From the NCBI GenBank assembly GCA_001779315.1, contig MFJU01000006.1, forward strand, positions 2,612 to 66,611: 64,000 bases of DNA, written 5' to 3'. How positions within the stretch are numbered: position 1 is the stretch's first letter; each line of letters opens with the position of its first letter. The notes under the pieces are model-generated. The model saw nothing but the letters and a program-made list of their open reading frames with translations. It searched no databases and was not told where the DNA came from. The position numbers and the translations under genes were made by a program. Below are positions 1-64,000 of the stretch, in pieces. This DNA is from Candidatus Gottesmanbacteria bacterium RIFCSPLOWO2_01_FULL_42_22 (lineage in GTDB: Bacteria > Patescibacteriota > Microgenomatia > 2-02-FULL-39-11).

Positions 1-1093
1 TTAAGAATTTGGGGTTAGGCATGACCTCGTCCTGAGTCAATACCCGCATAATTTCCTCACTTTCCCCGTAGTCTTCCATTTTGGCTTTAGGGGAGCCTGT
101 ATGGAGCGAATCAACTCCTAAAAGCCGAAAAATTTTGGCCAGGGTCAGCATGGAAACGGAAAAACCGTTTAAAGCGCCGTGTCCTTCTATCCCCTCTCCC
201 GACTCACGGGTAATAAAAGCATGCATGGCCCGGTGGGCATGGATTACCAATTCCGGATTTTTCAGCCTCATGGTATGCACGGCGGCAAATCCGGTAGCGA
301 TGACGTCAATCATCATACACCGCCCGCCGGTTTCTTTAATAAGATCAGCCCTTTTTAGCATCACGTCCAGATTAGAATGGGAAAGATTGCAAAGATATAA
401 TTTTTTCTTGCCCGTTTTTTGCTCAATTTCAAGCTGGACTTGGTGGACGAGTCGCGCCCTGTCGTCAAATTTATTGAAAAACAGACTGGTCAGATTTTCA
501 TCGTCTTTGACAAAGTCATAACTGCCGTCTCCGGCTGTCCATAATCTGCGGGCTAAAACTGCCTGTTCCTCTGCTGTGCGGCCTACCTTCGGCTTGGGCA
601 CGGTACCTAAAATAGGCAATTTCCGCTGGTTATCATCATGCTCTAAAAGATCCCTGACACCTTCGATACCGTATCTTGGGCCCGGGAAAGCTTTGACCAT
701 TTTCTCCGGAAACCGGACATCAAACATCCTCAAGCCCTTGACCATCTTCATGCCGCCGATATTGCCGGCAGGCCCCGCCAGGAAACCCGACATGTTATCA
801 GCTTCAAAAAGATCGGTTTTATAGGCAACCTTGAACATGAAATTGGCTTCATCAACATCAAAAACAATGGCTTTCATGTCATCCGCCATCTTTATGCCTG
901 ACTGGGGACCTTCATCCACTTTGGTCCAGGTCCCGGTTGAGGATTCGGCGGCTACCGACGCGGCTGCATCGGCAAACTTTTTTTTGTCGACAAAATCCGC
1001 CAGTTCTATTTTGAATTGGATGACGAGGTAGTCCTGATCAGGGTTTTCAGGCTGCCAGCCGGGAGGAGCAATATAATTCAGTTGGACGGCCAT
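1..1093 (-). CDS. rbcL: Ribulose-1,5-bisphosphate carboxylase/oxygenase large subunit, form II/III (partial; C-terminus runs off the window start)
   Basis: Manual minus-strand translation from ATG (complement of 1091-1093) gives MAVQLNYIAPPGW... with the RuBisCO signature motifs GTVPKPKVG and GSYDFVKDDENLTS (carbamylated Lys) and VIHAHRAMHA..SLHTGS. The ORF has no stop inside the window, so it is absent from the ORF track. The plus-strand ORFs 81-1031 are shadow ORFs. Confidence 0.8.
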   Translation of the reverse strand, partial: MAVQLNYIAPPGWQPENPDQDYLVIQFKIELADFVDKKKFADAAASVAAESSTGTWTKVDEGPQSGIKMADDMKAIVFDVDEANFMFKVAYKTDLFEADNMSGFLAGPAGNIGGMKMVKGLRMFDVRFPEKMVKAFPGPRYGIEGVRDLLEHDDNQRKLPILGTVPKPKVGRTAEEQAVLARRLWTAGDGSYDFVKDDENLTSLFFNKFDDRARLVHQVQLEIEQKTGKKKLYLCNLSHSNLDVMLKRADLIKETGGRCMMIDVIATGFAAVHTMRLKNPELVIHAHRAMHAFITRESGEGIEGHGALNGFSVSMLTLAKIFRLLGVDSLHTGSPKAKMEDYGESEEIMRVLTQDEVMPNPKFL

Positions 1094-1100
1094 AAAATTA

Positions 1101-1889
1101 TTATACATTATTTCTGGATAGTATAAAGGGCAATCTATGTTTAAAGGAATTTTCCGACAGCCTGGCCAGCACTCTTTCGACTGTCTTTTGCTTAAAACCG
1201 GATTTCAGAATCTCTTTTTTCGTCTTTTTCAAATCAACATAAAGATAAAGGATGCAATCGGCTTCACTATAGCTGAAACCGAGTTCTCCTTCATCTGTCT
1301 GGCCTTCCCAGAGTCCGGCAGTCGGTTTTTGCTCAATAATCGTCTTGGGAATATCTAAATATTCAGCCAACTGCCTCACCTCTGTTTTATATAGATGCTG
1401 CAGAGGCTCGATATCCGAAGCGTCATCACCGAATCGGGTAAAATAGCCTAACAAAAATTCGGTCCGGTTTTCCGTGCCCAAAACCAATGCCCGGTATTTC
1501 TTGGAAAGATCGTAAAGATAAACCATGCGAATGCGCACCATGATGTTGCCTTTTCTTAATTTATCCATACCGCCCTCAGAATTGGCTATTGATTCCACGG
1601 TATTATTAATGTCAATTTTAATAACATTTTCCTCTTTTATGCCTGTCTTTTGCACCACGCTTTCAGCATTTTTGAAACTTTCGGAATATAAATCAGCAAA
1701 AGGCAAAAGCACGGGGTGAATAAAATCCGCTCCGTATGCTTTAACTGCCAAGAAGAGCGAAACGGCTGAATCGACACCGCCCGACACCCCGATTACCAGA
1801 TATTTGAATCCGGTTTTCTCCCTGGTTTTCTGAAGAAAAAGGATTATCTGGCCTTCGATTTTAGCCGGATCAATTGTTAAATTAACCAT
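1101..1889 (-). CDS. nadE: NH3-dependent NAD+ synthetase
   Basis: PP-loop SGGVDS motif and overall NadE-like sequence; 262 aa. Confidence 0.7.
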   Translation of the reverse strand: MVNLTIDPAKIEGQIILFLQKTREKTGFKYLVIGVSGGVDSAVSLFLAVKAYGADFIHPVLLPFADLYSESFKNAESVVQKTGIKEENVIKIDINNTVESIANSEGGMDKLRKGNIMVRIRMVYLYDLSKKYRALVLGTENRTEFLLGYFTRFGDDASDIEPLQHLYKTEVRQLAEYLDIPKTIIEQKPTAGLWEGQTDEGELGFSYSEADCILYLYVDLKKTKKEILKSGFKQKTVERVLARLSENSFKHRLPFILSRNNV

Positions 1890-1890
1890 A

Positions 1891-2451
1891 CTATCGGTAG
1901 AGGTTATGCTTACGGATATAATTTTCCACTTCCGGAAAGACTAGGCCGCTTACGGTTAATCCTTTATTAATCCTGCTTCTAATGATGGTTGATGAAACAT
2001 TGGACAACATGAGGTTTCCCTCTACCCGTTGAAAACCCTGCGGCAGATTTTTGATCGGATAGTCTTTCCTGGGCATAACCAGAAAGGTAATCATCCGTGA
2101 AAGCTTATGAAAATCCCTCCAGCGGGTAAACTCATAGGTTATATCCGAACCGACAATCCAGAAATAGCGGTTGGAGATATCCTTTATTAAATCTGAAACG
2201 ACCGAAACCGTATAGGTCACTGTTTCTTTTGCCAGGGCAATTGATGAAAGTTTGATTCTGCCTGTCTCCAGATAATGCAGCATTTCCACCCTCTGGTAAG
2301 GTGCCGCCACTATGGGCATGAAAGCGTTCTGGAAATCGGGCATATACCAAACCTGGTCGATGTCTTTGACATTTTCCAGGATTTGCTGGGCAGTCCAAAA
2401 GTGCCAGATGTGGGGCGGGTCGAAACGGCCTCCGAGTACGGCTATATTCAT
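1891..2451 (-). CDS. nadD: Nicotinate-nucleotide adenylyltransferase
   Basis: N-terminal GGRFDPPH (HxGH-type nucleotidyltransferase motif); 186 aa; immediately upstream of nadE on the same strand. Confidence 0.65.
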   Translation of the reverse strand: MNIAVLGGRFDPPHIWHFWTAQQILENVKDIDQVWYMPDFQNAFMPIVAAPYQRVEMLHYLETGRIKLSSIALAKETVTYTVSVVSDLIKDISNRYFWIVGSDITYEFTRWRDFHKLSRMITFLVMPRKDYPIKNLPQGFQRVEGNLMLSNVSSTIIRSRINKGLTVSGLVFPEVENYIRKHNLYR

Positions 2452-2744
2452 ATCTGATTCACCTGCGAGGACTCATGGCTTCCGCTTCGCTCCAGCCTGC
2501 CACCTCCCAGGTGTTTAACTTTTATTCCTGGATTGGATATAAGTTTCAAATCAATCAACAGGCGGTTGAACCAGTCTCCGAGGGTGACTATCAAAGGAAA
2601 TGACAAAGCGGCTTCGCTGGTAAGCCAAGCCTGGAAACTGCCGCAGGAAGCGCAATTACGGGACAGGGAAAAAATAATGAAATCAAGAAAAACGGTCAGG
2701 GGCAATACGAATAAAAATAACATTATTTTTTTAAGTTTGGACAT
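2448..2744 (-). CDS. Hypothetical small membrane protein
   Basis: 98-aa ORF with a hydrophobic N-terminus, overlapping the nadD start by 4 nt; no recognisable motif. Confidence 0.3.
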   Translation of the reverse strand: MSKLKKIMLFLFVLPLTVFLDFIIFSLSRNCASCGSFQAWLTSEAALSFPLIVTLGDWFNRLLIDLKLISNPGIKVKHLGGGRLERSGSHESSQVNQI

Positions 2745-2785
2745 AAAGCAAGTTTAATTATTCATTTTTAATTATACAAGTCTGT

Positions 2786-2878
2786 ACGAAATAGGACTCA
2801 CCCGAAATTTTTCGTGCTCGGATCCCTTCCCCTTCGGGGCGGGGTCCGCCTGCGCGCGAAAAATTTGGGTTCATCCTA
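2786..2878. repeat. GC-rich structured inverted-repeat element (long imperfect ~25-bp stem enclosing a CCCC-UUCG-GGG tetraloop hairpin)
   Basis: aataggactcacccgaaatttttcg ... cgaaaaatttgggttcatcctatt is an imperfect inverted repeat around tgctcggatcccttccccttcggggcggggtccgcctgcgcg; a strongly GC-rich island in an AT-rich genome, lying between two co-directional minus-strand genes. Confidence 0.5.
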
Positions 2879-4094
2879 TTAGTGCAAAAGCGCTGAATAT
2901 TACAAACAGGAGCTGTCCCTGCTGAAGGGTAAGAGGATAGTGGTCAAAAAACCCCAAAAGTAAAATCAGTGTAAATGGCAGAATTCTTTCATTTGGCTTT
3001 TTACGGTAAGCGTAAGCCAGATGGAAAAGCAGATATAAAAAGCCTGTCAATCCGAGGATGCCCAATTCTCCGGCCACAAATAAATAGATATTGTGAACCG
3101 GCTGCAGCAAATGTAAACCGTTTTTGACTGCTGTGCTTCCGTATTGGTAAATCAGGGAATTATTTAAACCTGTCCCGAAGGCGGGATGTTTTTGAAAATG
3201 GGACCAGAATGATTCCGCAAGCTCCCTTCTTTCTGTCAGGCTTTTTGAGGCAAAGGGCATAAACGGGATAAGGATGGAAAGCAGTAAAATCAGGAAAAAA
3301 ATAATTGCTGGCTGTTTAAGCGGTTTTATAAAAATAAATAGCAAACCGCTTAAAAAAACCAGCCAGGCCCCCAGGGAAAAAGTTAAGAATAATGCCGGCA
3401 AACCCGCTAAAATGCTTAAAAATAGAAAAGTCCGGAATTTATTAAAAACAGAAGACTTTATCAGTAAATAAATCATCAGGGATAAAATAACAGCCAAAAA
3501 ACCGCCAAGAACATTCGGGTGGGGGAAAGTGGCATAAGGCCGCAATAAAAGCCTGCCGGAAACTGATACGGCAGCAATGCCGAAAGTTGAGGCATAAAAT
3601 GTCCGTTCCCCCAGATACCACATTATCCCCCCGGCCGACCGCTGGATAATAAATTGAGCGATCGCTAAAAAGGAGGAATAAATGACCGGAATGCTAAAAA
3701 AAAGGACTGTTTTATTAAATGAGGGCTTAAGAGTGATGATCGACCAAAAAAGCAGTATAAATTCGCTAATTTTAAAAAGAGAATAAAAAGCCGCCGGTTT
3801 ATTGACGGAGACAAAAAGCGCTGAATGTAATAAATAGAGAAAGGCAAGAAAAATTAGGAAAAGATTTTTCCATCCGAGCCTGGAGAGAAATCTTAAGGGC
3901 TTAGCCAGGATGATAAGGGTCCAAATTAAAAGATCGGTTAAATATAAGGTCGGAGTTAAATAATCGCTCCCGATGCCGGCAATCTGAGTAAAAGAGGCGG
4001 GAAAATGAAAAGCCAACTGGACAGGCAGAAGAATAATTAAAAAATAATAAAAAAGGAGGGCGGGGTAATTTCGGTTCCGTGAGGGAACGGCCAT
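2871..4094 (-). CDS. Polytopic membrane protein, O-antigen ligase/polymerase (Wzy_C)-like
   Basis: 407 aa with about 10 predicted TM helices and a large periplasmic loop, the architecture of the WaaL/Wzy family; no motif-level proof. Confidence 0.4.
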   Translation of the reverse strand: MAVPSRNRNYPALLFYYFLIILLPVQLAFHFPASFTQIAGIGSDYLTPTLYLTDLLIWTLIILAKPLRFLSRLGWKNLFLIFLAFLYLLHSALFVSVNKPAAFYSLFKISEFILLFWSIITLKPSFNKTVLFFSIPVIYSSFLAIAQFIIQRSAGGIMWYLGERTFYASTFGIAAVSVSGRLLLRPYATFPHPNVLGGFLAVILSLMIYLLIKSSVFNKFRTFLFLSILAGLPALFLTFSLGAWLVFLSGLLFIFIKPLKQPAIIFFLILLLSILIPFMPFASKSLTERRELAESFWSHFQKHPAFGTGLNNSLIYQYGSTAVKNGLHLLQPVHNIYLFVAGELGILGLTGFLYLLFHLAYAYRKKPNERILPFTLILLLGFFDHYPLTLQQGQLLFVIFSAFALIG

Positions 4095-4108
4095 GATAAA
4101 CCTGAATT

Positions 4109-4582
4109 TCAGCGGGGTTTGACAGTTACCCGCCTGTCTCTTCCTTCACCATGAGATTGTGATGTTAATGTTTTATGCTCCGTCAGCATCATATGAACAA
4201 TTCTTCGCTCTAGAGGAGAAAGATACGGCATTTCGACCGGTTGTCCTGTCCTTTCCACCTCCAGGATGATGCGGTTGACCATTTCTTTGATTGATTCTTC
4301 CCTCATCTTGCGGTATTCCCCCACATCCATAATTACCCTGATCCATTTCCCCAGTTTTTTATATAAAATAACACCCAGAAGAAGCTGGAGACTGTTGATG
4401 GTTTCGCCGTGGTAGCCGATCAAAAGACCGGTTTCGGGAGATTCTATGTTTATCTGATAATGGATTTCTTCATCCGTGGTAACCTCCTCGACAGAAACCG
4501 TGCTTTCCACTTTCAGTTTTTTTAAAAGATCATCAACTGTTTCTTTGACTGTTTCAGTCTGGCTAACGCTTTTTTTCTTCAT
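4109..4582 (-). CDS. jag: Jag/SpoIIIJ-associated RNA-binding protein (KH + R3H domains)
   Basis: 157 aa; R3H-like C-terminus (HMMLTEHKTLTSQSHGEGRDRRVTVKP); 4-nt overlap with yidC upstream, the classic yidC-jag pairing. Confidence 0.6.
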   Translation of the reverse strand: MKKKSVSQTETVKETVDDLLKKLKVESTVSVEEVTTDEEIHYQINIESPETGLLIGYHGETINSLQLLLGVILYKKLGKWIRVIMDVGEYRKMREESIKEMVNRIILEVERTGQPVEMPYLSPLERRIVHMMLTEHKTLTSQSHGEGRDRRVTVKPR

Positions 4583-5400
4583 TTAATTTTTTCCGCTTTT
4601 TGTATTTGGTACTGCTGGATTATACCAAAAACAGTGAAGGTGTTCCAATAAAGAGACAGTCCCAACGGGAAGGAATAGGCAAAGAAACCGATCATTATAG
4701 GCATCATCAGCATCATTTGTTTTTGCATGGTTGAAGCCATATCATCCTTGCCTTGCGAAGCTTTGGCCGAAGAGGAATCGTCATTCTTATTACTGATCTG
4801 AGGGGGATGTGCTGCAGTCGGGGTCATCAATTTTGTCTGCCAATACTGCAATAAACCGGTGATTAGCGGAATCGTCAGTAGCCAAAAACCTTTTGATTGC
4901 CAGTCGGATGGTTTAACAGCTAAATTGGATCCGAAAAAGGCCAGATCGAGAGAGGAAATTTTAAGGAAAGGAAAATAGGCTACTTTATTTATTTCTGAAA
5001 CTACTTTGGCCCGGTCGGCATTCAGAAGCTGGAAGAAAAGATTATAAAGGGCAATCAAGATCGGCATCTGGACAAGCAAAGGCAGGCAGCCGCCGGCCGG
5101 ATTAATGCCGGCTTGCTGGTAGAGCTTCAGCTGTTCCTGCTGAAGGCGCACCTTATCACCTTTGAATTCCCGGTTTATCCTGTCAATTTCCGGTTTTAAT
5201 TTGGACAGTTTCCGGGCGCTCTTAAGTTGGCTGGCGGTCAAAGGATGCAGTATCAATCTGATAATGACGGTTAGGAGAATCAGGGCAAATCCTAACGGAT
5301 AAGGAATATGCAAAAAATTCAGGGAATTATAAACCCCTAAAAGTATGTTTAGGATGGGAATAATTAACAGCGAATGGAAAAAATTATCCGGATTAAACAT
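4579..5400 (-). CDS. yidC: Membrane protein insertase YidC (short form)
   Basis: 273 aa multi-TM protein in the rnpA-yidD-yidC-jag synteny. Confidence 0.7.
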   Translation of the reverse strand: MFNPDNFFHSLLIIPILNILLGVYNSLNFLHIPYPLGFALILLTVIIRLILHPLTASQLKSARKLSKLKPEIDRINREFKGDKVRLQQEQLKLYQQAGINPAGGCLPLLVQMPILIALYNLFFQLLNADRAKVVSEINKVAYFPFLKISSLDLAFFGSNLAVKPSDWQSKGFWLLTIPLITGLLQYWQTKLMTPTAAHPPQISNKNDDSSSAKASQGKDDMASTMQKQMMLMMPIMIGFFAYSFPLGLSLYWNTFTVFGIIQQYQIQKAEKIK

Positions 5401-5408
5401 TGTTAATT

Positions 5409-5633
5409 TTATTTTACGGGATCAAAGCCGCCTTTGGAAAAAGGATGGCAGCGGATAATCCGACTTACCCCTAAAAATAATCCTTTGATTGTACCATATC
5501 TCTCAATCGCCTGATAAGTGTAGGTTGAGCACGCCGGTTGGAAACGGCAGCTTCGTTCCATAAAAGGTATATATTTTTTTAATTTCTGATAGCTTCTTAT
5601 AAAGTTAAGGATTGTTTTCTGCAGGTATTTCAT
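5409..5633 (-). CDS. yidD: Membrane protein insertion efficiency factor YidD
   Basis: 74 aa with the CRFQPACSTYTYQAIERYG motif characteristic of YidD. Confidence 0.75.
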   Translation of the reverse strand: MKYLQKTILNFIRSYQKLKKYIPFMERSCRFQPACSTYTYQAIERYGTIKGLFLGVSRIIRCHPFSKGGFDPVK

Positions 5634-5952
5634 TCTTTAATATTTTAACTAATTCCGCTTCTGCCGCCCGTTGGTTTTCCTCTGTCAGAATTTTTTTCGG
5701 TTTTATCATGATAAAACCGCTAAGTTTAGCTTCAGCGCTAAAATCCAAAATTATCCTTTCAATTTTCCTTTTAGTTAAGTTTCTCCTTGTCGATCTTTTA
5801 TCTAAAATTTTAGGAACGGTGATAAAAAACCGTGCTTCTTCAATTTTTTTCTTTTTAATAAAAACCGTAAACAGGCTTGAAGATGTTTTTCTGTAGAAAT
5901 CCCGGTGATTTCTGAAATCGTTAAAAGTTATGCGGAGTTTCCGGGGCAACAT
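5605..5952 (-). CDS. rnpA: Ribonuclease P protein component
   Basis: 115 aa basic protein directly downstream of rpmH, in conserved synteny. Confidence 0.65.
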   Translation of the reverse strand: MLPRKLRITFNDFRNHRDFYRKTSSSLFTVFIKKKKIEEARFFITVPKILDKRSTRRNLTKRKIERIILDFSAEAKLSGFIMIKPKKILTEENQRAAEAELVKILKNEIPAENNP

Positions 5953-5956
5953 TTAA

Positions 5957-6094
5957 TTACACAGTCAGTTTTTTCCGTCCTTTAAGAGTCCTCTTCTTTA
6001 GGACGTTACGGCCGCCTTGGGTTTTTTGCCTGGCTCTGTAACCGTGCCGCTTAACTCTCCGGCTTTTTTTTGGTTGGTAAGTTCTTTTTGGCAT
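5957..6094 (-). CDS. rpmH: 50S ribosomal protein L34
   Basis: Hand translation of the minus strand gives [45 protein letters not shown] (45 aa), a clear L34 sequence. It is below the ORF-track length cutoff. Confidence 0.85.
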
Positions 6095-6139
6095 TTGGCA
6101 AATGATACCACAATTTATAGAAAATATCACTTCATCCGT

Positions 6140-6168
6140 GTTGACAGTTGTGGATAACTTTTCTACGA
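6140..6168 (+). promoter_or_regulatory. dnaA promoter (-35 TTGACA, 17-nt spacer, -10 TACGAT) with a perfect DnaA box (TGTGGATAA, 6149-6157) inside the spacer
   Basis: Read directly from the sequence. A DnaA box overlapping the dnaA promoter is the classic autoregulatory arrangement. Confidence 0.55.
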
Positions 6169-6179
6169 TGTGGAAATCT

Positions 6180-7521
6180 TATGGACTCTTCAAATCTTTG
6201 GCAAACTGTTCTGGCCGACCTCCAACTCCAAGTCAGTAAAGTTGTCTTTCAAACCCTGATCTCCCAAACCTCTTTGGAAGTCTTAAATGAAACAGAAGCC
6301 GTCATCAATTGCCATAATCCTATGCTGATCAATTTAATTGAAAAACGCTACCAGACCCTGATTAAAGAAACATTAAAACATTACACTCAAAAAGACCTGA
6401 ATCTGACATTCAGAGCTTTACGGAAAAAAAGCAACGGTGATCATATCGACGGTCCTTTATTCCGCGCAAAAACAGCTGTTTACGAAATACCTGTTAATAT
6501 AGAGAGATTAAACAAAGATTATACTTTTGCTAACTTTGCCGTTTCCTCGACCAACCAAATGGCTTATGCTGCCGCTACAGCTGTCTCTAAAACACCCGGT
6601 TTGTCCTATAATCCCCTTTTCCTCTACGGCAGCACCGGGGTGGGGAAAACCCATTTAATGCAGGCGATTGGCCATTCAGTCCAGGAAAATAATCCCAGGT
6701 TGAAAATGATTTTCTCGACCGGGGAGGAATTCACCAATGAAATCATAGAGGCAATTTCCAATAAAACCACCACCTCTTTTAAAAAAAAATACCGCCGGGT
6801 GGATCTTTTGATGATTGATGATGTCCAATTTATAGCCGGTAAATATTCTATCCAGGAAGAATTTTTCCATACTTTCAACGCTGTCTATCAGGCTAAAAAA
6901 CAAATAGTCATTACCAGCGACCGGCCGCCTGAGGAGATTGACAAGCTGGAAGCGAGACTCAGATCCCGTTTTGAAGGGGGCTTAACTATCGATATCGGCG
7001 CGCCTGATTTTGAACTGAGAACCGCCATCCTCCTTATTAAAGCTAAACAGCGCAGGGTTGACTTGCCGATTGAAGCAGCCAAACTCTTGTCTGCTAATAT
7101 TGAAAACCCCAGGAAATTAGAAGGTATCCTTATAAGAGTTATCAGTGAATCCCAAATTAAGGATATTCCGCTTGATAGTGAACTGGTCAAGTCTGTCCTG
7201 GGAAAAACTCTTAAAATACCGCCAAAAGAAAAAATCTTTGAGCCTGAGGAAGTTGTCAGGGCTGTCTCTTCCTTTTATAATTTAAAAGTCTCCGAGTTAA
7301 AAGGGGGTAAGAGAGACAAAATCTTCAGTCTCCCTAGGCAAATTCTTTACTATATATTAAGAACAGAAGTCGGCACGGGTTTAGCTGAAATCGGAGAACT
7401 CCTCGGGGGGAGGGATCACACGACTGTTCTTTATGGGGTAAGAAAAATCAGTGATCTTATCGGCAGTGATGAAAAAATCCGTGTTGATATCGTGGGGATA
7501 AAAAACCAGCTTTCTGGATAA
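6180..7521 (+). CDS. dnaA: Chromosomal replication initiator protein DnaA
   Basis: Walker A GSTGVGKTHL, AAA+ domain and C-terminal DNA-binding domain. Start set at ATG 6180 (MDSSNLW...) because the track start at 6148 lies inside the promoter/DnaA box. Confidence 0.9.
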
Positions 7522-7537
7522 AGATTTAGTTAACAAC

Positions 7538-7716
7538 TTATCCACTAAAAAACAAAATTTATCAACATAAGAATACACATTAATAAAAGGCTGTTATACA
7601 CAGGAAAAATTAACTATTTGGAGCTTGTTGACTGTTAGGGCTAAATTAACTACACTTATCAACACTTTCTAATACTACTAATACTATAAAAGATATAAGG
7701 ACTTAATAAAAAGAGC
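7538..7716. promoter_or_regulatory. Candidate oriC: cluster of DnaA-box-like 9-mers plus an AT-rich unwinding region in the dnaA-dnaN intergenic spacer
   Basis: ttatccact (7538-7546), ttatcaaca (7559-7567), ttatacaca (7594-7602), ttatcaaca (7657-7665), followed by the very AT-rich tract ctaatactactaatactataaaagatataagg. Confidence 0.6.
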
Positions 7717-8826
7717 ATGAAAATATTAATTTTAAAAGAGAATCTTGTAAGAGCTTTATCGATTGTAGGAAAAGGGATTTCCCTAAGACCTCAATTACCT
7801 ATTCTGTCTCACATTTTACTCAAGGCTGCCAAAAACCGTCTGGAGTTTTTATCTACTAATTTGGAATTGGGAATTATATACCAAACTTCAGCCAAAATCG
7901 AAAAAGAAGGAGAAGTAGCAGTACCGGGAAAACTCCTGACGGAATTTATTAATTCATTAGCAGCGGACAAATTGGAAATTACGGCAACTGATAAAAGCCT
8001 GGAAATAAAAACAGAGACAAGCCGCGCCTCCTTTGCTATCGGTAACCCGGCTGACTTCCCCATTTTTCCCCAAACTGTTGCTTTTGACCGGAAGTTGCCC
8101 TTTTCAAAAATCAAAGATTCAATTATCCGTATGGCTTTTGCCGCATCTACCGACGAAGGCCGCCCCGTACTGACAGGGGTCAGGACCAGAATCACAGATG
8201 GAAAACTGTCGATGTCGGCAACCGACGGCTACCGTTTATCCAAAGAAGAAGTCGTTGTCATGGGAAAAAACGAGACCCTGGAAGTTATCATTCCCGCCCA
8301 ATCACTTTTGGAAGTCGTCAGAATTGCCCAGGAACTTAAAACAGAAGAACTGGGTATTTCCATTATTGAAAATAAAAACCAGGTAGTCTTTTCCCTACCC
8401 GATACCAAAATATACAGCCGGCTTATAGACGGCGAATTTCCCAATGTGGAAAAAATTATCCCCGACAGTTTTAAGACCAGAGTCATTCTGGACAAAGAGT
8501 TGTTTTTCCAAGCCGTCAAAACAACTTCTATTTTTGCCCGGGGAGCGGCCAATATCATCAAAATAAAAATCGAGAAAGAAGGGGTCAGGCTTTCAGCCAA
8601 CACTCCTCAAGTCGGTGAAGAAACTGATTATATTGAAGCCAAAATTGAAGGGGAAGAAAGCGAAGTGGCTTTTAATTTCCGTTTTTTACTGGATCTTCTC
8701 AATAACTTTCCGGAAAAAGAACTGGTTTTTGAATCCTCGGGACCTCTCTCTCCGGGTGTTTTTAGACCGAAAACGGATGAAATTTCATTTCTTCACATCA
8801 TTATGCCGGTCCGCGTCCAGGGGTAG
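7717..8826 (+). CDS. dnaN: DNA polymerase III beta sliding clamp
   Basis: 369 aa, DnaN-like three-domain length, directly after dnaA. Confidence 0.85.
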   Translation: MKILILKENLVRALSIVGKGISLRPQLPILSHILLKAAKNRLEFLSTNLELGIIYQTSAKIEKEGEVAVPGKLLTEFINSLAADKLEITATDKSLEIKTETSRASFAIGNPADFPIFPQTVAFDRKLPFSKIKDSIIRMAFAASTDEGRPVLTGVRTRITDGKLSMSATDGYRLSKEEVVVMGKNETLEVIIPAQSLLEVVRIAQELKTEELGISIIENKNQVVFSLPDTKIYSRLIDGEFPNVEKIIPDSFKTRVILDKELFFQAVKTTSIFARGAANIIKIKIEKEGVRLSANTPQVGEETDYIEAKIEGEESEVAFNFRFLLDLLNNFPEKELVFESSGPLSPGVFRPKTDEISFLHIIMPVRVQG

Positions 8827-10449
8827 ATCAACTAAGCGGTAATTAATGTCCAGGCGTTCTTTTTCAAAGGCAACCCAGGAGGCAGAATTATTTATCAGAT
8901 TTAAATTTTTTTCCTCAAAATTCTTCCAGGCAATATAGCGGCTGTTTCGGTAAAAAGCCATATCAGCCGGCACCGGTTCCACACCGACAAGCTGTGTACT
9001 GCCTGAATTTTTAATAAACATAAAAACAACTATTCCAGCGACTACATATACTGCAAATTTAGCAGCTGATAAAGTTAGTTTTAAAGCTGCTTCGTCCAGA
9101 CCCAGAGCTTGAATGATAGCCAAAGCTCCATTCCCTAAAAAAGGGACGACAAAAGCTAATGCTTGTTCTGCCAGTTTAAGTCCTGCTTTAGTGATAGCTT
9201 TAGTCGCTAATTTCCTAACTGCAGCTTCCGCCATGGCTTTAATCCGGCTGATAATTTGATGCATTATTGCTGCAACTATCTGCTGCATGATATTTGCCGC
9301 CAGGTTTTGCATATCAGCCATGTTAGAAACAAACGAAGATAAGGTTTTCCTAATTTTCGGTTTGCCTTGGCCAGGCGGTGGACCCCCCGGAGGTCCTTTG
9401 TGCTGACTGGTTATCTTCTCGGGCACCTTTTCCGCTAAAGGTTGATCGAATTTTGGTTTGGCTCCTTCCAGGACATTTTCAAAATGGGCTCCTTCAGCAA
9501 GGCCCCCTGAAAGGGCTGATAAATCGAATTCAGGTTTTGCCGCTGGAGGTTTGGCGATTTCTTTTTCAGCTTCTTTTCTTTTTGCCGCTTGTCCTGCCTC
9601 TGACTGAATCAACTGTTCTTCCGTTATACCTTCTGCAAAACCGGCTGCCAGTTTCTCCTCGGGGATTTTTCCTTCATAAATATAATCCAGTCTCGACTTT
9701 AATTGTTCTTCGGTTAATCTGGTATTTTGCGGATCAAGGGTATCGTGTTTAAGAACGCCTTCTGCCTTTTCAAAAATGCCTGCTTCTGTTACCCTGGCGA
9801 TTGCTTCTTCCCGGGCGGTTAAGAGGTCGTTTTTTAGTGCCCGTTCGGCTTTACCGTCAGCTTTTTTACCCTCTTTATTGCACTGGTCATGGTATATTTT
9901 TTTTGCCTGGCGGGAAAGTTCATCATCGATTGAGGCACGGGGATTTTTCTCCCGCCATTCGGAAAGCCCCTTTTTCAGCTGTTGGGAATTCTCGTCACTT
10001 AAAGTGAAACGGTCAATCGCTTTCTCTGTCTTGATTGATTCTTCCAGCCGTGCGGTATGCTGGTGGACGTGTTGGGCAATTTTAATCGCTGTACCCACAC
10101 GATCGTATCTATCCCTGGTGACTTCCCCTTTAAATCTGAAAAAAGCAAATTTGGTAGAATCTTTCTTTTTATTTTTTAGTCGGCGGCCGATTAATGCATG
10201 ACTGTCGATGACTCTTTGAAGTTCATGCGGATTCCGAAGATTCAACAATCGCTGATGGATGTTTTCGTCACTGATAGTTTTAAACGCTTTCTTGGTATCA
10301 TCAGTATATTTATATCCTCCTGCGCCTCCGGCAATTGTTAGTTGTATAAGGGAAGCCCAGGTTGCGGAATCCCGCTGGTCGAGGTCAAATCCCTGTTTTT
10401 CTTCTTCCGCAGTTTCCGGAGTAGACTTACCGTGTCCGGCTGTGTTCAT
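8785..10449 (-). CDS. Hypothetical protein with C-terminal TM segments, part of a T4SS-like gene cluster
   Basis: 554 aa; charged/coiled N-terminal two-thirds, Gly/Pro-rich linker (GPPGGPPPGQGKP), hydrophobic C-terminal segments; co-directional with and directly downstream of the VirB4-like ATPase. Confidence 0.35.
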   Translation of the reverse strand: MNTAGHGKSTPETAEEEKQGFDLDQRDSATWASLIQLTIAGGAGGYKYTDDTKKAFKTISDENIHQRLLNLRNPHELQRVIDSHALIGRRLKNKKKDSTKFAFFRFKGEVTRDRYDRVGTAIKIAQHVHQHTARLEESIKTEKAIDRFTLSDENSQQLKKGLSEWREKNPRASIDDELSRQAKKIYHDQCNKEGKKADGKAERALKNDLLTAREEAIARVTEAGIFEKAEGVLKHDTLDPQNTRLTEEQLKSRLDYIYEGKIPEEKLAAGFAEGITEEQLIQSEAGQAAKRKEAEKEIAKPPAAKPEFDLSALSGGLAEGAHFENVLEGAKPKFDQPLAEKVPEKITSQHKGPPGGPPPGQGKPKIRKTLSSFVSNMADMQNLAANIMQQIVAAIMHQIISRIKAMAEAAVRKLATKAITKAGLKLAEQALAFVVPFLGNGALAIIQALGLDEAALKLTLSAAKFAVYVVAGIVVFMFIKNSGSTQLVGVEPVPADMAFYRNSRYIAWKNFEEKNLNLINNSASWVAFEKERLDINYRLVDLPLDADRHNDVKK

Positions 10450-10459
10450 ATGATTTTAA

Positions 10460-12415
10460 TTATACACTTTGGATTTGAGGCATATTGGCAGGCAATGGTT
10501 TTTCCTGCTTCATTTCACCGGGTTTGGAGGTTGCCAGTTGGTATTCCTGGGCGGAGGCGATAAATTGGACGGCAGCATGTGAAGCACCGGCAAAAAACAG
10601 GCCTTCCCCCACCCCGGCTGATAAGAGAAAGTGCTTTTCCCCGCTTGACAGATAAAAAACTTCAGCCAGTTTATCAATAGCTGCCGTTGACTGTTTAAGA
10701 AGCACCTGCAAACTGGAATTGGTGATGATGGCTTTGCCGTGGTCGGTCGACAGGAAATCTTCCACATCTTGCGTGATGGTGGTCACCCCTAAATAATATT
10801 TTCTGGCCCTTTTGGCAATGCTGTAAAGAAAAGTGGCAGAATCAGGATGCTTCATCAGGTACCAGGCCTCATCAACCACCAGGATTCTTTTTTTGACCTC
10901 CCTTTTGATTTTCGTCCAGATAAAGTCAAGAATGGAGAAAATGGCCATCGGCCTCAATTCCGCTTCCAGTTCTTTGATATTAAAAACCGTCAAGGCATTT
11001 TTTAAATGCAGATTGGACTGTTGGTTGAAAATACCTGCCAAAGATCCCTTAACAAATTTTTCGAGGCGTTCTGCCAATCTGCGGGCGTTCTCTTCTTCCA
11101 TGCCCAAAAGGACTTTATATAAATCTTCCATCAGGGGCGGTTCCCTTTTTTGGGTTTCTGGATCAGGTGTTATCCCCTTCTGTTTATAGGTGGATACCAA
11201 TGCTTTGTCCAAAAGGGCATCCTCGGTAGGGTTTAATTCTCCCATGATCACTCTCATTAGGCCGTGAAGCGAAAGGATTTTTAAGCCCAATTCGTTTTCC
11301 CCCTCAGATACAATCCCCGAAAGATCAAAAGGATTGATCTTAACGGGTGAATTGAAGGAAAAATCCAATTGGTCTCCTCCCAATGTTTTGGTGATATCCG
11401 TGTATTCGCCTTCAGGATCAATGACAAAGACGTCGGTGCCGAACATTAAAGTACGCATGACTTCCAGTTTGACCAGAAAGGATTTGCCTGAACCGGATTT
11501 GCCGAAGATGACGCTGTTGCTGTTTTCCAGAGAGAAGCGGTTGAAAATTACCAAAGAACCGTCATGCTCGTTGATCCCGTAAAGGATGCCTTCATTAGCG
11601 GTAAGGGAGGCTGTTGTGAATGGAAAAGTGGTAGCCAGTGATGTTGTGTCCATGTTTCTGGTTATATCCAGCTTGTCGAGAGACATAGGTAAGGTCGATT
11701 TGAAACCGTCTTCCTGGGAAAGGGTGGCGTGCTTGGGGACAATCAGTAAAGAGCCCAGGGTTGACTCAACTTCCTTTGATGATCTGTTCAGCTCTTCTAT
11801 AGTATCTGCCGGGATAGAAACATAGAGAGAAAACTGGTAAAATCTTTCAGCGCCTTTTGCCAGTTGGGATTGAAGGGCTAGAGCGTCATCGAGTGAGACC
11901 TGGACTGACGGATCAATAACTTTGCCTCTTTTCATATCGACCTGAATGGTGGCCTCCATTTCAGCGATTTTCCTTTTGAGGTCTTCTAATATCACTTTTG
12001 ATTCAGCGGGGTAAATATACATGGAAATAAAAAGCGATTTGTCAAAAGACAATAATGGGTGAAGCCAGTTGGAAGCTACATATCTGGGATAACCGGCTAC
12101 GAACAAGGTGCGGTAAAAAGTATTATTGACTCTGATGTTGTCAAAATCAACTTCGACGAGAGAAGGAGCGATAATATCGCGGATATTGACCAATCCTTTG
12201 GTCAATTTTTGTTTGGCCTCCAAGAGCTGATTGCTTTTAGCAGTATTGGCGGCCCGGTTATTGACAACCGCATGACTGATTACCGGCTGAACTGGCTGGC
12301 CTACTGTTTGCAGATTCGGTTTAACACCGGGTTGAACCGGCTGAAGTGGTTGGACTGCCGCCACCGGTTTAGGAAGGATTGAAACAGGCGCTTTTTTTTT
12401 AGAAAATAAGGACAT
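10460..12415 (-). CDS. virB4: VirB4/TrbE/CagE-family type IV secretion ATPase
   Basis: 651 aa; Walker A VIFGKSGSGKSFLV and Walker B RILVVDEAWYLM; overall VirB4 architecture. Confidence 0.7.
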   Translation of the reverse strand: MSLFSKKKAPVSILPKPVAAVQPLQPVQPGVKPNLQTVGQPVQPVISHAVVNNRAANTAKSNQLLEAKQKLTKGLVNIRDIIAPSLVEVDFDNIRVNNTFYRTLFVAGYPRYVASNWLHPLLSFDKSLFISMYIYPAESKVILEDLKRKIAEMEATIQVDMKRGKVIDPSVQVSLDDALALQSQLAKGAERFYQFSLYVSIPADTIEELNRSSKEVESTLGSLLIVPKHATLSQEDGFKSTLPMSLDKLDITRNMDTTSLATTFPFTTASLTANEGILYGINEHDGSLVIFNRFSLENSNSVIFGKSGSGKSFLVKLEVMRTLMFGTDVFVIDPEGEYTDITKTLGGDQLDFSFNSPVKINPFDLSGIVSEGENELGLKILSLHGLMRVIMGELNPTEDALLDKALVSTYKQKGITPDPETQKREPPLMEDLYKVLLGMEEENARRLAERLEKFVKGSLAGIFNQQSNLHLKNALTVFNIKELEAELRPMAIFSILDFIWTKIKREVKKRILVVDEAWYLMKHPDSATFLYSIAKRARKYYLGVTTITQDVEDFLSTDHGKAIITNSSLQVLLKQSTAAIDKLAEVFYLSSGEKHFLLSAGVGEGLFFAGASHAAVQFIASAQEYQLATSKPGEMKQEKPLPANMPQIQSV

Positions 12416-12421
12416 ATAAAA

Positions 12422-13090
12422 TTAGATACCTTCAACTAAAGGCTTGCTATAACCGATTGCTTCCCCCAATTTTTCACCGATTAAAGTCGGATTATAAATA
12501 TTATAAAAAAGCTCAACCAATTCCTGGGTCGGCAGCTGTCGGCCTTTAAGTCCGATCCTGCCTAATTGTCTTAAAATATGATCCCTTTTAGGATAAAGGG
12601 AGGTTTTGGCTCGGGAGAGGATATAATCCTTGGCAAAGGGGAGTTTTTTCTTTTTTCCGGATACAGAGAAAGCTTCTTTGATGCCTAATTCCAGGGGTGA
12701 AAAGGGCACAACCAGGTAGAATTTTTTTTCCAAAACCCTGTTTTCCTTAATAGTAGAAAGGATGAATTCACGGTAAGTACGAATTCTGTCCCTGATTACC
12801 GGATTCGGCTGCTTTGTTTCTTCCTGGACAATGTAGTCAATATAGGAGGAAATATCCATTCTTTTGGAAAGAATAACCACCTGCAGGGGAAAAGAGAGTG
12901 AATTTAAAAAAGAAGCATAAGCGTAAATAAGCGCATCCTGTTCATCTTCGGACAAAAGGCCGAAATTGACCGCTGTGGTTTCCAGAAGGACCGCCGCACC
13001 TGCCGTCCTTAAGATCAAAATATCATCAATAATATCCTCAATGTCCAGAAAATCCTGGGTGCTGGCTCTGATAGGCGCTGAATTTTGCAT
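12422..13090 (-). CDS. Hypothetical protein (T4SS-cluster associated)
   Basis: 222-aa ORF between the PrgI-like gene and virB4; no recognisable motif. Confidence 0.3.
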   Translation of the reverse strand: MQNSAPIRASTQDFLDIEDIIDDILILRTAGAAVLLETTAVNFGLLSEDEQDALIYAYASFLNSLSFPLQVVILSKRMDISSYIDYIVQEETKQPNPVIRDRIRTYREFILSTIKENRVLEKKFYLVVPFSPLELGIKEAFSVSGKKKKLPFAKDYILSRAKTSLYPKRDHILRQLGRIGLKGRQLPTQELVELFYNIYNPTLIGEKLGEAIGYSKPLVEGI

Positions 13091-13140
13091 TAAAAAAAGA
13101 CTTACCTATTATCCAATCAAGCGATAAACAAATCAACTGA

Positions 13141-14376
13141 TCAGATTCCGGGATTACTAAAAAGTTCTTTATTTAATTGTTCGCGGATTTGCTCTTTTTC
13201 TCCTTTGGCGCTGATTTCAATCGGGAGAAAAATTTTTCCCTCGAGATTGATTTCTGCGATATCAAAAGTATATCTTTTTAAAGGATCTTCAGCTTCCACA
13301 TAATATGTACCGTTTTGCAAGGGTGTGGCCGTCGAGAATTGTCCCAGGCGGTTGGTTTTTAAGGCGCGGTGAGGATTACCTTTGGTGTCTTTTATGGTCA
13401 GTATGATATTGGGCAACAATTTTTTACTGCTGTCTTTAATGATTCCCATAATAATATTGGGTGCTTGGGGCAATTTCGGGATACCGATTTCGTTTACAGC
13501 GCTTCTCGGGGTTACTGTTTTGATGGTTGGTTTGGCTGCCTCTTTTTCTTCTTTCGGTTTAATGATGGCCGCAGCAGATGTTTTAGCAAGCTCATCTTTC
13601 AGTTTTATTAATTCTTCTTCCAGTTTTTCTTTTTCCTCTCTCAAATTTATTATTTTATCTTCCTCTGCCGGTGGCCTACTTACAGGGAGGGAGACGGGTT
13701 TGACAGCGGGGATTGTTGTTTGAGCGGGAGGTGGAGAAGGAGTTTGTTGTAAGGACGCTACAGGAGGTTTAAGCGGTGCGACAGAAATAACAGGTTTTAT
13801 TTGAGGTTGAAAGGTGGCTGTCAATTTAGGCGGCTGGACAATGGTTGATTGAGGCATCGAAGGTTGAAAATTAGCCGCTAAGGTAGCGGCAGTTGTGGCA
13901 AAAAGCTGCATAGTTTGATCGACATAGTGTTTTTCCCTGATATTTATTTGCTGATAGGGTTGGGCGGGCAGGGACTGAAGATAATTTTCCAGTTTTTTTT
14001 TAGCATCGACATGAGCTTCCTGGTGATTTTGCGGCAGGACTTTTGTTTGGGCATTATAAGCATAGGCCAGAATATCCGGCATATCTTCGACCTTTTGCCA
14101 GAGGTATTGCGTCGGCGACAGAATGCTTTTGATAAAAGCGACAATCCATTTGTCCAGTGGCCTTTCTTGAATGGGCAGGAAAGCAAAGGCAAAGCCGGAT
14201 AAAACTGCGGCTCCGATAATCGGATATGACAAAAGAGGAGGCAAGGGTAAAGTCTTATAAAGGATAAAACCGATGATGAAACCGCTAATTAAATAGCCGA
14301 ATTGCCTTACCGTCATGTCCCCGATGAGATGGAATTGAAAACTGGAAATATTTCTGGGTATAGGGTGTTGCTCCAT
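13141..14376 (-). CDS. PrgI-like (VirB3-analogue) two-TM N-terminal domain fused to a long coiled-coil/Pro-rich extension and a C-terminal globular domain
   Basis: N-terminus DMTVRQFGYLISGFIIGFILYKTLPLPPLLSYPIIGAAVLSGFAFAFLPIQERPLDKW matches the PrgI-family pattern (T-RQ, two TM helices, G-PLD-W); 411 aa in total. Confidence 0.45.
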   Translation of the reverse strand: MEQHPIPRNISSFQFHLIGDMTVRQFGYLISGFIIGFILYKTLPLPPLLSYPIIGAAVLSGFAFAFLPIQERPLDKWIVAFIKSILSPTQYLWQKVEDMPDILAYAYNAQTKVLPQNHQEAHVDAKKKLENYLQSLPAQPYQQINIREKHYVDQTMQLFATTAATLAANFQPSMPQSTIVQPPKLTATFQPQIKPVISVAPLKPPVASLQQTPSPPPAQTTIPAVKPVSLPVSRPPAEEDKIINLREEKEKLEEELIKLKDELAKTSAAAIIKPKEEKEAAKPTIKTVTPRSAVNEIGIPKLPQAPNIIMGIIKDSSKKLLPNIILTIKDTKGNPHRALKTNRLGQFSTATPLQNGTYYVEAEDPLKRYTFDIAEINLEGKIFLPIEISAKGEKEQIREQLNKELFSNPGI

Positions 14377-14536
14377 AGGCCTTAATTAAGGGTATGATGT
14401 GAAAAATATGGTTTCAACTACTTCATTAGTGGTCAGATTACTACTTAACTGGATTATCTTTTGTGAAATGTAGACCTTCAGGGTCGCGAGAGTCGGGATT
14501 GACATAAACCTTTAAAAAATGTTTTACTAAGAGGTA

Positions 14537-17500
14537 ATGCCGGGTCAGCTTTTTAAGTTCACCAAATACTTTAAAAAAGATCAGATTAAGAATCAGCCTG
14601 ATGATACTACTAGTCAGGTTCAGGAAGGTTCAACTGCAGTTACTTATTCACAGGCAAGTCCAAGCCAATCACCGCCGCAAGCCCCGATCCAATCGGGGCA
14701 AGCATATTCCGGCATCGGCAAGCCGTCCGGTAGTCAACAGGCTTATTCCGGTATTGGCAATCCGCCGACCCCTCCTCCGCCTCCCACTGCTTCCGATCAG
14801 AATGCAGCGGGACAGGCAGGCAAGACCGGGCAAAATGCCGCTTCATCAATTGATATGGGTAAAAGAGTCGGCATGGACGTTCTCTCCCGGATGACTCAAA
14901 GGTCAAATGATATTCTGTTGAAAGCAGTCACCAAAGTCAAAGAGCTTAAGGGACAGCATATTGATACGGAACATGTTTTATGGGCCCTTCTTTCAGATTC
15001 GGCTATCTACCAGCTGATATCAGACTGTAAAGCTGTTCCTTCAGAAATCCAGGCAGAATTGGAGAAAAGTTTTAAAAAAGGCAATTTTTCAGGTAATCCC
15101 CAATTTTCTCCCAGGATCAAAAGAGTTTTGGAATTATCTTTATCAACGGCCAAATCATTAGGTTATGAATTTATTTCTCCCGAGCACATTCTTTTAGCCC
15201 TTTCCCATGAAGGCGAAGGCTTGGCCGCCCAAGTTTTGAATAAATTTCACCTGACACAACAAGTTTTAAATCAGAAAATAACCGGTAAGAAAGAACTGGA
15301 GAAGAAGGAAGATGCTAGGAAACAGACAACTTTAGAGCAGTTTACCGATGATCTGACAGCTAAAGCAGCGCGGGGCGAACTGGATCCGGTAGTTGGCCGG
15401 AGTTGGGAGATCGAAAGGGTGATTCATATACTTTCCCGCCGCACAAAGAACAATCCGGTTTTAATCGGTGATGCGGGAGTAGGTAAAACAGCCATAGTTG
15501 AGGGCATGGCCCAGAGAATTGCCACAGGTGATGTGCCGGAAACACTGCTGCATAAAAGGATTTTGCAGCTGGATTTGATGTCTTTGATAGCCGGGGCCAG
15601 ACATCGGGGCGAGTTTGAAGAAAGGCTCAAGAATTTAATCAAAGAAGTCAAGTCAGCTGCCGGTTCCATTATTTTATTTATTGATGAGCTTCATAACATG
15701 GTTGGTGCCGGTTCAGGCGGTGAAGGCACCATGGATGCTTCCAATATCCTTAAACCTTCACTCGCCCGCGGAGAGCTTCAGGTAGTCGGGACAACCACCG
15801 TCACCGAATACCGTAAATACATTGAAAAAGACCCGGCTTTGGAAAGAAGATTCCAGCCGATCATTGTGGCTGAACCCACGAAAGATATCGCGGTGGAGAT
15901 GCTTTTGGCCATCCGTGATAAATATGAAGCCTTCCACCGGGTCAAGATTCCGGATGAGACGGTTGAGGAAGCGGTCAGATTATCCCAAAGATATATTGCC
16001 GACCGCTTTCTGCCGGATAAAGCAGTCGACCTTATCGACGAAGCAGCGGCTGCCGTGAGATTACCGGCCATTTCGTTGCCTGAAGAAATCAAAAGCAGCG
16101 AAAACAAATTGAAAAAACTGGAGCACGAAAAAGGGGAAGCGGAAAAAGCAGGAGACACAGTCAGATTCGAAAGCCTGAAAAGGGAAATTGATGACATAGG
16201 TAAAAGCCTGACGGAACTGAAAGAGCAGTATCAAATCAAAAAGTCGACAACCACCAATTCCGTTAATAAAGAGGTCATTGCGGAAATTGTGGCTCGCTGG
16301 ACCAACATTCCGGTTTCCCGCCTGACGGAAAGCGAAGCGGTTAAACTTATGGAACTTGAGAAAACCATCCATAAAAGATTGATTGACCAGGAAGAAGCTG
16401 TCTCGGCTGTCTCTGAGGCGGTCAGGCGCGGACGCGCCGGTCTCAAATCCAACAAAAGGCCGATCGGCTCTTTTATTTTCATGGGTCCGACAGGAGTCGG
16501 TAAGACGGAACTGGCCAAATCATTAGCGGAAATCCTTTTCGGCAGCGAGGAAATGATGGTCAGGCTGGACATGACGGAATACATGGAAAAACATGAAGTG
16601 GCCAAACTTATCGGTGCTCCCCCGGGCTATGTCGGCTATGACGAGGGCGGGCAGTTGACAGAAGCGGTGCGCCGCAGACCTTATTCCGTAGTTTTATTGG
16701 ATGAAATCGAAAAAGCCCATCCGGACGTTTTTAATATATTGATCCAGCTTTTGGATGATGGCCGGCTGACCGATAACAAGGGACACACCGTTTCCTTTAA
16801 AAACTCCATCATAATCTGTACCTCAAATTTGGGAAGCTCCATCATTCAGGAAGAGATGCTCAGCTGGGAGCAGGGAAATCTGCCCGCAAGCATGCTTAAG
16901 GAAAAAACCAAAATGATCAGGACTTATGTTATCTCTCCTACCGGCCGCGAAATTATATCATTAGACGGAATCCTCTGGCAGAAAGACCCCGGGCAGACTC
17001 TATGGAAAAAATCGGACCTGAAAGAATATTTTGCCGGCAATCAGACAATCGGGGTAGCACCTCAAGAACCGACGACAGAACAATCTCCACAAACTGATAA
17101 GACGCAGCCGCAAAATCAAGCCCAAGCATCGGGCAATTTTCCCGGGAGTTTCGATACCCATGTAATCGGAGCTGACGGCAGTGAAACCATCACTTCTGAT
17201 GACACTCTCTGGTTCAGAACCTCAACCATATCCAAGGAATGGCATTCCTCAAAGCTTTTGGAGAATTTGAAAGACCATATTGTCATCAACGCCAAGCCGG
17301 ACAAGCCGGAAGAACAGCTGCCAACTGCTAAACTTGATAGCCATGCTGTCAATTTAAAAAATGAGGAGTTTATTTCACTCAATGACCGTTTCTGGATGCG
17401 GCCGAATTTACAGGTCAAAGACTGGACGACCGGCACCCTGGGGGAATATTTTGCCGATGCATCCGTTGAGGAGGAAGCTGTTGCTAACGAGGCAAAACCC

Positions 17501-18571
17501 GGATCCAAAGATGCCACCGCCAGCCTGATGCAGCAAAGACAGGCGAAAAAAGAGATTTTTCCGGTTGAGAAATGGGAGATGCATCTGTTTAAGCCCTCAG
17601 GTGAAGAAATTATTATTGCCGGGGGCAAATTCTGGCTTAAGAAAGATGCCGCGCAAAAAATTTGGCAGACAGGATCTTTGGAAAAATTATTTACCACTCT
17701 TAAGATCGAAGCTTCCGAAGAATTGCTGCCGGTGAAAGCGGAAAAGGAAACGAAAAGTCCCAAAGAAGAAGAGCAGTTTGAAAAGCTTTCCAAAAAACTG
17801 ATGGAGGAACTGCGGAAATTCTTCCGGCCGGAACTGCTTAACCGTTTCGATGAGGTAACCATTTTTCGCCCCTTGGGACCGGAGCACATGCTGGAGATCG
17901 TTGACCTGCAGATGACTACCTTGATTAAAATCCTCCAGGAACAGGGCATTGGTCTGGCTGTTTCCCCCAGCGCCAAACTTTACCTGGCCGAGATCGGTTT
18001 CGACCCGATCTTCGGCGCCCGGCCTTTGAGAAGGACAATCCAGAGAGTGATTGAAAATCCGGTTTCCTCCTTTCTTATTAAAGGGGAGTTGTCAGCCGGA
18101 GACACGATCAATGTCGACTACAACAACAAGGAACTCACTTTCGATATTAAAAAAATGGTTCCTCTGAAAACTGCTGATAAACAGGCAGATGAAAAAGCTG
18201 TCACACCTGAAGAACCTAAAGATAATTATCTCTGCCAGACGTGCGGTCATGCCTGGTCAGTTGAGAAAGGCCTAAAAACGGAAATTTGCCCTGCCTGCCA
18301 GGCTACAGCTATTGCCTTGGTTGTCCCTGCCAAGGAAGAAAAGGCGGTTGCTGAAGTTGCTCCGCCGCCGGTAGCAGCGGTTACAGAAACCCCGTCATCA
18401 CAAGTCCCGACGCCGCCGCCGGCAGCCAATCCGCCAGCCAGTCCTCCGGTTAATCCCCCGCCTTACCAAAATCCGTTGGAAAATTATTTTACTGCTACAG
18501 CCGACAGTGCCCAGGGACAAGCGGCGGCACCCTCGAGGGATCCAAACGCTCCCCCAGCAACTACTGTCTGA
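14537..18571 (+). CDS. Atypical ClpC/ClpB-family AAA+ chaperone (two AAA modules) with Q/P-rich N-terminal extension, a ~330-aa repeat insertion in D2, a C-terminal zinc ribbon and a Pro-rich tail
   Basis: Clp_N repeats, Walker [12 protein letters not shown] (D1) and [12 protein letters not shown] (D2), short UVR-like linker. Between the sensor-1 ICTSNLGS and ELLNRFDE there are four ~30-aa repeats of the form [IV]-[ST]-x-[DNG]-[DG]-x2-[LF]-W-x9-W-x3-G-[ST]-L-x2-[LY]-F; C-terminus [23 protein letters not shown]. 1344 aa against ~810-870 for canonical ClpC/ClpB. Confidence 0.7.
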
Positions 18572-19256
18572 CATCATTTTGCTGAAGTTTTTTCCCCAGA
18601 GACAGACATAAGAAAACCGATAAATCGATGGCAGCCGCAATTGACAGATAAATATTCAGTTTTGCTAAATATGAAGAGACGCTATCGATAAAGCGCTGAT
18701 TCGCTTCAATTGAGAGGCCGGACAAATGGCCGGCTAAGAGCAAAAGCAGTAAAATGGGTAAAACCATCACAAAACTTTTTAAATCCCTTTTGCTGGAAAA
18801 CATGCCTGAAGTAATTTGAAATAGGGCAATAAACCCCATTATTTTAAAGATAAAATTTTCGCTTTTTAAAAGCATTGACACGTCGCCGATCAGAAATATA
18901 CCGGCCAGCCAAACACAGGCAATTCCGGCAAACATGGGGGCAAGTCCGATCAGGCTTAATCTGAACGGATCGGCATGCCCGACCATGAGATGACCGGCTT
19001 TGACTTCCCCGTTTTTTTCAAATGTTGGAAAGATAGTCATCGAGCCGGTGGGAACGCGCAAAATAGTGGCCATCAGAAAGTGCGATAGCTCATGAACTAT
19101 TGTTCCCGGCAGAAAAGTCAGGGCAATAATCCAGACGGAAAGATGTTTCCGGCGGCTGATCTGAAATACAAACTGGAAAAAATACTTGACCGATTTTTTT
19201 ACAATGAGATATATCAGTATTATTAGTAAAAAGAAGAGAATCAGTTGCAGAAGCAT
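18561..19256 (-). CDS. Integral membrane HExxH metalloprotease-like protein (M50B/DUF3267-like)
   Basis: 231 aa, about 6 TM segments; HELSH motif in [15 protein letters not shown]. Confidence 0.35.
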
Positions 19257-19279
19257 GATTGGCTTTTTTTATACTTGTC

Positions 19280-21022
19280 TTATCCTTGACGATGATCCTC
19301 AAGAACCGTTCCGCTTTCCAAACCCTGTTGGATTTGCGAGGAAAACATAGCGGCCATCAGCATCATCAGCTTTAGTTTATCTGCTAAATGCATGTTTCTG
19401 ACCACTTCTATACCATCAAACTCATGGATTATTTTATTTGCTTCAAGACGTTTAAATAGAAGGTTATTCAACTCGGATTCAGGCAGATTTTTTTCGGTTT
19501 CGGTAAGAGTAGATCTGACTACCCTTTCATTATGATGTTCCAGCCAGGCAGCCGGATCACCAATTTCCATAAGATCGATGCCCATAGTTTCCATTCTTTC
19601 GTTAACTCCGTCAAAAAGAGTTTCATCTGTGCATAAACTCTTGATAAATGTTTTTTCACCTGGACTCAATTGCATTCCTGTTTCTTTAACTAATTGATCG
19701 TACGTTCCATCAAAGTCAAAAAAAATACTCCCCTTTTTCCTGGCAATATGCTGGAAGCGGGCTCCTAATACAAGAATCCCGACGCGTGATAATTGTCCAT
19801 TTATTATATCCTGGTATAATTGCTCAGGTTCTTTCGAGACTTGTTGAAGCAGAGGACGAATAATTTCATTATCGAATTTAAATAAGCCTACATCAAGAGT
19901 TTTTAATACATTCGGGTCTGAAAATTCTTTATTTATTTTTTCCAGGACAGGCTTAAGTATATTCTGCATATTTTCCGGCAATCCTTTTATATACTCTTCG
20001 CCGGACATCTCCTGGAAATGGCTGTAAAGAAGGCCTGCTACCATCTGTTTGTTTCTGGCCAGCGCTTTGGGGGCAAGTTTAATGTCGCCGTTATTTAACG
20101 AGGTATATCCCTCGTAGAGATATTCCAGCCAGGCGATCATCTGGTTTGGCGAAAAGACTTTTTTTAATGCTTCCGGATCATTGACATCAATCCCGTCAGC
20201 CAGCGCCAGTATGTCGTGAATGGTATTCTTAGTCTCGTTATAAACAATCTCTTCAGGGCCAAGATTTTCCATATCCTCAGGTTCTTGAGGCTGTTTTTGT
20301 TCCTGTTGCCCTTTCACCGTATCATCCCGGCCTATAAATCTTATTGTCACCCTGTCATTTAGCCGCTTATCCGGTTTTTCGGTTTTTAATATAGCTGTTT
20401 TTGCCTTAAGCCTGAAAGCATATTGAGTCAATGGGTCCAGTGCATCAAAACCACTGTCATTGGCAGCAGGATTTTTTGTATCAGCCTTCCAGATGGATCT
20501 GGCCCTGGAAGTTATTTCTTCATTCCATTGTGCCAATGTGACAGGTTCGTCCCTTCCTGTAATTGTAACTTCTGTACATTCGGCCAGATTTTCCAACGTT
20601 GCAGTAGCATCATCGTGAATTTGTTGTTGATCATCCGTTTCGGCCGGAGTCGCCTTCAGGCGTTCTAAATTATCAATTACCTCTGCAAATGATTCTTGTT
20701 GAAGTTTTACAATTTGTTCCGCAGTTCTCTCTTTGGCAGGAGTTTCAAAAAAACTGCTTAACCTTTTTCTCGCTTCCTCAATTTCTTCATCAGCGCGGGA
20801 AACAGTATCAGCCAATGAAGCCCTTATTTTTTCATCTTCAATTGAAGTTAGTTGTGTGGCAATTTCTCCCGGGGTGGATTCACGGACGGATTTACCTTTA
20901 TCCAGCAATTGATTAGCCCGCAAAGTAGCAGAATTCAACTTGCCTATCTCTAAAGGTTTAAGTTTTTCTCCTGCCATTATTTGTCGCGGAATTGCTTCGA
21001 CTGCAGGGAGTGCTATGGTCAT
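19280..21022 (-). CDS. Large hypothetical protein (580 aa), acidic, no recognisable domain
   Basis: Long clean ORF, no TM segments; co-directional with and directly upstream of the HExxH membrane protein. Confidence 0.5.
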   Translation of the reverse strand: MTIALPAVEAIPRQIMAGEKLKPLEIGKLNSATLRANQLLDKGKSVRESTPGEIATQLTSIEDEKIRASLADTVSRADEEIEEARKRLSSFFETPAKERTAEQIVKLQQESFAEVIDNLERLKATPAETDDQQQIHDDATATLENLAECTEVTITGRDEPVTLAQWNEEITSRARSIWKADTKNPAANDSGFDALDPLTQYAFRLKAKTAILKTEKPDKRLNDRVTIRFIGRDDTVKGQQEQKQPQEPEDMENLGPEEIVYNETKNTIHDILALADGIDVNDPEALKKVFSPNQMIAWLEYLYEGYTSLNNGDIKLAPKALARNKQMVAGLLYSHFQEMSGEEYIKGLPENMQNILKPVLEKINKEFSDPNVLKTLDVGLFKFDNEIIRPLLQQVSKEPEQLYQDIINGQLSRVGILVLGARFQHIARKKGSIFFDFDGTYDQLVKETGMQLSPGEKTFIKSLCTDETLFDGVNERMETMGIDLMEIGDPAAWLEHHNERVVRSTLTETEKNLPESELNNLLFKRLEANKIIHEFDGIEVVRNMHLADKLKLMMLMAAMFSSQIQQGLESGTVLEDHRQG

Positions 21023-21114
21023 ATATTGTTACTATTACATAACATACACCCAATATCAACGCAGATAGCAGATTGGTTGATAGGTGAAGGTGGGTGTGTT
21101 ATCTTTGATGTAAC

Positions 21115-24100
21115 ATGCCCGACGAACCCTTGCCGGCAAATATTCATCCTGCAGACACAAATGGTAACCTAGACAATCCACCACTTGCTGATGATGCTTC
21201 CGGCGGTTCAAACAGTGGCGTTTCAAGCGGACTTGATAATAGTTTCACTCCCAGAGCCGGCGGTTGGTCAAGAGGTGAGGCAGTCAGAGGTGAGTACCGG
21301 GGTAAAACCGAAATTTTGACACCGGAAAGTGAAATTGATTTCGGACCGGAAACGGAATACCGCCTATGGCGCAAAGTCAACGAATTGTCCAGCATCATGG
21401 GTGACAACCCGGGAGTGGGACTGACGGGTTTATATATAAAAGATAAAAATGCAGATTGGCGGACACAAGCGATATCAGCATCATGGCAGGAATTCGGAGG
21501 TATCCTAGACCAACTGGATATTATCAGCCAACAGCTGGCTGAAAAAGCCGTTGAGATAGCGGCAGCAACAGTCGGTCCTACAAAGACAAAGCTTGAAAAT
21601 GAGCGGGATGTGTTTATAAAAGAGAGGGATAAGCTTATAAAGGTGAAGGATGAAAGGTCACAAACCCTATCAGGACAGCACATATTTGGCGGGATTGTTG
21701 AAGCGATGCAGGCCAACTATTTTGTCGCCCAGCAGGAATTGGCAATTTCAGCTCAAGTCGGCTTAGCCCTCTCCAAAGACCAGGATAGAAATTTAGCTTT
21801 TGTTTTACCAACCCCCCAGGATATTGACATAATCTTACAGCAGGCGATTCCTGCTGCTGACAGAGGGAAATTAATCTACCTGAAAGAGAAGTTGGGCATA
21901 AAAGGATTATCGGATAAATTAAAAGCAAAACATCTCTATTTAATTTTGAGCGAGCTGGCTGTTGGAGGGGCTGCTGATTTGGCCGTGACACAGTTATTAA
22001 ATAATCCGTCACTGGGGAAAGCTGCCGGAATTGGCGGAGTTGCTTTGGCGGGTTTACACTCGGCAGCACTTATCTTCCGTTCTGTAGGAAAAGCAGTAGA
22101 GAGAGGGCATGCTGAATGGCAGCTGGCCCAGCCTGAAGGAAAACCTGAAGAAAAACTCACATTTAAATTGACTCTGACTGATACTGGCAGACGGCTGACC
22201 AGAGATCCTAATAATCCCATTTCCAGGCATTTCTCGGGGGTGGAGGGGACAAGGAATGCCGTCAGATTTCTGACAGAAAGCGAGACCGTCCGCGCGGAAA
22301 TCGCCCATTCTCTTAGGGTGGAGCCTTGGCAGATAGATCTGGCAGCTCCTAAAATGGCAATTGCCGAAGGCCGCGGCCAGGATACAATTTTGAACGGTTT
22401 AGCCCAGGATTATAAGGTCATAATTTTAGAGAGGCAGTTCAAACATGCGGATGGCTCTGTTATGCGTTTTGACGAATTGACGTTGGAACAGCAATCAGAT
22501 GTCTGGAGCCGGGCAATAGATATGGCCATGCAGCAATTCGGCGGAGATGATATCCGGAGAAAACTTGAGGAAGTAGCCAAGCGGGAAGCCAGAGGAGAGA
22601 GACCGGAAAGGTTTGAGGGAAGGAATGGAGAATTAATGGAACGGGCCCAGCAACTTCGAAGCGGTCAGTTCACCGAGGAAACTGCATCATCCCAAACAGC
22701 TGCCGAATTATCAAAGGAAAAACAAAAGAAACAGAATAGTATGGAACGGATGGCAGCGGCTAAAGAAAGACTGATAACTTTGGCAGTGGAAATTACTACT
22801 AAGGAAAATGAACGGGCTAGCGCTCAAGAAAATTTAGCTTCTGCCAAAGATGTCAGGGGTAGGCCGACCGTGATAAAGATTGATCCGACAGATTCTAACA
22901 AAATTATTGTCGTCAGTAAGGGGACGGGAGAGATCGGGCAACTGGAGGAACAAAAAAAGCGTGCAGAGGCGCAATATCAAACAGCTTTTGAAGCTAATGG
23001 AAGTTACGTTTTAAACGCATCAGGAGTATACGTATCCCAAGGCCTGACAAATAATATTGTTCAAGCTGATTATCAGCTATCTAGGGCAACGGACAGAAGG
23101 ATGCAGGCAGAAAGGACTTTAAAAGAGAGAACAGAAAAACTTAAGCGTTTAAAACAAGAGTTTGCCCGAAATGAAACAGCAACTAAAAAACTATCCCCAG
23201 ATACTGTTACACAAAAGAAAAATGAAATTGAACAGCTTGAAAAAGATGATATTACAGCTGAAGGCAGTATTGCCCAATCTGATGAAGAATTTAAAAAAAC
23301 TACTGAAGAGGAAGCGGGCAAAAAAGCGCTAAGTAAAAACCTTCATGATATCTACGATAAAAATGATAGACTGATTCAAAAACTTGACGGAGAAGCTACC
23401 CAGGTGGGTTCATTAGCCTGGTTTGATGCTCAAATTATTGCCGCTGTCGAGGATGTCGCTAATAAGGAAAAGGTCGTTAAGCAGAAAAAGCGTGAATTAC
23501 AAAGACTGCTGAAAGATCGAAATCAGCTTCTGACCGATGCTTTTGGGAAAGGCATCGCCGGTCAAAATCCTTCCGTTGCCGCAATTGCAGATATCATCTC
23601 CTCAGCCAACTCCGACCTGACAAAGACAGAAGAGGAAATTGCTAATCTTCAGACATTGGAAGCGGCCGGAGGCAGGAAACCGACTGAGGAGGAATTAGAA
23701 AGGGCTGACGCCATTGAACTGGCAGCCGGCTTGGAAACACCTGAAAAAATCAACGAATTGGAAATGATACTCCTCCGCGGTGGATTAACGAAAGAACTTG
23801 TGGTGACACATGGTGATAAAGGTATCCGTTTGCTCTATGAAGCTATGTTCGGAAGCACTGCCGTCCTGGAAGGGAAGGGCGGTAAATATCGTTTAGCCAG
23901 GAGACTGCTTTCCAAAGGCATGATCGTGGATAAGGCTATTGTCTCTTCAGGACTTTGGGGAATCGCTGAAAACCTGGATGCTTTTTTCGGAGGCAGGAGC
24001 GATTTAAAAGCAGAATATCATAAGGCACAAACCAATATTGCCTTAATTGAAACTTACAGGAGGGAAATCGCTGAACTTCGCATAAGGGGAGAAAATGATA

Positions 24101-25191
24101 AGGCAAACGGAAGGCTGGTGGACATAAGGCGATTGCAGCAGGAAAACGACCTGAAGCTGGGCCTGGTCTACGATGAGCTGGTGACTCCCCTATTATGTTT
24201 GGATGAAGTTAAGACAGCCGGTCTGATGATATCCCTTGCCGATGATATTTACGAAAGATGTAAGCAATACAATCCCTTTGGTGAAATAATCGGCCACCCG
24301 CAGCAATTTCAGGACAGGGAAATACGATCGACAGCCAATGGGGAGGTTACGGTCTATTATCCGGAGAGGAATGACAATGGCAGTCTTAAAAAAAGATCAA
24401 CCGTTATTGTGGAAAACCCAGGAGGAAATAACGGTATCCGCTATGAGGTTGGTATTGACAATACTGCTCCTGAAGGAAAATTACAGTTGACTGCCGCTGT
24501 TCCCAAATCAGACCAAATCCTTGACAAATTACCGGATACAGTTGTTTCCACAATGCCGGAAGAACTCAAATTTTTCTTTTACGATCCGCTAACGTTAAAT
24601 AAACGGGCAGATATTTCCCGGATCAATGCTTTTATTGACGGATTGACCGATGTTGCAGCCGTACAGGCTCTAACTGGAAATAAGGCGATCATCAGAATGC
24701 TGTTTAAGGTTACCAGTGAAGGCCCGCCGATAACCTACGGGGATAAAATAGCATCATCAGAAATAGCCCAGTTTGTCATTAGAAGAGATGCGGTTACTAT
24801 TTCAGATTTAACCGCGCTGGAATCGGAAATAGATGCAATACTGACAGGTACACAAGCTGACTTTATGCATTCGCTGGGTAATGCCTTAATTTATAACTCT
24901 TCAGAAGAAAACCGGCAACTTTATCAGGAGCACTTTCGCAGAGTTGGTATAGTCCCTTCACCCCAGACTTTTGCCGGGTGTGACTATTTTGTGATTCAGA
25001 ATGAATCAGGCAGACTGATTGCATATTATCAAAATCCATCTAATAATCGAGATGAGTCGTTAGAGTTGTATCAGATAATTGAGCAAAGGAGAATCCCTTC
25101 CTTAAATTATAATCTAAGCCAGGATGAGATTAATGCCTTGCTTCAGAGGGCAGCTGCTGAAGGATTTACAGCAATGCGGAAAGTCAGTTAA
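21115..25191 (+). CDS. Giant hypothetical protein (1358 aa) with Ser/Gly-rich N-terminus, long central coiled-coil and a distinct C-terminal globular domain
   Basis: Long clean ORF divergent from the 580-aa gene; extensive E/K/Q-rich heptad-like stretches between residues ~480-900; no catalytic motif recognised. Confidence 0.5.
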   Translation: MPDEPLPANIHPADTNGNLDNPPLADDASGGSNSGVSSGLDNSFTPRAGGWSRGEAVRGEYRGKTEILTPESEIDFGPETEYRLWRKVNELSSIMGDNPGVGLTGLYIKDKNADWRTQAISASWQEFGGILDQLDIISQQLAEKAVEIAAATVGPTKTKLENERDVFIKERDKLIKVKDERSQTLSGQHIFGGIVEAMQANYFVAQQELAISAQVGLALSKDQDRNLAFVLPTPQDIDIILQQAIPAADRGKLIYLKEKLGIKGLSDKLKAKHLYLILSELAVGGAADLAVTQLLNNPSLGKAAGIGGVALAGLHSAALIFRSVGKAVERGHAEWQLAQPEGKPEEKLTFKLTLTDTGRRLTRDPNNPISRHFSGVEGTRNAVRFLTESETVRAEIAHSLRVEPWQIDLAAPKMAIAEGRGQDTILNGLAQDYKVIILERQFKHADGSVMRFDELTLEQQSDVWSRAIDMAMQQFGGDDIRRKLEEVAKREARGERPERFEGRNGELMERAQQLRSGQFTEETASSQTAAELSKEKQKKQNSMERMAAAKERLITLAVEITTKENERASAQENLASAKDVRGRPTVIKIDPTDSNKIIVVSKGTGEIGQLEEQKKRAEAQYQTAFEANGSYVLNASGVYVSQGLTNNIVQADYQLSRATDRRMQAERTLKERTEKLKRLKQEFARNETATKKLSPDTVTQKKNEIEQLEKDDITAEGSIAQSDEEFKKTTEEEAGKKALSKNLHDIYDKNDRLIQKLDGEATQVGSLAWFDAQIIAAVEDVANKEKVVKQKKRELQRLLKDRNQLLTDAFGKGIAGQNPSVAAIADIISSANSDLTKTEEEIANLQTLEAAGGRKPTEEELERADAIELAAGLETPEKINELEMILLRGGLTKELVVTHGDKGIRLLYEAMFGSTAVLEGKGGKYRLARRLLSKGMIVDKAIVSSGLWGIAENLDAFFGGRSDLKAEYHKAQTNIALIETYRREIAELRIRGENDKANGRLVDIRRLQQENDLKLGLVYDELVTPLLCLDEVKTAGLMISLADDIYERCKQYNPFGEIIGHPQQFQDREIRSTANGEVTVYYPERNDNGSLKKRSTVIVENPGGNNGIRYEVGIDNTAPEGKLQLTAAVPKSDQILDKLPDTVVSTMPEELKFFFYDPLTLNKRADISRINAFIDGLTDVAAVQALTGNKAIIRMLFKVTSEGPPITYGDKIASSEIAQFVIRRDAVTISDLTALESEIDAILTGTQADFMHSLGNALIYNSSEENRQLYQEHFRRVGIVPSPQTFAGCDYFVIQNESGRLIAYYQNPSNNRDESLELYQIIEQRRIPSLNYNLSQDEINALLQRAAAEGFTAMRKVS

Positions 25192-25209
25192 TATAAATAA
25201 AATGTAAAT

Positions 25210-25563
25210 ATGCAGATATCCTTAAAATCACTTTTGCTGGCAGCCAATTATCCCGAGGAGGAAGTAGGGCTACTCCTGTCAAAAGAAGAATTTTTAACTG
25301 ATGAGGAAAAATTTAAGCTGACTGAAACCGCCTGGTATTTGATCTCCCAAAAATATATTTCAATGCAGAATTTACATAATACTCAGGTTTGGAGGGAGAT
25401 TGGTGAAGGTAAGAGAAAATATAATAAGAATGATTTCGAAGAAATTAAGGCAAGATTAATTCACGAAATAATCGAAAAACTGGAAATCACAAATGAACAA
25501 ACACTAATTGATGAAGTCCGGCAAAAGCTGGAGAAATTTAAAACTGAAAAAGCTAATTCCTGA
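25210..25563 (+). CDS. Hypothetical small protein (117 aa) immediately downstream of the giant ORF
   Basis: 18-nt spacing from the preceding stop; acidic and helical; no motif. Confidence 0.35.
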   Translation: MQISLKSLLLAANYPEEEVGLLLSKEEFLTDEEKFKLTETAWYLISQKYISMQNLHNTQVWREIGEGKRKYNKNDFEEIKARLIHEIIEKLEITNEQTLIDEVRQKLEKFKTEKANS

Positions 25564-25673
25564 AATTTTAAAAATCCAATTTTAATTAGGAAATGTTCTC
25601 CGTTTCCTTTCCCGTAAAAATTAAGTATCATTTAGGATAGAAGCAGATAATGCGTTCGTATTAGTTTCAATCT

Positions 25674-26096
25674 ATGGATTCCGTAAATGTCTTTACTGAT
25701 GGGGGAGCCAGGGGCAATCCGGGGCCGGCGGCTATCGGTGCGGTAATAATAGCCGAACCTGGAATAAAGACCTATAGGATTTCGCGAAAAATTGGCTCAA
25801 CTACCAATAACGATGCCGAGTACCAGGCGGTTTTGGCCGCCCTAGTTTTTTTGAAGGATTCTAAAAATATATTGGGAATTTACGAAAAAACTGTTATTAA
25901 TTTCTATTCCGATTCGACTTTGATCGTCAATCAGATTAACGGGCTGTTTAAAATTAAGCAGCCCCTTTTTAAGGAATATTTTTTGAAAATCAGATACCTG
26001 GAGCAGGAAATAAAAGCTAATATATATTACCGGACAATACCCAGGGAAAAAAATACGGAAGCTGATAAACTGGTTAATCAGGCTTTAGATGAATAA
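25674..26096 (+). CDS. rnhA: Ribonuclease HI
   Basis: VFTDGGARGNPGPAAIGAVI (catalytic Asp/Glu region of RNase H type 1); 140 aa. Confidence 0.8.
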   Translation: MDSVNVFTDGGARGNPGPAAIGAVIIAEPGIKTYRISRKIGSTTNNDAEYQAVLAALVFLKDSKNILGIYEKTVINFYSDSTLIVNQINGLFKIKQPLFKEYFLKIRYLEQEIKANIYYRTIPREKNTEADKLVNQALDE

Positions 26097-28380
26097 CATA
26101 ATTGAAAACACCTCGTCGCTTTTAGCCCTGGTCACCGGACGCTGGGACGGGGTTCATATTTTGGCGGAAAAATTAAGAAAGGGCAACTGCCAGGTTATCG
26201 CCACAGACAAATTACCAACCAGCGGTAAATTTGACTATATATTCCTTTTCGGTTCGGTAGAGGATGCCTATCAGGCATTTTTGAAATTACTGAAGGAAAA
26301 CAGCCGGATGCTGCTTATAACCGGCCACAGGGATGAGGATTTAAGTAAACTCGAAAATTTGGATAACATCAAAATTGTTAAAGTAAGGGATTTATCAGAC
26401 TGGAATCAGGAGGAACTCTCTGAAATTTTACTAAAAATAATTTTTACACCGTCAGTCAAAAAAATCTTTACTCTTAAAAGCAAAAATGGGTCGAGTAGTA
26501 AAAAACCGGATAAAATCCGCCGCATAACAGAATATCCTGTTTCGGCGATTACCACCAGGAAAATCAGAGGTTACCTGCCTGTTTTACTTTCTTTGTTTGT
26601 CTTTGCAGTTTTAATCGGGGCCAGCACATTCGTCTGGTATTTTTATTCAGTAAAAAATATTTTTACCGATTTAAAAAATAATTTAACTGTAGGGAATATG
26701 GAGGAGGTGCGCCTGAATTTAGCCAGCGCCGAAGATAAAATAAAAATTGCCAAGGGACTGTTTAATACGACCTCCGTAGTTTTCTTCCCGCTTAAAAACT
26801 CCACGTCTTTGCTTAATCTGGGACAGATGATTGATTCAACCGACCGCATGCTGACAGTTGTCCATGGATCAATAAATTTAATTGATGAAATAAAAGCCGG
26901 TAATCAAAATTACCCCCTGGTCAATTTTAACTTTTCCAAAAGCAATTTTAACTCGCTGGTGGAGACGGTGTCAGCCCTTGACTTTGCGGCAGGAGATCTG
27001 CAGGAAAAAATCGTATCGACCCAATTACCGTATTTTCCGAAAGAGAACCTTTTGCCGATGATAGTAGAAGCCAGACAAAATCTGGCCTCAGTTAAAGAAA
27101 CTGTGCCGGTATTGGAAACGGTATTTTCCTCTCCTTCCCCTAAGACATATCTTTTACTTTTCCAAAATAACATGGAATTGCGGGCAACCGGCGGTTTTAT
27201 CGGTTCTGTCGGATTATTGACTATCACCAGCGGCTTAATAGAGGATTTCAGGATAATGGATGTTTATAGTTTGGACGGGCAGTTAAAAGGACATGTCGAA
27301 CCGCCTCTGCCCATACGATTGTATTTAAACCAACCGAACTGGTTTCTCAGAGACAGCAATTTTGATCCTGATTTTGCCAAAGCCTCCATTCAGGCCGAAT
27401 GGTTTATCAGAAAAATATTGAATAAGGAAATTGACGGGGTGATCGGTATAAACCTTTTTTTTGTCCAGGATTTATTGGCAGCTGTCGGGCCGGTAACTTT
27501 GGCTGATTTTGGCAACGAAGTTATAACTGCAGATAATTTATTCGTCAAAAGCCAGCTGCACATCCAATCCGGTTTTTTCGAAGGTTCATCCACCAAAAAA
27601 GATTTTCTGACCGCACTCTCCCAAAGTCTACAGACGAAAGTTTCCGCGGAAAAAACTTCAATTTTCAAATTAGCCCAAGTAGTTAAAAAATCATTGGACG
27701 AGAAAAATATCCTTATTTACCTCAATGACGGGACCGGCCAGAATAAAATCGAACATCTGGGATGGGGCGGCAGAATCTTCAGCGTCAATTGCTTAAGCCG
27801 CGAAGAAAATTGCCTTGCCGATTATCTGTATCTGGTTGACAGCAATTTAGGTGTTAACAAAGCCAACTTTTTTATCAAAAAATCAGCCAATATCAGAAAA
27901 AAAATCAATAAGGAAGGACAAATAGAAACCGAGCTGGAAATAAGTATGGAAAATCAGGGATCTTCAGCCTATTTACAGGGCGGGGTTTATACCGATTATT
28001 TAAGAATAATCGTACCGCGCGGCAGCCGTTTGGTTTCTGCCAATCTTTCAGGCAGGGAAATAGAAAAATCTTCCATTGAAAGCAGCGATTACCAGACTGA
28101 TAAAACATCTTTTGGGATGCTTCTCAAGATTCCTGAATTGAAATTAAGCCGACTTTTTCTTACATTCCTCCAGATGAACCCTGTAAAAAATAATATCCGC
28201 GAGTATCAGTTTTATATGCAAAAGCAACCCGGGGACAAGTCATACAGTTTCAATCTGGCAGTTGAATCAGCCAAAATTAATTTTCAGCCCAAGAATTTCT
28301 CTTCAGTTACCAAAGAAGGCATCAATATTGCTTCGGATACTTCAGTTGACCGTATATTTACTTTCAATGTCAGCCCTTAG
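26089..28380 (+). CDS. DUF4012 domain membrane protein (cytoplasmic N-terminal domain, single TM, large extracytoplasmic DUF4012 region)
   Basis: Motif NMELRATGGFIGSVGLL typical of DUF4012; TM helix LPVLLSLFVFAVLIGASTFVWYF; 763 aa. DUF4012 proteins commonly pair with LCP enzymes. Confidence 0.55.
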   Translation: MNNIIENTSSLLALVTGRWDGVHILAEKLRKGNCQVIATDKLPTSGKFDYIFLFGSVEDAYQAFLKLLKENSRMLLITGHRDEDLSKLENLDNIKIVKVRDLSDWNQEELSEILLKIIFTPSVKKIFTLKSKNGSSSKKPDKIRRITEYPVSAITTRKIRGYLPVLLSLFVFAVLIGASTFVWYFYSVKNIFTDLKNNLTVGNMEEVRLNLASAEDKIKIAKGLFNTTSVVFFPLKNSTSLLNLGQMIDSTDRMLTVVHGSINLIDEIKAGNQNYPLVNFNFSKSNFNSLVETVSALDFAAGDLQEKIVSTQLPYFPKENLLPMIVEARQNLASVKETVPVLETVFSSPSPKTYLLLFQNNMELRATGGFIGSVGLLTITSGLIEDFRIMDVYSLDGQLKGHVEPPLPIRLYLNQPNWFLRDSNFDPDFAKASIQAEWFIRKILNKEIDGVIGINLFFVQDLLAAVGPVTLADFGNEVITADNLFVKSQLHIQSGFFEGSSTKKDFLTALSQSLQTKVSAEKTSIFKLAQVVKKSLDEKNILIYLNDGTGQNKIEHLGWGGRIFSVNCLSREENCLADYLYLVDSNLGVNKANFFIKKSANIRKKINKEGQIETELEISMENQGSSAYLQGGVYTDYLRIIVPRGSRLVSANLSGREIEKSSIESSDYQTDKTSFGMLLKIPELKLSRLFLTFLQMNPVKNNIREYQFYMQKQPGDKSYSFNLAVESAKINFQPKNFSSVTKEGINIASDTSVDRIFTFNVSP

Positions 28381-29523
28381 GTCAGGTAAATAGGCTGACA
28401 GAAGCGATTCGGCTTTTGCCATATATTGCCCGTTTTGAAAAGCAGTCATTTCCTGAAGATAGTTGTTTAAGACCTCATTTAGCTCTGATTTCTCGATTAT
28501 TGACCGGCTATAAACTTCCAAAAGGCGGTAATGCAGGTCCTGCCTTTCAGCTTCATTTTCCAGCTGAAGCCAAAGTTTTTGAGAGAACGGAGTCTCGATA
28601 ATTTTCCTGGCTGATTCTGTTTTGCCGGATTTAAGCAGATTAGAAGCGCGCAAGATTAAATTTTCCTGATAATCAACTAAATTCTGCTGGTATTGCCAAA
28701 ATGACTGGTCTTTGTCCTCCGGCTGGTATTCAACTTCCGGCAGATGAAGATCCCTGACATATGGCGACTGTTTGGGCAGAGTTTCCAATAAGATATTATC
28801 GGGATTTTTATAGACCCCGTTTTGATAAAAAGATTGAAGCAGATACTCCGCCTGATGATAAGTCAAATCAGTATCAACCGTATTTAAAAGCCATGATTTT
28901 ATACTTTGAGGCATATTATAAAATTCTTCAAAATGGGTAGTGATCATATCTTTAATAAAAAGAGCCTGATTGTGACTCCGCTGATTGTCACCGATAGCGT
29001 ATTGGCGTGACCTTAGAAACTGTAAAGTTGAGGTGGTCGGCATTTTTAAAGTCCTGAAGATTCCCAACGTTTCGGAAAAACCGATTTTAACTACCGCATC
29101 TATTTTTATTTGGGACATTTTCTCAATTTGCCCTATGGTATATTCAATACCGTTCCGGCTGCAGCTGTTAGCCAGATAGGTGGAATCGGTTTCAGGGGAG
29201 AGAAAAGTCCCGCGGGGGATGGAGGAAATAAGCAAATAATTGAATTTGGGAGAAAAACTGAAGATATGTACGGCATCGCAGCGGGGTTTATTATCACCCT
29301 TTCTGCTGTCCAGCCCCAGAAGCAGGATATGATATTCCCTTTCAGGGATAGAATCTTCATCATCTGCCGAGAGCGAAATATTTGATTTTGTTTCAGCTGA
29401 TTCTTTGACTGATACAGGGTTAAGCAGTATTTTAGGTCCGGAATTTACGGCAAACAAGGCAGTCAGGAACAGCAAATTGACAAACAAAATGGCTGACCAG
29501 GAAAAATAATAAAATTTACCCAT
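28342..29523 (-). CDS. LytR-CpsA-Psr (LCP) family cell-envelope phosphotransferase
   Basis: Signal/TM N-terminus, then ILLLGLDSRKGDNKPRCDAVHIFSFSP (LCP N-terminal signature LLLG-DSR...R-D-I); 393 aa; convergent with and overlapping the DUF4012 gene. Confidence 0.6.
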   Translation of the reverse strand: MGKFYYFSWSAILFVNLLFLTALFAVNSGPKILLNPVSVKESAETKSNISLSADDEDSIPEREYHILLLGLDSRKGDNKPRCDAVHIFSFSPKFNYLLISSIPRGTFLSPETDSTYLANSCSRNGIEYTIGQIEKMSQIKIDAVVKIGFSETLGIFRTLKMPTTSTLQFLRSRQYAIGDNQRSHNQALFIKDMITTHFEEFYNMPQSIKSWLLNTVDTDLTYHQAEYLLQSFYQNGVYKNPDNILLETLPKQSPYVRDLHLPEVEYQPEDKDQSFWQYQQNLVDYQENLILRASNLLKSGKTESARKIIETPFSQKLWLQLENEAERQDLHYRLLEVYSRSIIEKSELNEVLNNYLQEMTAFQNGQYMAKAESLLSAYLPDLRADIESKYTVN

Positions 29524-29582
29524 CTATCTCATTATAGGCAGGTAGTTTTTTTATTTTCAACAAGCCTGTGCCAAAATTTCAG

Positions 29583-29611
29583 TTGACTTATGGTAATTGA
29601 ATCTTTACAAT
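29583..29611 (+). promoter_or_regulatory. Sigma-70-type promoter for rplY (-35 TTGACT 29583-29588, 17-nt spacer, -10 TACAAT 29606-29611)
   Basis: Near-consensus hexamers with ideal spacing; the predicted TSS (~29618) falls 2-3 nt before the ATG at 29621, implying a leaderless or near-leaderless mRNA. Confidence 0.6.
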
Positions 29612-29620
29612 ACTAGGATT

Positions 29621-30319
29621 ATGAATAAGACTTCCTTACCTGCCAAGCTCAGGACTGTTTTAGGCAGAAAAATCAAACAGCTGAGAAAACAGGGATTATT
29701 GCCTGCCAATATTTACGGCAAGAAAGTCAAGTCCCAGGCTGTTTCTGTTGACGCCAAAAAATTTGCAGAAGTTTTCTCCAAAGCCGGAGAGACAGGTTTA
29801 TTGGAATTGGAGCTTGATGGCAAAAAACTGCCGGTTCTCATACATAACGTTTCCTATCATCCGGTCACAAATCAGACATTACATGCCGATTTCTACGCGG
29901 TTGATCTGAAAGAAAAGGTAGAAGCCAACGTGCCTTTGCTGATTATTGGCGAATCACCTGCTGTCAAGGATAAAACCGGGGTGCTGTTGATAAATTTGGA
30001 TGAACTGCATGTGGAAGCCTTGCCCCAGGATTTACCAGAGAAAATAGAAGTGGATATTGCCAATTTAGTCAAGCTGGATGATGCAATTAAAGTAGCAGAT
30101 TTGCCGGTTTCCGACAAAATCAAAATCCTGACTGATCTTGAACTGGAAGTAGCTAAAATCGCCCCATTAGTAGTCAAAGAGAAAGTTGAAGAAGCCCCCA
30201 TAACTGTTGCTGTGGAAGGAGAAGAGGGAGAAGCAGCTGAAGCGGTTCCAGGTGAGGAAGCTAGTGTACCTGAAAAAGGAGATAAGAGTGAAAAACCGGA
30301 AAATCAGGCCAAGCAGTAA
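29621..30319 (+). CDS. rplY: 50S ribosomal protein L25 / general stress protein Ctc
   Basis: LRTVLGRKIKQLRKQGLLPANIYGK N-terminus typical of L25; acidic C-terminal extension. Start moved to 29621 because the track start at 29597 would include the promoter. Confidence 0.75.
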   Translation: MNKTSLPAKLRTVLGRKIKQLRKQGLLPANIYGKKVKSQAVSVDAKKFAEVFSKAGETGLLELELDGKKLPVLIHNVSYHPVTNQTLHADFYAVDLKEKVEANVPLLIIGESPAVKDKTGVLLINLDELHVEALPQDLPEKIEVDIANLVKLDDAIKVADLPVSDKIKILTDLELEVAKIAPLVVKEKVEEAPITVAVEGEEGEAAEAVPGEEASVPEKGDKSEKPENQAKQ

Positions 30320-30322
30320 TTA

Positions 30323-30730
30323 TTAATCTCTAAACCCGTTGTTTTCCTTCGGAATCAATCCCAAATAATAATCTCCCTGTTCTTTATTTCCAACCGAAAA
30401 TAGAAGCGATGATAATTTGTGATAGGCAAAAGTATAACCCTGGTAATTATTAATTAAATCGTACCAGTATGACATCTCTTTTTCTACCTCTTGCCGAAAA
30501 TTTTCATTGATCGTTTGCGCGCCCAGGTAATTTTCTTCCGGTTTTCTCTCCGTAGATTTTTTTGCCGGATCCTTATTTTCAGATACGGGATTTGAATAAA
30601 AATTCATCACATTTAAAAAAAACGTTAAAGTGACTATCAGCCAAAGAAATGACTTTAGTAAGGAAAGGCCTACCCATGAGGGAATTATTCGGGAAATCTG
30701 CGGGAAAATTAAGATTTCTTTGTTGAACAT
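30323..30730 (-). CDS. Hypothetical membrane-anchored protein
   Basis: 135 aa with an N-terminal TM helix; no motif. Confidence 0.3.
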   Translation of the reverse strand: MFNKEILIFPQISRIIPSWVGLSLLKSFLWLIVTLTFFLNVMNFYSNPVSENKDPAKKSTERKPEENYLGAQTINENFRQEVEKEMSYWYDLINNYQGYTFAYHKLSSLLFSVGNKEQGDYYLGLIPKENNGFRD

Positions 30731-30800
30731 CTTTATTAATTAAGATTAGCCAATAAATTCTAAATTAGCAATAAGTTCAAGTCTTGACTCTCCGTTTAAT

Positions 30801-31358
30801 TTGCTTCACAATATGATCAGAAACATGTTCTGCCGCATGCCTAAAATATTAATTGCCTTATTATTAATTCAGATTTTAATTCAGCCCGTCCAGGCCCAGA
30901 GGGTCAGGCAATTAAACGAGGCAACCTCTCCCGGAGTAAAACGCAACCAACTGCAGCTCTTATCTCCCGAATCCAAAGCCAATCTGATTTTCCGGATTCT
31001 GGAGAAAAGATTAGTTTCGCTCGCCAAAAGGGTAAAGAAACTCAATGCTAGGGTACAACGCTCAATTGACAGACTTGAAGCATCTGAGGCAAATGTAACT
31101 AAATTTAACAATGATCTGAAGACTCTCAATGCCCAATTGACGGAGATAGAAGCGGATATTGATCAGGTTAAAACTGATTGGGAGGCTTATTTAAACTCGC
31201 CAGATAAGGTTAAATACAGTGCGGTAAGAACGCAGCTTAACAAAATGGTAGAAAAAATGAAAAATATCATTGCCGCTGAAAAAAAATTACTGCAGCAGCT
31301 GAAAAGATATGCCCTTAAGGAGGCTAAGGAAAATACAGCCAGCCCATCGGCTTTATAA
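30801..31358 (+). CDS. Hypothetical secreted coiled-coil protein
   Basis: Signal-peptide-like N-terminus (ILIALLLIQILIQPVQA), then a heptad-rich helical region; 185 aa. Confidence 0.35.
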   Translation: MLHNMIRNMFCRMPKILIALLLIQILIQPVQAQRVRQLNEATSPGVKRNQLQLLSPESKANLIFRILEKRLVSLAKRVKKLNARVQRSIDRLEASEANVTKFNNDLKTLNAQLTEIEADIDQVKTDWEAYLNSPDKVKYSAVRTQLNKMVEKMKNIIAAEKKLLQQLKRYALKEAKENTASPSAL

Positions 31359-31370
31359 TTTATAAGATAT

Positions 31371-31901
31371 ATGGACAATCAAAATAAAAATTTACCGAAT
31401 AATCAGCCGGGACCGGTGCCAGCAGCTTCGGAAGGGCCATCTCCGACGCCGGTAATTCCTTCCGTACAGTCTGCTAGTGCAATACCGTCAACTTCGCCTG
31501 TACAGCCACCGCCCGTACAACCGTCTCCAGCAGAGAATAAAGTCAATGTAGTCATGCCGGAAAAACCAAATTCCGTACCGAAATGGTTCTACCTGTTTTT
31601 TATCCTGGTTATCCTGATTTTTCTTGGTGTAAGCGGTTTATTGATTTCTACCATAATCAAAAAAAACCAATCGGATAAAATATTACCGGAAGTTCAGATT
31701 TCTCCCGAAGTTTCGCTTAATCAAAGTCAAACAGCGACCGTGACTGCCATTCCCACCGAGTCTGATGCCGGCGCACTATTTTATGAGAAACAATCTGATT
31801 CAGATTTACCAGCGGAAATTGAAGCGGATCTTAATCAAACCGATACCGTTTATGTTGAAGAAGCCATAAGTGAATTGGATACAGAAGTTAATCCCCCCTG
31901 A
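31371..31901 (+). CDS. Hypothetical Pro-rich single-pass membrane protein
   Basis: P/S/Q-rich N-terminus, one TM helix (WFYLFFILVILIFLGVSGLLI), acidic C-terminus; 176 aa. Confidence 0.35.
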   Translation: MDNQNKNLPNNQPGPVPAASEGPSPTPVIPSVQSASAIPSTSPVQPPPVQPSPAENKVNVVMPEKPNSVPKWFYLFFILVILIFLGVSGLLISTIIKKNQSDKILPEVQISPEVSLNQSQTATVTAIPTESDAGALFYEKQSDSDLPAEIEADLNQTDTVYVEEAISELDTEVNPP

Positions 31902-31903
31902 AA

Positions 31904-32227
31904 TTATTTTTGCTTTCCTTTTCCAATTAAAAATAATCCGCCGGAAAGACCTAGGAAACTCAACAGATAAACAGCATTACCCGGTCCCGTGGATGGGATT
32001 TCACCTTTTTGAGTACTGGAACCTACGTTTTTTTCTATTGGTAGGTCAGTCGGTTTAATTTTAGCTGCTATAGGTGTCAGTGTCGGTTTGGCTTGAGCTA
32101 TTTTTGTGCTGACCCTGTTTTTTAGGGAATCAAAAAGCCTGCCTCTGTTCAGGATGACCGTAATTACCAGTATTATTACCAAAAAAGCTAAAATTAATCT
32201 TGTCGAGGTCATTCTAGAGCGGCCCAT
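31904..32227 (-). CDS. Small secreted protein with a C-terminal cell-wall-sorting-signal-like tail
   Basis: N-terminal TM/signal peptide; C-terminus IPSTGPGN + hydrophobic stretch (AVYLLSFLGLSGGLFLI) + basic tail GKGKQK, resembling an LPxTG-type tripartite sorting signal; 107 aa. Confidence 0.3.
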   Translation of the reverse strand: MGRSRMTSTRLILAFLVIILVITVILNRGRLFDSLKNRVSTKIAQAKPTLTPIAAKIKPTDLPIEKNVGSSTQKGEIPSTGPGNAVYLLSFLGLSGGLFLIGKGKQK

Positions 32228-32305
32228 AATATCGCATCTTTAATGCGGTTTGTCAAGTGAGTTAACTTATAAAATGAGTATTTCTGTGGTACAATCCATG
32301 GGCAG

Positions 32306-32812
32306 TTGAAAATGACAGGTAACGGCATATATCAGCAAAACAATTTTTACAGTCCGACATACGGATCCATGACTTTAACGCATTTACGCCGGAAAGCCTT
32401 GGATTTTATGGAACAGGAACCCGGCTATAGGTATAATCTCATCATTGGGACCGACTCCCAACCGAAAAACGGTCATGGTGTTGATTTTGTGACGGCGGTG
32501 GTGATTCACCGGGTAGGTTTCGGCGGCATTTATTTTTGGAAAAGAATTATTGATGGAAAAAAATATGTCTTAAAAACCAGGATCTACCAGGAAGCAGCCT
32601 TATCTTTAACCTGTGCCCAGGAAATTTTGGAGGTACTTAAAAATGACGGCTATACAAAGTATGACATTGAGATTCATGTGGATATCGGCAGTAACGGCGA
32701 GACTAAAGAAATGATCAATGAAGTTGTAGGGATGATCCGGGGGAGCGGTTTTCCGGTCAAAACAAAACCCCTTTCCTATGGAGCGTCCAAAGTTGCCGAC
32801 AGACATACATAA
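32306..32812 (+). CDS. RNase H-like YkuK/DUF458 family protein
   Basis: YNLIIGTDSQ...DFVTAVVIHRVGFGG and C-terminal SYGASKVADRHT mirror B. subtilis YkuK (GTDSQ...FVTAVVLHR...ADRYTK). Confidence 0.55.
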   Translation: MKMTGNGIYQQNNFYSPTYGSMTLTHLRRKALDFMEQEPGYRYNLIIGTDSQPKNGHGVDFVTAVVIHRVGFGGIYFWKRIIDGKKYVLKTRIYQEAALSLTCAQEILEVLKNDGYTKYDIEIHVDIGSNGETKEMINEVVGMIRGSGFPVKTKPLSYGASKVADRHT

Positions 32813-33657
32813 TGGACAGGGAACGCTTAACCATTACTCTTAAAAAATCAATTCTTGAAAAAGTCGATCATATTATTGACGGCAGTCAGATCCGCAACCG
32901 CTCTCACGCCATTGAAACCCTGATTAGTAGAAGCCTCAATCCGACTATTGACAAGGCTGTCATTTTAGCCGGAGGCAGAGGCATTAATATGAGGCCTTTT
33001 ACTTTTGAGATGCCCAAAGGCCTTTTCCCGGTAGGCGGTAAACCCATTCTGGAACAGTTGATTGAACTTTTGAGAAAGTATGAAATCAGAAATATTCTTT
33101 TTTCCATAGGCCACCTGGGAGAAAAAATAGAGGAGTATTTCGGCGACGGCCGGAAATTCGGGGTCAATATTGAATATATTAAAGAGAAAGAAGAGGCGGG
33201 AACAGGCGGAGCTTTGGTGCTGGCTAAAAAATACTTAAACAACGATTCATTCCTGGTAGTTCACGGCGATATTCTGATCGATATCAACCTCAACGACATG
33301 ATAGCTTTCCATAAAAATAATGAAGCATTAGGCACAATAGCAGTGACGACTGTTCTTGACCCTTCTTCATACGGAGAGATAATCATGAATGGCACCAAAA
33401 TCACCCAATTTATCGAAAAACCGCAAAAAGGCAAGCAGAAATCCCAATTGATAAGCTGCGGTTTATATATTCTGGAAAAGGGCATTTTTTCTTATCTGCC
33501 GAAAAAAGGCCCCTCTCAGCTGGAAGATATTTTTGCCAAACTGGCTTCAACCGCCCAATTATCCGCTTTTCCTTTCAGCGGCCGCTTCTTGGATATCGGT
33601 ACGCCTAAATCCTATGAAAAAGCCATTAAAGAGTGGGGAAGTGTTAAAGCAGCGTAG
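32812..33657 (+). CDS. Ribbon-helix-helix (CopG-like) domain fused to a sugar-phosphate nucleotidyltransferase domain
   Basis: N-terminus RLTITLKKSILEKVDHII... (RHH beta-strand and helices), then ILAGGRGINMRPFTFEMPKGLFPVGGKPIL (NTP_transferase G-x-G-x-R motif); 281 aa. Confidence 0.5.
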   Translation: MDRERLTITLKKSILEKVDHIIDGSQIRNRSHAIETLISRSLNPTIDKAVILAGGRGINMRPFTFEMPKGLFPVGGKPILEQLIELLRKYEIRNILFSIGHLGEKIEEYFGDGRKFGVNIEYIKEKEEAGTGGALVLAKKYLNNDSFLVVHGDILIDINLNDMIAFHKNNEALGTIAVTTVLDPSSYGEIIMNGTKITQFIEKPQKGKQKSQLISCGLYILEKGIFSYLPKKGPSQLEDIFAKLASTAQLSAFPFSGRFLDIGTPKSYEKAIKEWGSVKAA

Positions 33658-33994
33658 GCAGTATTAATTTTATCGCCCCGCCAAAGCCGTCCGACATACC
33701 TAAAAACTGCAGAAGAACAATAAAGATAGCCCAGGAGGCAAAGACGATGACCAAACCCATAACGGCATGCAGTATTTTCTGCTGTGCTGTCTCCAGCTTG
33801 CCCTTGTCTCCTCCTGAGGAGATCCAGTTGAAAGCTCCCAAAAGCAGATTGACAAAAGCCCAGATAGTCGCTGCCACCAACAGAAGACCGATGAAGCCGG
33901 AAACAAATTTGCCGAGAATTTGCGGAGCTTTTTCCGGATCTTTTAATGAAGGAACGGCCGGATTGACGATTTGAGCTAGAAGTTCCCTTTTCAT
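33644..33994 (-). CDS. T4SS-pilin-like small two-TM protein (paralog 1 of 4)
   Basis: 116 aa; TM1-AGFNWISSGGDKGK-loop-TM2 architecture shared with the next three ORFs. Confidence 0.5.
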   Translation of the reverse strand: MKRELLAQIVNPAVPSLKDPEKAPQILGKFVSGFIGLLLVAATIWAFVNLLLGAFNWISSGGDKGKLETAQQKILHAVMGLVIVFASWAIFIVLLQFLGMSDGFGGAIKLILPTLL

Positions 33995-33997
33995 GTT

Positions 33998-34393
33998 TTA
34001 TTTTATTTTTAAATTCTGCAGCATGGCTCCCGGATCAAGAATATTTATGCCCAGCACTTTTCCGATTAAGGCTACAAAAACCCAGGCAAAGATGACAATA
34101 ACCAACCCGATTACGGCATTAGTCATTTTCTGCCTGGCGGCTTGAGTGTTATTTTTGTCACCTCCGGCGCTGATCCAGTTGAAGCCGGCAATTATAAATT
34201 GGATCATGAACCAGATAGCAGCTACAATGGTCAGAAAGCCCAATACTGTACTGAGGATTTTATTAAGTATGTTGCCGGTTTCCTGAGCGGTATCTGCCTG
34301 TCCGCTGCAGAGAAGTTTGGCAATCGGTCCCAGACCTTCGCCGCCGCCGATACAATCGTCAGCCCGGACAACTTCAGGAAAAAAAAAATTCAT
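33998..34393 (-). CDS. T4SS-pilin-like small two-TM protein (paralog 2 of 4)
   Basis: 131 aa; IIAGFNWISAGGDKNNTQAARQKMTNAVIGLVIV, conserved with paralog 1. Confidence 0.5.
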   Translation of the reverse strand: MNFFFPEVVRADDCIGGGEGLGPIAKLLCSGQADTAQETGNILNKILSTVLGFLTIVAAIWFMIQFIIAGFNWISAGGDKNNTQAARQKMTNAVIGLVIVIFAWVFVALIGKVLGINILDPGAMLQNLKIK

Positions 34394-34743
34394 GGTGCGA
34401 TTTTTAACTGCGGTTTCAGTAATGCTGTCGGGCCGTCAAAAAAGATGATGCCGATAATGGCAGCGATGAGGAATGAGGCCACCATGATTAAAAGTCCGAT
34501 AAATGACCAGTAAATTTTCGCCCAGGCAGAAGAGACTTTTTTGGGATCGCCGCCGGCTGCGATGAAGCCTATGCCGGCAATGACGATATTAAACAAAGCC
34601 CAGATGCCTCCGACAATCAGCAAAAGACGCAGAAAGGTATTCAAAAGGACTGTAATTCCGACAAATTTGCCCGTCGGATCGATGGCCTGAGGCAAGCCTT
34701 CCGGTGGTGTCACTTTACCGATAATATCTAACGGGTCAGCCAT
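34390..34743 (-). CDS. T4SS-pilin-like small two-TM protein (paralog 3 of 4)
   Basis: 117 aa; IAGIGFIAAGGDPKKVSSAWAKIYWSFIGLLIMV, conserved with paralogs 1 and 2. Confidence 0.45.
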   Translation of the reverse strand: MADPLDIIGKVTPPEGLPQAIDPTGKFVGITVLLNTFLRLLLIVGGIWALFNIVIAGIGFIAAGGDPKKVSSAWAKIYWSFIGLLIMVASFLIAAIIGIIFFDGPTALLKPQLKIAP

Positions 34744-35051
34744 TAAAATAATCCTTTCATGGAATTAAAGGAAACATAATTAATGATCTGCAGTATCCAG
34801 TATGAGGCAAAAATCAGGATAAGGCCGATCACAGAATAGGTTAAAAATGATTTTGCCCTTTCCGCTCCCTGGGGATCTCCCGAATTGCCCGAAGACACCA
34901 CGGCAAAACCGGCGATAAAAACTAAAATAAAAAAAATGACACCGGCGATAAGCAGGATGTTCGGTAAAAACGAGGATACCAATGAGGCTAATGTGGGAAA
35001 GTTTAAAGCAGGAGCATATTTATCTTCTATTCTGACCTGGGCAAGCTGCAT
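34743..35051 (-). CDS. T4SS-pilin-like small two-TM protein (paralog 4 of 4, more divergent)
   Basis: 102 aa; FIAGFAVVSSGNSGDPQGAERAKSFLTYSVIGLILI, same architecture. Confidence 0.4.
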   Translation of the reverse strand: MQLAQVRIEDKYAPALNFPTLASLVSSFLPNILLIAGVIFFILVFIAGFAVVSSGNSGDPQGAERAKSFLTYSVIGLILIFASYWILQIINYVSFNSMKGLF

Positions 35052-35080
35052 AATTTAAGTTTAAGAGCATGAATTGTCTT

Positions 35081-35109
35081 TTGTCAAATGGGGAAACAGG
35101 AATTATAAT
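35081..35109 (+). promoter_or_regulatory. Sigma-70-type promoter (-35 TTGTCA 35081-35086, 17-nt spacer, -10 TATAAT 35104-35109) upstream of the ECF sigma gene
   Basis: Consensus -10 with 5/6 -35 at ideal spacing, about 45 nt upstream of ATG 35156. Confidence 0.5.
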
Positions 35110-35155
35110 AAGCGGATACAAAGGATTTGCGACAATTTTGCCGACTAACTTGGTA

Positions 35156-35719
35156 ATGAAAAAGAAGACAGACAGACAGGCTGAAAAAGTGCTGGTTAAC
35201 CGTATCCTGACAGGGGATGAGGCTGCCCTGAACAGTTTTTATAAGAAATACTATCCGTCCCTTTATACTTTTATCAGTAAAAAAATAAACAGCCGGGAAG
35301 ATATTGAAGAAATCCTGCATGATTCTTTCCTGGCGACGATTGAGGCTTTGAGGGATTTTTCCTTTAAATGCTCACTTTTTACTTTTATTTGCTCAATTGC
35401 CAATCATAAAGTCATTGATTTCTACCGCCGTAAAAAAATCAAAAAGATTGTTTTTTCCAAATTTGAAAGCATTGAGCCTTTATTATCATCCATTTTCGGT
35501 CCGGAAGAAATTTTGGATGAGGAAATCCTCAAGGAAAATATTAAAACTACTTTTAAAAAACTGGCCCCGTCGTATGAAAAAATTCTGAAACTAAAGTACG
35601 TTCACGGCTTTTCCGTTTCGGAAATAGCCGGGAAACTGAATATTACTTTCAAAAGTGCTGAAAGCCAGTTATTCCGTGCCAGAAAAGCTTTTGTTTCCGT
35701 TTATTCTTATGGATCATGA
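35156..35719 (+). CDS. ECF-type RNA polymerase sigma-70 family factor
   Basis: Region-2-like FYKKYYPSLYTFI...DSFLATIEAL and region-4 HTH VHGFSVSEIAGKLNITFKSAESQLFRARKAF. Start moved downstream of the promoter (track start 35069). Confidence 0.6.
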   Translation: MKKKTDRQAEKVLVNRILTGDEAALNSFYKKYYPSLYTFISKKINSREDIEEILHDSFLATIEALRDFSFKCSLFTFICSIANHKVIDFYRRKKIKKIVFSKFESIEPLLSSIFGPEEILDEEILKENIKTTFKKLAPSYEKILKLKYVHGFSVSEIAGKLNITFKSAESQLFRARKAFVSVYSYGS

Positions 35720-35951
35720 CAGAATTTACCGGTCGTTGGTGGCTAAAATGCAGGAGATGGCGGTGGTACCGCCGCAAAGGCTGGGATTGCTTACCCCTTT
35801 CTATAAAAAAGTCGTGCCCGTTTTTAAAACCTCTCCCTTAAAAAGCCTTTTGTTTTTATCAGTGGCCGCTACATTTAGCGCTTTTATACTGTTCGGCTCA
35901 AGGTTGGTCAAACTGGCTTCTATTTTGCAGGCCGGAGCCTTCCATCCATGA
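35709..35951 (+). CDS. Putative anti-sigma factor (short, single TM)
   Basis: ATG 35709 overlaps the sigma stop by 11 nt; 80 aa with a C-terminal TM helix (SLLFLSVAATFSAFILFG). Position and architecture fit an ECF anti-sigma; no sequence motif. Confidence 0.35.
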   Translation: MDHDRIYRSLVAKMQEMAVVPPQRLGLLTPFYKKVVPVFKTSPLKSLLFLSVAATFSAFILFGSRLVKLASILQAGAFHP

Positions 35952-36568
35952 ACTATTTGTACGGCTTGGTCATTTTTATCCGCAATACAATCGGCATAAT
36001 CCGTAATCCGTATTCAACATACAGAAAAATTGCCACTTCGGAAAACTCAAATTTAAACCAGACTTTCTGTCTTTATCTTTTGGTGGTTGCCTATTTTCTG
36101 TTAACCTCCTTAATCAGGATAGGACTGAAAAACCCGTATCTTCTAACCGTCAAATTTAATCTTCTGACAATCGGTAGCGCTTCAGGTTTTTTGCTGATGA
36201 TATTTTTGTTTTATGCTTTGGGCAAGCTTTGGCAGGTACCCTCATTCAAGCTCGACAGGGTAATTGTTCTTTGGACATATTCACTCTGGCCGACTTTATT
36301 ATGGTTTACGGTAACTGCGCTTTTGTACCGTTTAGTACCCCCGCCCAGAACATGGACACTTTCCGGCGGCTCTTTAAGCATAGTTTTTATAACCTATTCG
36401 CTGACATTGCTTTTTTGGAAGCTGATACTGTTTTATTTAACATTGCGTTTTGCCCTCAAGCTGGATTTATTTAAAGGCATTATTTCCGTCTTTCTGATTG
36501 TACCGCCGGTGGCAATTTACAGCCTCATCTGTTATAAAATGGGGATTTTCAGGATACCCTTTATATAA
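35948..36568 (+). CDS. Hypothetical polytopic membrane protein
   Basis: 206 aa, about 5 TM segments; 4-nt overlap with the preceding ORF. Confidence 0.35.
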   Translation: MNYLYGLVIFIRNTIGIIRNPYSTYRKIATSENSNLNQTFCLYLLVVAYFLLTSLIRIGLKNPYLLTVKFNLLTIGSASGFLLMIFLFYALGKLWQVPSFKLDRVIVLWTYSLWPTLLWFTVTALLYRLVPPPRTWTLSGGSLSIVFITYSLTLLFWKLILFYLTLRFALKLDLFKGIISVFLIVPPVAIYSLICYKMGIFRIPFI

Positions 36569-36574
36569 TTAATA

Positions 36575-37723
36575 ATGTTTCGCCGATTTAAAAATATTGA
36601 AAGCCGCAGGGGATTTTTTGAGAAAAAAATTAAGCAGCCTCTGTCTGTCTTCAGTTTTTATCCTCCGGGCCTTTCAGAAGCCGAAAAAAGAAACTGCGAG
36701 AATATGATTGGCGCTGTCCAGGTTCCCCTGGGTGTGGCCGGGCCGTTACGGATTAAACGGGCCAAATCCTTTCATGATTATTATCTGCCGCTGGCGACCA
36801 CCGAAGGCGCACTTGTCGCATCTGTGGCGCGCGGCTGTAAAATTATCACGGCTTGCGGAGGTGCTTCTGTATTGACGGAAAATAAAGGCATAACCCGCGG
36901 CAGCGTTTTTATAACCGGCGGTATTTTAGAGAGCCGAAAACTCTCCGATTGGCTGGAAAGACATCTTGAAGAATTTAAATCAGTTGCTTCAGAAACCTCA
37001 GCCCACCTGGAATTGAGCCAAATCTTTAAACGCTATTTCGGTAACAGGCTATTTATCCGCTTTACCTTTGACAGCCAGGACGCCATGGGTATGAATATGG
37101 CGACAATTGCCTCAGAAAAAATCGCCGCAGTGATAACAGCTAAAACCGGTTTTAAATGTCTGGCTATTGCCGCCAATTTTGATACGGACAAGAAGCCTTC
37201 CTATTTGAATTTTATTTTAGGACGGGGAAGGGCAGTTTGGGCGGAGATTGAGCTTGAAGAAAAACTGGTAATGCAAATTCTTAAAACAACGCCTGCCCTT
37301 ATTCATGAAGTAAATATTGAGAAAAACCTTCACGGCAGCATATTGAGTGGTTCTTTGGGATTCAATGCACACTTTGCCAATATCTTAGCTGCCATTTTTT
37401 TGGCCACCGGCCAGGATATTGCCCATGTCAGCGAAGGAAATCTGGGTATAACTTCGACCAAAATCATTAATAAAAGCCTGACGGTCAGTGTCTATCTGCC
37501 GGATTTGCCCATCGGTACCGTCGGCGGAGGGACTTATCTTCCCTCCCAGAGGGCGGCGTTACAAATAATGGGTGTAAATGGCGGAGGGAGAGGTAAAAAA
37601 GCGGCAGAATTAGCTGAAATTATCGGCGGCGCCGTTCTTGCCGGGGAAATATCTTTGTTGGCAGCCATTGCTTCCGGTACCTTAGGTTCGTCGCACCAAC
37701 GTCTGGCCAGAAGCGGCAGGTAA
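36575..37723 (+). CDS. hmgA: 3-hydroxy-3-methylglutaryl-CoA reductase (class I-like)
   Basis: ENMIGAVQVPLG, TTEGALVAS, DAMGMNM, GTVGGG motifs; 382 aa. Confidence 0.8.
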   Translation: MFRRFKNIESRRGFFEKKIKQPLSVFSFYPPGLSEAEKRNCENMIGAVQVPLGVAGPLRIKRAKSFHDYYLPLATTEGALVASVARGCKIITACGGASVLTENKGITRGSVFITGGILESRKLSDWLERHLEEFKSVASETSAHLELSQIFKRYFGNRLFIRFTFDSQDAMGMNMATIASEKIAAVITAKTGFKCLAIAANFDTDKKPSYLNFILGRGRAVWAEIELEEKLVMQILKTTPALIHEVNIEKNLHGSILSGSLGFNAHFANILAAIFLATGQDIAHVSEGNLGITSTKIINKSLTVSVYLPDLPIGTVGGGTYLPSQRAALQIMGVNGGGRGKKAAELAEIIGGAVLAGEISLLAAIASGTLGSSHQRLARSGR

Positions 37724-37741
37724 AAAAGTTAAGGAATTACG

Positions 37742-38776
37742 ATGGATGCAGGAATATTAGGCTACGGACTTTATTTACCGTACTACCGTATAAAAATTAG
37801 TGAAATTGCCCTGATTTGGGGTAAAAATCCCGGGGATATAGAAAGATCATTAGGAATATCGGAAAAGACAGTGGCTTCTTTTGATGAAGATGCCGTTACT
37901 ATGGCCTACCAGGCATCTTTGATGGCTTTAGCTAGGGCAGATATATCCGCAAATTCCATTGAGGCAGTCATGGTCGGTTCGGAAAGCCACCCTTATGCCG
38001 TAAATCCGACATCTACTATTTTGGGAGAATTTTTAGGGGTAAAAAATGCCTACCTGGCCACTGATTTGGAATTTGCCTGTAAAGCCGGGACAACTGCCAT
38101 GATATCCCTCTCAGGGCTTATTTCCGGCAGGATGATTTCGACAGCTTTAGCGGTAGGCTCGGATTGCGCCCAGGCCAAACCCCACGATATTTTGGAATAT
38201 ACAGCTTCCTCAGGCGCCGCAGCCTTTATTCTGGGGAGAAAAGAAAAATCAATTGCGGAAATTCTTGCTGTTACTTCGTATTCTTCCGATACCCCTGATT
38301 TTTGGCGCAGAGACGGAGTCAGGTTTCCTACCCATGGCGGTCGGTTTACGGGAGAACCGGCTTATTTTTCCCATGTGGAGAGTTGCGGAAAGATGCTTTT
38401 GGAAAAGTCCGGTTTTAAGCCTGCCGATTTCCGCTTTTGTGTTTTACATATGCCTAACGGTAAATTTCCCAGAGAGGCAGCTAAAAGATTGGGATTTACC
38501 AAAGAACAATATCGTACCTCAATGATTGTTGAAGAAATAGGTAATCCTTATACAGCTTCCTCGCTCATCGGTTTAGCTGCTGTTTTGGACAAGGCAAAAT
38601 CAGGTGATTTGATATTCCTGGTTTCCTACGGCTCAGGAGCAGGATCTGACGGCTTGATTTTGAGAGTAACTGCCAAAATCAATAAGAAGTCCCGGGAATC
38701 TTCGTTTCAACAGCAAAAATCCGGAAAAAAATATATAAGTTATACGGATTATCTTAAATTCAGGGGAAAAATTTAA
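37742..38776 (+). CDS. HMG-CoA synthase, archaeal type
   Basis: N-terminus ILGYGLYLPYYRIKISEIALIWGKNP...DEDAVTMA matches archaeal HMGCS; 344 aa. Confidence 0.7.
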   Translation: MDAGILGYGLYLPYYRIKISEIALIWGKNPGDIERSLGISEKTVASFDEDAVTMAYQASLMALARADISANSIEAVMVGSESHPYAVNPTSTILGEFLGVKNAYLATDLEFACKAGTTAMISLSGLISGRMISTALAVGSDCAQAKPHDILEYTASSGAAAFILGRKEKSIAEILAVTSYSSDTPDFWRRDGVRFPTHGGRFTGEPAYFSHVESCGKMLLEKSGFKPADFRFCVLHMPNGKFPREAAKRLGFTKEQYRTSMIVEEIGNPYTASSLIGLAAVLDKAKSGDLIFLVSYGSGAGSDGLILRVTAKINKKSRESSFQQQKSGKKYISYTDYLKFRGKI

Positions 38777-39919
38777 ATGAAAGACATAAATATCCTGGCC
38801 GGGGCAACCTCAAGTTTCGGTGAATTATGGGGGGTATCTCCGAGAAAATTGGTAAGCGATGTCACCGCTGAAGCTTTGAAGGAGTCTGGGATTAAACGGC
38901 ATGAAATCGAGGCAATATTCGTGGGCAATATGCTTTCTTCCTCATTAGGCAGCCAGGACCATTTGGGAGCTTTTTTCAGCGAAGAATTAGGATTAGATGT
39001 GCCGGCGGTCAAAATTGAAGCAGCTTGCGCTTCAGGCGGCATGGCTGTCCATACGGCCTGTTTGGCTGTTTTATCCGGTCAATATGAAACAGTTTTAGTA
39101 GTCGGTGTCGAGAAGATGACTGATCATAAGCCTGAGGAGGTCGCCTCAGCCCTGATGGCAGCCGGGACGGACGGGGAAAGGGAAGCCGGAGCCACCTTTC
39201 CGACACTTTACGCTTTAATAGCCCGGGCTCATATGGCAAAATACGCTACCACAGAATTACAAATGGCGGCAGTTTCGGTAAAAAATCATTTTCATGCCTC
39301 TTTAAATTCCCACGCCCAATTCAAAAACCCGATAACTGAAGAGATGGTTTTGAAAAGTCCGGTGGTAGCTTCTCCCTTAAAAATCCTGGATTGCTCTCCG
39401 ATTACTGACGGTGCAGCCTCACTTATATTATCCCGCAGGAAATCCGGCGGCAAAAACATAGCCATTACGGCTTCGGAAGCAGCCACGGATTCATTAGGCT
39501 TGGCCCAGCGGGAAAGTTTAACTTCACTGAAAGCAGCTGCCGAGGCAGCCAAAAAAGCCTACCGCTCAGCCGGTATTTTGCCGAATGATATCAATGTAGC
39601 AGAAGTGCATGACTGTTTTTCCATAGCTGAAATCATAGCCATGGAAGATCTGAGTTTTTTCACCAAAGGCACGGCTGCCAAAAATATAGCTAGTGGGATG
39701 ACCAGACTGGGAGGCAAGGGAATCATAGTTAATACCTCAGGCGGGCTCAAAGCAGCAGGACACCCTGTCGGCGCCACAGGAGTGAAACAGGTCGTAGAAA
39801 TTTTACAGCAGCTTAAAGGCATATCCGGCGCCAAACAAGTCTCAGGGGCAAAGATAGGTTTGACTCATAATGTCGGGGGCAGCGGAGCAACCGCGGTAGT
39901 CCATATTTTAAAAAAATAA
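38777..39919 (+). CDS. Acetyl-CoA C-acetyltransferase (thiolase), archaeal type
   Basis: Thiolase-like fold with active-site Cys region EAACASGG; 380 aa; adjacent to HMGCS and DUF35 as in archaeal thiolase/HMGCS complexes. Confidence 0.7.
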   Translation: MKDINILAGATSSFGELWGVSPRKLVSDVTAEALKESGIKRHEIEAIFVGNMLSSSLGSQDHLGAFFSEELGLDVPAVKIEAACASGGMAVHTACLAVLSGQYETVLVVGVEKMTDHKPEEVASALMAAGTDGEREAGATFPTLYALIARAHMAKYATTELQMAAVSVKNHFHASLNSHAQFKNPITEEMVLKSPVVASPLKILDCSPITDGAASLILSRRKSGGKNIAITASEAATDSLGLAQRESLTSLKAAAEAAKKAYRSAGILPNDINVAEVHDCFSIAEIIAMEDLSFFTKGTAAKNIASGMTRLGGKGIIVNTSGGLKAAGHPVGATGVKQVVEILQQLKGISGAKQVSGAKIGLTHNVGGSGATAVVHILKK

Positions 39920-39923
39920 ATAT

Positions 39924-40223
39924 ATGATTTCACCGGTAAAAATCTGGCGCAATCAGAAAAAAATCAGGGAAGTATTGAATCAAAGCGGTAAAATTATCAG
40001 TTTTACCCGTGTATTTATGCCGCCGGCCGGTTTTGAAAATCAGGCACCTTATGCAGTTGTTTTAGTCAAACTGGCCTCGGGCCGAAATTATATCGCCCAA
40101 CTGGTTGACTTTGAAGAAAAACATTTGAAAATAGGGCAAAAAGTAATAACGGTTTTAAGAAGGACCAGAAGCCCGAGCGAGGAAGGCATTATACCCTACG
40201 GCGTTAAATTCAAGCCGCTATGA
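39924..40223 (+). CDS. DUF35 OB-fold scaffold protein of the thiolase/HMGCS complex
   Basis: 99 aa; position immediately after thiolase/HMGCS and OB-fold-like sequence (AVVLVKLASGRNYIAQLVDFEEKHLKIGQKV). Confidence 0.5.
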   Translation: MISPVKIWRNQKKIREVLNQSGKIISFTRVFMPPAGFENQAPYAVVLVKLASGRNYIAQLVDFEEKHLKIGQKVITVLRRTRSPSEEGIIPYGVKFKPL

Positions 40224-41179
40224 ATTTCTCCACTGTATCAGTCCCCGGTAAAATTTTTCTTATGGGCGAGCATAGTGTTGTTTACGGAAAGCCGGCTATT
40301 CTGTCGGCAATCAACAGGCGGGTTTACGTGCGTGTTGCCATAGCGGATAATGGCAAGCATGAAATTGAGTCCGGGGATAACCAGTTTATCGGCAATGTTC
40401 TTGAACTGACAGCTCTACATCTTAAAATAAAAACTTTGCCTTATTTAAAGGTGATAATTACTTCCCAGCTGAAAAAGGGATACCATTTGGGATCATCGGC
40501 GGCTGTAGCGGCAGCAACCATTGCCGCTGTCTTATATCACCTTAAAAAAATCTGGAATCCGGAACTGGTCAATCAATTAGCCTATTCGGCGGAAAAAGCC
40601 AAACATGGTTTACCATCAGGCGCCGATAATACTGCTTGTGTCTTCGGAGGATTAATCTGGTACCGCAATGAACTGTCATATCTTAAAAGTATCTGGCAGC
40701 TGTCACTCAAATCCGAACTTTTAAATAATTTTTATCTGGTTGATAGCGGAAAAGGGGAAGAATCAACCAAGGACATGGTTGCCATGGTCAAAAAAAGGTA
40801 TTTAGATAACAAGCAATTGTACCAGAGGCTGTTTATATCAAATGAAGAAGCGGTCAGAAATATTGCTGAAAGTTTAAAAAACGGCAATGAAAACGCTCTC
40901 ATTCAGGCCATAAGAAAAGGAAGCTTTACCTTAAAAAAAATGGGAGTTGTCAGCCCCATGGCAGCAGATTTAATTGATACTTTCGAATCTTCAGGAGGCG
41001 CGGCTAAAATCCTGGGAGGAGGGGGCCGGAAAAAATCAGTCGGATATCTCCTTATATATCATAAAGATAAAAAAATCTTAAAGGACATTTCCGCCTCATG
41101 CGGGTTTTCTATTGAAGCAGTTAGGTTAGGTGAAGAAGGTATGAGGCTGGAGAAAGGGACGGGTGATACGAATCAATAA
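40220..41179 (+). CDS. mvk: Mevalonate kinase (GHMP family)
   Basis: PGKIFLMGEHSVVYGKPAI and GYHLGSSAAVAAA GHMP motifs; 319 aa. Confidence 0.7.
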   Translation: MNFSTVSVPGKIFLMGEHSVVYGKPAILSAINRRVYVRVAIADNGKHEIESGDNQFIGNVLELTALHLKIKTLPYLKVIITSQLKKGYHLGSSAAVAAATIAAVLYHLKKIWNPELVNQLAYSAEKAKHGLPSGADNTACVFGGLIWYRNELSYLKSIWQLSLKSELLNNFYLVDSGKGEESTKDMVAMVKKRYLDNKQLYQRLFISNEEAVRNIAESLKNGNENALIQAIRKGSFTLKKMGVVSPMAADLIDTFESSGGAAKILGGGGRKKSVGYLLIYHKDKKILKDISASCGFSIEAVRLGEEGMRLEKGTGDTNQ

Positions 41180-42137
41180 TCAAAGCGTCACTGCCACCCT
41201 ACCTGGAAAACTGATGCTGATAGGTGAACATGCTGCTGTCTACGGTTTTCCGTGTTTGGCAGCTGCTGTTGATAAAAAATTGACAGTTAAATTAAACAAA
41301 AGGACTGATGGCAATATCATTATACGGAGTGATTCTTTTAAAGAAACGCTTCAATCTGATTGGCAAAAAATAACCGGGAAAATAGAACCGGCAGGGCAAT
41401 ATTTAACAGCAGCCTTAAGAACAGTTTCAGCGTTAATATCTGACAAAACCGGAATGGACATGGAAATTAAATCTGGTTTTTCAGGCCGTTACGGTTTAGG
41501 TTCTTCGGCGGCGGTGACGGCAGGCACGATTGCCGGCGTAGCTGCCCTTTTCGGTTTGAATCTGTCAAAAGAAGAGTTATTTAAGCTGGCTTACCGGTCT
41601 ATTTTAACTGTGGCGGAAGACGCCTCAGGCTATGATGCGGCTTCCGTCATTTTTGGCGGAGTGATTTATTATAAAAAAGGGGATAGCAAGCCGGAAAAAA
41701 TAGATGCAAACCCAAATCTTCTAGTCTGTTATTCCGGCAGTAAAGCTGATACGGTAGAAATGGTCAGAATAGTTGCCGGAAAAATGAACAGTCACAGAAA
41801 GGCTGTTTTAAAGATCTTTGAATCAACGGCTGAACTCGTCGAACAGGCACGCCAATCTCTTATCAGTCATCAATATGATATTTTCGGAAAATTAATGAAT
41901 TTCTCCCAGGATTATCTGGAAGATTTGGGTGTGGCAACTCCCAAGCTTAATGAGCTGATTTTAAAAGCCAGAAAAGCCGGAGCCTTGGGAGCCAAAATTT
42001 CCGGTGCCGGAGGCGGGGATTGCCTGATTGCTTTGGTAGATGGCAGAAATAGCCCGAAAGTAGTCCAAGCCTTGATTGAGGCCGGAGGAGAAATCGTTGA
42101 TACTGCTATAACCTCAAAAGGAGTTTCTATAAGTTGA
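41163..42137 (+). CDS. GHMP kinase, putative phosphomevalonate kinase
   Basis: PGKLMLIGEHAAVYG and GLGSSAAVTAG motifs; second GHMP kinase in the mevalonate cluster; 324 aa. Confidence 0.55.
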   Translation: MIRINNQSVTATLPGKLMLIGEHAAVYGFPCLAAAVDKKLTVKLNKRTDGNIIIRSDSFKETLQSDWQKITGKIEPAGQYLTAALRTVSALISDKTGMDMEIKSGFSGRYGLGSSAAVTAGTIAGVAALFGLNLSKEELFKLAYRSILTVAEDASGYDAASVIFGGVIYYKKGDSKPEKIDANPNLLVCYSGSKADTVEMVRIVAGKMNSHRKAVLKIFESTAELVEQARQSLISHQYDIFGKLMNFSQDYLEDLGVATPKLNELILKARKAGALGAKISGAGGGDCLIALVDGRNSPKVVQALIEAGGEIVDTAITSKGVSIS

Positions 42138-42138
42138 T

Positions 42139-43116
42139 ATGAAAAAAACAGCTGTCGCCTGTTCCAATTTAGCCCTGATAAAATATTGGGGTAAAGTTGA
42201 TTTTGAGAAGCGGTTGCCTACCAATGACAGTCTGTCAGTTAATTTGGATAATTTGACAACCACAACTACAGTCGATTTTTCTGCCAGTTATAAAAAAGAT
42301 TTGCTTGAAATAGACGGTATTAGGGCTGCCGGTAGAAAATTTGATCGTGTCAGGCAGCATCTTGACCGGATAAGAAGTTTGGCCGGCAGACAATTATCAG
42401 CCCGGGTTGTCTCCAGGAATAATTTCCCGTCAGCGACCGGTTTATCATCGTCAGCTTCAGGATTTGCCGCTTTAACAAAAGCTGCGGTAGCCGCCCTTGA
42501 ATTAAAATTAACTGAAAAAGAAATGTCGATTATGGCCAGACAGGCTTCCGGTTCTGCCTGCCGCTCAATACCAACGGGTTTTAGCCATTGGCACAAAGGC
42601 CGCAACAGTCAATCTTCATATGCCGAATCGATTTTCCCTGCTTCATATTGGCAGTTAACGGATTTAGTGGCAATTATAAGCCATCAAATAAAATCAGTGC
42701 CGACAAGCATCGCCCAGCAATCAGCATTTACAAGCCCTTTTTTCCGGGAGAGATTGAAAAGAATACCGGATAAAATTAAAGCTCTTTCAATTTATATTAA
42801 AAAAAGGGATTTCCAGTCATTTGGCGAGCTCGTTGAAGCCGAAAGCTTGGAACTTCACTCCATAATGCTAACTTCAAGCCCTTCATATATATATATATAT
42901 CCCGAAACTCTTGAATTGATGCATCAGGTCAAAAGCTGGCGTAAAAAAGGTTTAGATGTTTACTTCAGCCTGAACACAGGACATAATCTCCATGTACTTT
43001 GTCTAAATAAGGACAGGGAAAAAATTTTGGCTTTATTAAAAAAAGCCGGTATCAAAGACATCATCATTAATGGCCCGGGCCAGGGAACTAGACTGACAGA
43101 TAAGCATTTATTCTAA
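42139..43116 (+). CDS. mvaD: Diphosphomevalonate decarboxylase
   Basis: NLALIKYWGK motif and GHMP-like fold; 325 aa. Contains a (TA)8 microsatellite at 42888-42903. Confidence 0.7.
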   Translation: MKKTAVACSNLALIKYWGKVDFEKRLPTNDSLSVNLDNLTTTTTVDFSASYKKDLLEIDGIRAAGRKFDRVRQHLDRIRSLAGRQLSARVVSRNNFPSATGLSSSASGFAALTKAAVAALELKLTEKEMSIMARQASGSACRSIPTGFSHWHKGRNSQSSYAESIFPASYWQLTDLVAIISHQIKSVPTSIAQQSAFTSPFFRERLKRIPDKIKALSIYIKKRDFQSFGELVEAESLELHSIMLTSSPSYIYIYPETLELMHQVKSWRKKGLDVYFSLNTGHNLHVLCLNKDREKILALLKKAGIKDIIINGPGQGTRLTDKHLF

Positions 43117-43117
43117 T

Positions 43118-43804
43118 ATGGAGAACAATTTAAAACATATAGCCCTGATCATGGACGGCAACCGCCGCTGGGCGAAAAAACACAATCTTCCTACCCTCGA
43201 AGGCCACAGGCTTGGAGAGGAACGGATTGAACCGCTTGTCGATTGCGCCATTGAGATGGGAATTTCTTATCTGACATTTTGGGCTTTTTCAACGGAAAAC
43301 TGGCATCGGGAAAAAAGGGAAGTCAAATTTTTAATGAAACTCTACCGTACTCTACTGGACCGCAAAGCCGACAGCTTTCATAAAAAAAACGTCAGAATCA
43401 ACTGTATCGGCAACCTGAGTTTATTTTCATCTGATCTTCAGGCAAAAACTAAGCGCTGGATGGAACAAACTAAAAATAATAAATTAATTACCGTCAACCT
43501 GGCATTAAATTACGGTGGCAAAGATGAAATAATCAGGGCAGTCAATAAATGGCAAAAGGAAAATAAGAAGAATCAAGAATTGACAAAGGATATTCTAGCT
43601 GATTATCTTGATTCTGCCGGACAACCTGATCCTGATTTAATAATCAGAACCGGAGGAGAAAAGAGACTGTCCGGATTTTTGATGTGGCAATCGGAATACA
43701 GCGAGTTGTATTTTACCAGGACCTATTGGCCGGATTTTACCCCGCTAAAATTCCGACTGGCCATCGCAGAATATAAAAGAAGGCAAAGACGATTCGGAAA
43801 ATAA
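43118..43804 (+). CDS. uppS: Undecaprenyl diphosphate synthase (cis-isoprenyl transferase)
   Basis: HIALIMDGNRRWAKKH and RTGGEKRLSGFLMWQSEYSELYF motifs; 228 aa. Confidence 0.85.
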   Translation: MENNLKHIALIMDGNRRWAKKHNLPTLEGHRLGEERIEPLVDCAIEMGISYLTFWAFSTENWHREKREVKFLMKLYRTLLDRKADSFHKKNVRINCIGNLSLFSSDLQAKTKRWMEQTKNNKLITVNLALNYGGKDEIIRAVNKWQKENKKNQELTKDILADYLDSAGQPDPDLIIRTGGEKRLSGFLMWQSEYSELYFTRTYWPDFTPLKFRLAIAEYKRRQRRFGK

Positions 43805-44043
43805 GTGGTATTCTTAATTCAGGGAGGTGATTTCCAATTAAAAAAAAATATTTATTAATAGCTGTGGTGGGAATAGCACTGATGATTCTGGCGATTATCT
43901 CTTTTACCGCTAAAAAGCCGGCAGAATTGAAACTGCCGGAAAATAACCTGAATCAAAGTCAAACAGATGATCAATCACAAATCCCCAAGGAATATCTGGA
44001 CGCCGTAGCCGGTGAGGGCATGACCGCTGAATGACGGTATTTG

Positions 44044-46272
44044 TCAGGGTGCTGATTCCGGTGTCGGAGATGTTTCTTTTAAACAGGGACTGGACGGAAC
44101 CGTGCCTTTAATAAAATATTCATTGCGCCCTGAACAGGAAACAACGGTAATATTTTCCGGAACGGTAAAAAGGCTGGACGCTTGATATTTAGAGGTTAAA
44201 AGTCTCATTATCTTTTGCCATACGGGTGCAGCACCGGTAACGCCGGAAGTAAGTTGCGGATTCATCGGTGAATTGTCATTATTGCCCACCCAAACAGTCA
44301 CGGTATAGTCAGGTGTATAACCAATTGTCCAATTGTCCCTTTTATTATCACTGGTACCGGTTTTGACCGCGATTTTATACCCAGGTAAATAAAGAGCTGA
44401 TGAGAGTCCGAAAGCAGGTGAACGGGCCAGATTATCGGAAAGGATATCAGTCAGAATAAATGCAATTTCAGGCGAGGTAGCTTCCCCGGTAGCATTACTT
44501 TTAGGCAGGGTAAGACTGTTGCCGTTCTGGTCTGTAATTCTGATAAAAGGAGTCAGATCTTCCATTTTGCCTGAATTGGCTAAAGTACCGTAAACTCTGG
44601 CCATATCAAGCATAGTGACGTCACCTCCTCCCAAAGTTAAAGATAAACCGAATCTGTCAGGTTTTGTCCAGCTTTTTATCCCCATTTTCTTGCCCTGCTC
44701 AACCATACGCTCAACACCGATTGAGGAGAGAACCTTGACAGCCGGAACGTTATAAGAAGAGGCAAGAGCTGTCCGCAAACTGACCGTACCATGGAAGCGT
44801 CCGTCATAATTTACCGGGCTGTAATTTTGGCCGGCAAAATAATAAGTAATGGGCGTATCGGCAAGAAGGGAGGCGGCCGTATATCCTTCTTTTAAAGCGG
44901 CAGCATAATTTACCACTTTGATTGAAGAACCCGGCTGGCGAAGCGATAGGGCCAGATTCACATTACCGTCATTCTCAGTATCAAAATAATCTTTTGAACC
45001 GACCATGGCCAAAATCTCTCCGTTTTTAGGATCGGTAACCACGGCAGCCCCGTTGGTTACATTTAAGTTTTCCAAAGCGACAACTTCATCAAATACGATA
45101 GCCTGAATTTCATTGTTAAGATCCAAGTCTAAAGTAGTAGTTATCCTTAGTCCTCCTGTCTCCGTCAGTCTGGGACCATAATACTTTTCCAAAAGCTCCT
45201 TGACATACATGACGAAATGCGGGGCGGCAATCGGCAGGCGCGGGGATTTAAAATTTAAAGCTTCTTCTTTGGCTGTTTCAAGTTGATCTTGATTGATATA
45301 ACCCTCCTTAAACATGCTTAAAAGAACAGACAACTGCCTTTTTTTATAATCAAAAGGCTGCGCGCCAAAAGGACTATAGCGGGAAGGAGCTGCGGGTAAT
45401 CCGGCTAAAAAGGCACTTTCCGCCAGATTAATTTCCTTGACTGATTTACCGAAATATGTTTGAGAAGCTGCTTCAATTCCCCAGGCGGTTCCTCCATACG
45501 GTACCTGGTTCAGATACATTTCAAGTATCTGATTTTTTGAATAGATCTGTTCCGCCCAGACGGAAACGATGACCTCTCTTATTTTGCGGTAAAGGCTTTT
45601 CTCGGGACTAAGATAAGCGCTTCTGATTAATTGTTGGGTGATGGTTGAACCGCCTTCAAGGGTGTCAGAAGTCAAATTTTTATAGACAGCCCGCATGATT
45701 CCTTTTAAAGAAAAACCGTTATGCAGGAAAAATTCATTATCCTCGATGGCAATGGTTGCCTCAATTATTGAGGCAGGAATCTCTTTCAGCTTTACCGGTG
45801 TCCTGTTTTCATCACCGTATATTTCATAAAGCAGTTTGCCCTTGCGGTCAAATATTTTAGTCGTTGCTTTGAAAGGAGCAGTTGTCAAAAGTTCAGGATT
45901 GGGCAAACTCTGAATAAAAGAATTCAGTTGAAAAAAAATTAACAGTAACGCGAAAGTCAAAAGTCCCAGGAGAAAGAATTTCGATTTGAGAAGAAGCAGC
46001 CTTATTCTTCTGTTCAAATGTATGCGGGGTACAGGCAGCCTGAATTTTTTCGGACGCCCCCTTTTTTTCATGCTTGCCGCCTTCGGAAGTGATTTCGGCA
46101 ATACCGGTTTTGTCAGCGGTTTCAGAAAAAAAATAAGGGAATTTATTACATATAAAATTATTTTATAGGTTGAGAAGAAAACAGAAAATATTAGTCTGAC
46201 GGTCAGAATGACCAGGTCTCCGATTTCTTTAAAGACAAGTACAATCAGCAACAGAAATTTATTTAGGCTCAC
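44044..46272 (-). CDS. Class A penicillin-binding protein (PBP1a: GT51 transglycosylase + transpeptidase), copy 1
   Basis: N-terminal TM; GT51 motifs IEDNEFFLHNGFS, EGGSTITQQL; transpeptidase SxxK/SxN/KTG context; 742 aa. Confidence 0.8.
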   Translation of the reverse strand: MSLNKFLLLIVLVFKEIGDLVILTVRLIFSVFFSTYKIILYVINSLIFFLKPLTKPVLPKSLPKAASMKKRGRPKKFRLPVPRIHLNRRIRLLLLKSKFFLLGLLTFALLLIFFQLNSFIQSLPNPELLTTAPFKATTKIFDRKGKLLYEIYGDENRTPVKLKEIPASIIEATIAIEDNEFFLHNGFSLKGIMRAVYKNLTSDTLEGGSTITQQLIRSAYLSPEKSLYRKIREVIVSVWAEQIYSKNQILEMYLNQVPYGGTAWGIEAASQTYFGKSVKEINLAESAFLAGLPAAPSRYSPFGAQPFDYKKRQLSVLLSMFKEGYINQDQLETAKEEALNFKSPRLPIAAPHFVMYVKELLEKYYGPRLTETGGLRITTTLDLDLNNEIQAIVFDEVVALENLNVTNGAAVVTDPKNGEILAMVGSKDYFDTENDGNVNLALSLRQPGSSIKVVNYAAALKEGYTAASLLADTPITYYFAGQNYSPVNYDGRFHGTVSLRTALASSYNVPAVKVLSSIGVERMVEQGKKMGIKSWTKPDRFGLSLTLGGGDVTMLDMARVYGTLANSGKMEDLTPFIRITDQNGNSLTLPKSNATGEATSPEIAFILTDILSDNLARSPAFGLSSALYLPGYKIAVKTGTSDNKRDNWTIGYTPDYTVTVWVGNNDNSPMNPQLTSGVTGAAPVWQKIMRLLTSKYQASSLFTVPENITVVSCSGRNEYFIKGTVPSSPCLKETSPTPESAP

Positions 46273-46324
46273 AGCTGGAGGGAATATAGCATAATTATAA
46301 GGATGATGTAAAGATGTTGGGGCG

Positions 46325-48562
46325 TTACAATCGGACGTTAGTCATGGGGTCCCCGCCGTCATGGGAACAGTCGATGCAATACTTGCCGAACATATCACTG
46401 ACAATTTGTTGATCGCGGTTTTCCACATTCTCGGTTTGGTCAGGTCCGGCCATTTTATTGGTAGTTTTATCTATAGCGATATTTTGTTTAAGAATCTCCG
46501 GAGTATTGGGAATAGTCCCTTTAATAAAATATTCATATCTGGTAGCGCAACCTTTATCAGGGGCATTCGGATCAGAATTGGGGAAAGCCAGTCCGCTCAA
46601 TTGGCAGATTTGGGCACCAATAATGCCGGGCGGTTGTTTTGGCCAAAGATCCGGTTGGGAAGAGAGAATTTCTGCCATGATTTTATTCCAAATGGGAGCA
46701 GCGCCGGTCACCCCTGAAGTTAAATAGGGGTGCATCGGGGAATTATCATTATTGCCGACCCAGACAACAGCAAGAAAATTCGGAGTAAAACCGATAGTCC
46801 AATTATCGCGTTTATCGTCTGTGGTGCCGGTTTTGACGGAGACTGCTTTTCCGGGAATGACCAGAAATGAAGAGGGGCCAAATGCCTGCGAGCGGGCATT
46901 GTTATCCAGAAGTATGTGTGATATCAGGAAGGCGGTTTCGCTGGAAAGAACTCTTTCACCGGCTATTAAAAGCGATGAAGGATAATTTATACCTTCATTT
47001 ATTTTTTTAACCAGATTAGGGTCTTTATACTCTTCTAAAATATTGCCGTTTCTGTCTTCGACTTTTAATATCGGTACCAGTTCTTTTTTGATACCGCTAT
47101 TGGCAAAAACACCGAAGGCTTTAGCCATATCAAGCATAGTTACCTCACCGCCTCCCAAAGTCAGTGATAAACCGTAGCGGGAAGGGTCTTTGAATGAAGA
47201 GATGCCGTAGGCTGAGGCTGAAGCAATTACCGTTTCTACCCCATTTAAAGCCATCATTTTTACCGCCGGTATATTAAAGGAATTACCCAAAGCGAATCGG
47301 AGTTGAACCGGACCATGGAACTGGCCGTCATAATTGACCGGACAATAGGATTTTTGGCCCGGCACCTGAAAACAGGTCGGTGTATCCAGAAAAACCGTAG
47401 CAGCGCTGACTTTCCTGGTTTCTATTCCGACAGCATAATTGAGAGGTTTGATTGAAGAACCGGGTTGCCTTAAAGATGTAGTGACGTTGAAATTGCCCGA
47501 GGGTGTGGCGAAATAATCCTTGGATCCTACCATAGCCAGAATTTCTCCGGTTGGAGGACGGGTCAAAAGGACTGCCCCATTTGAAACTTTGAGATTGGCG
47601 AGTTTTCCGACTTCACTGGCGACGGTTTTTTCCGCCATATCCTGAAGCGAAAGATCCAGAGAAGTGGTAACTTTAAGACCGGCTGACGCCACCATTTTTT
47701 CACCAAAGGTGTTCACCAGTCTTTCCCTGACAAACATCACAAAATGAGGCGCCTTAATATTCGTTTTTAAAGGGATAAGACTGATTTTTTCCTTTTCCGC
47801 TTTTTCCCGTTGTTCTTCTGAAATGAAACCGTCCTCCAGCATTCTCTTTAAAACCAGCGACTGTCTTTGTTTGGTTAGTTCCGGATGGGCACCATAGGGC
47901 GAATAGGTGGTAGGTGCTGCCGGCAAACCCGCTAAATAAGCTGATTCCGCCAGTGTTAAATTGCCGGTTTTTTTACCGAAATACATTTCCGAGGCTGCTT
48001 CTATTCCCCAGGCAGTTCCTCCAAACGGCACCTGGTTTAAATACATTTCCAATATTTGGTTTTTGTCATAGATACTCTCAGTCCAAAAAGCTAAGATGAT
48101 TTCTTTTATTTTCCGGCTCAAAGTCTTTTCACTTGACAGCAGGGCATTTTTAACCAGCTGCTGGGTGATAGTTGAACCTCCCTGCAGTTCCTGTTTAAAA
48201 ATATTTTCCTTGATCGCCCGTAAAACTCCGCCGATCAGACTGACCCCTTTGTGCCGATAAAAATCTTTATCTTCGACCGCCACCGTAGCTTGCCTTAAAA
48301 AGTCGGGTACCTCCTCAAGTTTAATCAAGGTGCGGTTCTGGTCTGTATAAATTTCATAGAGAAGTTGGCCGTTTCTGTCCAGAATTTTGGTGGTTTGCGG
48401 TATTTCGTATGAAGCCAGTTTTTTTGGTGAGGGTAGGTCTTTGATGATGATCAGGAAAAATAAAAGAAAAATAAACAATATGAAAAATGCGGCTATAATA
48501 TATTTATTCCGGAAAAATTTCTGATAACGGGAAAAGAAGTAACTGGCCAAATTGCCTGCCAT
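46325..48562 (-). CDS. Class A penicillin-binding protein (PBP1a), copy 2, tandem paralog
   Basis: VEDKDFYRHKGVS, QGGSTITQQL, KTGTTDD; 745 aa; clear protein-level paralogy with copy 1. Confidence 0.8.
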   Translation of the reverse strand: MAGNLASYFFSRYQKFFRNKYIIAAFFILFIFLLFFLIIIKDLPSPKKLASYEIPQTTKILDRNGQLLYEIYTDQNRTLIKLEEVPDFLRQATVAVEDKDFYRHKGVSLIGGVLRAIKENIFKQELQGGSTITQQLVKNALLSSEKTLSRKIKEIILAFWTESIYDKNQILEMYLNQVPFGGTAWGIEAASEMYFGKKTGNLTLAESAYLAGLPAAPTTYSPYGAHPELTKQRQSLVLKRMLEDGFISEEQREKAEKEKISLIPLKTNIKAPHFVMFVRERLVNTFGEKMVASAGLKVTTSLDLSLQDMAEKTVASEVGKLANLKVSNGAVLLTRPPTGEILAMVGSKDYFATPSGNFNVTTSLRQPGSSIKPLNYAVGIETRKVSAATVFLDTPTCFQVPGQKSYCPVNYDGQFHGPVQLRFALGNSFNIPAVKMMALNGVETVIASASAYGISSFKDPSRYGLSLTLGGGEVTMLDMAKAFGVFANSGIKKELVPILKVEDRNGNILEEYKDPNLVKKINEGINYPSSLLIAGERVLSSETAFLISHILLDNNARSQAFGPSSFLVIPGKAVSVKTGTTDDKRDNWTIGFTPNFLAVVWVGNNDNSPMHPYLTSGVTGAAPIWNKIMAEILSSQPDLWPKQPPGIIGAQICQLSGLAFPNSDPNAPDKGCATRYEYFIKGTIPNTPEILKQNIAIDKTTNKMAGPDQTENVENRDQQIVSDMFGKYCIDCSHDGGDPMTNVRL

Positions 48563-48601
48563 TATATCATTTTATGATAAAATAAAATTCCTGATTTTCC
48601 T

Positions 48602-49615
48602 ATGATGAATGATATCAATACCAATATAATTGATCTTTTGGTGGCAGCCACCATGCTCTTTTATCTGGCAACCGGCTGGACAAGGGGATTTTTATTGGGA
48701 ATTTTCGATCTGGCGGGTTTTATTTTATCGTTTATGGCAGCTTTAAAATATAACGCCGCTGCTGGTATCCTTCTCTTGAATTATTTTTCCGTTTCCCGGG
48801 GTATTGCCAATGCCCTTGGTTTTTTTATTGCCGGAATCTCCAGCGAAATATCCTTTTCTTTTTTTTCCGGATTTATAATCAAAAAATTTTACTCAAAAGC
48901 AAAATTAACGGTTAATCATAAAAGAAAAGTAATTTTGCTTTTCAAATTGGATAAATGGTTGGGTTTTATTCCGGCTTTGGGAGAAGCAGTGGTTTTTGCC
49001 GCTTTTATATTAACCCTTTTGGTTTCCTTACCCATAAACGGCCGGATTAAAAAGGAAATTATAACTTCCCGGATAGGCGGTCAATTGGTTAAATCCACAC
49101 AGGGTATAGAACGACAGCTGAAAGTGGTCTTCGGCGATGCCGTTAATGAGACTTTAACTTTTCTGACCATTAATCCCAAAGCGGATGCGGATGAATCAAT
49201 AGATTTGGGTTTTACCTATAATGAAGGACTTGCCGACCCGTCAGCCGAAAAAAGCATGTTGACCCTAATCAATTTAGAAAGACAAAAATATAACTTGGTA
49301 CTTTTACAGGAATCGGATGCGCTCAGACAGTTAGCCCGGTCTCATGCTTCAAATATGTTTCAAAGGGGCTATTTTTCTCATTATAACAAAGAGGGTGAAT
49401 CACCCTTTGACAGAATGGTGAAAGCCGGTATTGAATTTTTGTCTGCCGGTGAAAATCTGGCCCTGGCGCCCAACGTAGCCTTGGCCCATCAGGGATTGAT
49501 GAATTCCCCGGGGCACAGGGCGAATATTTTAGGGGCTGATTTTAACCGGGTCGGTATCGGAGTTATCGACGGAGGAATTTACGGCATGCTTTTTGTACAG
49601 GAGTTTACGGATTAG
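48602..49615 (+). CDS. CvpA-family membrane domain fused to a CAP/SCP (YkwD-like) extracellular domain
   Basis: Four N-terminal TM helices (CvpA-like), then NSPGHRANILGADFNRVGIGV and GENLA CAP-domain motifs; 337 aa. Confidence 0.55.
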   Translation: MMNDINTNIIDLLVAATMLFYLATGWTRGFLLGIFDLAGFILSFMAALKYNAAAGILLLNYFSVSRGIANALGFFIAGISSEISFSFFSGFIIKKFYSKAKLTVNHKRKVILLFKLDKWLGFIPALGEAVVFAAFILTLLVSLPINGRIKKEIITSRIGGQLVKSTQGIERQLKVVFGDAVNETLTFLTINPKADADESIDLGFTYNEGLADPSAEKSMLTLINLERQKYNLVLLQESDALRQLARSHASNMFQRGYFSHYNKEGESPFDRMVKAGIEFLSAGENLALAPNVALAHQGLMNSPGHRANILGADFNRVGIGVIDGGIYGMLFVQEFTD

Positions 49616-49617
49616 AC

Positions 49618-50535
49618 ATGCCCCTTTTTAAAATTTCCAGGAATCAGTTCCTTGCCGTTTATTCTACTTTTTCAATCGGCGGAAAGGCAAAATCAATTTA
49701 CCATGCAGAAAACAGGCAGGAACTGATCGGGATTCTGGATTTTTTACATAAAAAAAGAAGCCGCTTCGGTATATTTGCCTGCGGCAGTAATATTGTTTTT
49801 CCCGATAAAGGCGTTACCTACCCTATGATTCAGGTAACTGGCGGGAAAATCCGTGTGCATAAATCAAAAGTCTTAGCCGATGCCGGTGTCAGACTGTCTG
49901 ATTTGGTTGATTTTTATCTAAATAAAAACTTGGCAGGCCTGGAAAAGTTTTCCGGTATACCCGGTTCGGTCGGCGGAGCAGTGGTGGGGAATGCCGGTGC
50001 TTACGGCGAATCAATCGGGGATTATATTATAAAAGTGGAAGTCTGGCAGAACGGTCAAGTCAAATTTTTAGAGCGGCAGATGTGTAAATTCAGTTACCGC
50101 CACAGTATTTTCAAGGAGAAGCCCTTTATAGTTTTAAGAGTTGAGTTAAAAGCAGTTTCCGCAGAGGGGATGAAACTGAAGAAAATTTCCGCAGAAATAA
50201 TCCGATTGAGAGAACTTAAATATAAATCAGGTTTAAAATGCCCGGGCAGTTTTTTTAAAAATATTCCAATTGCCGATGCGTCTGACTCTCTGCTTTCAAA
50301 AATCAACCAAAATGTTATTAAGGGCGGAAAAATCCCAGCCGGTTACCTTTTGGAATCTGTCGGAGCCAAAGGTGTAAGAGTCGGCGGCATCAAAGTTGCC
50401 GATTACCACGGCAATTTGTTTATCAATGACGGGCAGGGGACATTTGCCGATGTTAAAAAACTGGCCAAAATACTCAAAGAGCGGGTAAAAAGGAAATACG
50501 GCATTACCCTCGAAGAAGAAATCAGATATTTCTGA
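49618..50535 (+). CDS. murB: UDP-N-acetylenolpyruvoylglucosamine reductase
   Basis: FAD-binding N-terminal domain and MurB C-terminal domain; 305 aa. Confidence 0.7.
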   Translation: MPLFKISRNQFLAVYSTFSIGGKAKSIYHAENRQELIGILDFLHKKRSRFGIFACGSNIVFPDKGVTYPMIQVTGGKIRVHKSKVLADAGVRLSDLVDFYLNKNLAGLEKFSGIPGSVGGAVVGNAGAYGESIGDYIIKVEVWQNGQVKFLERQMCKFSYRHSIFKEKPFIVLRVELKAVSAEGMKLKKISAEIIRLRELKYKSGLKCPGSFFKNIPIADASDSLLSKINQNVIKGGKIPAGYLLESVGAKGVRVGGIKVADYHGNLFINDGQGTFADVKKLAKILKERVKRKYGITLEEEIRYF

Positions 50536-50540
50536 CGAGA

Positions 50541-51446
50541 TTAAAGCTCGTCGAGTTTGATATTGTCATTCATTTTGTCTCTGACCAAATCCAGGTATTT
50601 TTCAGTGGTTGACAGTCTTTTATGTCCCACCAGCTTGCTGATAACCGTTAAAGGTGTCCCGGAAGCCAAATGATGGGCAATAAAAGTATGCCTGAGATCA
50701 TTGACTTTAGCCGCTTCAATGCCGGCCAGTTTAAAGTAACGGTCAATAGTCGTGCGGATATTTCTGACTAAAAGAGGTTTGCCTGTTTTGGTGATAAAAA
50801 GCGATTGGTCTTCTGATTTAGGCCTAACCTCCCGCCATTTGTCCAAAGCTTCTTTAGAAGCTCTGTTTAAGGGCACACTTCTTTCCGGATGCCCCTCCTG
50901 CGCGTCAATAATAATTTCCTTCTCCTTGATATTATTAATCTTTAAGTTGGCCAATTCACCTATCCGGACTCCGGTTTGCAGAAACAGTTCAACAATGGTA
51001 TAGGTTCGTATGTCTGAACGGCAAGCATCCCGCAAAGCCCTGTATTCCATTTTAGAAAGAATTCTGGGAGGCTTGATATTGTATTTAGGATGGGCAATAT
51101 CCGCAGCCGGATTAATGCTGACAAAGTTTTTATATTTAAGGAAACGGTAGAAAGTTTTAATGGAATTGATTTTTCGGGAGAGAGATTTAAGTGTGTATCC
51201 GTCCGTTGAAAGCTTTTTTAGGAAAGCTTCCAAATCATCACGCTCAATTTGCATAACGCTTTTTTTGCCCATGTCAGATAGAAAAGCTACAAGCTGTTCG
51301 ATATCTTTGCTGTAGGCGATAATGGTGGCTTTCGCTTTTTGCTGGGATATCAGGTAATCCGAAAATTGCCGATGAGCAGTAAGCAGCTGGAGATTATCCT
51401 CAGAATTCATAGGGCCTATAATACAATTTGTGAGGTTTTTTGTCAA
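50541..51446 (-). CDS. xerC: Tyrosine recombinase, XerC/XerD family
   Basis: C-terminal catalytic region RHTFIAHHLASG...LVGHKRLSTTEKYLDL (R...H-x-x-R...Y); 301 aa. Confidence 0.7.
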   Translation of the reverse strand: MTKNLTNCIIGPMNSEDNLQLLTAHRQFSDYLISQQKAKATIIAYSKDIEQLVAFLSDMGKKSVMQIERDDLEAFLKKLSTDGYTLKSLSRKINSIKTFYRFLKYKNFVSINPAADIAHPKYNIKPPRILSKMEYRALRDACRSDIRTYTIVELFLQTGVRIGELANLKINNIKEKEIIIDAQEGHPERSVPLNRASKEALDKWREVRPKSEDQSLFITKTGKPLLVRNIRTTIDRYFKLAGIEAAKVNDLRHTFIAHHLASGTPLTVISKLVGHKRLSTTEKYLDLVRDKMNDNIKLDEL

Positions 51447-51518
51447 ATATGGTTATCTGATCCTATCGCACCTTCCGCTTGTACGTTTGATTGCATATAG
51501 TAGAATATATAAATATTA

Positions 51519-52052
51519 ATGAAGATTTACCGCTATATTATTTTTTGCTTAATAGCCGTCTTTCTCTCCTTTACCCTATCAAAGGTACAGGCAGCCATCA
51601 TTTCACCCACACCCATAGATTATCATTTGCCATATCCGGGCTTAATCCCTGATCATCCGCTTTACCGAATTAAAAAAATACGGGATTGGTTGCTGGTTAA
51701 TCTGACCCGGAATGAGTTGAGAAAAATAGAACTTCATCTTATTTTCGCTGATAAGAAACTGGTTATGGGAGATGTACTCTTTAAAAAGAGGAATACCAAA
51801 TTATCAATCGAAACTTTTTTTGAGGCTGAAACGGAATTATCTTCAGCCGTATCACAACTCTCGCTCTTTAGTGAATCCCAAATACCGCCAACCGGTTTAG
51901 CGGATAAATTGGAGTTGTCAGTTCAAAAACATGAGGAAGTCATAAACAGCGTACTTTCAGAAGTGACTGATCTGCAGCAGCTGGATAAGCTGAAACAGTC
52001 CTTATCCATAAATCATAAGGCATATTCACAAATACAGCTGATAAAGAAATAA
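51519..52052 (+). CDS. Hypothetical secreted protein
   Basis: Signal peptide (IIFCLIAVFLSFTLSKVQA); 177 aa; no motif. Confidence 0.35.
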   Translation: MKIYRYIIFCLIAVFLSFTLSKVQAAIISPTPIDYHLPYPGLIPDHPLYRIKKIRDWLLVNLTRNELRKIELHLIFADKKLVMGDVLFKKRNTKLSIETFFEAETELSSAVSQLSLFSESQIPPTGLADKLELSVQKHEEVINSVLSEVTDLQQLDKLKQSLSINHKAYSQIQLIKK

Positions 52053-52190
52053 TCTTTCACTATTGCATACTTTTTATATTCACACAATTTTAATAATTCT
52101 TTTTCAATATTTTTTTTCTGAACAATTCCCGCAGTAAGGTAATCTCAAGGCTAGGAAAAGATTTGATATAGATAGATATATTTAGTAGTC

Positions 52191-52245
52191 TTGACAATAG
52201 GCTATATAGCGTCTTACCATAATCGAGAACACTATAGCTGGGGTT
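52191..52245 (+). promoter_or_regulatory. Candidate promoter plus two NrdR-box-like palindromes upstream of nrdR-nrdJ
   Basis: TTGACA (52191-52196); palindromes GGCTATATAGC (52200-52210) and CACTATAGCTG (52230-52240) about 3 helical turns apart, resembling the A/T-centred 16-bp NrdR boxes that occur as tandem pairs. Confidence 0.3.
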
Positions 52246-52332
52246 AGAGACAATTACGAGCGGCCTGTCAAAATTCTATTTATTATAGAATTTTTTTTCG
52301 GCTAAAAAAACATTTAAAATCAGACAAAACTT

Positions 52333-52779
52333 ATGAAATGCCCATTTTGCAATAACAATGATACGGAAGTAGTCGAAACCCGGGATAATGAAGATATGCA
52401 GATAATCAGGCGCCGTCGTGAATGCCCTAAATGTGCTAAGAGATTTACCACATATGAAAGAATTGAACGGGTACCTTTAATTGTAATGAAGAAAGACGGC
52501 CGAAAAGAACAATTTGACAGGGATAAACTTAAAAACGGCATTTTAAAATCATGTGAAAAAACAGTAGTTGGCATTTCGGAAATTGATTCAATAGCTGAAG
52601 AAGTTGAAAAAGAATTACGGAATCAGGATGGAGTTGAAATCGACAGTAAAAAAATAGGACAGCTGGTAGCCCAAAAATTAAAAAAAATTGATAAGATAGC
52701 CTATATCAGATTTGCCTCGGTTTTCCGCAGATTCGTCGATGTTGAGGATTTCGAAAAAGAGTTGCAGAAACTGTTATAA
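52333..52779 (+). CDS. nrdR: Transcriptional repressor NrdR
   Basis: MKCPFCNNNDTEVVETR...CPKC zinc ribbon and ATP-cone; 148 aa. Confidence 0.85.
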   Translation: MKCPFCNNNDTEVVETRDNEDMQIIRRRRECPKCAKRFTTYERIERVPLIVMKKDGRKEQFDRDKLKNGILKSCEKTVVGISEIDSIAEEVEKELRNQDGVEIDSKKIGQLVAQKLKKIDKIAYIRFASVFRRFVDVEDFEKELQKLL

Positions 52780-52818
52780 AAATTTAGCCCCGAAGCTATC
52801 GGGGGATGAAAGGGTGCT

Positions 52819-55173
52819 TTGAACATGAAATTAACCGGCATTCGCGAACAGGTTTTTCTGGATAGATATTCTCTCAAAGATGAGAAAGGAAAGCCGGTCG
52901 AAAAAACACCCGAGGCTATGTGGAAAAGAGTGGCGGCAGGTGTAGCCGCGGTTGAAAAAAAGGCAGACAGAAAGTATTGGGAGAAAAAATTCAGCGAAGC
53001 CATGAATGACTTTAAACTGGTACCGGGAGGCCGCATTTTATCAGGAGCAGGCACCGGCTACAAGGTCACTTTTTACAACTGTTTTGTCATACCTTCGCCA
53101 AAAGATTCCCGTGACGGTATTTTGGATACATTGAAACAAATGGTGGAGATAATGGCACGGGGCGGCGGAGTCGGCATCAATCTCTCTTCTCTTAGGCCCA
53201 GGGGAGCCCGTGTCAGAAAAGTCAACGGATTTTCTTCCGGTCCCTGTAATTGGGCGGAACTGTTTTCGGTGGCTACCAAAGACATTATCCAGCAGGGCGG
53301 CACCCGCAGGGGAGCTTTAATGCTCATGTTGTGGGACTGGCATCCTGATATCGAGGAATTCATAACCGTCAAACGGGATCTTTCACGAATCAACGGAGCT
53401 AATCTGTCTGTTTGCGTTTCCGATAAATTTATGGAAGCGGTTAAAAAAGACGCTGACTGGGATCTGGTTTTTCCCGATATCGCAGACCGTGAATACGATA
53501 CGAAATGGGACGGCTATCTGGATAATTGGCTAAAGTTAGGTAAAAAAGTCAAAGTCCATAAAACCGTCAAGGCCAGAAAAATCTGGGACCTGATTTCTGA
53601 AGCAGCCTGGGCTTCGGCTGAACCGGGATTGGTTTTCATGGAACGCTATAACAAGTGGAACAACAACTGGTATTTCAACAACATAAATTGTGTAAATCCA
53701 TGCGGAGAGGAAGGATTACCGGCCTGGGGGGTCTGCAATCTGACATCGATCAATCTGTCGGCTTTAGTGCGGGACGGCAAGATCGATTATCAGGAATTAG
53801 CCGAAATTGCCCAGGTGGGCGTTAGATTCCAGGATGACATTATCGATGCGGATTCCTACGTTTTTCCCCAAATTGAAGAAACGCAAAAAAACGGTGAAAG
53901 GCGGATCGGATTGGGTACGATGGGGTTGGGTGATGCTCTCATCAAGATGAAAATCCGCTACGGATCCCCTCTGTCGATCAGGGTCATCGATAAGATTTAT
54001 TCGACCATCAGAAATGCTGCCTACGAAGCATCAACTGAGATAGCTAAAGAAAAAGGTGCTTTTCCCAAGTTTGAGGCCAAAAAATATTTAAAAGGCTATT
54101 TTATCAAACAATTGCCTGAAGCCATTAAGGCTAAGATTAAAAAATGGGGCATCCGTAACTCTGTTTTGTTACAGCAAGCCCCAACAGGCTCAACTTCCCT
54201 TCTGGCCGGTGTCACCTCAGGGATAGAACCCGTTTACGAGTTTTCCTTCATCAGGCGTGACCGCTTGGGTGAGCACCGCCTGTTTCACCCCCTTTTTGAT
54301 CAATGGAAAAAGGAACATCCCAATGATCCCATCCCTGATTATTTCGTCTCGGCCAATGATCTGATTCCGGACGATCACGTCAAGGTGCAGGCAGCCATCC
54401 AAAAATACGTTGATGCTTCCATTTCCAAAACGGTCAATGCACCCAATAGCCACACAGTTGAAGATGTCCGGAAATTGTACCGGATGGCTTATGAATTAGG
54501 CTGCAAGGGCATAACTTACATGAGGGATGGCAGCCGCCCCGGAGTGTTGGAAAGAGTTACGGATAAAAAAGCGGAAACCTCTGTCACTGCCCCCGACAGC
54601 AATTCTATAATCGGGAACGGCAAACATACGCCGGAAATTACCCCCAGGCCGATGGTGGTCAAAGGAGCTACCTACCAGATTGATACACCGGTCGGGGCTG
54701 CTTTTGTGACCATTAATACCGATATGGCTAATGAACCATTGGAGATATTTATCAATGTCGGTAAAGCCGGTTCAGATGTGACGGCTATGGCTGAAGCTGT
54801 CGGCCGCTTGGCTTCGCTCACATTAAGAATACAGTCAAGTGTACCTGCCTCGGAAAGAGCCAAACAAATATTTAACCAGCTGATCGGTATCGGGGGTTCG
54901 AAATCATTGGGATTTGGGGATAAAAGGGTCAGATCTTTGCCGGATGCGGTGGCCAAAATTCTGGCCATGCATTTTGATTATAAAATTAAAAACGGCAACG
55001 GCCTAACTCATAAAGAAGTAATTGCAGAACAGCAGCCTTTGGCGGTATTAACACAGCAAGCTTTGCCTGTCGAAAAATCAGAATTTGATTTATGTCCTTC
55101 CTGCGGAGAAGCTGCTCTGGCCTATGAAGAAGGCTGTAAAAAATGCTACAGCTGTGGCTATTCCGAATGTTGA
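52819..55173 (+). CDS. nrdJ: Ribonucleotide reductase, class II (adenosylcobalamin-dependent), with C-terminal Zn ribbon
   Basis: Active-site VNPCGEEGLPAWGVCNLTSINL (NPCGE is class II; class I has NLCxE); C-terminus CPSCGEAALAYEEGCKKCYSCG; 784 aa; flanked by nrdR and a cobalamin adenosyltransferase. Confidence 0.75.
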   Translation: MNMKLTGIREQVFLDRYSLKDEKGKPVEKTPEAMWKRVAAGVAAVEKKADRKYWEKKFSEAMNDFKLVPGGRILSGAGTGYKVTFYNCFVIPSPKDSRDGILDTLKQMVEIMARGGGVGINLSSLRPRGARVRKVNGFSSGPCNWAELFSVATKDIIQQGGTRRGALMLMLWDWHPDIEEFITVKRDLSRINGANLSVCVSDKFMEAVKKDADWDLVFPDIADREYDTKWDGYLDNWLKLGKKVKVHKTVKARKIWDLISEAAWASAEPGLVFMERYNKWNNNWYFNNINCVNPCGEEGLPAWGVCNLTSINLSALVRDGKIDYQELAEIAQVGVRFQDDIIDADSYVFPQIEETQKNGERRIGLGTMGLGDALIKMKIRYGSPLSIRVIDKIYSTIRNAAYEASTEIAKEKGAFPKFEAKKYLKGYFIKQLPEAIKAKIKKWGIRNSVLLQQAPTGSTSLLAGVTSGIEPVYEFSFIRRDRLGEHRLFHPLFDQWKKEHPNDPIPDYFVSANDLIPDDHVKVQAAIQKYVDASISKTVNAPNSHTVEDVRKLYRMAYELGCKGITYMRDGSRPGVLERVTDKKAETSVTAPDSNSIIGNGKHTPEITPRPMVVKGATYQIDTPVGAAFVTINTDMANEPLEIFINVGKAGSDVTAMAEAVGRLASLTLRIQSSVPASERAKQIFNQLIGIGGSKSLGFGDKRVRSLPDAVAKILAMHFDYKIKNGNGLTHKEVIAEQQPLAVLTQQALPVEKSEFDLCPSCGEAALAYEEGCKKCYSCGYSEC

Positions 55174-55177
55174 TAAC

Positions 55178-55717
55178 ATGCCTTCAAAAGTCAAAGTCTA
55201 CACCAGAACAGGTGATGCCGGTAAAACATCTCTATACGGCGGAAAAAGAGTCCCTAAAAGCTATTTGAGAGTGGAGGTATACGGAACTATCGATGAACTT
55301 AATTCCGTCATCGGCATTTTATTGTCGGATATGGGCAAAGAAGATAATCTGGCTAATTTTTTTAAGGAAGTCCAATCGGATCTGTTTTCTATAGGAGCCA
55401 ATTTAGCCGGAGATAAAACCGATTTAAATTTATTAACCGGTAGAACTGCCGAAATGGAGAAATTAATTGACGTGATGGATAAAGAGTTGCCTGAACTTAA
55501 AAATTTTATTCTGCCCGGAGGGACACATTTGGCCTCTTTGGCTCATCTGGCCCGTTCCGTCTGCCGCCGGGCTGAAAGAAAAGTCGTTTCATTAACTAAA
55601 ACGGACAGCCGCCTGTTTGCCTACCTGAACAGATTGTCCGATCTTCTTTTTATAACTGCACGCTATTTAAATTGGAAAAATGGTCTGAAAGATACGCTTT
55701 GGCTTAAAAAAAAGTAA
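55178..55717 (+). CDS. PduO-type ATP:cob(I)alamin adenosyltransferase
   Basis: MPSKVKVYTRTGDAGKTSLYGGKRVPKSYLRVEVYGTIDELNS is the PduO/MMAB N-terminal signature. Start set at ATG 55178; the track ORF start at 55085 overlaps nrdJ. Confidence 0.75.
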   Translation: MPSKVKVYTRTGDAGKTSLYGGKRVPKSYLRVEVYGTIDELNSVIGILLSDMGKEDNLANFFKEVQSDLFSIGANLAGDKTDLNLLTGRTAEMEKLIDVMDKELPELKNFILPGGTHLASLAHLARSVCRRAERKVVSLTKTDSRLFAYLNRLSDLLFITARYLNWKNGLKDTLWLKKK

Positions 55718-55724
55718 TAACTTG

Positions 55725-55873
55725 GGAATTTAAGAGGAATTCCGTGTAATTCGGAAACTGTGCCGCAACGGTAAAGTCCGGAACTCTTTTCCAAAGATCA
55801 TCATCCCGAGCAGGAGAATACGGTCAAATTTAGGGGTTAGTATTCCTCTCGGGTTTAACGGGAGGATTTTTTT
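55725..55873 (+). ncRNA. Candidate cobalamin riboswitch with terminator / RBS-sequestering expression platform
   Basis: GAGGAATTCCGTGTAATTCGGAAACTGTGCCGCAACGGTAAAG resembles the Cbl-riboswitch core (E. coli btuB: AGGGAATCCAGTGCGAATCTGGAGCTGACGCGCAGCGGTAAGG). A partial B12-box-like CCCGAGCAGGAGAATACGG follows. The 3' hairpin CCTCTCGGG-TTTAA-CGGGAGG (55845-55865) is followed by ATTTTTTT and contains the GGAGGA Shine-Dalgarno for the ATG at 55874. Confidence 0.5.
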
Positions 55874-55940
55874 ATGAAAGAGTTGCCAAATGTATTTGGC
55901 TTACTCTTTCAAATAGTGAGGAGCGAAGCGACGTACTATT

Positions 55941-58574
55941 ATGGTTGAGCTGGCCATGTCGGTCATGACGGCGCCCGGAATTGCGGGCAGTCCTAATAGT
56001 GTGCCCGACTGTAATTCATATAGCTGTTCCTTAGCCATTAACGCAATTATGGGCATGGAAACAGGACAAGCGGTCAAAGCAGTTAAATCTGATGTTGTTT
56101 CGCAACTCATCGAACATGAATTAAACCGGCCGATAAGCATCGTCGATTTTGGAATCAAAAAAAAAGCCATTACATTCCCTAACGGTCAGGTAATAGAAAA
56201 AGACACACTTTATAATGAAGAATTCGGCAAAACCATACAGGGCGTAACTAATCCGCTAGAAGGGGCAGGTCAAGTCTGGTATAAGACTGACCGTCTTTCC
56301 GACAAAATTGTGGCTGCTGCCGATAATACCTGGCATATTACCGTCAGCCAAGGCAATAGTGAAACTCACCGTTTGGCTGTCTTTCATAAAAAAGAAGATC
56401 AGATCAGGGAATATTTCATTTCAATAGAGGCTTCAGCGGAAACTGTTTTCAGGATAGCCTCGCTATTTCCACCGGAAAGGCAGATAGAGGAATCATCGGA
56501 TACTTTTTTGCCGAATCTATTCAATGGAATCGAAGCCTCATATTCAGGCTGGGAAAAGTCGGAGAGGCGGGAGTTTTTAAAGGACCTGAAAGAAGAATTT
56601 AATTTGGGTGATCAGAAACTTGAAGAAAGAAAAGAGAAAATTAGCCAATTAATCAACAGATTTGTCAGGGAAACATTATCGTCCAACGAAACGGTTGAGG
56701 CAATCGGAGTGATCGGGCAGGCTATAGCGCAATTGGCCGGAGAAGCGAAGTCAATACTCAGACAAATCCCCTACGCTTCTTTACCCCCCCTTACCCGGTT
56801 ACCGCTCGACACCAAACAGACCGAACAATCAGCAGAAAGAAGGTTGGTGCGGGAAAAGGAAAATCCGGGCTTAACCGGCATTATTCTGAATGAGGCCCCG
56901 ATAGTTAAACCGATTTTCCAGAAAATAGCTGCTTTTGAAAATGATGAAATACCCAAGACAGAACCAGTTATAAGTAAAATTGAATTGATGACAGTTAATG
57001 AAGAAACTTCCGAAGGAGAGGAATATTCAGCTGAGGATTCATTTATTGCCGTTATGATTTTGCAGCATATAATGTCGGCGTCTGTTGCTGAAAGTCAAAC
57101 AGAAATTTCAAATGCAGAAATAAGCGATCACTTTGAAGTAATCATTCCTCTCATTCCATCCCTGATCGGTCTGTTGGAAGAAGTGGAAAAAATATCTGAT
57201 GTAAATATTAATACAGATGTAACCGCGGAAAAATCAATAATTGAGTTTCCGGAAAAATCTATAGCCGTATCAGAAGAATCATTACTCGCTGGTTTAATAC
57301 TTCAGCTATTTACTACAGAAGATAATTTTGAACCTGTAACTTCTGAGGATAATAAACAATTATATTTATCTGCTAAACCGGAGAACTGGGAAGCTATGCT
57401 TGATCCGGAAGACACACTAACTGAAAAAAAGTTGGAAATTGTCTCTTTACCCGATGAATTTACGGATAATGCTTATATGGTTAGCCCGGAAGTAGAAGGA
57501 GATTATCTTTCAGATGGTGAAATTTCAGAAATGTCTGTTGATAACATTGAGGTGCCCTTAATTGCCGTTTGGATAATTCATCAGATCGTCTCTATTCCTG
57601 AAGCTGGTTTAAAAGGTAATGCTGCTGAATTATCCGACATTCCACAAGACATCGACTCTAATGGGAATCATCCGGATGATGTCAAGCAGGAAATTGTTTT
57701 ACCTTTAATTCATTCTCTGACAGGCCTGCTGGAAATAACCCATTCAATTCCTGATGCCGTAAATCAGGTATTGGAAGAAATATCTAAAAGGTTCTCAGTC
57801 GGCGAAGTGCTTTTTGCAACCACCGAAGAGCAGGATTTTGTCGAACAAGTTGCCGTTCCCGCAGCAATTATCTTTTTAGGAATAATAGAGAAATTTGTTG
57901 AAATAAATAATGGAAAAACCGTCCAAAATTCAGATTTAGAAACAGTAGAAAAGATCGAAAATCAAAAAGAAAAAATATCAGCTCAATCTGAAAAATTAAT
58001 TGAGGAATTAATATTATTTACAGTGATGAAGCAATTTTTAACTTTTGAAAGTCAGGACTATATGAATTTAAATAAGGAGCATAAAATTAATGAATCCGGT
58101 GAAGAAAAAGTAACTAAAAAAAAAGAAACTGTTTCGAAAGAGATTTCTTTGATTGTGCCTGCTCTGGTTTCTTTTCTGGATAAAATTACCAGTAAAAAAT
58201 TTGAGAATGAATCAGTTGAAGAAATGTCTATTGAGCAGGAAATTGCAGATATTACTGAGAAGAAAGTTAATGATAAATTATTACTGGGAATAATCCGATT
58301 AATTTCAATGGTACTCAGGATTGAAAAAAGAATTGAAATAGTTAAACCTTTCGCACAGCTGATTCAGGAAAAATTACCCAAAGAAATAGAATCACTTCAA
58401 CGCTTAATATTTTTAAAATTAGCCTTAAATTTATTAATTTTAGAGAGGAAAGATCTGCTTACCAGGCAGCAAGGGCATGGTAATGGTAAGCAGAAAAAAA
58501 AGCAGGTTAAATTACCACTGTATGCCTTGATATTTAGTTTTGAGACCCATCTTGAACCTTTGCCAGTTGTGTGA
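55941..58574 (+). CDS. Large acidic hypothetical protein (877 aa) with three ~120-aa internal repeats; first gene after the candidate Cbl riboswitch
   Basis: Repeated segments IIPLIPSLIGLLEEVEKISDV / IVLPLIHSLTGLLEITHSIPDAV / LIVPALVSFLDKITSKKFENES, each preceded by an amphipathic hydrophobic helix (AVMILQHIMSASVAESQ / IAVWIIHQIVSIPEAG / LIEELILFTVMKQFL). No signal peptide or known domain recognised. The exact start is uncertain: a 24-aa uORF at 55874-55948 overlaps the ATG at 55941 (ATGGTTGA). Confidence 0.5.
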   Translation: MVELAMSVMTAPGIAGSPNSVPDCNSYSCSLAINAIMGMETGQAVKAVKSDVVSQLIEHELNRPISIVDFGIKKKAITFPNGQVIEKDTLYNEEFGKTIQGVTNPLEGAGQVWYKTDRLSDKIVAAADNTWHITVSQGNSETHRLAVFHKKEDQIREYFISIEASAETVFRIASLFPPERQIEESSDTFLPNLFNGIEASYSGWEKSERREFLKDLKEEFNLGDQKLEERKEKISQLINRFVRETLSSNETVEAIGVIGQAIAQLAGEAKSILRQIPYASLPPLTRLPLDTKQTEQSAERRLVREKENPGLTGIILNEAPIVKPIFQKIAAFENDEIPKTEPVISKIELMTVNEETSEGEEYSAEDSFIAVMILQHIMSASVAESQTEISNAEISDHFEVIIPLIPSLIGLLEEVEKISDVNINTDVTAEKSIIEFPEKSIAVSEESLLAGLILQLFTTEDNFEPVTSEDNKQLYLSAKPENWEAMLDPEDTLTEKKLEIVSLPDEFTDNAYMVSPEVEGDYLSDGEISEMSVDNIEVPLIAVWIIHQIVSIPEAGLKGNAAELSDIPQDIDSNGNHPDDVKQEIVLPLIHSLTGLLEITHSIPDAVNQVLEEISKRFSVGEVLFATTEEQDFVEQVAVPAAIIFLGIIEKFVEINNGKTVQNSDLETVEKIENQKEKISAQSEKLIEELILFTVMKQFLTFESQDYMNLNKEHKINESGEEKVTKKKETVSKEISLIVPALVSFLDKITSKKFENESVEEMSIEQEIADITEKKVNDKLLLGIIRLISMVLRIEKRIEIVKPFAQLIQEKLPKEIESLQRLIFLKLALNLLILERKDLLTRQQGHGNGKQKKKQVKLPLYALIFSFETHLEPLPVV

Positions 58575-58600
58575 CAGAATAAGATAAAGGAGGCTTAAAT

Positions 58601-59071
58601 ATGCCAGTTTCAAAACGAAAAAACAACCGGAATCTTATTATTCTGGTAATACTTTTACTCTTAGGCTCGGTTTTTTTCGGACAGACTGTTTTTCTGAAAG
58701 AAGATAAAAAAACAGAGGAAAAAGAGACGATTAGCCGCAGCGAAAATACAGTCGATGAACTGATTCAGGAGAGAGAAGCGACAGGAAATAAAATAACGGT
58801 AAATTTCGGCGCAGGCAAAACTTTTGTTAAAGATTTGCAGGCAGCCACACCCTACGAAGCTTTGAAAACTATGGCATCCCAAGAGGGATGGGAAATAAAG
58901 ACAAAGGAATACAAATACGGCTTAATGGTTGAAGGGGTAGGCAATTTGATTAATTCAGATAAGGGTTACTGGACGTATAAAACAAACGGCCAACCTGGTA
59001 AAATAGCTTCTGACAGATATACTCTTAAAAAAGGTGAAACCGTTGAATGGGAGTATGTCCAAGTCGATTAA
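58601..59071 (+). CDS. DUF4430 (transcobalamin-like beta-domain) secreted/membrane-anchored protein, putative cobalamin-binding protein
   Basis: N-terminal signal anchor (LIILVILLLLGSVFFG). The C-terminus YGLMVEGVGNLINSDKGYWTYKTNGQPGKIASDRYTLKKGETVEWEY follows the DUF4430 pattern (G-x-V-x-x-I-x-G...g-YW-x-Y-x-V-N-G...G-x-x-x-Y-x-L-K-x-GD-x-I-x-W-x-Y), which I recall is classified with the C-terminal domain of transcobalamin/intrinsic factor. Confidence 0.5.
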   Translation: MPVSKRKNNRNLIILVILLLLGSVFFGQTVFLKEDKKTEEKETISRSENTVDELIQEREATGNKITVNFGAGKTFVKDLQAATPYEALKTMASQEGWEIKTKEYKYGLMVEGVGNLINSDKGYWTYKTNGQPGKIASDRYTLKKGETVEWEYVQVD

Positions 59072-59076
59072 AAAAA

Positions 59077-59619
59077 ATGTATTCAAAAATTTCCGCGGCC
59101 TTTGGGCTTGTGGCTGCCGGTATTCTTTTCAGAACTGTTTTCCATATCGGCGATAATATTGAAACAATTACCTCCGGCACTTTAGTAGCCGCCGCATATC
59201 TCGGACCGTTTTGGGCGCTGGCTGTTCCTTTGACTTCAATGGCTGTTTCCGACCTGATTTTGGGTAACAGCCTGATTTTTATATTTACCTGGACTGCTTA
59301 TATGATTATTGGTGCAACTGCCTTTCTTTTTTTCAGGAAAAAGAAAAAAGACCGCTTGATTATTCCTTCTATACTGGCAGCCGGAGGAGCTTCCATATTT
59401 TTCTATCTGTGGACAAATTTCGGAGTCTGGTTTTTAGACTTTTACGGCATGTATCCTAAAACTTTGCCTGGATTGGCCGAAGCCTATATCCTGGGCTTGC
59501 CGTTTCTGAAAATGAATCTGTTAGGAAATCTTATTTTTGTGCCTTTGTTTTTCTTTATTGCGCAGATTGTGAGAGCAGAAGCAAAAGAAGAAAATAAAAA
59601 TAAAATTTTTTCCGGGTAA
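59077..59619 (+). CDS. ECF-transporter S-component-like small polytopic membrane protein (CbrT-like candidate)
   Basis: About 180 aa with roughly 6 TM helices and short loops, the size and topology of ECF substrate-capture (S) components; directly downstream of the DUF4430 gene in the riboswitch-led operon. Start set at ATG 59077. Confidence 0.4.
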   Translation: MYSKISAAFGLVAAGILFRTVFHIGDNIETITSGTLVAAAYLGPFWALAVPLTSMAVSDLILGNSLIFIFTWTAYMIIGATAFLFFRKKKKDRLIIPSILAAGGASIFFYLWTNFGVWFLDFYGMYPKTLPGLAEAYILGLPFLKMNLLGNLIFVPLFFFIAQIVRAEAKEENKNKIFSG

Positions 59620-59626
59620 GCCAATC

Positions 59627-60085
59627 ATGCCTGCCGTAAATAACCAGCATCATAATGGCCAGACTTCCTCAACCGGGAATAAGCCAAAAAAAACTCCACC
59701 GGCGGTAAGTATTACTGCCATAGGAGGTAAAGAAGCTGAAAAAGTCACTCAGGAAGCGAGTCTAAAAATAGAGGAAATTTCCTCGGAGACAGTTTTGGCT
59801 CCTGAAGTGGAAACGGCCGGTGTTACTAAAATCGGGGATACGATCGAATTTCCGCCTGATATTACTGATTTAACCGGCGGTCAAAGTGTAAGTACTTTAC
59901 CTTCACAGACGTCATCCCAAACAGCCGTACCTATGCCCATTAGTGACGACTTGATATATTCCGGAAGTCAGAAATCAATTACCAATACCATCAAATGGCT
60001 GGCAGAGTGGTGCATCAGAAAACTTAAAATGGCCCATCTGGTCCTGAAAAATATTCACGGCAAAATTATCCGGGTCAAAATATAA
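59627..60085 (+). CDS. Hypothetical protein (152 aa), S/T-rich, last gene of the putative B12 operon
   Basis: Clean ORF 8 nt after the preceding stop; no motif. Confidence 0.3.
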   Translation: MPAVNNQHHNGQTSSTGNKPKKTPPAVSITAIGGKEAEKVTQEASLKIEEISSETVLAPEVETAGVTKIGDTIEFPPDITDLTGGQSVSTLPSQTSSQTAVPMPISDDLIYSGSQKSITNTIKWLAEWCIRKLKMAHLVLKNIHGKIIRVKI

Positions 60086-60100
60086 GGAATTAATTTCTAT

Positions 60101-62449
60101 ATGGATATGTATGAGCCAACATTATTATACGATTCTCTCCTGAATCTTGGTTTCACTTTTACTATTCTGATTTTAGTATTATTCGGGCTCGCTCTTTTTA
60201 CCTATTTCATTTTTCTATGGTGGAAGTACCGAAACCGCGAGAAACAGAGTTTGGAATTTGTGCTTTTGCAGATATGCGTACCAAAGGATAATGAGGTAAA
60301 AATTGATGCTGCAGAACAATTTTATTCCTCACTTTCCTCCCTGTCCCACGGCGGCTTTCTCTCTTTCATGAAAGATAAGGACCATATTTCTTTTGAAATC
60401 GTCGGCCGTCCCGGAGATATCCGCTTTTATGTCTCCGTCCATCACCATTTGCGGGATCTTATCGAAAAACAGATTTACGGTATGTACCCGGGAGCGGAGA
60501 TTAAAGAAGTGGATGAATATAATATTTTTGATGAAAAGGGCAAAGTGGCTTTTGCTTCATTTATTTTAAAAGGCTCGGATTATTTGCCGATGAAGACATT
60601 TAAAGATCTGCCGGTTGATCCGATGTCAGCCATCACCTCAAATTTAGGCAAAATGCAGGCCGGTGAGGGAGCGGCAATTCAAATTTTGGTGACTCCTGCC
60701 GCAGGCAAGTGGAAGAGTTCCGGAAAAAGTTATCTTTCAGGAGTGAAAAAAAACGAGGCTAACCCGGAAAAAGCGCATTATAACGTCGACCATAAAATCC
60801 TGGAAACCATAGAAAACAAATTAGCCAAACCGGGTTTCTTAACGACGATCAGAGTAGTTGTTTCCTCAACCACGTTGGAATCCGCCAAGATGCATCTTCA
60901 TAATATCGAATCGGTTTTTGCTCAATTTTCCTCAGACCAAAACCATTTAGGGGGAGCCAAACTCATGTTCAAAAGTTCATTCGTCATCGATTTCATTTAC
61001 CGTTATTTTCCCATCCTTAATTGGCCTTATAAACAGTACAGTGTTTTAACCAGCGAGGAATTGGCGACCCTTTTCCATTTTCCCAATAAAAGTGTGGAAA
61101 CCCCCCACATTCAATGGGTAACTTCCAAAAGGGCACCGGCACCGCCGGAAATTCCCACCTCCGGGCTTTATCTGGGTAAAAGCACTTACCGGGGCATTTC
61201 CAGACCGATCCATATGGATTTGGATGACAGACGCCGCCATGTATATATTATCGGTAAAACGGGGGTAGGCAAATCGGTCCTTTTGAAAGACATGATCCTT
61301 CAGGATATTAAAGAGGGCAAAGGTGTAGCGGCTATCGATCCCCACGGGGATTTAGTTGAGGGAATTTTACCGATGATACCGCCTGAAAGGGCTGAAGATG
61401 TTATCTATTTTGACCCTTCAGATACCGACAGGCCGATGGGGTTGAATATGCTTGAAGCCAAGACTGAAGAGCAAAAACACTATATCGTCTCATCAATCAT
61501 CGGCTTGATGTATAAACTTTACGACCCCCAGAAAACCGGTATTATCGGACCCAGATTTGAACATGCCATCAGAAATGCCATGCTGACAATTATGGTTGAA
61601 CCGGGCGCTTCTTTCGTCGAGGTGGTCAGAGTTTTAACCGATTCAGCTTACGTACAGGAACTGCTGCCGAAAGTCCAGGATCCGATTGTCAGAAGGTATT
61701 GGACAGACCAGATCGCCCAGACATCCGATTTCCATAAATCTGAAGTATTGGATTATATCGTTTCCAAATTCGGCCGTTTCGTCACCAACAAACTGATGCG
61801 TAATATCATCGGACAAAGTAAAAGCGCCTTTGATTTCCGCAAAGTTATGGATGAAGGTAAGATTCTTCTGGTTAATCTGGCCAAAGGAAAATTAGGCGAG
61901 GAGAATTCATCCTTTTTGGGATTGATAATGGTGCCGAAGATATTGGTTGCGGCCATGAGCCGGGTGGATACACCGGAAGAGCAGCGCCGGGATTTTTTCC
62001 TTTATGTTGACGAATTTCAGAATTTCGCCACACCCGATTTCGCCCAGATTCTGTCCGAAGCCAGGAAATTCCGCCTTAATCTTTGCGTGGCCAACCAGTT
62101 TATCGGCCAGATGGAAGAAGAAGTAAAGAATGCTGTTTTCGGCAATGTCGGCACACTGGTGACCTTCCGGGTGGGAGTGACTGATGCCAATTATCTCCAG
62201 CATTGGTTTACACCTGTTTTCAATGAGAACGACCTGATCAACGTCGACGTCTATAATGCCTATATCAATACCATTATCAGCAATAAACCGGTACCGCCTT
62301 TCTCGGTTGATTTGCGCAAAGATATGGCTGAGTTTAAAAAGCTGGAAAACAAGCAGGTAGCCAAAGCCATTCTGCAACTTTCGCGTCTCAAATACGGCCG
62401 ACCCCGGGAACTGGTCGAAGCCGAAATCTCCCAACGGGCTAAACTCTAA
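60101..62449 (+). CDS. VirD4/TraG-like type IV coupling protein (HerA/FtsK-superfamily ATPase with N-terminal TM anchor)
   Basis: N-terminal TM helices (ILILVLFGLALFTYFIFLWW); Walker A YIIGKTGVGKSVLLKDM; Walker B DFFLYVDEFQNFA; 782 aa. Confidence 0.55.
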   Translation: MDMYEPTLLYDSLLNLGFTFTILILVLFGLALFTYFIFLWWKYRNREKQSLEFVLLQICVPKDNEVKIDAAEQFYSSLSSLSHGGFLSFMKDKDHISFEIVGRPGDIRFYVSVHHHLRDLIEKQIYGMYPGAEIKEVDEYNIFDEKGKVAFASFILKGSDYLPMKTFKDLPVDPMSAITSNLGKMQAGEGAAIQILVTPAAGKWKSSGKSYLSGVKKNEANPEKAHYNVDHKILETIENKLAKPGFLTTIRVVVSSTTLESAKMHLHNIESVFAQFSSDQNHLGGAKLMFKSSFVIDFIYRYFPILNWPYKQYSVLTSEELATLFHFPNKSVETPHIQWVTSKRAPAPPEIPTSGLYLGKSTYRGISRPIHMDLDDRRRHVYIIGKTGVGKSVLLKDMILQDIKEGKGVAAIDPHGDLVEGILPMIPPERAEDVIYFDPSDTDRPMGLNMLEAKTEEQKHYIVSSIIGLMYKLYDPQKTGIIGPRFEHAIRNAMLTIMVEPGASFVEVVRVLTDSAYVQELLPKVQDPIVRRYWTDQIAQTSDFHKSEVLDYIVSKFGRFVTNKLMRNIIGQSKSAFDFRKVMDEGKILLVNLAKGKLGEENSSFLGLIMVPKILVAAMSRVDTPEEQRRDFFLYVDEFQNFATPDFAQILSEARKFRLNLCVANQFIGQMEEEVKNAVFGNVGTLVTFRVGVTDANYLQHWFTPVFNENDLINVDVYNAYINTIISNKPVPPFSVDLRKDMAEFKKLENKQVAKAILQLSRLKYGRPRELVEAEISQRAKL

Positions 62450-62499
62450 TCATCTTCTCTTTTATAATTAAATCAGCCTTGATATAATTGCACGTTGAG

Positions 62500-62572
62500 G
62501 GGCCAGTAGCTCAGTGGTTAGAGCACTACTCTTATAAAGTAGGAGTCGATGGTTCGATCCCATCCTGGCCCA
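62500..62572 (+). tRNA. tRNA-Ile (anticodon UAU)
   Basis: Hand-folded cloverleaf: acceptor GGGCCAG/CTGGCCC, U8, D-arm GCTC-AGTGGTTA-GAGC, anticodon stem CTACT/AGTAG with loop CTTATAA (U33, anticodon TAT, A37), T-arm GATGG-TTCGATC-CCATC, discriminator A73; 3' CC partly encoded. Confidence 0.75.
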
Positions 62573-62743
62573 CCCTTCTTCGCTAAAGCTTCGCAGGGCA
62601 GGCGGAAATGGATTTTCCGGCGAATCGGGAATGGTGCTACTTCTTTGATTTTTTGGAAGCGAGATACATAAAAGCAATTATCACACCTATAAGTGATAAT
62701 CCAATTAAAAACAGAGCCCAAAAGATCGTAACATTATCAACAG

Positions 62744-62983
62744 TCATACTACCTCCTTAAATAATCTCATTCCAAGCGAAAAAAATAAAGCAGCAATTAC
62801 TAATCCCCAAACCGCCACAATTAATTTTGACAAATTTAGTTCCGAAGAAAACAATCCTAAGACTAATGATGCTAATGATAATTTGGATATATCAAGCGAG
62901 AATTTGGCCATCTCTTCAACCTGACGTTTTGTTAAAACCATAATGTTGTTAATCTGAATTATTTTATCATAATTACCTGACAC
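62744..62983 (-). CDS. Hypothetical small membrane protein
   Basis: 79 aa with a C-terminal TM helix; 11-nt overlap with the upstream gene. Confidence 0.25.
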   Translation of the reverse strand: MSGNYDKIIQINNIMVLTKRQVEEMAKFSLDISKLSLASLVLGLFSSELNLSKLIVAVWGLVIAALFFSLGMRLFKEVV

Positions 62984-63773
62984 AGATCAGGCTGCCGACT
63001 TCTGTTATTGAAGGCAAAATCAATTCAGCATCTTCTCCCTTATCATAAAAAAAAGATGCGCTGCCGCCGTCCAGGTTAAGAATTTCAGTAAATTCCCAGC
63101 GTTTTTGAACATCCGGCTGGAAAAATATGGAAGGCAAATCTACCAAATTAGGGCCGGAGTAGTGATTACCTTTTTCAATAATTGAAATCAGAAATAAGTT
63201 ATTATTTTTGTCTTTTCCGATCACAGAGCGCCTGGCCTGTTCATCCTGAACCAGTTTAAGCTGATAATCCCCGACAATCATAAAAGGCCCTGTTTGAAGA
63301 ATGAAATCTGCTTCTTCAGGAGCTAGCGCCAAATTTCTGCTGAAATTTCTATTACTATCCTTATCCTGCCAGAGAAAACCGGTGATCAGCTGACTTTGAA
63401 TTTGTTTCCCTGCAATTTCACCATGGCTGTAAAAAAGCCCGAGGGGATTCCCGTCTTCCCGGTAAAATCCTCCGTTAATCGCGCTCCGGCAATTATTTTC
63501 CGTAACCAGCTCCTCCGCATTTTTTCCGTTGGTAAAGTTAGGGATTAATAAAATATTATTTTCTGTTTTTATCGGGATAACCAGCAGTTGATAGTCAGTA
63601 TTGTTGAAAATGGTTTCAATTACTTCTCCATTGGGAACAGTCAGCGGGGTCGGGGAAGGCTCTTCTTTAACCGGAATTTCAATTGGAGTAATCGGAACCG
63701 CTTCCTTAACTTTATTTACTAACAGTCCTATAGTTGCTGCCAGAAGAAAAATTACAAAAAGCCATTTTGTCAT
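62973..63773 (-). CDS. Phosphodiester glycosidase family (DUF2233/NAGPA-like) secreted protein
   Basis: Signal peptide; motifs AINGGFY, GPFMIVGD, LNLDGGSASF typical of the family; 266 aa. Confidence 0.5.
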   Translation of the reverse strand: MTKWLFVIFLLAATIGLLVNKVKEAVPITPIEIPVKEEPSPTPLTVPNGEVIETIFNNTDYQLLVIPIKTENNILLIPNFTNGKNAEELVTENNCRSAINGGFYREDGNPLGLFYSHGEIAGKQIQSQLITGFLWQDKDSNRNFSRNLALAPEEADFILQTGPFMIVGDYQLKLVQDEQARRSVIGKDKNNNLFLISIIEKGNHYSGPNLVDLPSIFFQPDVQKRWEFTEILNLDGGSASFFYDKGEDAELILPSITEVGSLICVR

Positions 63774-63809
63774 CCACTAATTATACCTCCGAGAGTATAA
63801 TGAGAATAA

Positions 63810-64000
63810 ATGCTTGATCGGAAGAAACGCTATCTGCAGATTGCCTTAAATAGTACTCTAGAGGAAGGTTATGACATCATTGACAGTTTACCACCCAGCG
63901 ACCGGATCCTGATTGAAGCCGGAACCCCCCTTATTAAAAGATACGGGTTGGAAGCGATCCGTTCTTTACGTGCCCGTTGGGCCTGGAAAAATACAGCCGA
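63810..64000 (+). CDS. hxlA: 3-hexulose-6-phosphate synthase (partial, N-terminal fragment; continues beyond the window)
   Basis: MLDRKKRYLQIALNSTLEEGYDIIDSLPPSDRILIEAGTPLIKRYGLEAIRSLR matches the HPS N-terminus (LQVAIDL...VDIIEVGTPLIK-EG). Confidence 0.5.
   Translation, partial: MLDRKKRYLQIALNSTLEEGYDIIDSLPPSDRILIEAGTPLIKRYGLEAIRSLRARWAWKNTA

What the first reader, a model, noticed from the sequence alone, without database searches (positions are those of the whole stretch)
33644..35051. Four tandem paralogs of small two-TM T4SS-pilin-like proteins sharing an AGFxWISAGGD loop motif
There are four consecutive minus-strand genes of 102-131 aa. Each has the architecture variable N-terminus, TM1, a conserved loop (IAGFNWIS[AS]GGDK / IAGIGFIAAGGDPKK / FAVVSSGNSGDPQ), a short polar linker and TM2 (IGL[VL]I[VM]). 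The N-terminal ~30 residues differ completely between copies, so the family is diversifying. This is the pattern of VirB2/TrbC-like pilins and of the T4SS_pilin family abundant in CPR. Tandem diversification suggests antigenic or host-specificity variation. The ECF sigma/anti-sigma pair immediately upstream (35156-35951) may control them.
Basis: partly seen in the sequence, partly recalled or inferred. Interest (0 to 1): 0.55.

Follow-up and report, generated by a model that had tools for sequence, protein, structure and literature searches.

The report
Four-gene VirB2-like pilin operon, CPR bacterium
Four small neighbouring membrane-protein genes in a Gottesmanbacteria (CPR) genome belong to a published class of type IV secretion "pilin" gene arrays, but they are four old, conserved subunit types made together, not fast-changing surface variants.

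Summary
Four overlapping or abutting minus-strand genes (33644-35051; 102, 117, 131 and 116 aa) encode paralogous two-helix hairpin proteins with an invariant GGD turn.

Three pass Pfam's cut-off for PF18895 (T4SS_pilin) and the fourth misses by 0.7 bit. The organism is a Candidatus Gottesmanbacteria relative (CPR, Microgenomates). A monoderm-type T4SS core (VirB4 of the CD1110 family, TrsD-like, PrgI-like) lies next to dnaA/dnaN, 19-21 kb away.

Tandem arrays of 2-11 such genes in Patescibacteria are already published (Wang 2023; Quinonero-Coronel 2025), so this is a new member of a known kind.

The "diversifying / antigenic variation" reading is not supported:
- The order P4-P3-P2-P1 is conserved across 33 genomes (same-position best hit in 93.8% of comparisons).
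- Each paralog has its own conserved N-terminal motif.
- The genes evolve no faster than their neighbours.

The ECF sigma factor is a conserved divergent neighbour (23/33 loci). However, the operon's conserved promoter is housekeeping-type (TTGACA-N18-TAnACT) and implies a leaderless mRNA.

Small increments: most members lack signal peptides, and all four have a Mycoplasma ICE "pilin-like" family as best NCBIfam hit.

The parts
34743..35051 (-). P4, first gene of the operon: 102-aa VirB2-like two-helix pilin paralog with N-terminus MQLAQ-VRIED and turn SGNSGD.
   Evidence: ORF. PF18895 31.5 bits against a cut-off of 26.6. NF045849 25.9 bits. Two hydrophobic segments. Conserved as the first array gene in related loci.
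34390..34743 (-). P3: 117-aa paralog. Orthogroup N-terminal motif DP(I/L)G..P; turn AGGDPKK.
   Evidence: ORF. PF18895 27.3 bits. NF045849 19.9 bits. TAATG overlap with the P4 stop. Positional orthologs.
33998..34393 (-). P2: 131-aa paralog. Orthogroup motif C-x-G-G-x-G-L-G-P-I-A-x-x-L-C (Cys14, Cys29); turn AGGDK. Its Sec signal peptide, present in orthologs, is truncated here.
   Evidence: PF18895 34.1 bits and TrbC 20.7 bits. NF045849 39.7 bits against a cut-off of 40. AF2 hairpin H36-75 / H80-113. Ortholog signal peptides. A stop 15 codons upstream excludes a longer ORF.
33644..33994 (-). P1, last gene: 116-aa paralog. Orthogroup motifs LAQ-I-x-N-P at the N-terminus and LPTL at the C-terminus; turn SGGDK.
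   Evidence: PF18895 25.9 bits, 0.7 below the cut-off. NF045849 25.2 bits. AF2 hairpin H23-59 / H64-97 with mean pLDDT 80. Its stop overlaps the convergent NTP-transferase gene by 14 nt, as in L004.
35058..35087 (-). Predicted operon promoter TTGACA-N18-TAAACT. The -10 element ends 6 nt before the P4 ATG, so the predicted mRNA is leaderless.
   Evidence: Scan. It is the only exact match in 64 kb, with 0.03 expected by chance. The same element is present in 15 of 20 related loci; the gap to the ATG is 6-9 nt in 13 of them.
35081..35109 (+). Predicted promoter of the sigma operon, TTGTCA-N17-TATAAT. Its -35 hexamer overlaps the pilin -35 hexamer back to back.
   Evidence: Scan, 11 of 12 consensus matches. 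The overlapping arrangement recurs in 6 of 20 loci.
35156..35719 (+). ECF (group 4) sigma factor, 187 aa, divergent neighbour of the array.
   Evidence: PF07638, PF04542 and PF08281. TIGR02937 89 bits against a cut-off of 42.9. Divergent and adjacent in 23 of 33 related loci.
35709..35951 (+). 80-aa conserved protein with one C-terminal TM helix, overlapping the end of the sigma gene: possible minimal anti-sigma factor (unproven).
   Evidence: ORF. One TM segment at residues 43-67. Orthologs in 19 loci share the motif V.KM.EV...PPQ..GP.TPLYK. No Pfam or NCBIfam hit.
35948..36568 (+). 206-aa polytopic membrane protein of unknown function, co-conserved with the sigma and small-protein pair.
   Evidence: ORF. 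TM-like segments. Homologs in 19 loci. No family hit.
10460..12415 (-). VirB4-type T4SS ATPase, the presumed motor that would act on the pilin-like subunits.
   Evidence: NF045971 CD1110 family, 403.8 bits against a cut-off of 325. PF19044 and PF12846.
12422..13090 (-). TrsD-like / VirB4 N-terminal-domain-like protein, 222 aa.
   Evidence: NF041427 TrsD at E=1e-5, and the NF045975 N-terminal region at E=2e-8, both below their cut-offs.
13141..14376 (-). PrgI (VirB3-like) domain protein, 411 aa.
   Evidence: PF12666, 37.2 bits against a cut-off of 27. One TM segment.
8785..10449 (-). 554-aa protein of unknown function in the T4SS core cluster, abutting dnaN. Charged and coiled-coil-like, with a C-terminal TM hairpin.
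   Evidence: ORF. No family hit. TM-like segments at residues 430-483.
60101..62449 (+). Possible T4SS coupling-protein-like ATPase, 782 aa, with an N-terminal TM region and a P-loop domain.
   Evidence: PF10412 TrwB_AAD_bind 28.6 bits and DUF87. Weak TraD and VirD4-like NCBIfam hits. Homologs lie 6-8 kb from the array in 9 related loci.

Best explanation
The four genes are one operon encoding four distinct VirB2-like ('T4SS_pilin', PF18895) subunits of the chromosomal, monoderm-type type IV secretion system of a Gottesmanbacteria-related CPR bacterium.

Shown here:
- They are homologous two-helix hairpin membrane proteins of this family.
- They are tightly packed behind a single conserved, strong housekeeping-type promoter.
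- The four types and their order are conserved across genera, under purifying selection.
- A VirB4 / TrsD-like / PrgI-like core lies on the same chromosome next to dnaA.

Inferred:
- The operon is transcribed constitutively as a leaderless polycistronic mRNA.
- Overlapping stop and start codons couple translation, so the four proteins are made together.
- Each inserts with the N- and C-termini outside and the basic GGD(K/P) turn in the cytoplasm. In this genome that happens without a Sec signal peptide.
- The VirB4 machine then extracts the subunits from the membrane and assembles them into a tube or short pilus across the cell wall. The conserved turn would line the lumen and the paralog-specific N- and C-terminal tails would face outward.
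- Because all four types are retained in fixed order, they most likely co-assemble or play distinct structural roles (such as main subunit, base or tip), rather than serving as interchangeable variants.
For: Family:
- PF18895 scores above or at the cut-off for all four genes, and 47 of 47 relatives hit it.
- TrbC/VirB2 is the second most frequent Pfam hit, in 9 of 47 relatives, best E = 1.6e-5.
- NF045849, the 'pilin-like conjugal transfer protein' of Mycoplasma ICEs, is the top NCBIfam hit for all four and matches 34 of 47 relatives.

Fold: confident hairpins for P2 and P1.

Topology:
- The turn region carries 22 K+R per 100 aa, against 6.6 in the N-tails and 5.0 in the C-tails.
- 30 of 195 relatives have a signal-peptide-like N-terminal segment.
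- Cys pairs occur in the N-tails.

Operon and promoter.

Old, fixed paralogs:
- The order P4-P3-P2-P1 holds in nearly all of the 33 loci, and the same-position gene is the best hit in 1425 of 1520 comparisons.
- Each orthogroup has its own conserved N-terminal motif.
- dN/dS is 0.09-0.14 and identity 67-78%, like the neighbours.

T4SS machinery in the window.

Literature:
- The pilin series is essential and lies inside the T4SS cluster in Southlakia epibionticum (PMC10633639).
- 441 arrays of 2-11 genes were found, enriched in Microgenomatia (PMC12102498).
Against: - No pilus or any assembly has been seen for any member of this family. The link to VirB2 is remote: TrbC scores are below the cut-off, there is no hit to any solved-structure sequence, and Foldseek finds nothing significant.
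- The array is 19-21 kb from virB4 here, and no VirB4 homolog lies within 10 kb of the array in any of the 33 related loci. Physical linkage to the machinery is therefore weak in this clade.
- Three of the four proteins have no signal peptide and the fourth has only a stub, unlike canonical VirB2/TrbC.
- No VirB6-like polytopic protein was recognised in the core cluster.
- Co-assembly is inferred only from conservation and operon structure.
- dS is near saturation (1.5-1.9), so the dN/dS values are rough.
Confidence: 0.65

Rival explanations
1. Membrane-embedded T4SS channel or VirB3-like accessory subunits. The hairpins would stay in the cytoplasmic membrane as part of the translocation channel around VirB4 and never form an extracellular filament. 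This is presumably what their relatives do in wall-less Mycoplasma.
For: - The best NCBIfam hit is a Mycoplasma ICE family. The review PMC12857230 describes small Mycoplasma ICE membrane proteins (CDS13, CDS15) as VirB3-like, and no pili are described there.
- Gram-positive T4SSs generally lack pili.
- Most members have no signal peptide.
- The structural evidence cannot tell one kind of hairpin from another.
Against: - No VirB3 (PF05101) or PrgI (PF12666) similarity appears at E<=1 for any of the four, whereas TrbC/VirB2 does appear.
- A separate PrgI/VirB3-like protein already exists in the core cluster.
- Four to eleven copies behind a near-consensus promoter suggest an abundant polymerising subunit rather than a stoichiometric channel part.
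- The conserved, paralog-specific external tails with Cys pairs suggest exposed surfaces.
Confidence: 0.2
2. Variant-surface repertoire. The paralogs would be interchangeable pilin versions kept to vary antigenicity or host range. This is the first reader's reading, and PMC12102498 also floats it by analogy with Bartonella and Anaplasma.
For: - The paralogs differ most in the tails predicted to be exposed.
- Copy number varies from 4 to 11 between genomes, mostly by gain or loss of P1-like genes at the distal end.
- The literature speculates along these lines.
Against: - The core set P4-P3-P2 and a P1 copy keep their identity and order across genera, with 93.8% same-position best hits.
- The 'variable' tails carry conserved orthogroup-specific motifs.
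- The evolutionary rate equals that of the neighbouring genes, with dN/dS of about 0.1.
- There is one promoter and the coding regions overlap, so no mechanism for expressing one copy at a time is visible.
- No repeats or recombination signals were looked for beyond this.
Confidence: 0.1
3. Envelope-stress regulon. The genes would be small membrane proteins controlled by the adjacent ECF sigma / anti-sigma pair, with a role in membrane homeostasis unrelated to type IV secretion.
For: - The divergent sigma gene is adjacent in 23 of 33 loci. This includes five loci where the rest of the synteny (small protein, 206-aa protein) is not detected.
- The array is not next to virB4 in this clade.
Against: - The conserved promoter is TTGACA-N17/18-TAnACT, which is the housekeeping type. 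Relaxed versions lie upstream of dnaN and rplY, and it lacks the AAC/CGT elements of ECF promoters.
- Seven of 33 loci have no sigma homolog within 10 kb.
- The family-level links are to T4SS pilin models and to an essential T4SS cluster in Saccharibacteria.
Confidence: 0.05

Closest known systems
VirB2-like pilin arrays of Patescibacteria (PF18895): the essential pilin series in the Southlakia epibionticum ML1 T4SS cluster (Wang et al. 2023, PMC10633639) and the 441 arrays catalogued by Quinonero-Coronel et al. 2025 (PMC12102498)
   Same: Same Pfam family. Tandem, sequence-divergent paralogs (published mean identity about 25%; 28-32% global here). Monoderm MPF-FATA-like T4SS with VirB4 and PrgI. 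T4SS core beside dnaA/dnaN as reported for Microgenomatia. No relaxase seen in the window.
   Different: Here the array is detached from the T4SS core by 19-21 kb and sits divergently next to an ECF sigma factor. The papers do not mention a sigma neighbour, positional orthology of array members, promoters or signal peptides.
Canonical VirB2/TrbC/TraA conjugative pilins of diderm bacteria (PF04956)
   Same: Small protein with two hydrophobic helices joined by a short basic turn. Inferred topology has both termini outside and the loop in the cytoplasm. There is weak profile similarity (P2 at E=5e-4; 9 of 47 relatives).
   Different: Below the family cut-off. No long cleavable signal peptide in this genome. 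Not encoded next to virB3/virB4. Four co-conserved types instead of one major pilin. The host is a monoderm. Cyclisation, lipid binding and polymerisation are untested.
Mbov_0395 / MMCAP2_0565 'pilin-like conjugal transfer protein' of Mycoplasma ICEs (NCBIfam NF045849)
   Same: Best and essentially the only NCBIfam hit for all four paralogs (E from 3e-10 to 4.5e-4). It covers the whole hairpin core and belongs to a monoderm MPF-FATA-type conjugation system, whose VirB4 model is also the second-best hit of the window's VirB4.
   Different: All four are below the equivalog cut-off of 40 bits (P2 scores 39.7). The Mycoplasma gene lies in a mobile element that has a relaxase-type lifestyle. Here there is a chromosomal multi-paralog array with no sign of mobility.
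Tandem virB2 paralogs of Bartonella and Anaplasma (antigenic or host-interaction variation)
   Same: Several VirB2-like genes in tandem.
   Different: The features that define a variation system were tested here and not found. Duplications are old, order is fixed, exposed tails are conserved within orthogroups, and selection is purifying.

Membership tests
PF18895 T4SS_pilin | Pfam HMM score at or above the gathering cut-off (26.6 bits) | tested here: met
   P2 34.1, P4 31.5 and P3 27.3 bits. P1 scores 25.9 bits, 0.7 below the cut-off, but is clearly homologous to the other three. All 47 of 47 relatives hit the model.
PF18895 T4SS_pilin | Core of about 70 aa formed by two membrane helices joined by a short turn | tested here: met
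   Two hydrophobic segments in each protein. AF2 hairpins for P2 and P1 with core pLDDT of about 90.
TrbC/VirB2 pilin (PF04956) | HMM score at or above the gathering cut-off (27.9 bits) | tested here: not met
   P2 scores 20.7 bits (E=5e-4). The other three have no hit at E<=1. Nine of 47 relatives hit at E<=0.01.
TrbC/VirB2 pilin (PF04956) | Long cleavable N-terminal signal peptide | tested here: not met
   P1, P3 and P4 have none. P2 has an 11-residue stub, and a stop 15 codons upstream excludes a longer ORF. Signal peptides are present in many P2 orthologs and a few others, 30 of 195 in all.
TrbC/VirB2 pilin (PF04956) | Encoded within the T4SS operon beside virB3/virB4 | tested here: not met
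   The array is 19.3 kb from the PrgI-like gene and 21.2 kb from virB4. No VirB4 homolog lies within 10 kb of the array in any of the 33 related loci.
TrbC/VirB2 pilin (PF04956) | Polymerises, with phospholipid, into an extracellular conjugative pilus | not testable with these tools
   Needs microscopy or biochemistry. No structural study of a Patescibacterial T4SS pilus was found in the library.
NF045849 Mbov_0395 family pilin-like conjugal transfer protein | NCBIfam equivalog score at or above 40 bits | tested here: not met
   P2 39.7, P4 25.9, P1 25.2 and P3 19.9 bits. This shows homology, not equivalog membership.
VirB3 / PrgI | Profile similarity to PF05101 or PF12666 | tested here: not met
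   No such hit at E<=1 for any of the four, nor among the 47 relatives at E<=0.01. A separate PrgI-domain protein lies at 13141-14376.
Type IV pilus (T4P) pilins | Class III signal peptide (G|F/M-x-x-x-E) and an N-terminal methylation motif | tested here: not met
   No such motif in the first 40 residues. No N_methyl Pfam hit.
Antigenic-variation pilin repertoire | Recent lineage-specific duplication and accelerated change of exposed segments | tested here: not met
   Positional orthology across 33 loci. Conserved orthogroup N-terminal motifs. dN/dS of 0.09-0.14 and identity equal to the neighbours.
ECF (group 4) sigma factor (gene 35156-35719) | Sigma-2 and sigma-4 domains only, with scores above the curated cut-offs | tested here: met
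   PF07638 44.5 bits (cut-off 21.1), PF04542 and PF08281. TIGR02937 89 bits (cut-off 42.9).
ECF-sigma regulon member (the pilin operon) | ECF-type promoter (AAC-containing -35, CGT-containing -10) upstream of the operon | tested here: not met
   The conserved promoter is TTGACA-N17/18-TAnACT. This is a consensus-based argument; the specificity of this particular sigma factor is unknown.
Anti-sigma factor (gene 35709-35951) | Anti-sigma domain homology or a zinc-binding HxxxCxxC motif, and co-transcription with the sigma gene | tested here: inconclusive
   The gene overlaps the end of the sigma gene, has one TM helix and is conserved in 19 loci. It has no family hit and no Cys or His motif.

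The most novel reading that the evidence does not exclude
The CPR 'pilin arrays' may not be variant repertoires. They may instead be the parts list of an obligately heteromeric VirB2-type tube. Under this reading, four (up to eleven) ancient, non-interchangeable hairpin subunits in fixed gene order are made in step from a leaderless, translationally coupled operon. They insert without signal peptides and are assembled by a monoderm T4SS. The family would have been inherited with the MPF-FATA machinery, as its Mycoplasma ICE relative suggests, rather than borrowed from diderm systems. A conserved ECF sigma module next door would tune this apparatus.
Probability: 0.25. Interest if true: 0.6.

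Novelty: new member of a known kind. Interest (0 to 1): 0.3.

Why it matters
T4SS pilin-like arrays are among the few CPR features shown to be essential for the epibiotic lifestyle, yet their role is unknown (PMC10633639, PMC11665869).

This locus adds no new kind of system. The comparative results do sharpen the question in three ways:
- The paralogs look like conserved, distinct building blocks rather than variants. That predicts each one is individually required and that all are co-expressed.
- The link to a Mycoplasma ICE family suggests monoderm conjugation systems do have VirB2-like parts. This bears on where the CPR pilins came from.
- The conserved near-consensus leaderless promoter and the sigma neighbour give concrete handles for expression studies.

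Tried and rejected
- **Profile against solved-structure sequences.** A 47-sequence family profile found no hit even at E<=10.
- **Foldseek of the P2 model against the PDB.** Nothing below E=1. An archaeal conjugation pilin (8dfu) appears only at rank 29 with E=6. A bare helical hairpin is not discriminating, so this was treated as inconclusive.
- **tblastn of P2 against 72,556 plasmids.** No match, so there was no annotated conjugative-plasmid context to draw on.
- **First related-locus scan.** The broad alignment had no conserved stretch to search with. A narrower P2 alignment worked. All loci were therefore ascertained through a P2-like gene.
- **Hidden signal peptide for P2.** Rejected, because an in-frame stop lies 15 codons upstream.
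- **Type IV pilus (T4P) pilins.** Considered and rejected.
- **Holin or bacteriocin-type proteins.** Only sporadic sub-threshold Pfam hits.
- **Further family members near the T4SS core.** None found.
- **Sortase motif in P1.** The C-terminal LPTL of P1 is not a sortase signal: no Gly, no following TM segment and no basic tail.
Full report
**1. The observation**

Four consecutive minus-strand ORFs occupy 33644-35051: P4 34743-35051 (102 aa), P3 34390-34743 (117 aa), P2 33998-34393 (131 aa) and P1 33644-33994 (116 aa). Their junctions are TAATG (1-nt overlap), ATGA (4-nt overlap) and a 3-nt gap, as expected for one translationally coupled operon.

The quoted motifs are present. The four proteins align at 28-32% identity, and M1 and the GGD, A and GL positions are the invariant columns. 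Each has two long hydrophobic segments.

An HMM built from the four finds only these four among 316 ORFs of the window, at E of 1e-40 to 1e-48. The next best ORF has E = 0.45.

**2. Family and fold**

| Model (cut-off) | P2 | P4 | P3 | P1 |
|---|---|---|---|---|
| PF18895 T4SS_pilin (26.6 bits) | 34.1 | 31.5 | 27.3 | 25.9 |
| TrbC/VirB2 PF04956 (27.9 bits) | 20.7 | none | none | none |
| NF045849 Mycoplasma ICE pilin-like (40 bits) | 39.7 | 25.9 | 25.2 | 19.9 |

- Of 47 family members (the four paralogs plus database homologs), all hit PF18895. Nine also hit TrbC/VirB2, which is the second most frequent family.
- No VirB3 or PrgI similarity appears.
- AlphaFold2 gives confident helical hairpins. 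P2 has H36-75, a turn at AGGD and H80-113. P1 has H23-59, a turn at SGGD and H64-97. Core pLDDT is about 90 in both.

**3. Organism and machinery**

The closest named homologs and the syntenic loci are from Candidatus Gottesmanbacteria (CPR, Microgenomates).

The window contains dnaA (6148-7521) and dnaN (7717-8826). Directly beside them is a minus-strand T4SS core:
- a 554-aa protein of unknown function (8785-10449);
- VirB4 (10460-12415), a full member of the Gram-positive CD1110 family at 403.8 bits against a cut-off of 325;
- a TrsD-like 222-aa protein (12422-13090);
- a PrgI-domain protein (13141-14376).

A possible coupling-protein-like ATPase lies at 60101-62449. The pilin array is 19-21 kb from the core.

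**4. What is already known**

Quinonero-Coronel et al. 2025 (PMC12102498) searched 3,035 Patescibacteria genomes with PF18895 and PF04956, alongside other pilin HMM profiles. They found 441 arrays of 2-11 VirB2-like genes, especially in Microgenomatia and Saccharimonadia, with a mean identity within arrays of 25%. They also found T4SS cores near dnaA/dnaN. They suggested that the arrays might help adaptation to different hosts.

Wang et al. 2023 (PMC10633639) showed that the pilin series inside the T4SS cluster of Southlakia epibionticum is essential. A 2025 review calls these the only monoderm T4SSs that may build pili.

The kind of feature is therefore published, and this locus is a further member.

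**5. Comparative analysis: testing the 'diversifying' claim**

Thirty-three related genomic loci were recovered.

- **Array size.** It ranges from 4 to 11 genes, with a mode of 6. It is 4 in the window and its closest relatives. The apparent 3 in L007 comes from an N-run that fuses two genes, and the L010 array is cut by the contig end. The extra genes are mostly P1-like copies at the distal end.
- **Gene order.** The first four positions are P4-P3-P2-P1 in nearly all loci. In 20 loci, the gene at the same position is the best hit in 1425 of 1520 cross-genome comparisons (93.8%, against 25% by chance). Median scores are 74-89 bits for same-position pairs and 44-47 bits for different positions.
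- **N-termini.** Each orthogroup has its own conserved N-terminal signature:

| Orthogroup | N-terminal motif | C-terminal motif |
|---|---|---|
| P1 | LAQ-I-x-N-P | LPTL |
| P2 | G-x-G-L-G-P-(I/F)-A, usually between two Cys | none noted |
| P3 | D-P-I-G | none noted |
| P4 | M-x-L-A-Q-V-x-I | none noted |

- **Rates.** Against the closest genome (L004), the four proteins are 67-78% identical with dN of 0.15-0.26 and dN/dS of 0.09-0.14. Five neighbouring genes show 63-85% identity, dN of 0.11-0.35 and dN/dS of 0.06-0.11. dS is near saturation.

The duplications are therefore old and each paralog is under purifying selection. Recent diversification or antigenic variation is not supported for the core set.

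**6. Topology**

Many P2 orthologs, and a few P1 and P3 orthologs, carry a normal Sec signal peptide ending in an A-x-A-like site. That places the mature N-terminus outside the membrane.

Across 195 array proteins:
- the 14 residues from the turn onward hold 22 K+R per 100 aa, against 6.6 in the N-tails and 5.0 in the C-tails;
- 30 proteins have a signal-peptide-like segment.

N-tails often contain Cys pairs; in the window's P2 these are C14 and C29. The inferred topology has the N- and C-termini outside and the turn in the cytoplasm, as for VirB2 and TraA (established knowledge of those families).

In this window P1, P3 and P4 have no signal peptide. P2 retains only MNFFFPEVVRA, and an in-frame stop 15 codons upstream rules out a longer ORF. 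Insertion must therefore be independent of a signal peptide (inference).

**7. Expression and the sigma factor**

The intergenic region carries TTGACA-N18-TAAACT on the minus strand (35058-35087). It ends 6 nt before the P4 ATG. It is the only exact match in the 64 kb window, where 0.03 are expected by chance.

The same element is found in 15 of 20 related loci. It lies 6-9 nt from the start codon in 13 of them. Relaxed versions lie upstream of dnaN and rplY. This is a housekeeping-type promoter, and it predicts a leaderless mRNA (inference).

The divergent gene (35156-35719) is a bona fide ECF sigma factor. Its own predicted promoter, TTGTCA-N17-TATAAT, overlaps the pilin -35 hexamer back to back, an arrangement seen in 6 of 20 loci.

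The sigma gene is:
- divergent and adjacent to the array in 23 of 33 loci;
- within 2 kb in 3 more;
- absent within 10 kb in 7.

In five loci the sigma gene is adjacent even though the following small protein and the 206-aa membrane protein are not detected.

The 80-aa single-TM protein that overlaps the end of the sigma gene may be a minimal anti-sigma factor, but no homology supports this.

The conserved adjacency hints at a functional link. Direct ECF control of the operon is not supported by the promoter sequence.

**8. A link to monoderm conjugation**

All four paralogs, and 34 of 47 relatives, have NF045849 as their top NCBIfam hit, and it is the only hit below E=1e-3. This model is the 'Mbov_0395 family pilin-like conjugal transfer protein' of Mycoplasma ICEs. 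The Mycoplasma ICE VirB4 model is also the second-best hit of the window's VirB4.

The 2025 paper states that VirB2 homologs are absent from MPF-FATA systems and leaves open that they were co-opted from other T4SS classes. It does not mention Mycoplasma. The review describes small Mycoplasma ICE proteins as VirB3-like.

The hits here suggest that the CPR family has relatives inside monoderm conjugation systems. They also keep alive the rival reading that these hairpins are membrane channel parts rather than pilus subunits.

**9. Verdict**

The evolutionary and functional gloss is not.

The best-supported reading is an operon for four distinct, co-produced VirB2-like subunits of the chromosomal T4SS (confidence 0.65). 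Whether they form a true pilus is open.

This is a new member of a known kind, with modest interest (0.3). The incremental points are positional orthology, signal-peptide-less members, the conserved leaderless housekeeping promoter, the sigma neighbour and the Mycoplasma ICE link.

Noticed in passing
window 6148-14376: dnaA and dnaN directly abut the minus-strand T4SS core (554-aa unknown, VirB4, TrsD-like, PrgI-like). The window therefore probably spans the replication origin region, the arrangement reported for Microgenomatia.
   Followed up: partly
window 55721-59619: An AdoCbl-II (B12) riboswitch precedes an 877-aa protein with no family hit, a DUF4430 protein and a DUF6580 / ECF-S-component-like membrane protein. 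This may be a cobalamin uptake operon. It lies just after a ribonucleotide reductase with a TSCPD domain (52819-55173).
   Followed up: no
window 62500-62574: A tRNA-Ile gene with anticodon TAT (UAU), an uncommon way for bacteria to read AUA codons.
   Followed up: no
window 14537-18571: The ClpB-like ATPase is 1344 aa, far longer than usual. The second AAA module ends near residue 781 but the D2-small domain starts at 1113, which implies an insertion of about 330 aa. There is also an N-terminal extension of about 200 aa. No intein or other domain was reported for either region.
   Followed up: no
window 31904-32227 (-): A 107-aa protein with an N-terminal TM helix. Its C-terminus has IPSTG followed by a hydrophobic stretch and KGKQK, which looks like a sortase-type cell-wall sorting signal.
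   Followed up: no
window 33998-34393 (-), versus L004 and P0004-P0019: The Sec signal peptide present in most P2 orthologs is reduced to an 11-residue stub in this lineage. The same stub is seen in the 99% and 91% identical metagenomic proteins P0001 and P0002.
   Followed up: yes
L005, L008, L012-L017, L020, L024, L025, L027, L031, L033 (array positions 5 and 6): Six-gene arrays carry two further conserved subunit types that the window lacks. One has a signal peptide, WITSGGDKAG and a C-terminal IPTPF or FPKPY. The other has an N-terminal Cys pair (LKCLEVVF) and a C-terminal FTIPQ. The four-gene state of the window's clade is probably a secondary loss.
   Followed up: partly
window 35081-35087: The -35 hexamers of the pilin promoter and the sigma promoter overlap on opposite strands (TTGTCAA / TTGACAA). 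The two RNA polymerase binding events may therefore compete. The arrangement is conserved in 6 of 20 related loci.
   Followed up: partly
window 36575-43804: A mevalonate-pathway gene cluster follows the sigma, small-protein and 206-aa genes on the same strand. It includes HMG-CoA reductase, an HMG-CoA synthase-like gene, a thiolase, three GHMP-type kinase or decarboxylase genes and a prenyltransferase, and it is syntenic with GCA_000999095.1.
   Followed up: partly
window 44044-48562 (-): Two class A penicillin-binding proteins (transglycosylase plus transpeptidase) lie in tandem.
   Followed up: no
L015 57-825, L017 35-804, L024 106-453: Some related genomes have a second, smaller group of pilin-like genes about 9 kb upstream of the main array.
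   Followed up: no

Follow-up and report, generated by a model that had tools for sequence, protein, structure and literature searches.

A likely corrinoid salvage locus with an internal cobalamin riboswitch in a Gottesmanbacteria-like bacterium

The window analysed here, a 64-kb stretch of DNA from a Gottesmanbacteria-like (CPR/Patescibacteria) bacterium, contains a directon on the + strand with the order nrdR-nrdJ-pduO, riboswitch, 877-aa protein-DUF4430-DUF6580, then a pair of genes for a 152-aa protein and an ATPase. It opens with nrdR, the repressor of ribonucleotide reductase genes (52333..52779; PF22811 70.9 bits, ATP-cone 70.6 bits). This is followed by nrdJ, which encodes an adenosylcobalamin-dependent ribonucleotide reductase, i.e. 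a consumer of B12 (52819..55173; TIGR02504 NrdJ_Z 571 bits for a cut-off of 400, PF02867 425 bits), and by the gene of a PduO-type cob(I)alamin adenosyltransferase (55085..55717; PF01923 189 bits, TIGR00636 184 bits). The ORF list starts pduO at TTG 55085; the translation favours ATG 55178, which is the likely start. An earlier reading, made from the sequence only, had placed nrdJ and an adenosyltransferase directly upstream of a riboswitch and four co-directional genes behind it. Both enzymes are borne out by these matches, nrdR lies there too, and the four ORFs were found and are tightly spaced. The syntenic block has a conserved end, a tRNA-Ile(UAU) gene (62500..62574, + strand).

A search of the whole window with Rfam cmscan identified a cobalamin riboswitch aptamer of the AdoCbl-II class at 55721..55795 on the + strand (RF01689, full model, 45.5 bits for a gathering score of 36.5, E 9.5e-8). 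RF01689 belongs to the cobalamin riboswitch clan CL00101. The riboswitch proposed by the sequence-only reading is thus real, but it is of the short AdoCbl-II class and not of the classical one, RF00174, against which, along with AdoCbl-variant models, that reading had suggested checking the element: no match to RF00174 in the window reaches its gathering score of 31.5 bits. RF00174 does score in the loci of some relatives. The aptamer begins 3 nt past the stop codon of pduO, too close for a separate promoter, and the riboswitch should therefore be an internal attenuator acting on read-through transcripts. It sits as a 5' leader, with a predicted expression platform, upstream of the DUF4430 and DUF6580 genes, a layout shared by relatives.

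Downstream of the aptamer lies the 11-mer CCCGAGCAGGA (55805..55815, + strand), the putative regulatory strand of the switch. Exact copies occur 3' of a cobalamin aptamer core in the window and in 24 related loci (designated below by L numbers), a count that includes one chance match within an actinobacterial coding region. In L085, alignment to the RF01482 model puts the 11-mer in the loop region of that model's 3' hairpin, and in both L085 and L019 it bears an AGGA(G) ribosome-binding site immediately 5' of the ATG. Folding of the window sequence predicts two mutually exclusive structures on the + strand. One is an antiterminator hairpin at 55805..55853, in which CCCGAG.AGGA pairs with TCCTCTCGGG (-16.9 kcal/mol, z -2.8). 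The other is a terminator-like element at 55844..55873, made of the hairpin TCCTCTCG/CGGGAGGA at 55844-55866 (-13.0 kcal/mol, z -3.8) and of seven T at 55867-55873, i.e. U7 in the transcript. The latter is the top-ranked terminator-like site across 52-63 kb and has the GGGAGGA ribosome-binding site as its 3' arm, in agreement with the earlier description of a hairpin and U-run that sequester this site.

The window aptamer resembles class II (AdoCbl-II or 'AdoCbl-variant') riboswitches, of which env8, described in 2012 by Johnson et al., is reportedly an example, in being short and devoid of the peripheral extension and in regulating by means of a 3' element which contains the ribosome-binding site or governs it. 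It differs from them in that the CPR subclass carries the invariant 11-mer strand and in that a terminator hairpin is added in many of its members, the one in the window among them. Inserted hairpins bring many copies of this subclass below the Rfam gathering thresholds.

In characterised cobalamin riboswitches the L13 loop is captured by the aptamer. By analogy with this kissing loop, and from the folding predictions, we infer an antiterminator model for the switch. When B12 is scarce, CCCGAGCAGGA would pair with TCCTCTCGGG into the antiterminator, transcription would go on and GGGAGGA would be free. When B12 is bound, the aptamer would capture CCCGAGCAGGA as it does the L13 loop, the terminator would form, transcription would stop and the ribosome-binding site would be buried.

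The ATG at 55874, 7 nt past GGGAGGA, does not open the 877-aa gene but only a 24-codon upstream ORF (MKELPNVFGLLFQIVRSEATYYYG, 55874..55948, + strand), produced by a lineage-specific insert of 66 nt. The 877-aa ORF starts at ATG 55941, which overlaps the TGA of this short ORF (ATGgtTGA). There is an identical copy in L001 and none in L014, L015 and L085; at orthologous loci the hairpin is followed directly by the M-[VI]-E-A start of the large ORF.

The first gene behind the switch (55941..58574, + strand) encodes an 877-aa orphan protein, which we call family 1 and which was characterised from its ORF, alignments and a predicted structure. It is the new element of the locus and a fast-evolving family. 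Its N-terminal domain, about 280 aa long, is conserved and is followed by an acidic middle part bearing repeats and by a C-terminus with a basic run and a short hydrophobic motif. The earlier view of an acidic protein with no known domains stands (D+E 150 vs K+R 89), as there is no family match in Pfam, NCBIfam, PHROGs or PADLOC and no match among PDB sequences and PDB folds. Ten relatives of the protein likewise match no Pfam family. The three internal repeats formerly described are partly right: one short motif is present three times and another twice, but the unit of about 65 aa occurs only twice (356-420 vs 531-605, z 7.3). One aligned N-terminal position is occupied by Cys or His in 13 aligned members, and also in the majority of further members, in what is a divergent alignment. 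This position lies in a glycine-rich, predicted-flexible segment to which the structure model gives low confidence. Our best guess, made with low confidence, is that the protein may bind or handle a corrinoid through the N-terminal domain with the Cys/His position.

The next gene (58601..59071, + strand) encodes a CbrS-like, membrane-tethered extracytoplasmic DUF4430 protein with a basic and hydrophobic N-terminal anchor. The DUF4430 assignment survives a profile search (PF14478, 35.6 bits vs a cut-off of 23.8, residues 95-153), as does the suggested kinship with the beta domain of transcobalamin and intrinsic factor. A family profile built from 47 orthologs and searched against PDB sequences finds the B12-binding beta domains of transcobalamin, haptocorrin and intrinsic factor (5no0_A 8.1e-7, 4kki_A 9e-7, and 2bb5, 2pmv and 3kq4 at about 1e-5; overall E 8e-7 to 1e-5). 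The homology to the vertebrate carriers is thus significant at the profile level. There is a crystal structure of the transcobalamin beta domain by itself (5NO0). The bacterial protein differs from the three carriers in being a beta domain alone on a membrane tether, whereas these also have an alpha6/alpha6 barrel that completes the B12 pocket.

The DUF6580 membrane protein (59047..59619, + strand; PF20221 103.9 bits) more likely starts at the conserved ATG 59077. The suggestion that this permease of about 180 aa is an ECF S-component was upheld by the predicted structure, which has the six-helix S-component fold, and not by the ECF_trnsprt profile (PF12822, 18.2 bits for a cut-off of 30.7). 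Its family profile has a single sequence match in the PDB, CbrT, and this match is weak (E 1.1e-3). The fold model and this profile match support DUF6580 as a putative ECF S-component and distant relative of CbrT. The context is also that of CbrT-type genes: a B12-dependent ribonucleotide reductase, pduO and a companion cbrS-like gene. ECF modules that are shared usually have their genes at another site. None was found in the 64-kb window or, on the same strand, within 4 kb in 80 loci, and no ORF of the window has both a Walker A and an ABC signature motif, in line with the earlier statement that the operon lacks a canonical ABC/ECF energising module. The alignment of 27 DUF6580 sequences shows many invariants, among them R19, N27, E29, T32, D59, G63, N64, FTW and LWTNFGVW, and no invariant Cys or His. 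BtuM, a solitary S-component-like B12 transporter (PDB 8OVV/6FFV), ligates cobalt via a conserved cysteine (PMC6072759). We rejected membership of DUF6580 in the BtuM family, given the lack of an invariant Cys/His and of a sequence match to BtuM.

The directon goes on with the gene of a conserved 152-aa protein (59627..60085, + strand) and that of a 782-aa membrane-anchored HerA/FtsK/TraD-like P-loop ATPase (60101..62449, + strand; DUF8128 and DUF87 in profile searches). The 152-aa gene is an obligate partner of the ATPase gene, being always paired with it whichever gene lies upstream of the pair. For this reason, and since nothing ties the 152-aa protein to B12, we dropped the earlier idea that it is a component of B12 capture. 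Its spacings to the neighbouring genes are 8 and 15 nt, no terminator-like site with more than 3 G-C pairs was found on the + strand at 55900-62500, and co-transcription with the locus is likely.

The co-occurrence with nrdJ, pduO and B12 riboswitches recurs widely across related loci and metagenomes. Of 81 related loci, 72 have the DUF4430 and DUF6580 genes side by side; nrdJ is nearby in 27 and pduO in 14. The large ORF is preceded by aptamers of the cobalamin clan that reach the gathering score in L004, L015 and L087, and by weaker matches to the clan in L085, L086, L001, L009, L014 and L083. Cobalamin aptamers are found directly upstream of DUF4430 in L011, L018 (Pirellulales), L019, L020, L024 and L044. 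A metagenome scan with the aptamer core plus the 11-mer gave 107 matches with a clear first downstream ORF, which is DUF4430 in 39, DUF6580 in 6 and pduO in 3. Three close relatives (L006-L008) have pduO directly followed by DUF4430, with no riboswitch detected and no large ORF, so neither the riboswitch nor the large ORF is essential to the module. The actinobacterial DUF4430-DUF6580 pairs have no riboswitch within 4 kb.

The best explanation of these data, with a probability of about 0.72 taken as a whole, is a corrinoid salvage locus organised as a single directon. The 877-aa protein is the part most open to another reading. It might be unrelated to B12 chemistry: a rapidly evolving protein that lies at the surface, interacts with a host or serves as a phage target, encoded in a variable genomic slot and regulated by B12 merely because of where its gene landed. 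We find this rather unlikely, but several facts speak for it besides the lack of a fold or family match. The N-terminal identity of the family is only 13-39% between genomes whose nrdJ and ATPase genes are highly conserved, a repeat unit was swapped between strains 92% identical, the frame of the large ORF is broken in L002, and the gene is absent from L006-L008 and placed after DUF6580 in L020. Yet, family 1 is found at this locus only, in 16 of 16 places, usually directly behind the riboswitch. The riboswitch stands directly in front of its gene in at least ten loci, including L087, which has no DUF4430/DUF6580 pair downstream. Neither a signal peptide nor a transmembrane segment is predicted that would place the protein on the surface. 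Moreover, in about 40% of the metagenome matches this riboswitch subclass is followed by other orphan families, which argues that such genes are deliberate regulatory targets. The 877-aa protein is a riboswitch-controlled, locus-specific component.

One might also speculate that the B12 system extends to the 152-aa protein and the ATPase, which would either energise the S-component instead of an ECF module or export the large acidic protein. In the latter case the conserved C-terminus of that protein (basic run and FPxxG[IV]IYxY) would be a recognition signal. The tight spacing, the absence of intervening terminators, the presence of the pair behind the locus in 17 genome loci and 6 metagenome loci, the N-terminal membrane anchor of the ATPase, its matches to coupling-protein families, and the persistence of the C-terminal motif across family 1 amid rapid divergence all fit this idea. 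It is nevertheless improbable. L006-L008 have the ATPase and the 152-aa protein but not the large ORF, the ATPase is conserved among relatives like a housekeeping gene (1210-1776 bits), and we know of no precedent for a HerA/FtsK-type ATPase driving an S-component. The pair is also absent from DUF4430-DUF6580 loci outside the clade, so that the linkage is explained by shared ancestry of gene order. Finally, DUF6580 might move another substrate and DUF4430 bind a non-corrinoid, the riboswitch reflecting regulatory coupling rather than substrate identity. One S-component fold does carry many different vitamins, the sequence link to CbrT is weak, and a DUF4430 protein of known structure (PDB 3u7z) was deposited as a 'putative metal binding protein'. 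But this is very improbable when the sole PDB sequence match of DUF6580 is B12-specific, DUF4430 shares homology with the domain that binds B12 in three vertebrate carriers, the neighbours are a B12-dependent NrdJ and a B12 adenosyltransferase, and B12 riboswitches of two or three classes are in control in several phyla.

We take CbrS to be a DUF4430 protein, an assumption to which a DUF4430 neighbourhood in Lactobacillus lends support. In L. rhamnosus a DUF4430 gene lies beside the B12-dependent reductase gene rtpR (PMC9963975). The core of the locus is not the novel B12-capture system that had been proposed. It matches the nrdJ-cbrS-cbrT-pduO cluster described for Lactobacillus delbrueckii, whose ECF-CbrT cobalamin transporter was predicted by Rodionov 2009 and reported on by Santos et al. 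2018 (PDB 6FNP; PMC5997447), and since the DUF4430/DUF6580 context mirrors this cluster we regard the core as a new variant of a known system. Both have a B12-dependent ribonucleotide reductase, PduO, a small membrane S-component, whose fold is common to CbrT and DUF6580, and a companion gene. They differ in that DUF6580 is a Pfam family of its own (a CbrT fragment scores as PF12822, where the window protein reaches 18 bits), in the riboswitch inside the window cluster, in the lack of a nearby ECF module, and in the 877-aa protein, which has no counterpart in the Lactobacillus cluster.

From homology, fold and context, uptake would be carried out by DUF4430 and DUF6580. Anchored at its N-terminus, the DUF4430 protein would sit outside the membrane, bind the corrinoid with its transcobalamin-beta-like domain and hand it to the DUF6580 S-component, which would carry it across the membrane. 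For this DUF6580 would either, like CbrT, use an ECF ATPase module whose genes lie at another site, or act on its own in the manner of BtuM. When solitary, CbrT shows no activity in E. coli (PMC5997447). PduO would then adenosylate the imported cofactor for NrdJ. With the switch placed inside the directon, NrdJ as the consumer and PduO as the activating enzyme would be made regardless of the level of B12, and the uptake genes only under B12 scarcity, with the 877-aa protein as a lineage-specific accessory co-regulated with them.

The transport genes of this locus form a new variant of the CbrS/CbrT-type module for vitamin B12 salvage, placed under a subclass of the short cobalamin riboswitches that is specific to CPR bacteria. 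We give the regulatory and uptake reading of the locus a probability of about 0.72. The sequence-only reading had seen here a novel B12-capture system. This goes too far, because a module of this kind is already known, of which the core is a diverged form (PMC5997447, PMC9963975). In Lactobacillus delbrueckii, the S-component CbrT sits in an nrdJ-cbrS-cbrT-pduO cluster and transports B12 in E. coli only with an ECF module (Santos et al. 2018, PMC5997447). The B12-dependent reductase gene rtpR of L. rhamnosus has a DUF4430 gene beside it (PMC9963975), and BtuM is an S-component-like protein that imports B12 alone (PMC6072759). Set against these published clusters and BtuM, the nrdJ-pduO-[...]-DUF4430-DUF6580 order of the window is thus best read as a divergent version of the L. 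delbrueckii arrangement.

The two proteins of the core differ in how closely they can be tied to known B12 carriers. The DUF4430 gene (58601-59071) matches PF14478 with 35.6 bits, against a cut-off of 23.8, and a profile of 47 orthologs matches transcobalamin-2 in a structure of its beta domain alone (5no0, E 8e-7), and also intrinsic factor (2pmv, 3kq4) and haptocorrin (4kki), so that its earlier assignment stands. In the window this protein has a basic and hydrophobic N-terminal anchor, instead of which the orthologs of Actinobacteria and of several CPR lineages carry a lipobox-like L-x-G-C. The next gene (59047/59077-59619) matches DUF6580 (PF20221, 103.9 bits). The only solved protein matched by a 27-sequence DUF6580 profile is CbrT, from the vitamin B12 transporter ECF-CbrT (6fnp_A, E 1.1e-3). 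The predicted structure confirms the S-component fold that had been proposed. By sequence, membership in the CbrT family is only marginal; the window protein also misses the ECF_trnsprt cut-off (18.2 vs 30.7). Moreover, the CbrT fragment belongs to PF12822, not to DUF6580, and the cysteine ligand that defines BtuM is missing from DUF6580. DUF6580 is thus an uncharacterised S-component family, and the literature that we searched does not mention it. As had been stated, no energising module accompanies these genes: there is no ABC ATPase in the window, and one occurs within 4 kb in 3 of 80 loci, each time on the opposite strand.

The association of these genes extends well beyond the window. A DUF6580 profile scan of one genome per species gave 108 relatives, of which 80 loci were kept. 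The closest comes from Candidatus Gottesmanbacteria GW2011_GWA2_43_14 (66% identity); others are found in Kerfeld-, Dojka-, Woese- and Saccharibacteria, in Iainarchaeum (DPANN), in a Pirellulales MAG and in many Promicromonosporaceae. In 72 of 81 loci, DUF4430 stands immediately 5' of DUF6580 on the same strand; nrdJ is found within 4 kb in 27/81 and pduO in 14/81. In L011, L018, L019, L020, L024 and L044, DUF4430 is directly preceded by a riboswitch of the cobalamin clan, two or three Rfam families being represented. Hence, the expected co-occurrence with riboswitches and B12-dependent enzymes is widely borne out. No riboswitch was detected within 4 kb of the actinobacterial DUF4430-DUF6580 loci. 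Among these, a DUF4430 lipoprotein followed by DUF6580 is found in cultured Cellulosimicrobium, Isoptericola, Oerskovia and Promicromonospora (such Promicromonosporaceae pairs include L033, L041-L043, L045-L047, L050-L052, L055 and L056), and such cultured hosts would be tractable for work on the transporter.

The loci also vary in their layout. Three from Gottesmanbacteria (L006, L007, L008) read nrdR-nrdJ-pduO-DUF4430-DUF6580-152aa-ATPase, with some 70-120 nt from pduO to DUF4430; they show no large ORF and no riboswitch match, L006 and L007 even at relaxed thresholds. In many metagenome loci there is, after the small DUF4430 gene, another and much larger ORF that also matches DUF4430, of about 470-890 aa where complete (L113, L114, L117, L140, L142, L146, L150, L155, L157, L160, L170, L177, L189, L199, L203); in L199 a single DUF4430 ORF of 634 aa is the first gene. 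L011 has a 444-aa ORF (2570-3901) between DUF4430 and DUF6580, with DGGF/W repeats and a proline/serine-rich tail; by eye only, the repeats look like an alpha-alpha toroid (prenyltransferase-like), as in the alpha domain of transcobalamin. Finally, two unrelated CPR loci carry group I intron matches (RF00028) 1-2 kb downstream of DUF6580 (L019:4142-4328, 67.8 bits; L040:6310-6530, 56.7 bits).

The 152-aa protein encoded after DUF6580 (59627-60085) had been counted as a new B12 component, a role that its distribution does not support. The gene is conserved in 17 genome loci, and its product has a C-terminal half of the form ...LPISD...WLA.WC[IL][RK]KL[KQ]KAH..LK..HGKIIRV. It always lies directly upstream of a 782-aa membrane-anchored HerA/FtsK/TraD-like ATPase (60101-62449; DUF8128 and DUF87; phrog_5156 at 310 bits, PADLOC mad8 at 60 bits), whatever genes stand further upstream, and the pair is missing from DUF4430-DUF6580 loci beyond the Gottesmanbacteria-like clade. 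We treat the pair as a syntenic neighbour that is probably co-transcribed with the module in the window, since 8 and 15 nt separate the genes and the plus-strand terminator-like matches downstream are all weak. A tRNA-Ile(UAU) gene follows this highly conserved pair.

An Rfam scan of the whole window found two RNAs, one tRNA and one AdoCbl-II cobalamin riboswitch aptamer (RF01689, 55721-55795, plus strand, full model), whose 45.5 bits (E 9.5e-8) exceed the gathering score of 36.5. The classical RF00174 model stayed below its own threshold across the same window, and as the match is to RF01689, we rejected a classical assignment. The stop codon of the PduO-type adenosyltransferase gene (PF01923, 189 bits) lies 3 nt 5' of the aptamer start, and pduO is itself preceded by nrdJ (TIGR02504, 571 bits) and nrdR. 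Downstream of the aptamer, the hairpin TCCTCTCG...CGGGAGGA (55844-55866), followed by seven T, is the top terminator-like site across 52-63 kb (predicted fold -13.0 kcal/mol, z -3.8), and the ribosome-binding site GGGAGGA makes up its 3' arm. The sequence-only reading therefore had the RNA layout right and the aptamer class wrong.

Between aptamer and terminator lies the exact 11-mer CCCGAGCAGGA (55805-55815). It recurs 3' of the cobalamin aptamer core, at a distance of a few to a few dozen nucleotides, in 24 related loci besides the window, a count that includes one chance match within an actinobacterial coding region (L061). It is invariant across Gottesman-, Dojka- and Saccharibacteria, with at least 120 metagenome matches besides. 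Many of the aptamers that bear it score below the Rfam gathering scores because of inserted hairpins, and the 11-mer flagged further riboswitch copies in L022, L030, L032, L036, L039, L049, L054 and L063. In L085 and L019 the ATG follows at once on the ribosome-binding site AGGA(G), which is part of the 11-mer. In L085 the 11-mer also aligns to the 3' hairpin of RF01482, in its loop region; in solved cobalamin riboswitches, this loop forms the ligand-dependent kissing loop.

How might this element work? In the window, CCCGAGCAGGA is the 5' arm of a predicted hairpin with TCCTCTCGGG (-16.9 kcal/mol), and folding predictions make this hairpin and the terminator mutually exclusive. Without B12, the antiterminator formed by CCCGAGCAGGA and TCCTCTCGGG would fold and the genes would be on; with B12 bound, CCCGAGCAGGA would be captured, the terminator would fold, the ribosome-binding site would be buried and the genes would be off. 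As the aptamer adjoins pduO, it would act as an internal attenuator, leaving nrdJ and pduO outside its control and governing only the downstream genes. This predicted scheme of hairpins and B12-dependent switching is the one to which we commit. We looked for aptamer nucleotides pairing with CCCGAGCAGGA and identified none. One might instead propose that CCCGAGCAGGA is an alternative partner of the 5' strand of P1; this fits the window but fails in L014 and L015.

A 24-codon ORF (55874-55948) separates the regulated ribosome-binding site from the large gene and its conserved M-V-E start. The ATG of the short ORF lies 7 nt past GGGAGGA, and its TGA overlaps the start codon of the 877-aa ORF (55941, ATGgtTGA). 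Translation of the large gene in the window is probably coupled to the short ORF. The short ORF was created by a 66-nt insert found in the window and in the 92%-identical L001, where the copy is the same, and is missing from more distant relatives. In L014, L015, L085 and others the hairpin is directly followed by the large ORF, always starting M-[V/I]-E-A. Since orthologs lacking the upstream ORF keep this start, the invariant Glu3 is not a mere by-product of the overlapping stop codon.

The 877-aa ORF is a real gene, since it has orthologs (one 92% and one about 72% identical) and distant relatives. Six of the latter, matching residues ~13-300 only, came from an exhaustive HMMER search against 1.8 billion representatives, and a profile of the N-terminal domain found this family, hereafter family 1, in 15 fetched loci and the window. 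It stands between pduO and DUF4430 in 11 of the 15; in L020 it comes after DUF6580, in L087 the DUF4430/DUF6580 pair is missing, and in L002 and L084 the contig stops before any pduO. The conserved N-terminal domain is alpha/beta-plus-helical (AF2 pLDDT 72, pTM 0.72), with residues 1-26 disordered in the model. The middle region is very acidic, residues 300-800 having a net charge of -57, and contains short hydrophobic helix motifs. At the C-terminus, a hydrophobic helix is joined by a run of lysines and by a conserved motif like FPxxG[IV]IYxY. Of the three internal repeats once described, a ~65-aa unit is present twice (z 7.3), and further copies comprise only its first motif. The unit is not the same in the window and in the near-identical strain: P0002, the protein of that strain, has a different one at window positions 56900-57150 (residues ~330-400). 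In L002:1-153 a frame break splits the N-terminal 50 residues from the remainder. Together, the swap and the break point to rapid repeat-mediated change or gene decay.

At one aligned N-terminal position of family 1, in a glycine-rich segment, a Cys or His is followed by an aromatic residue in 13/13 aligned members and in most further ones; such alternation would be typical of a metal or corrin ligand, although the alignment is weak there. Two other identities were rejected. An RnfB-like Fe-S domain at the N-terminus (9eri_B) has an E of 2.2 and its cysteines are not conserved, and a papain/C39-like peptidase (Cys25 ... His) finds neither family nor fold support. The best 19-residue window for a transmembrane segment reaches 1.95 and contains charged residues, and we read it as an amphipathic helix. 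The 877-aa protein is, as had been suspected, a new component in the sense of a riboswitch-controlled, locus-specific family; a role as a corrinoid-binding or corrinoid-handling factor is a tentative proposal that we regard as rather unlikely.

The aptamers that precede the large ORFs speak to its regulation. Besides the window, they exceed the gathering score in L015 (37.6 bits) and, with RF00174, in L004 (32.8 bits) and L087 (35.0 bits), where transporter genes do not follow; they fall below it in L085 (RF01482, 40.2 bits), L086 (34.5), L001 (31.6), L009 (28.9), L014 (26.0) and L083 (24.7). An unbiased scan of metagenome contigs for an aptamer core followed 25-55 nt later by CCCGAGCAGGA gave at least 120 matches, and 107 of the matches listed allowed us to name the first ORF downstream that reaches 100 aa. 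Among these, that ORF is DUF4430 in 39, DUF6580 in 6, pduO in 3, family 1 in 3 and family-1-like in about 6; in about 34 it belongs to a separate orphan group, family 2, the second commonest first gene after DUF4430, and the remainder are singletons or small clusters. Family 2 proteins (including L019:3164-4066; L022:4711-6263; L013:1872-3257, minus strand) have 300-590 aa and combine a C-terminal zinc ribbon (CxxC...CxxC) with a Cys in a Gly/Ser loop (e.g. GGGCAG, SSSCPGG). An hhalign comparison of family 1 with the L013-type orphans gave a probability of 1.8% and thus showed no homology, and none of the riboswitch-led orphans has a Pfam family. Among the matches listed, orphan proteins are thus a major part of the CPR regulon of this riboswitch subclass, which makes an accidental association of the 877-aa protein less likely. 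One might speculate, at odds of perhaps one in four, that it and the other riboswitch-led orphans are a previously undescribed CPR class of corrinoid-binding or corrinoid-processing proteins. Such a class could trap corrinoids by ligating cobalt, serve as chaperones or enzymatically remove the upper ligand; it would feed PduO and NrdJ, and might replace CblC-type processing or the ECF module, for neither of which a gene was found at the locus.

CPR bacteria, or Patescibacteria, are abundant, tiny and mostly uncultured, and their cofactors are thought to come from other cells. For their DNA precursors, many of them rely on a ribonucleotide reductase that needs B12. The literature that we searched holds no description of how they acquire B12, and nothing that joins Patescibacteria, cobalamin and riboswitches. 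Judged from its genes, the locus would offer a concrete and testable uptake route, with DUF4430 as the binder and DUF6580 as the S-component, and the same pair is found in DPANN archaea, Pirellulales and Promicromonosporaceae. Among the matches listed, a large share of the genes directly under the B12 riboswitch in environmental CPR genomes are orphans without known fold, and these are the likeliest place for unknown B12 biology. DUF6580 may be able to work without an ECF module, and would in that case be the second family of solitary B12 importers after BtuM.
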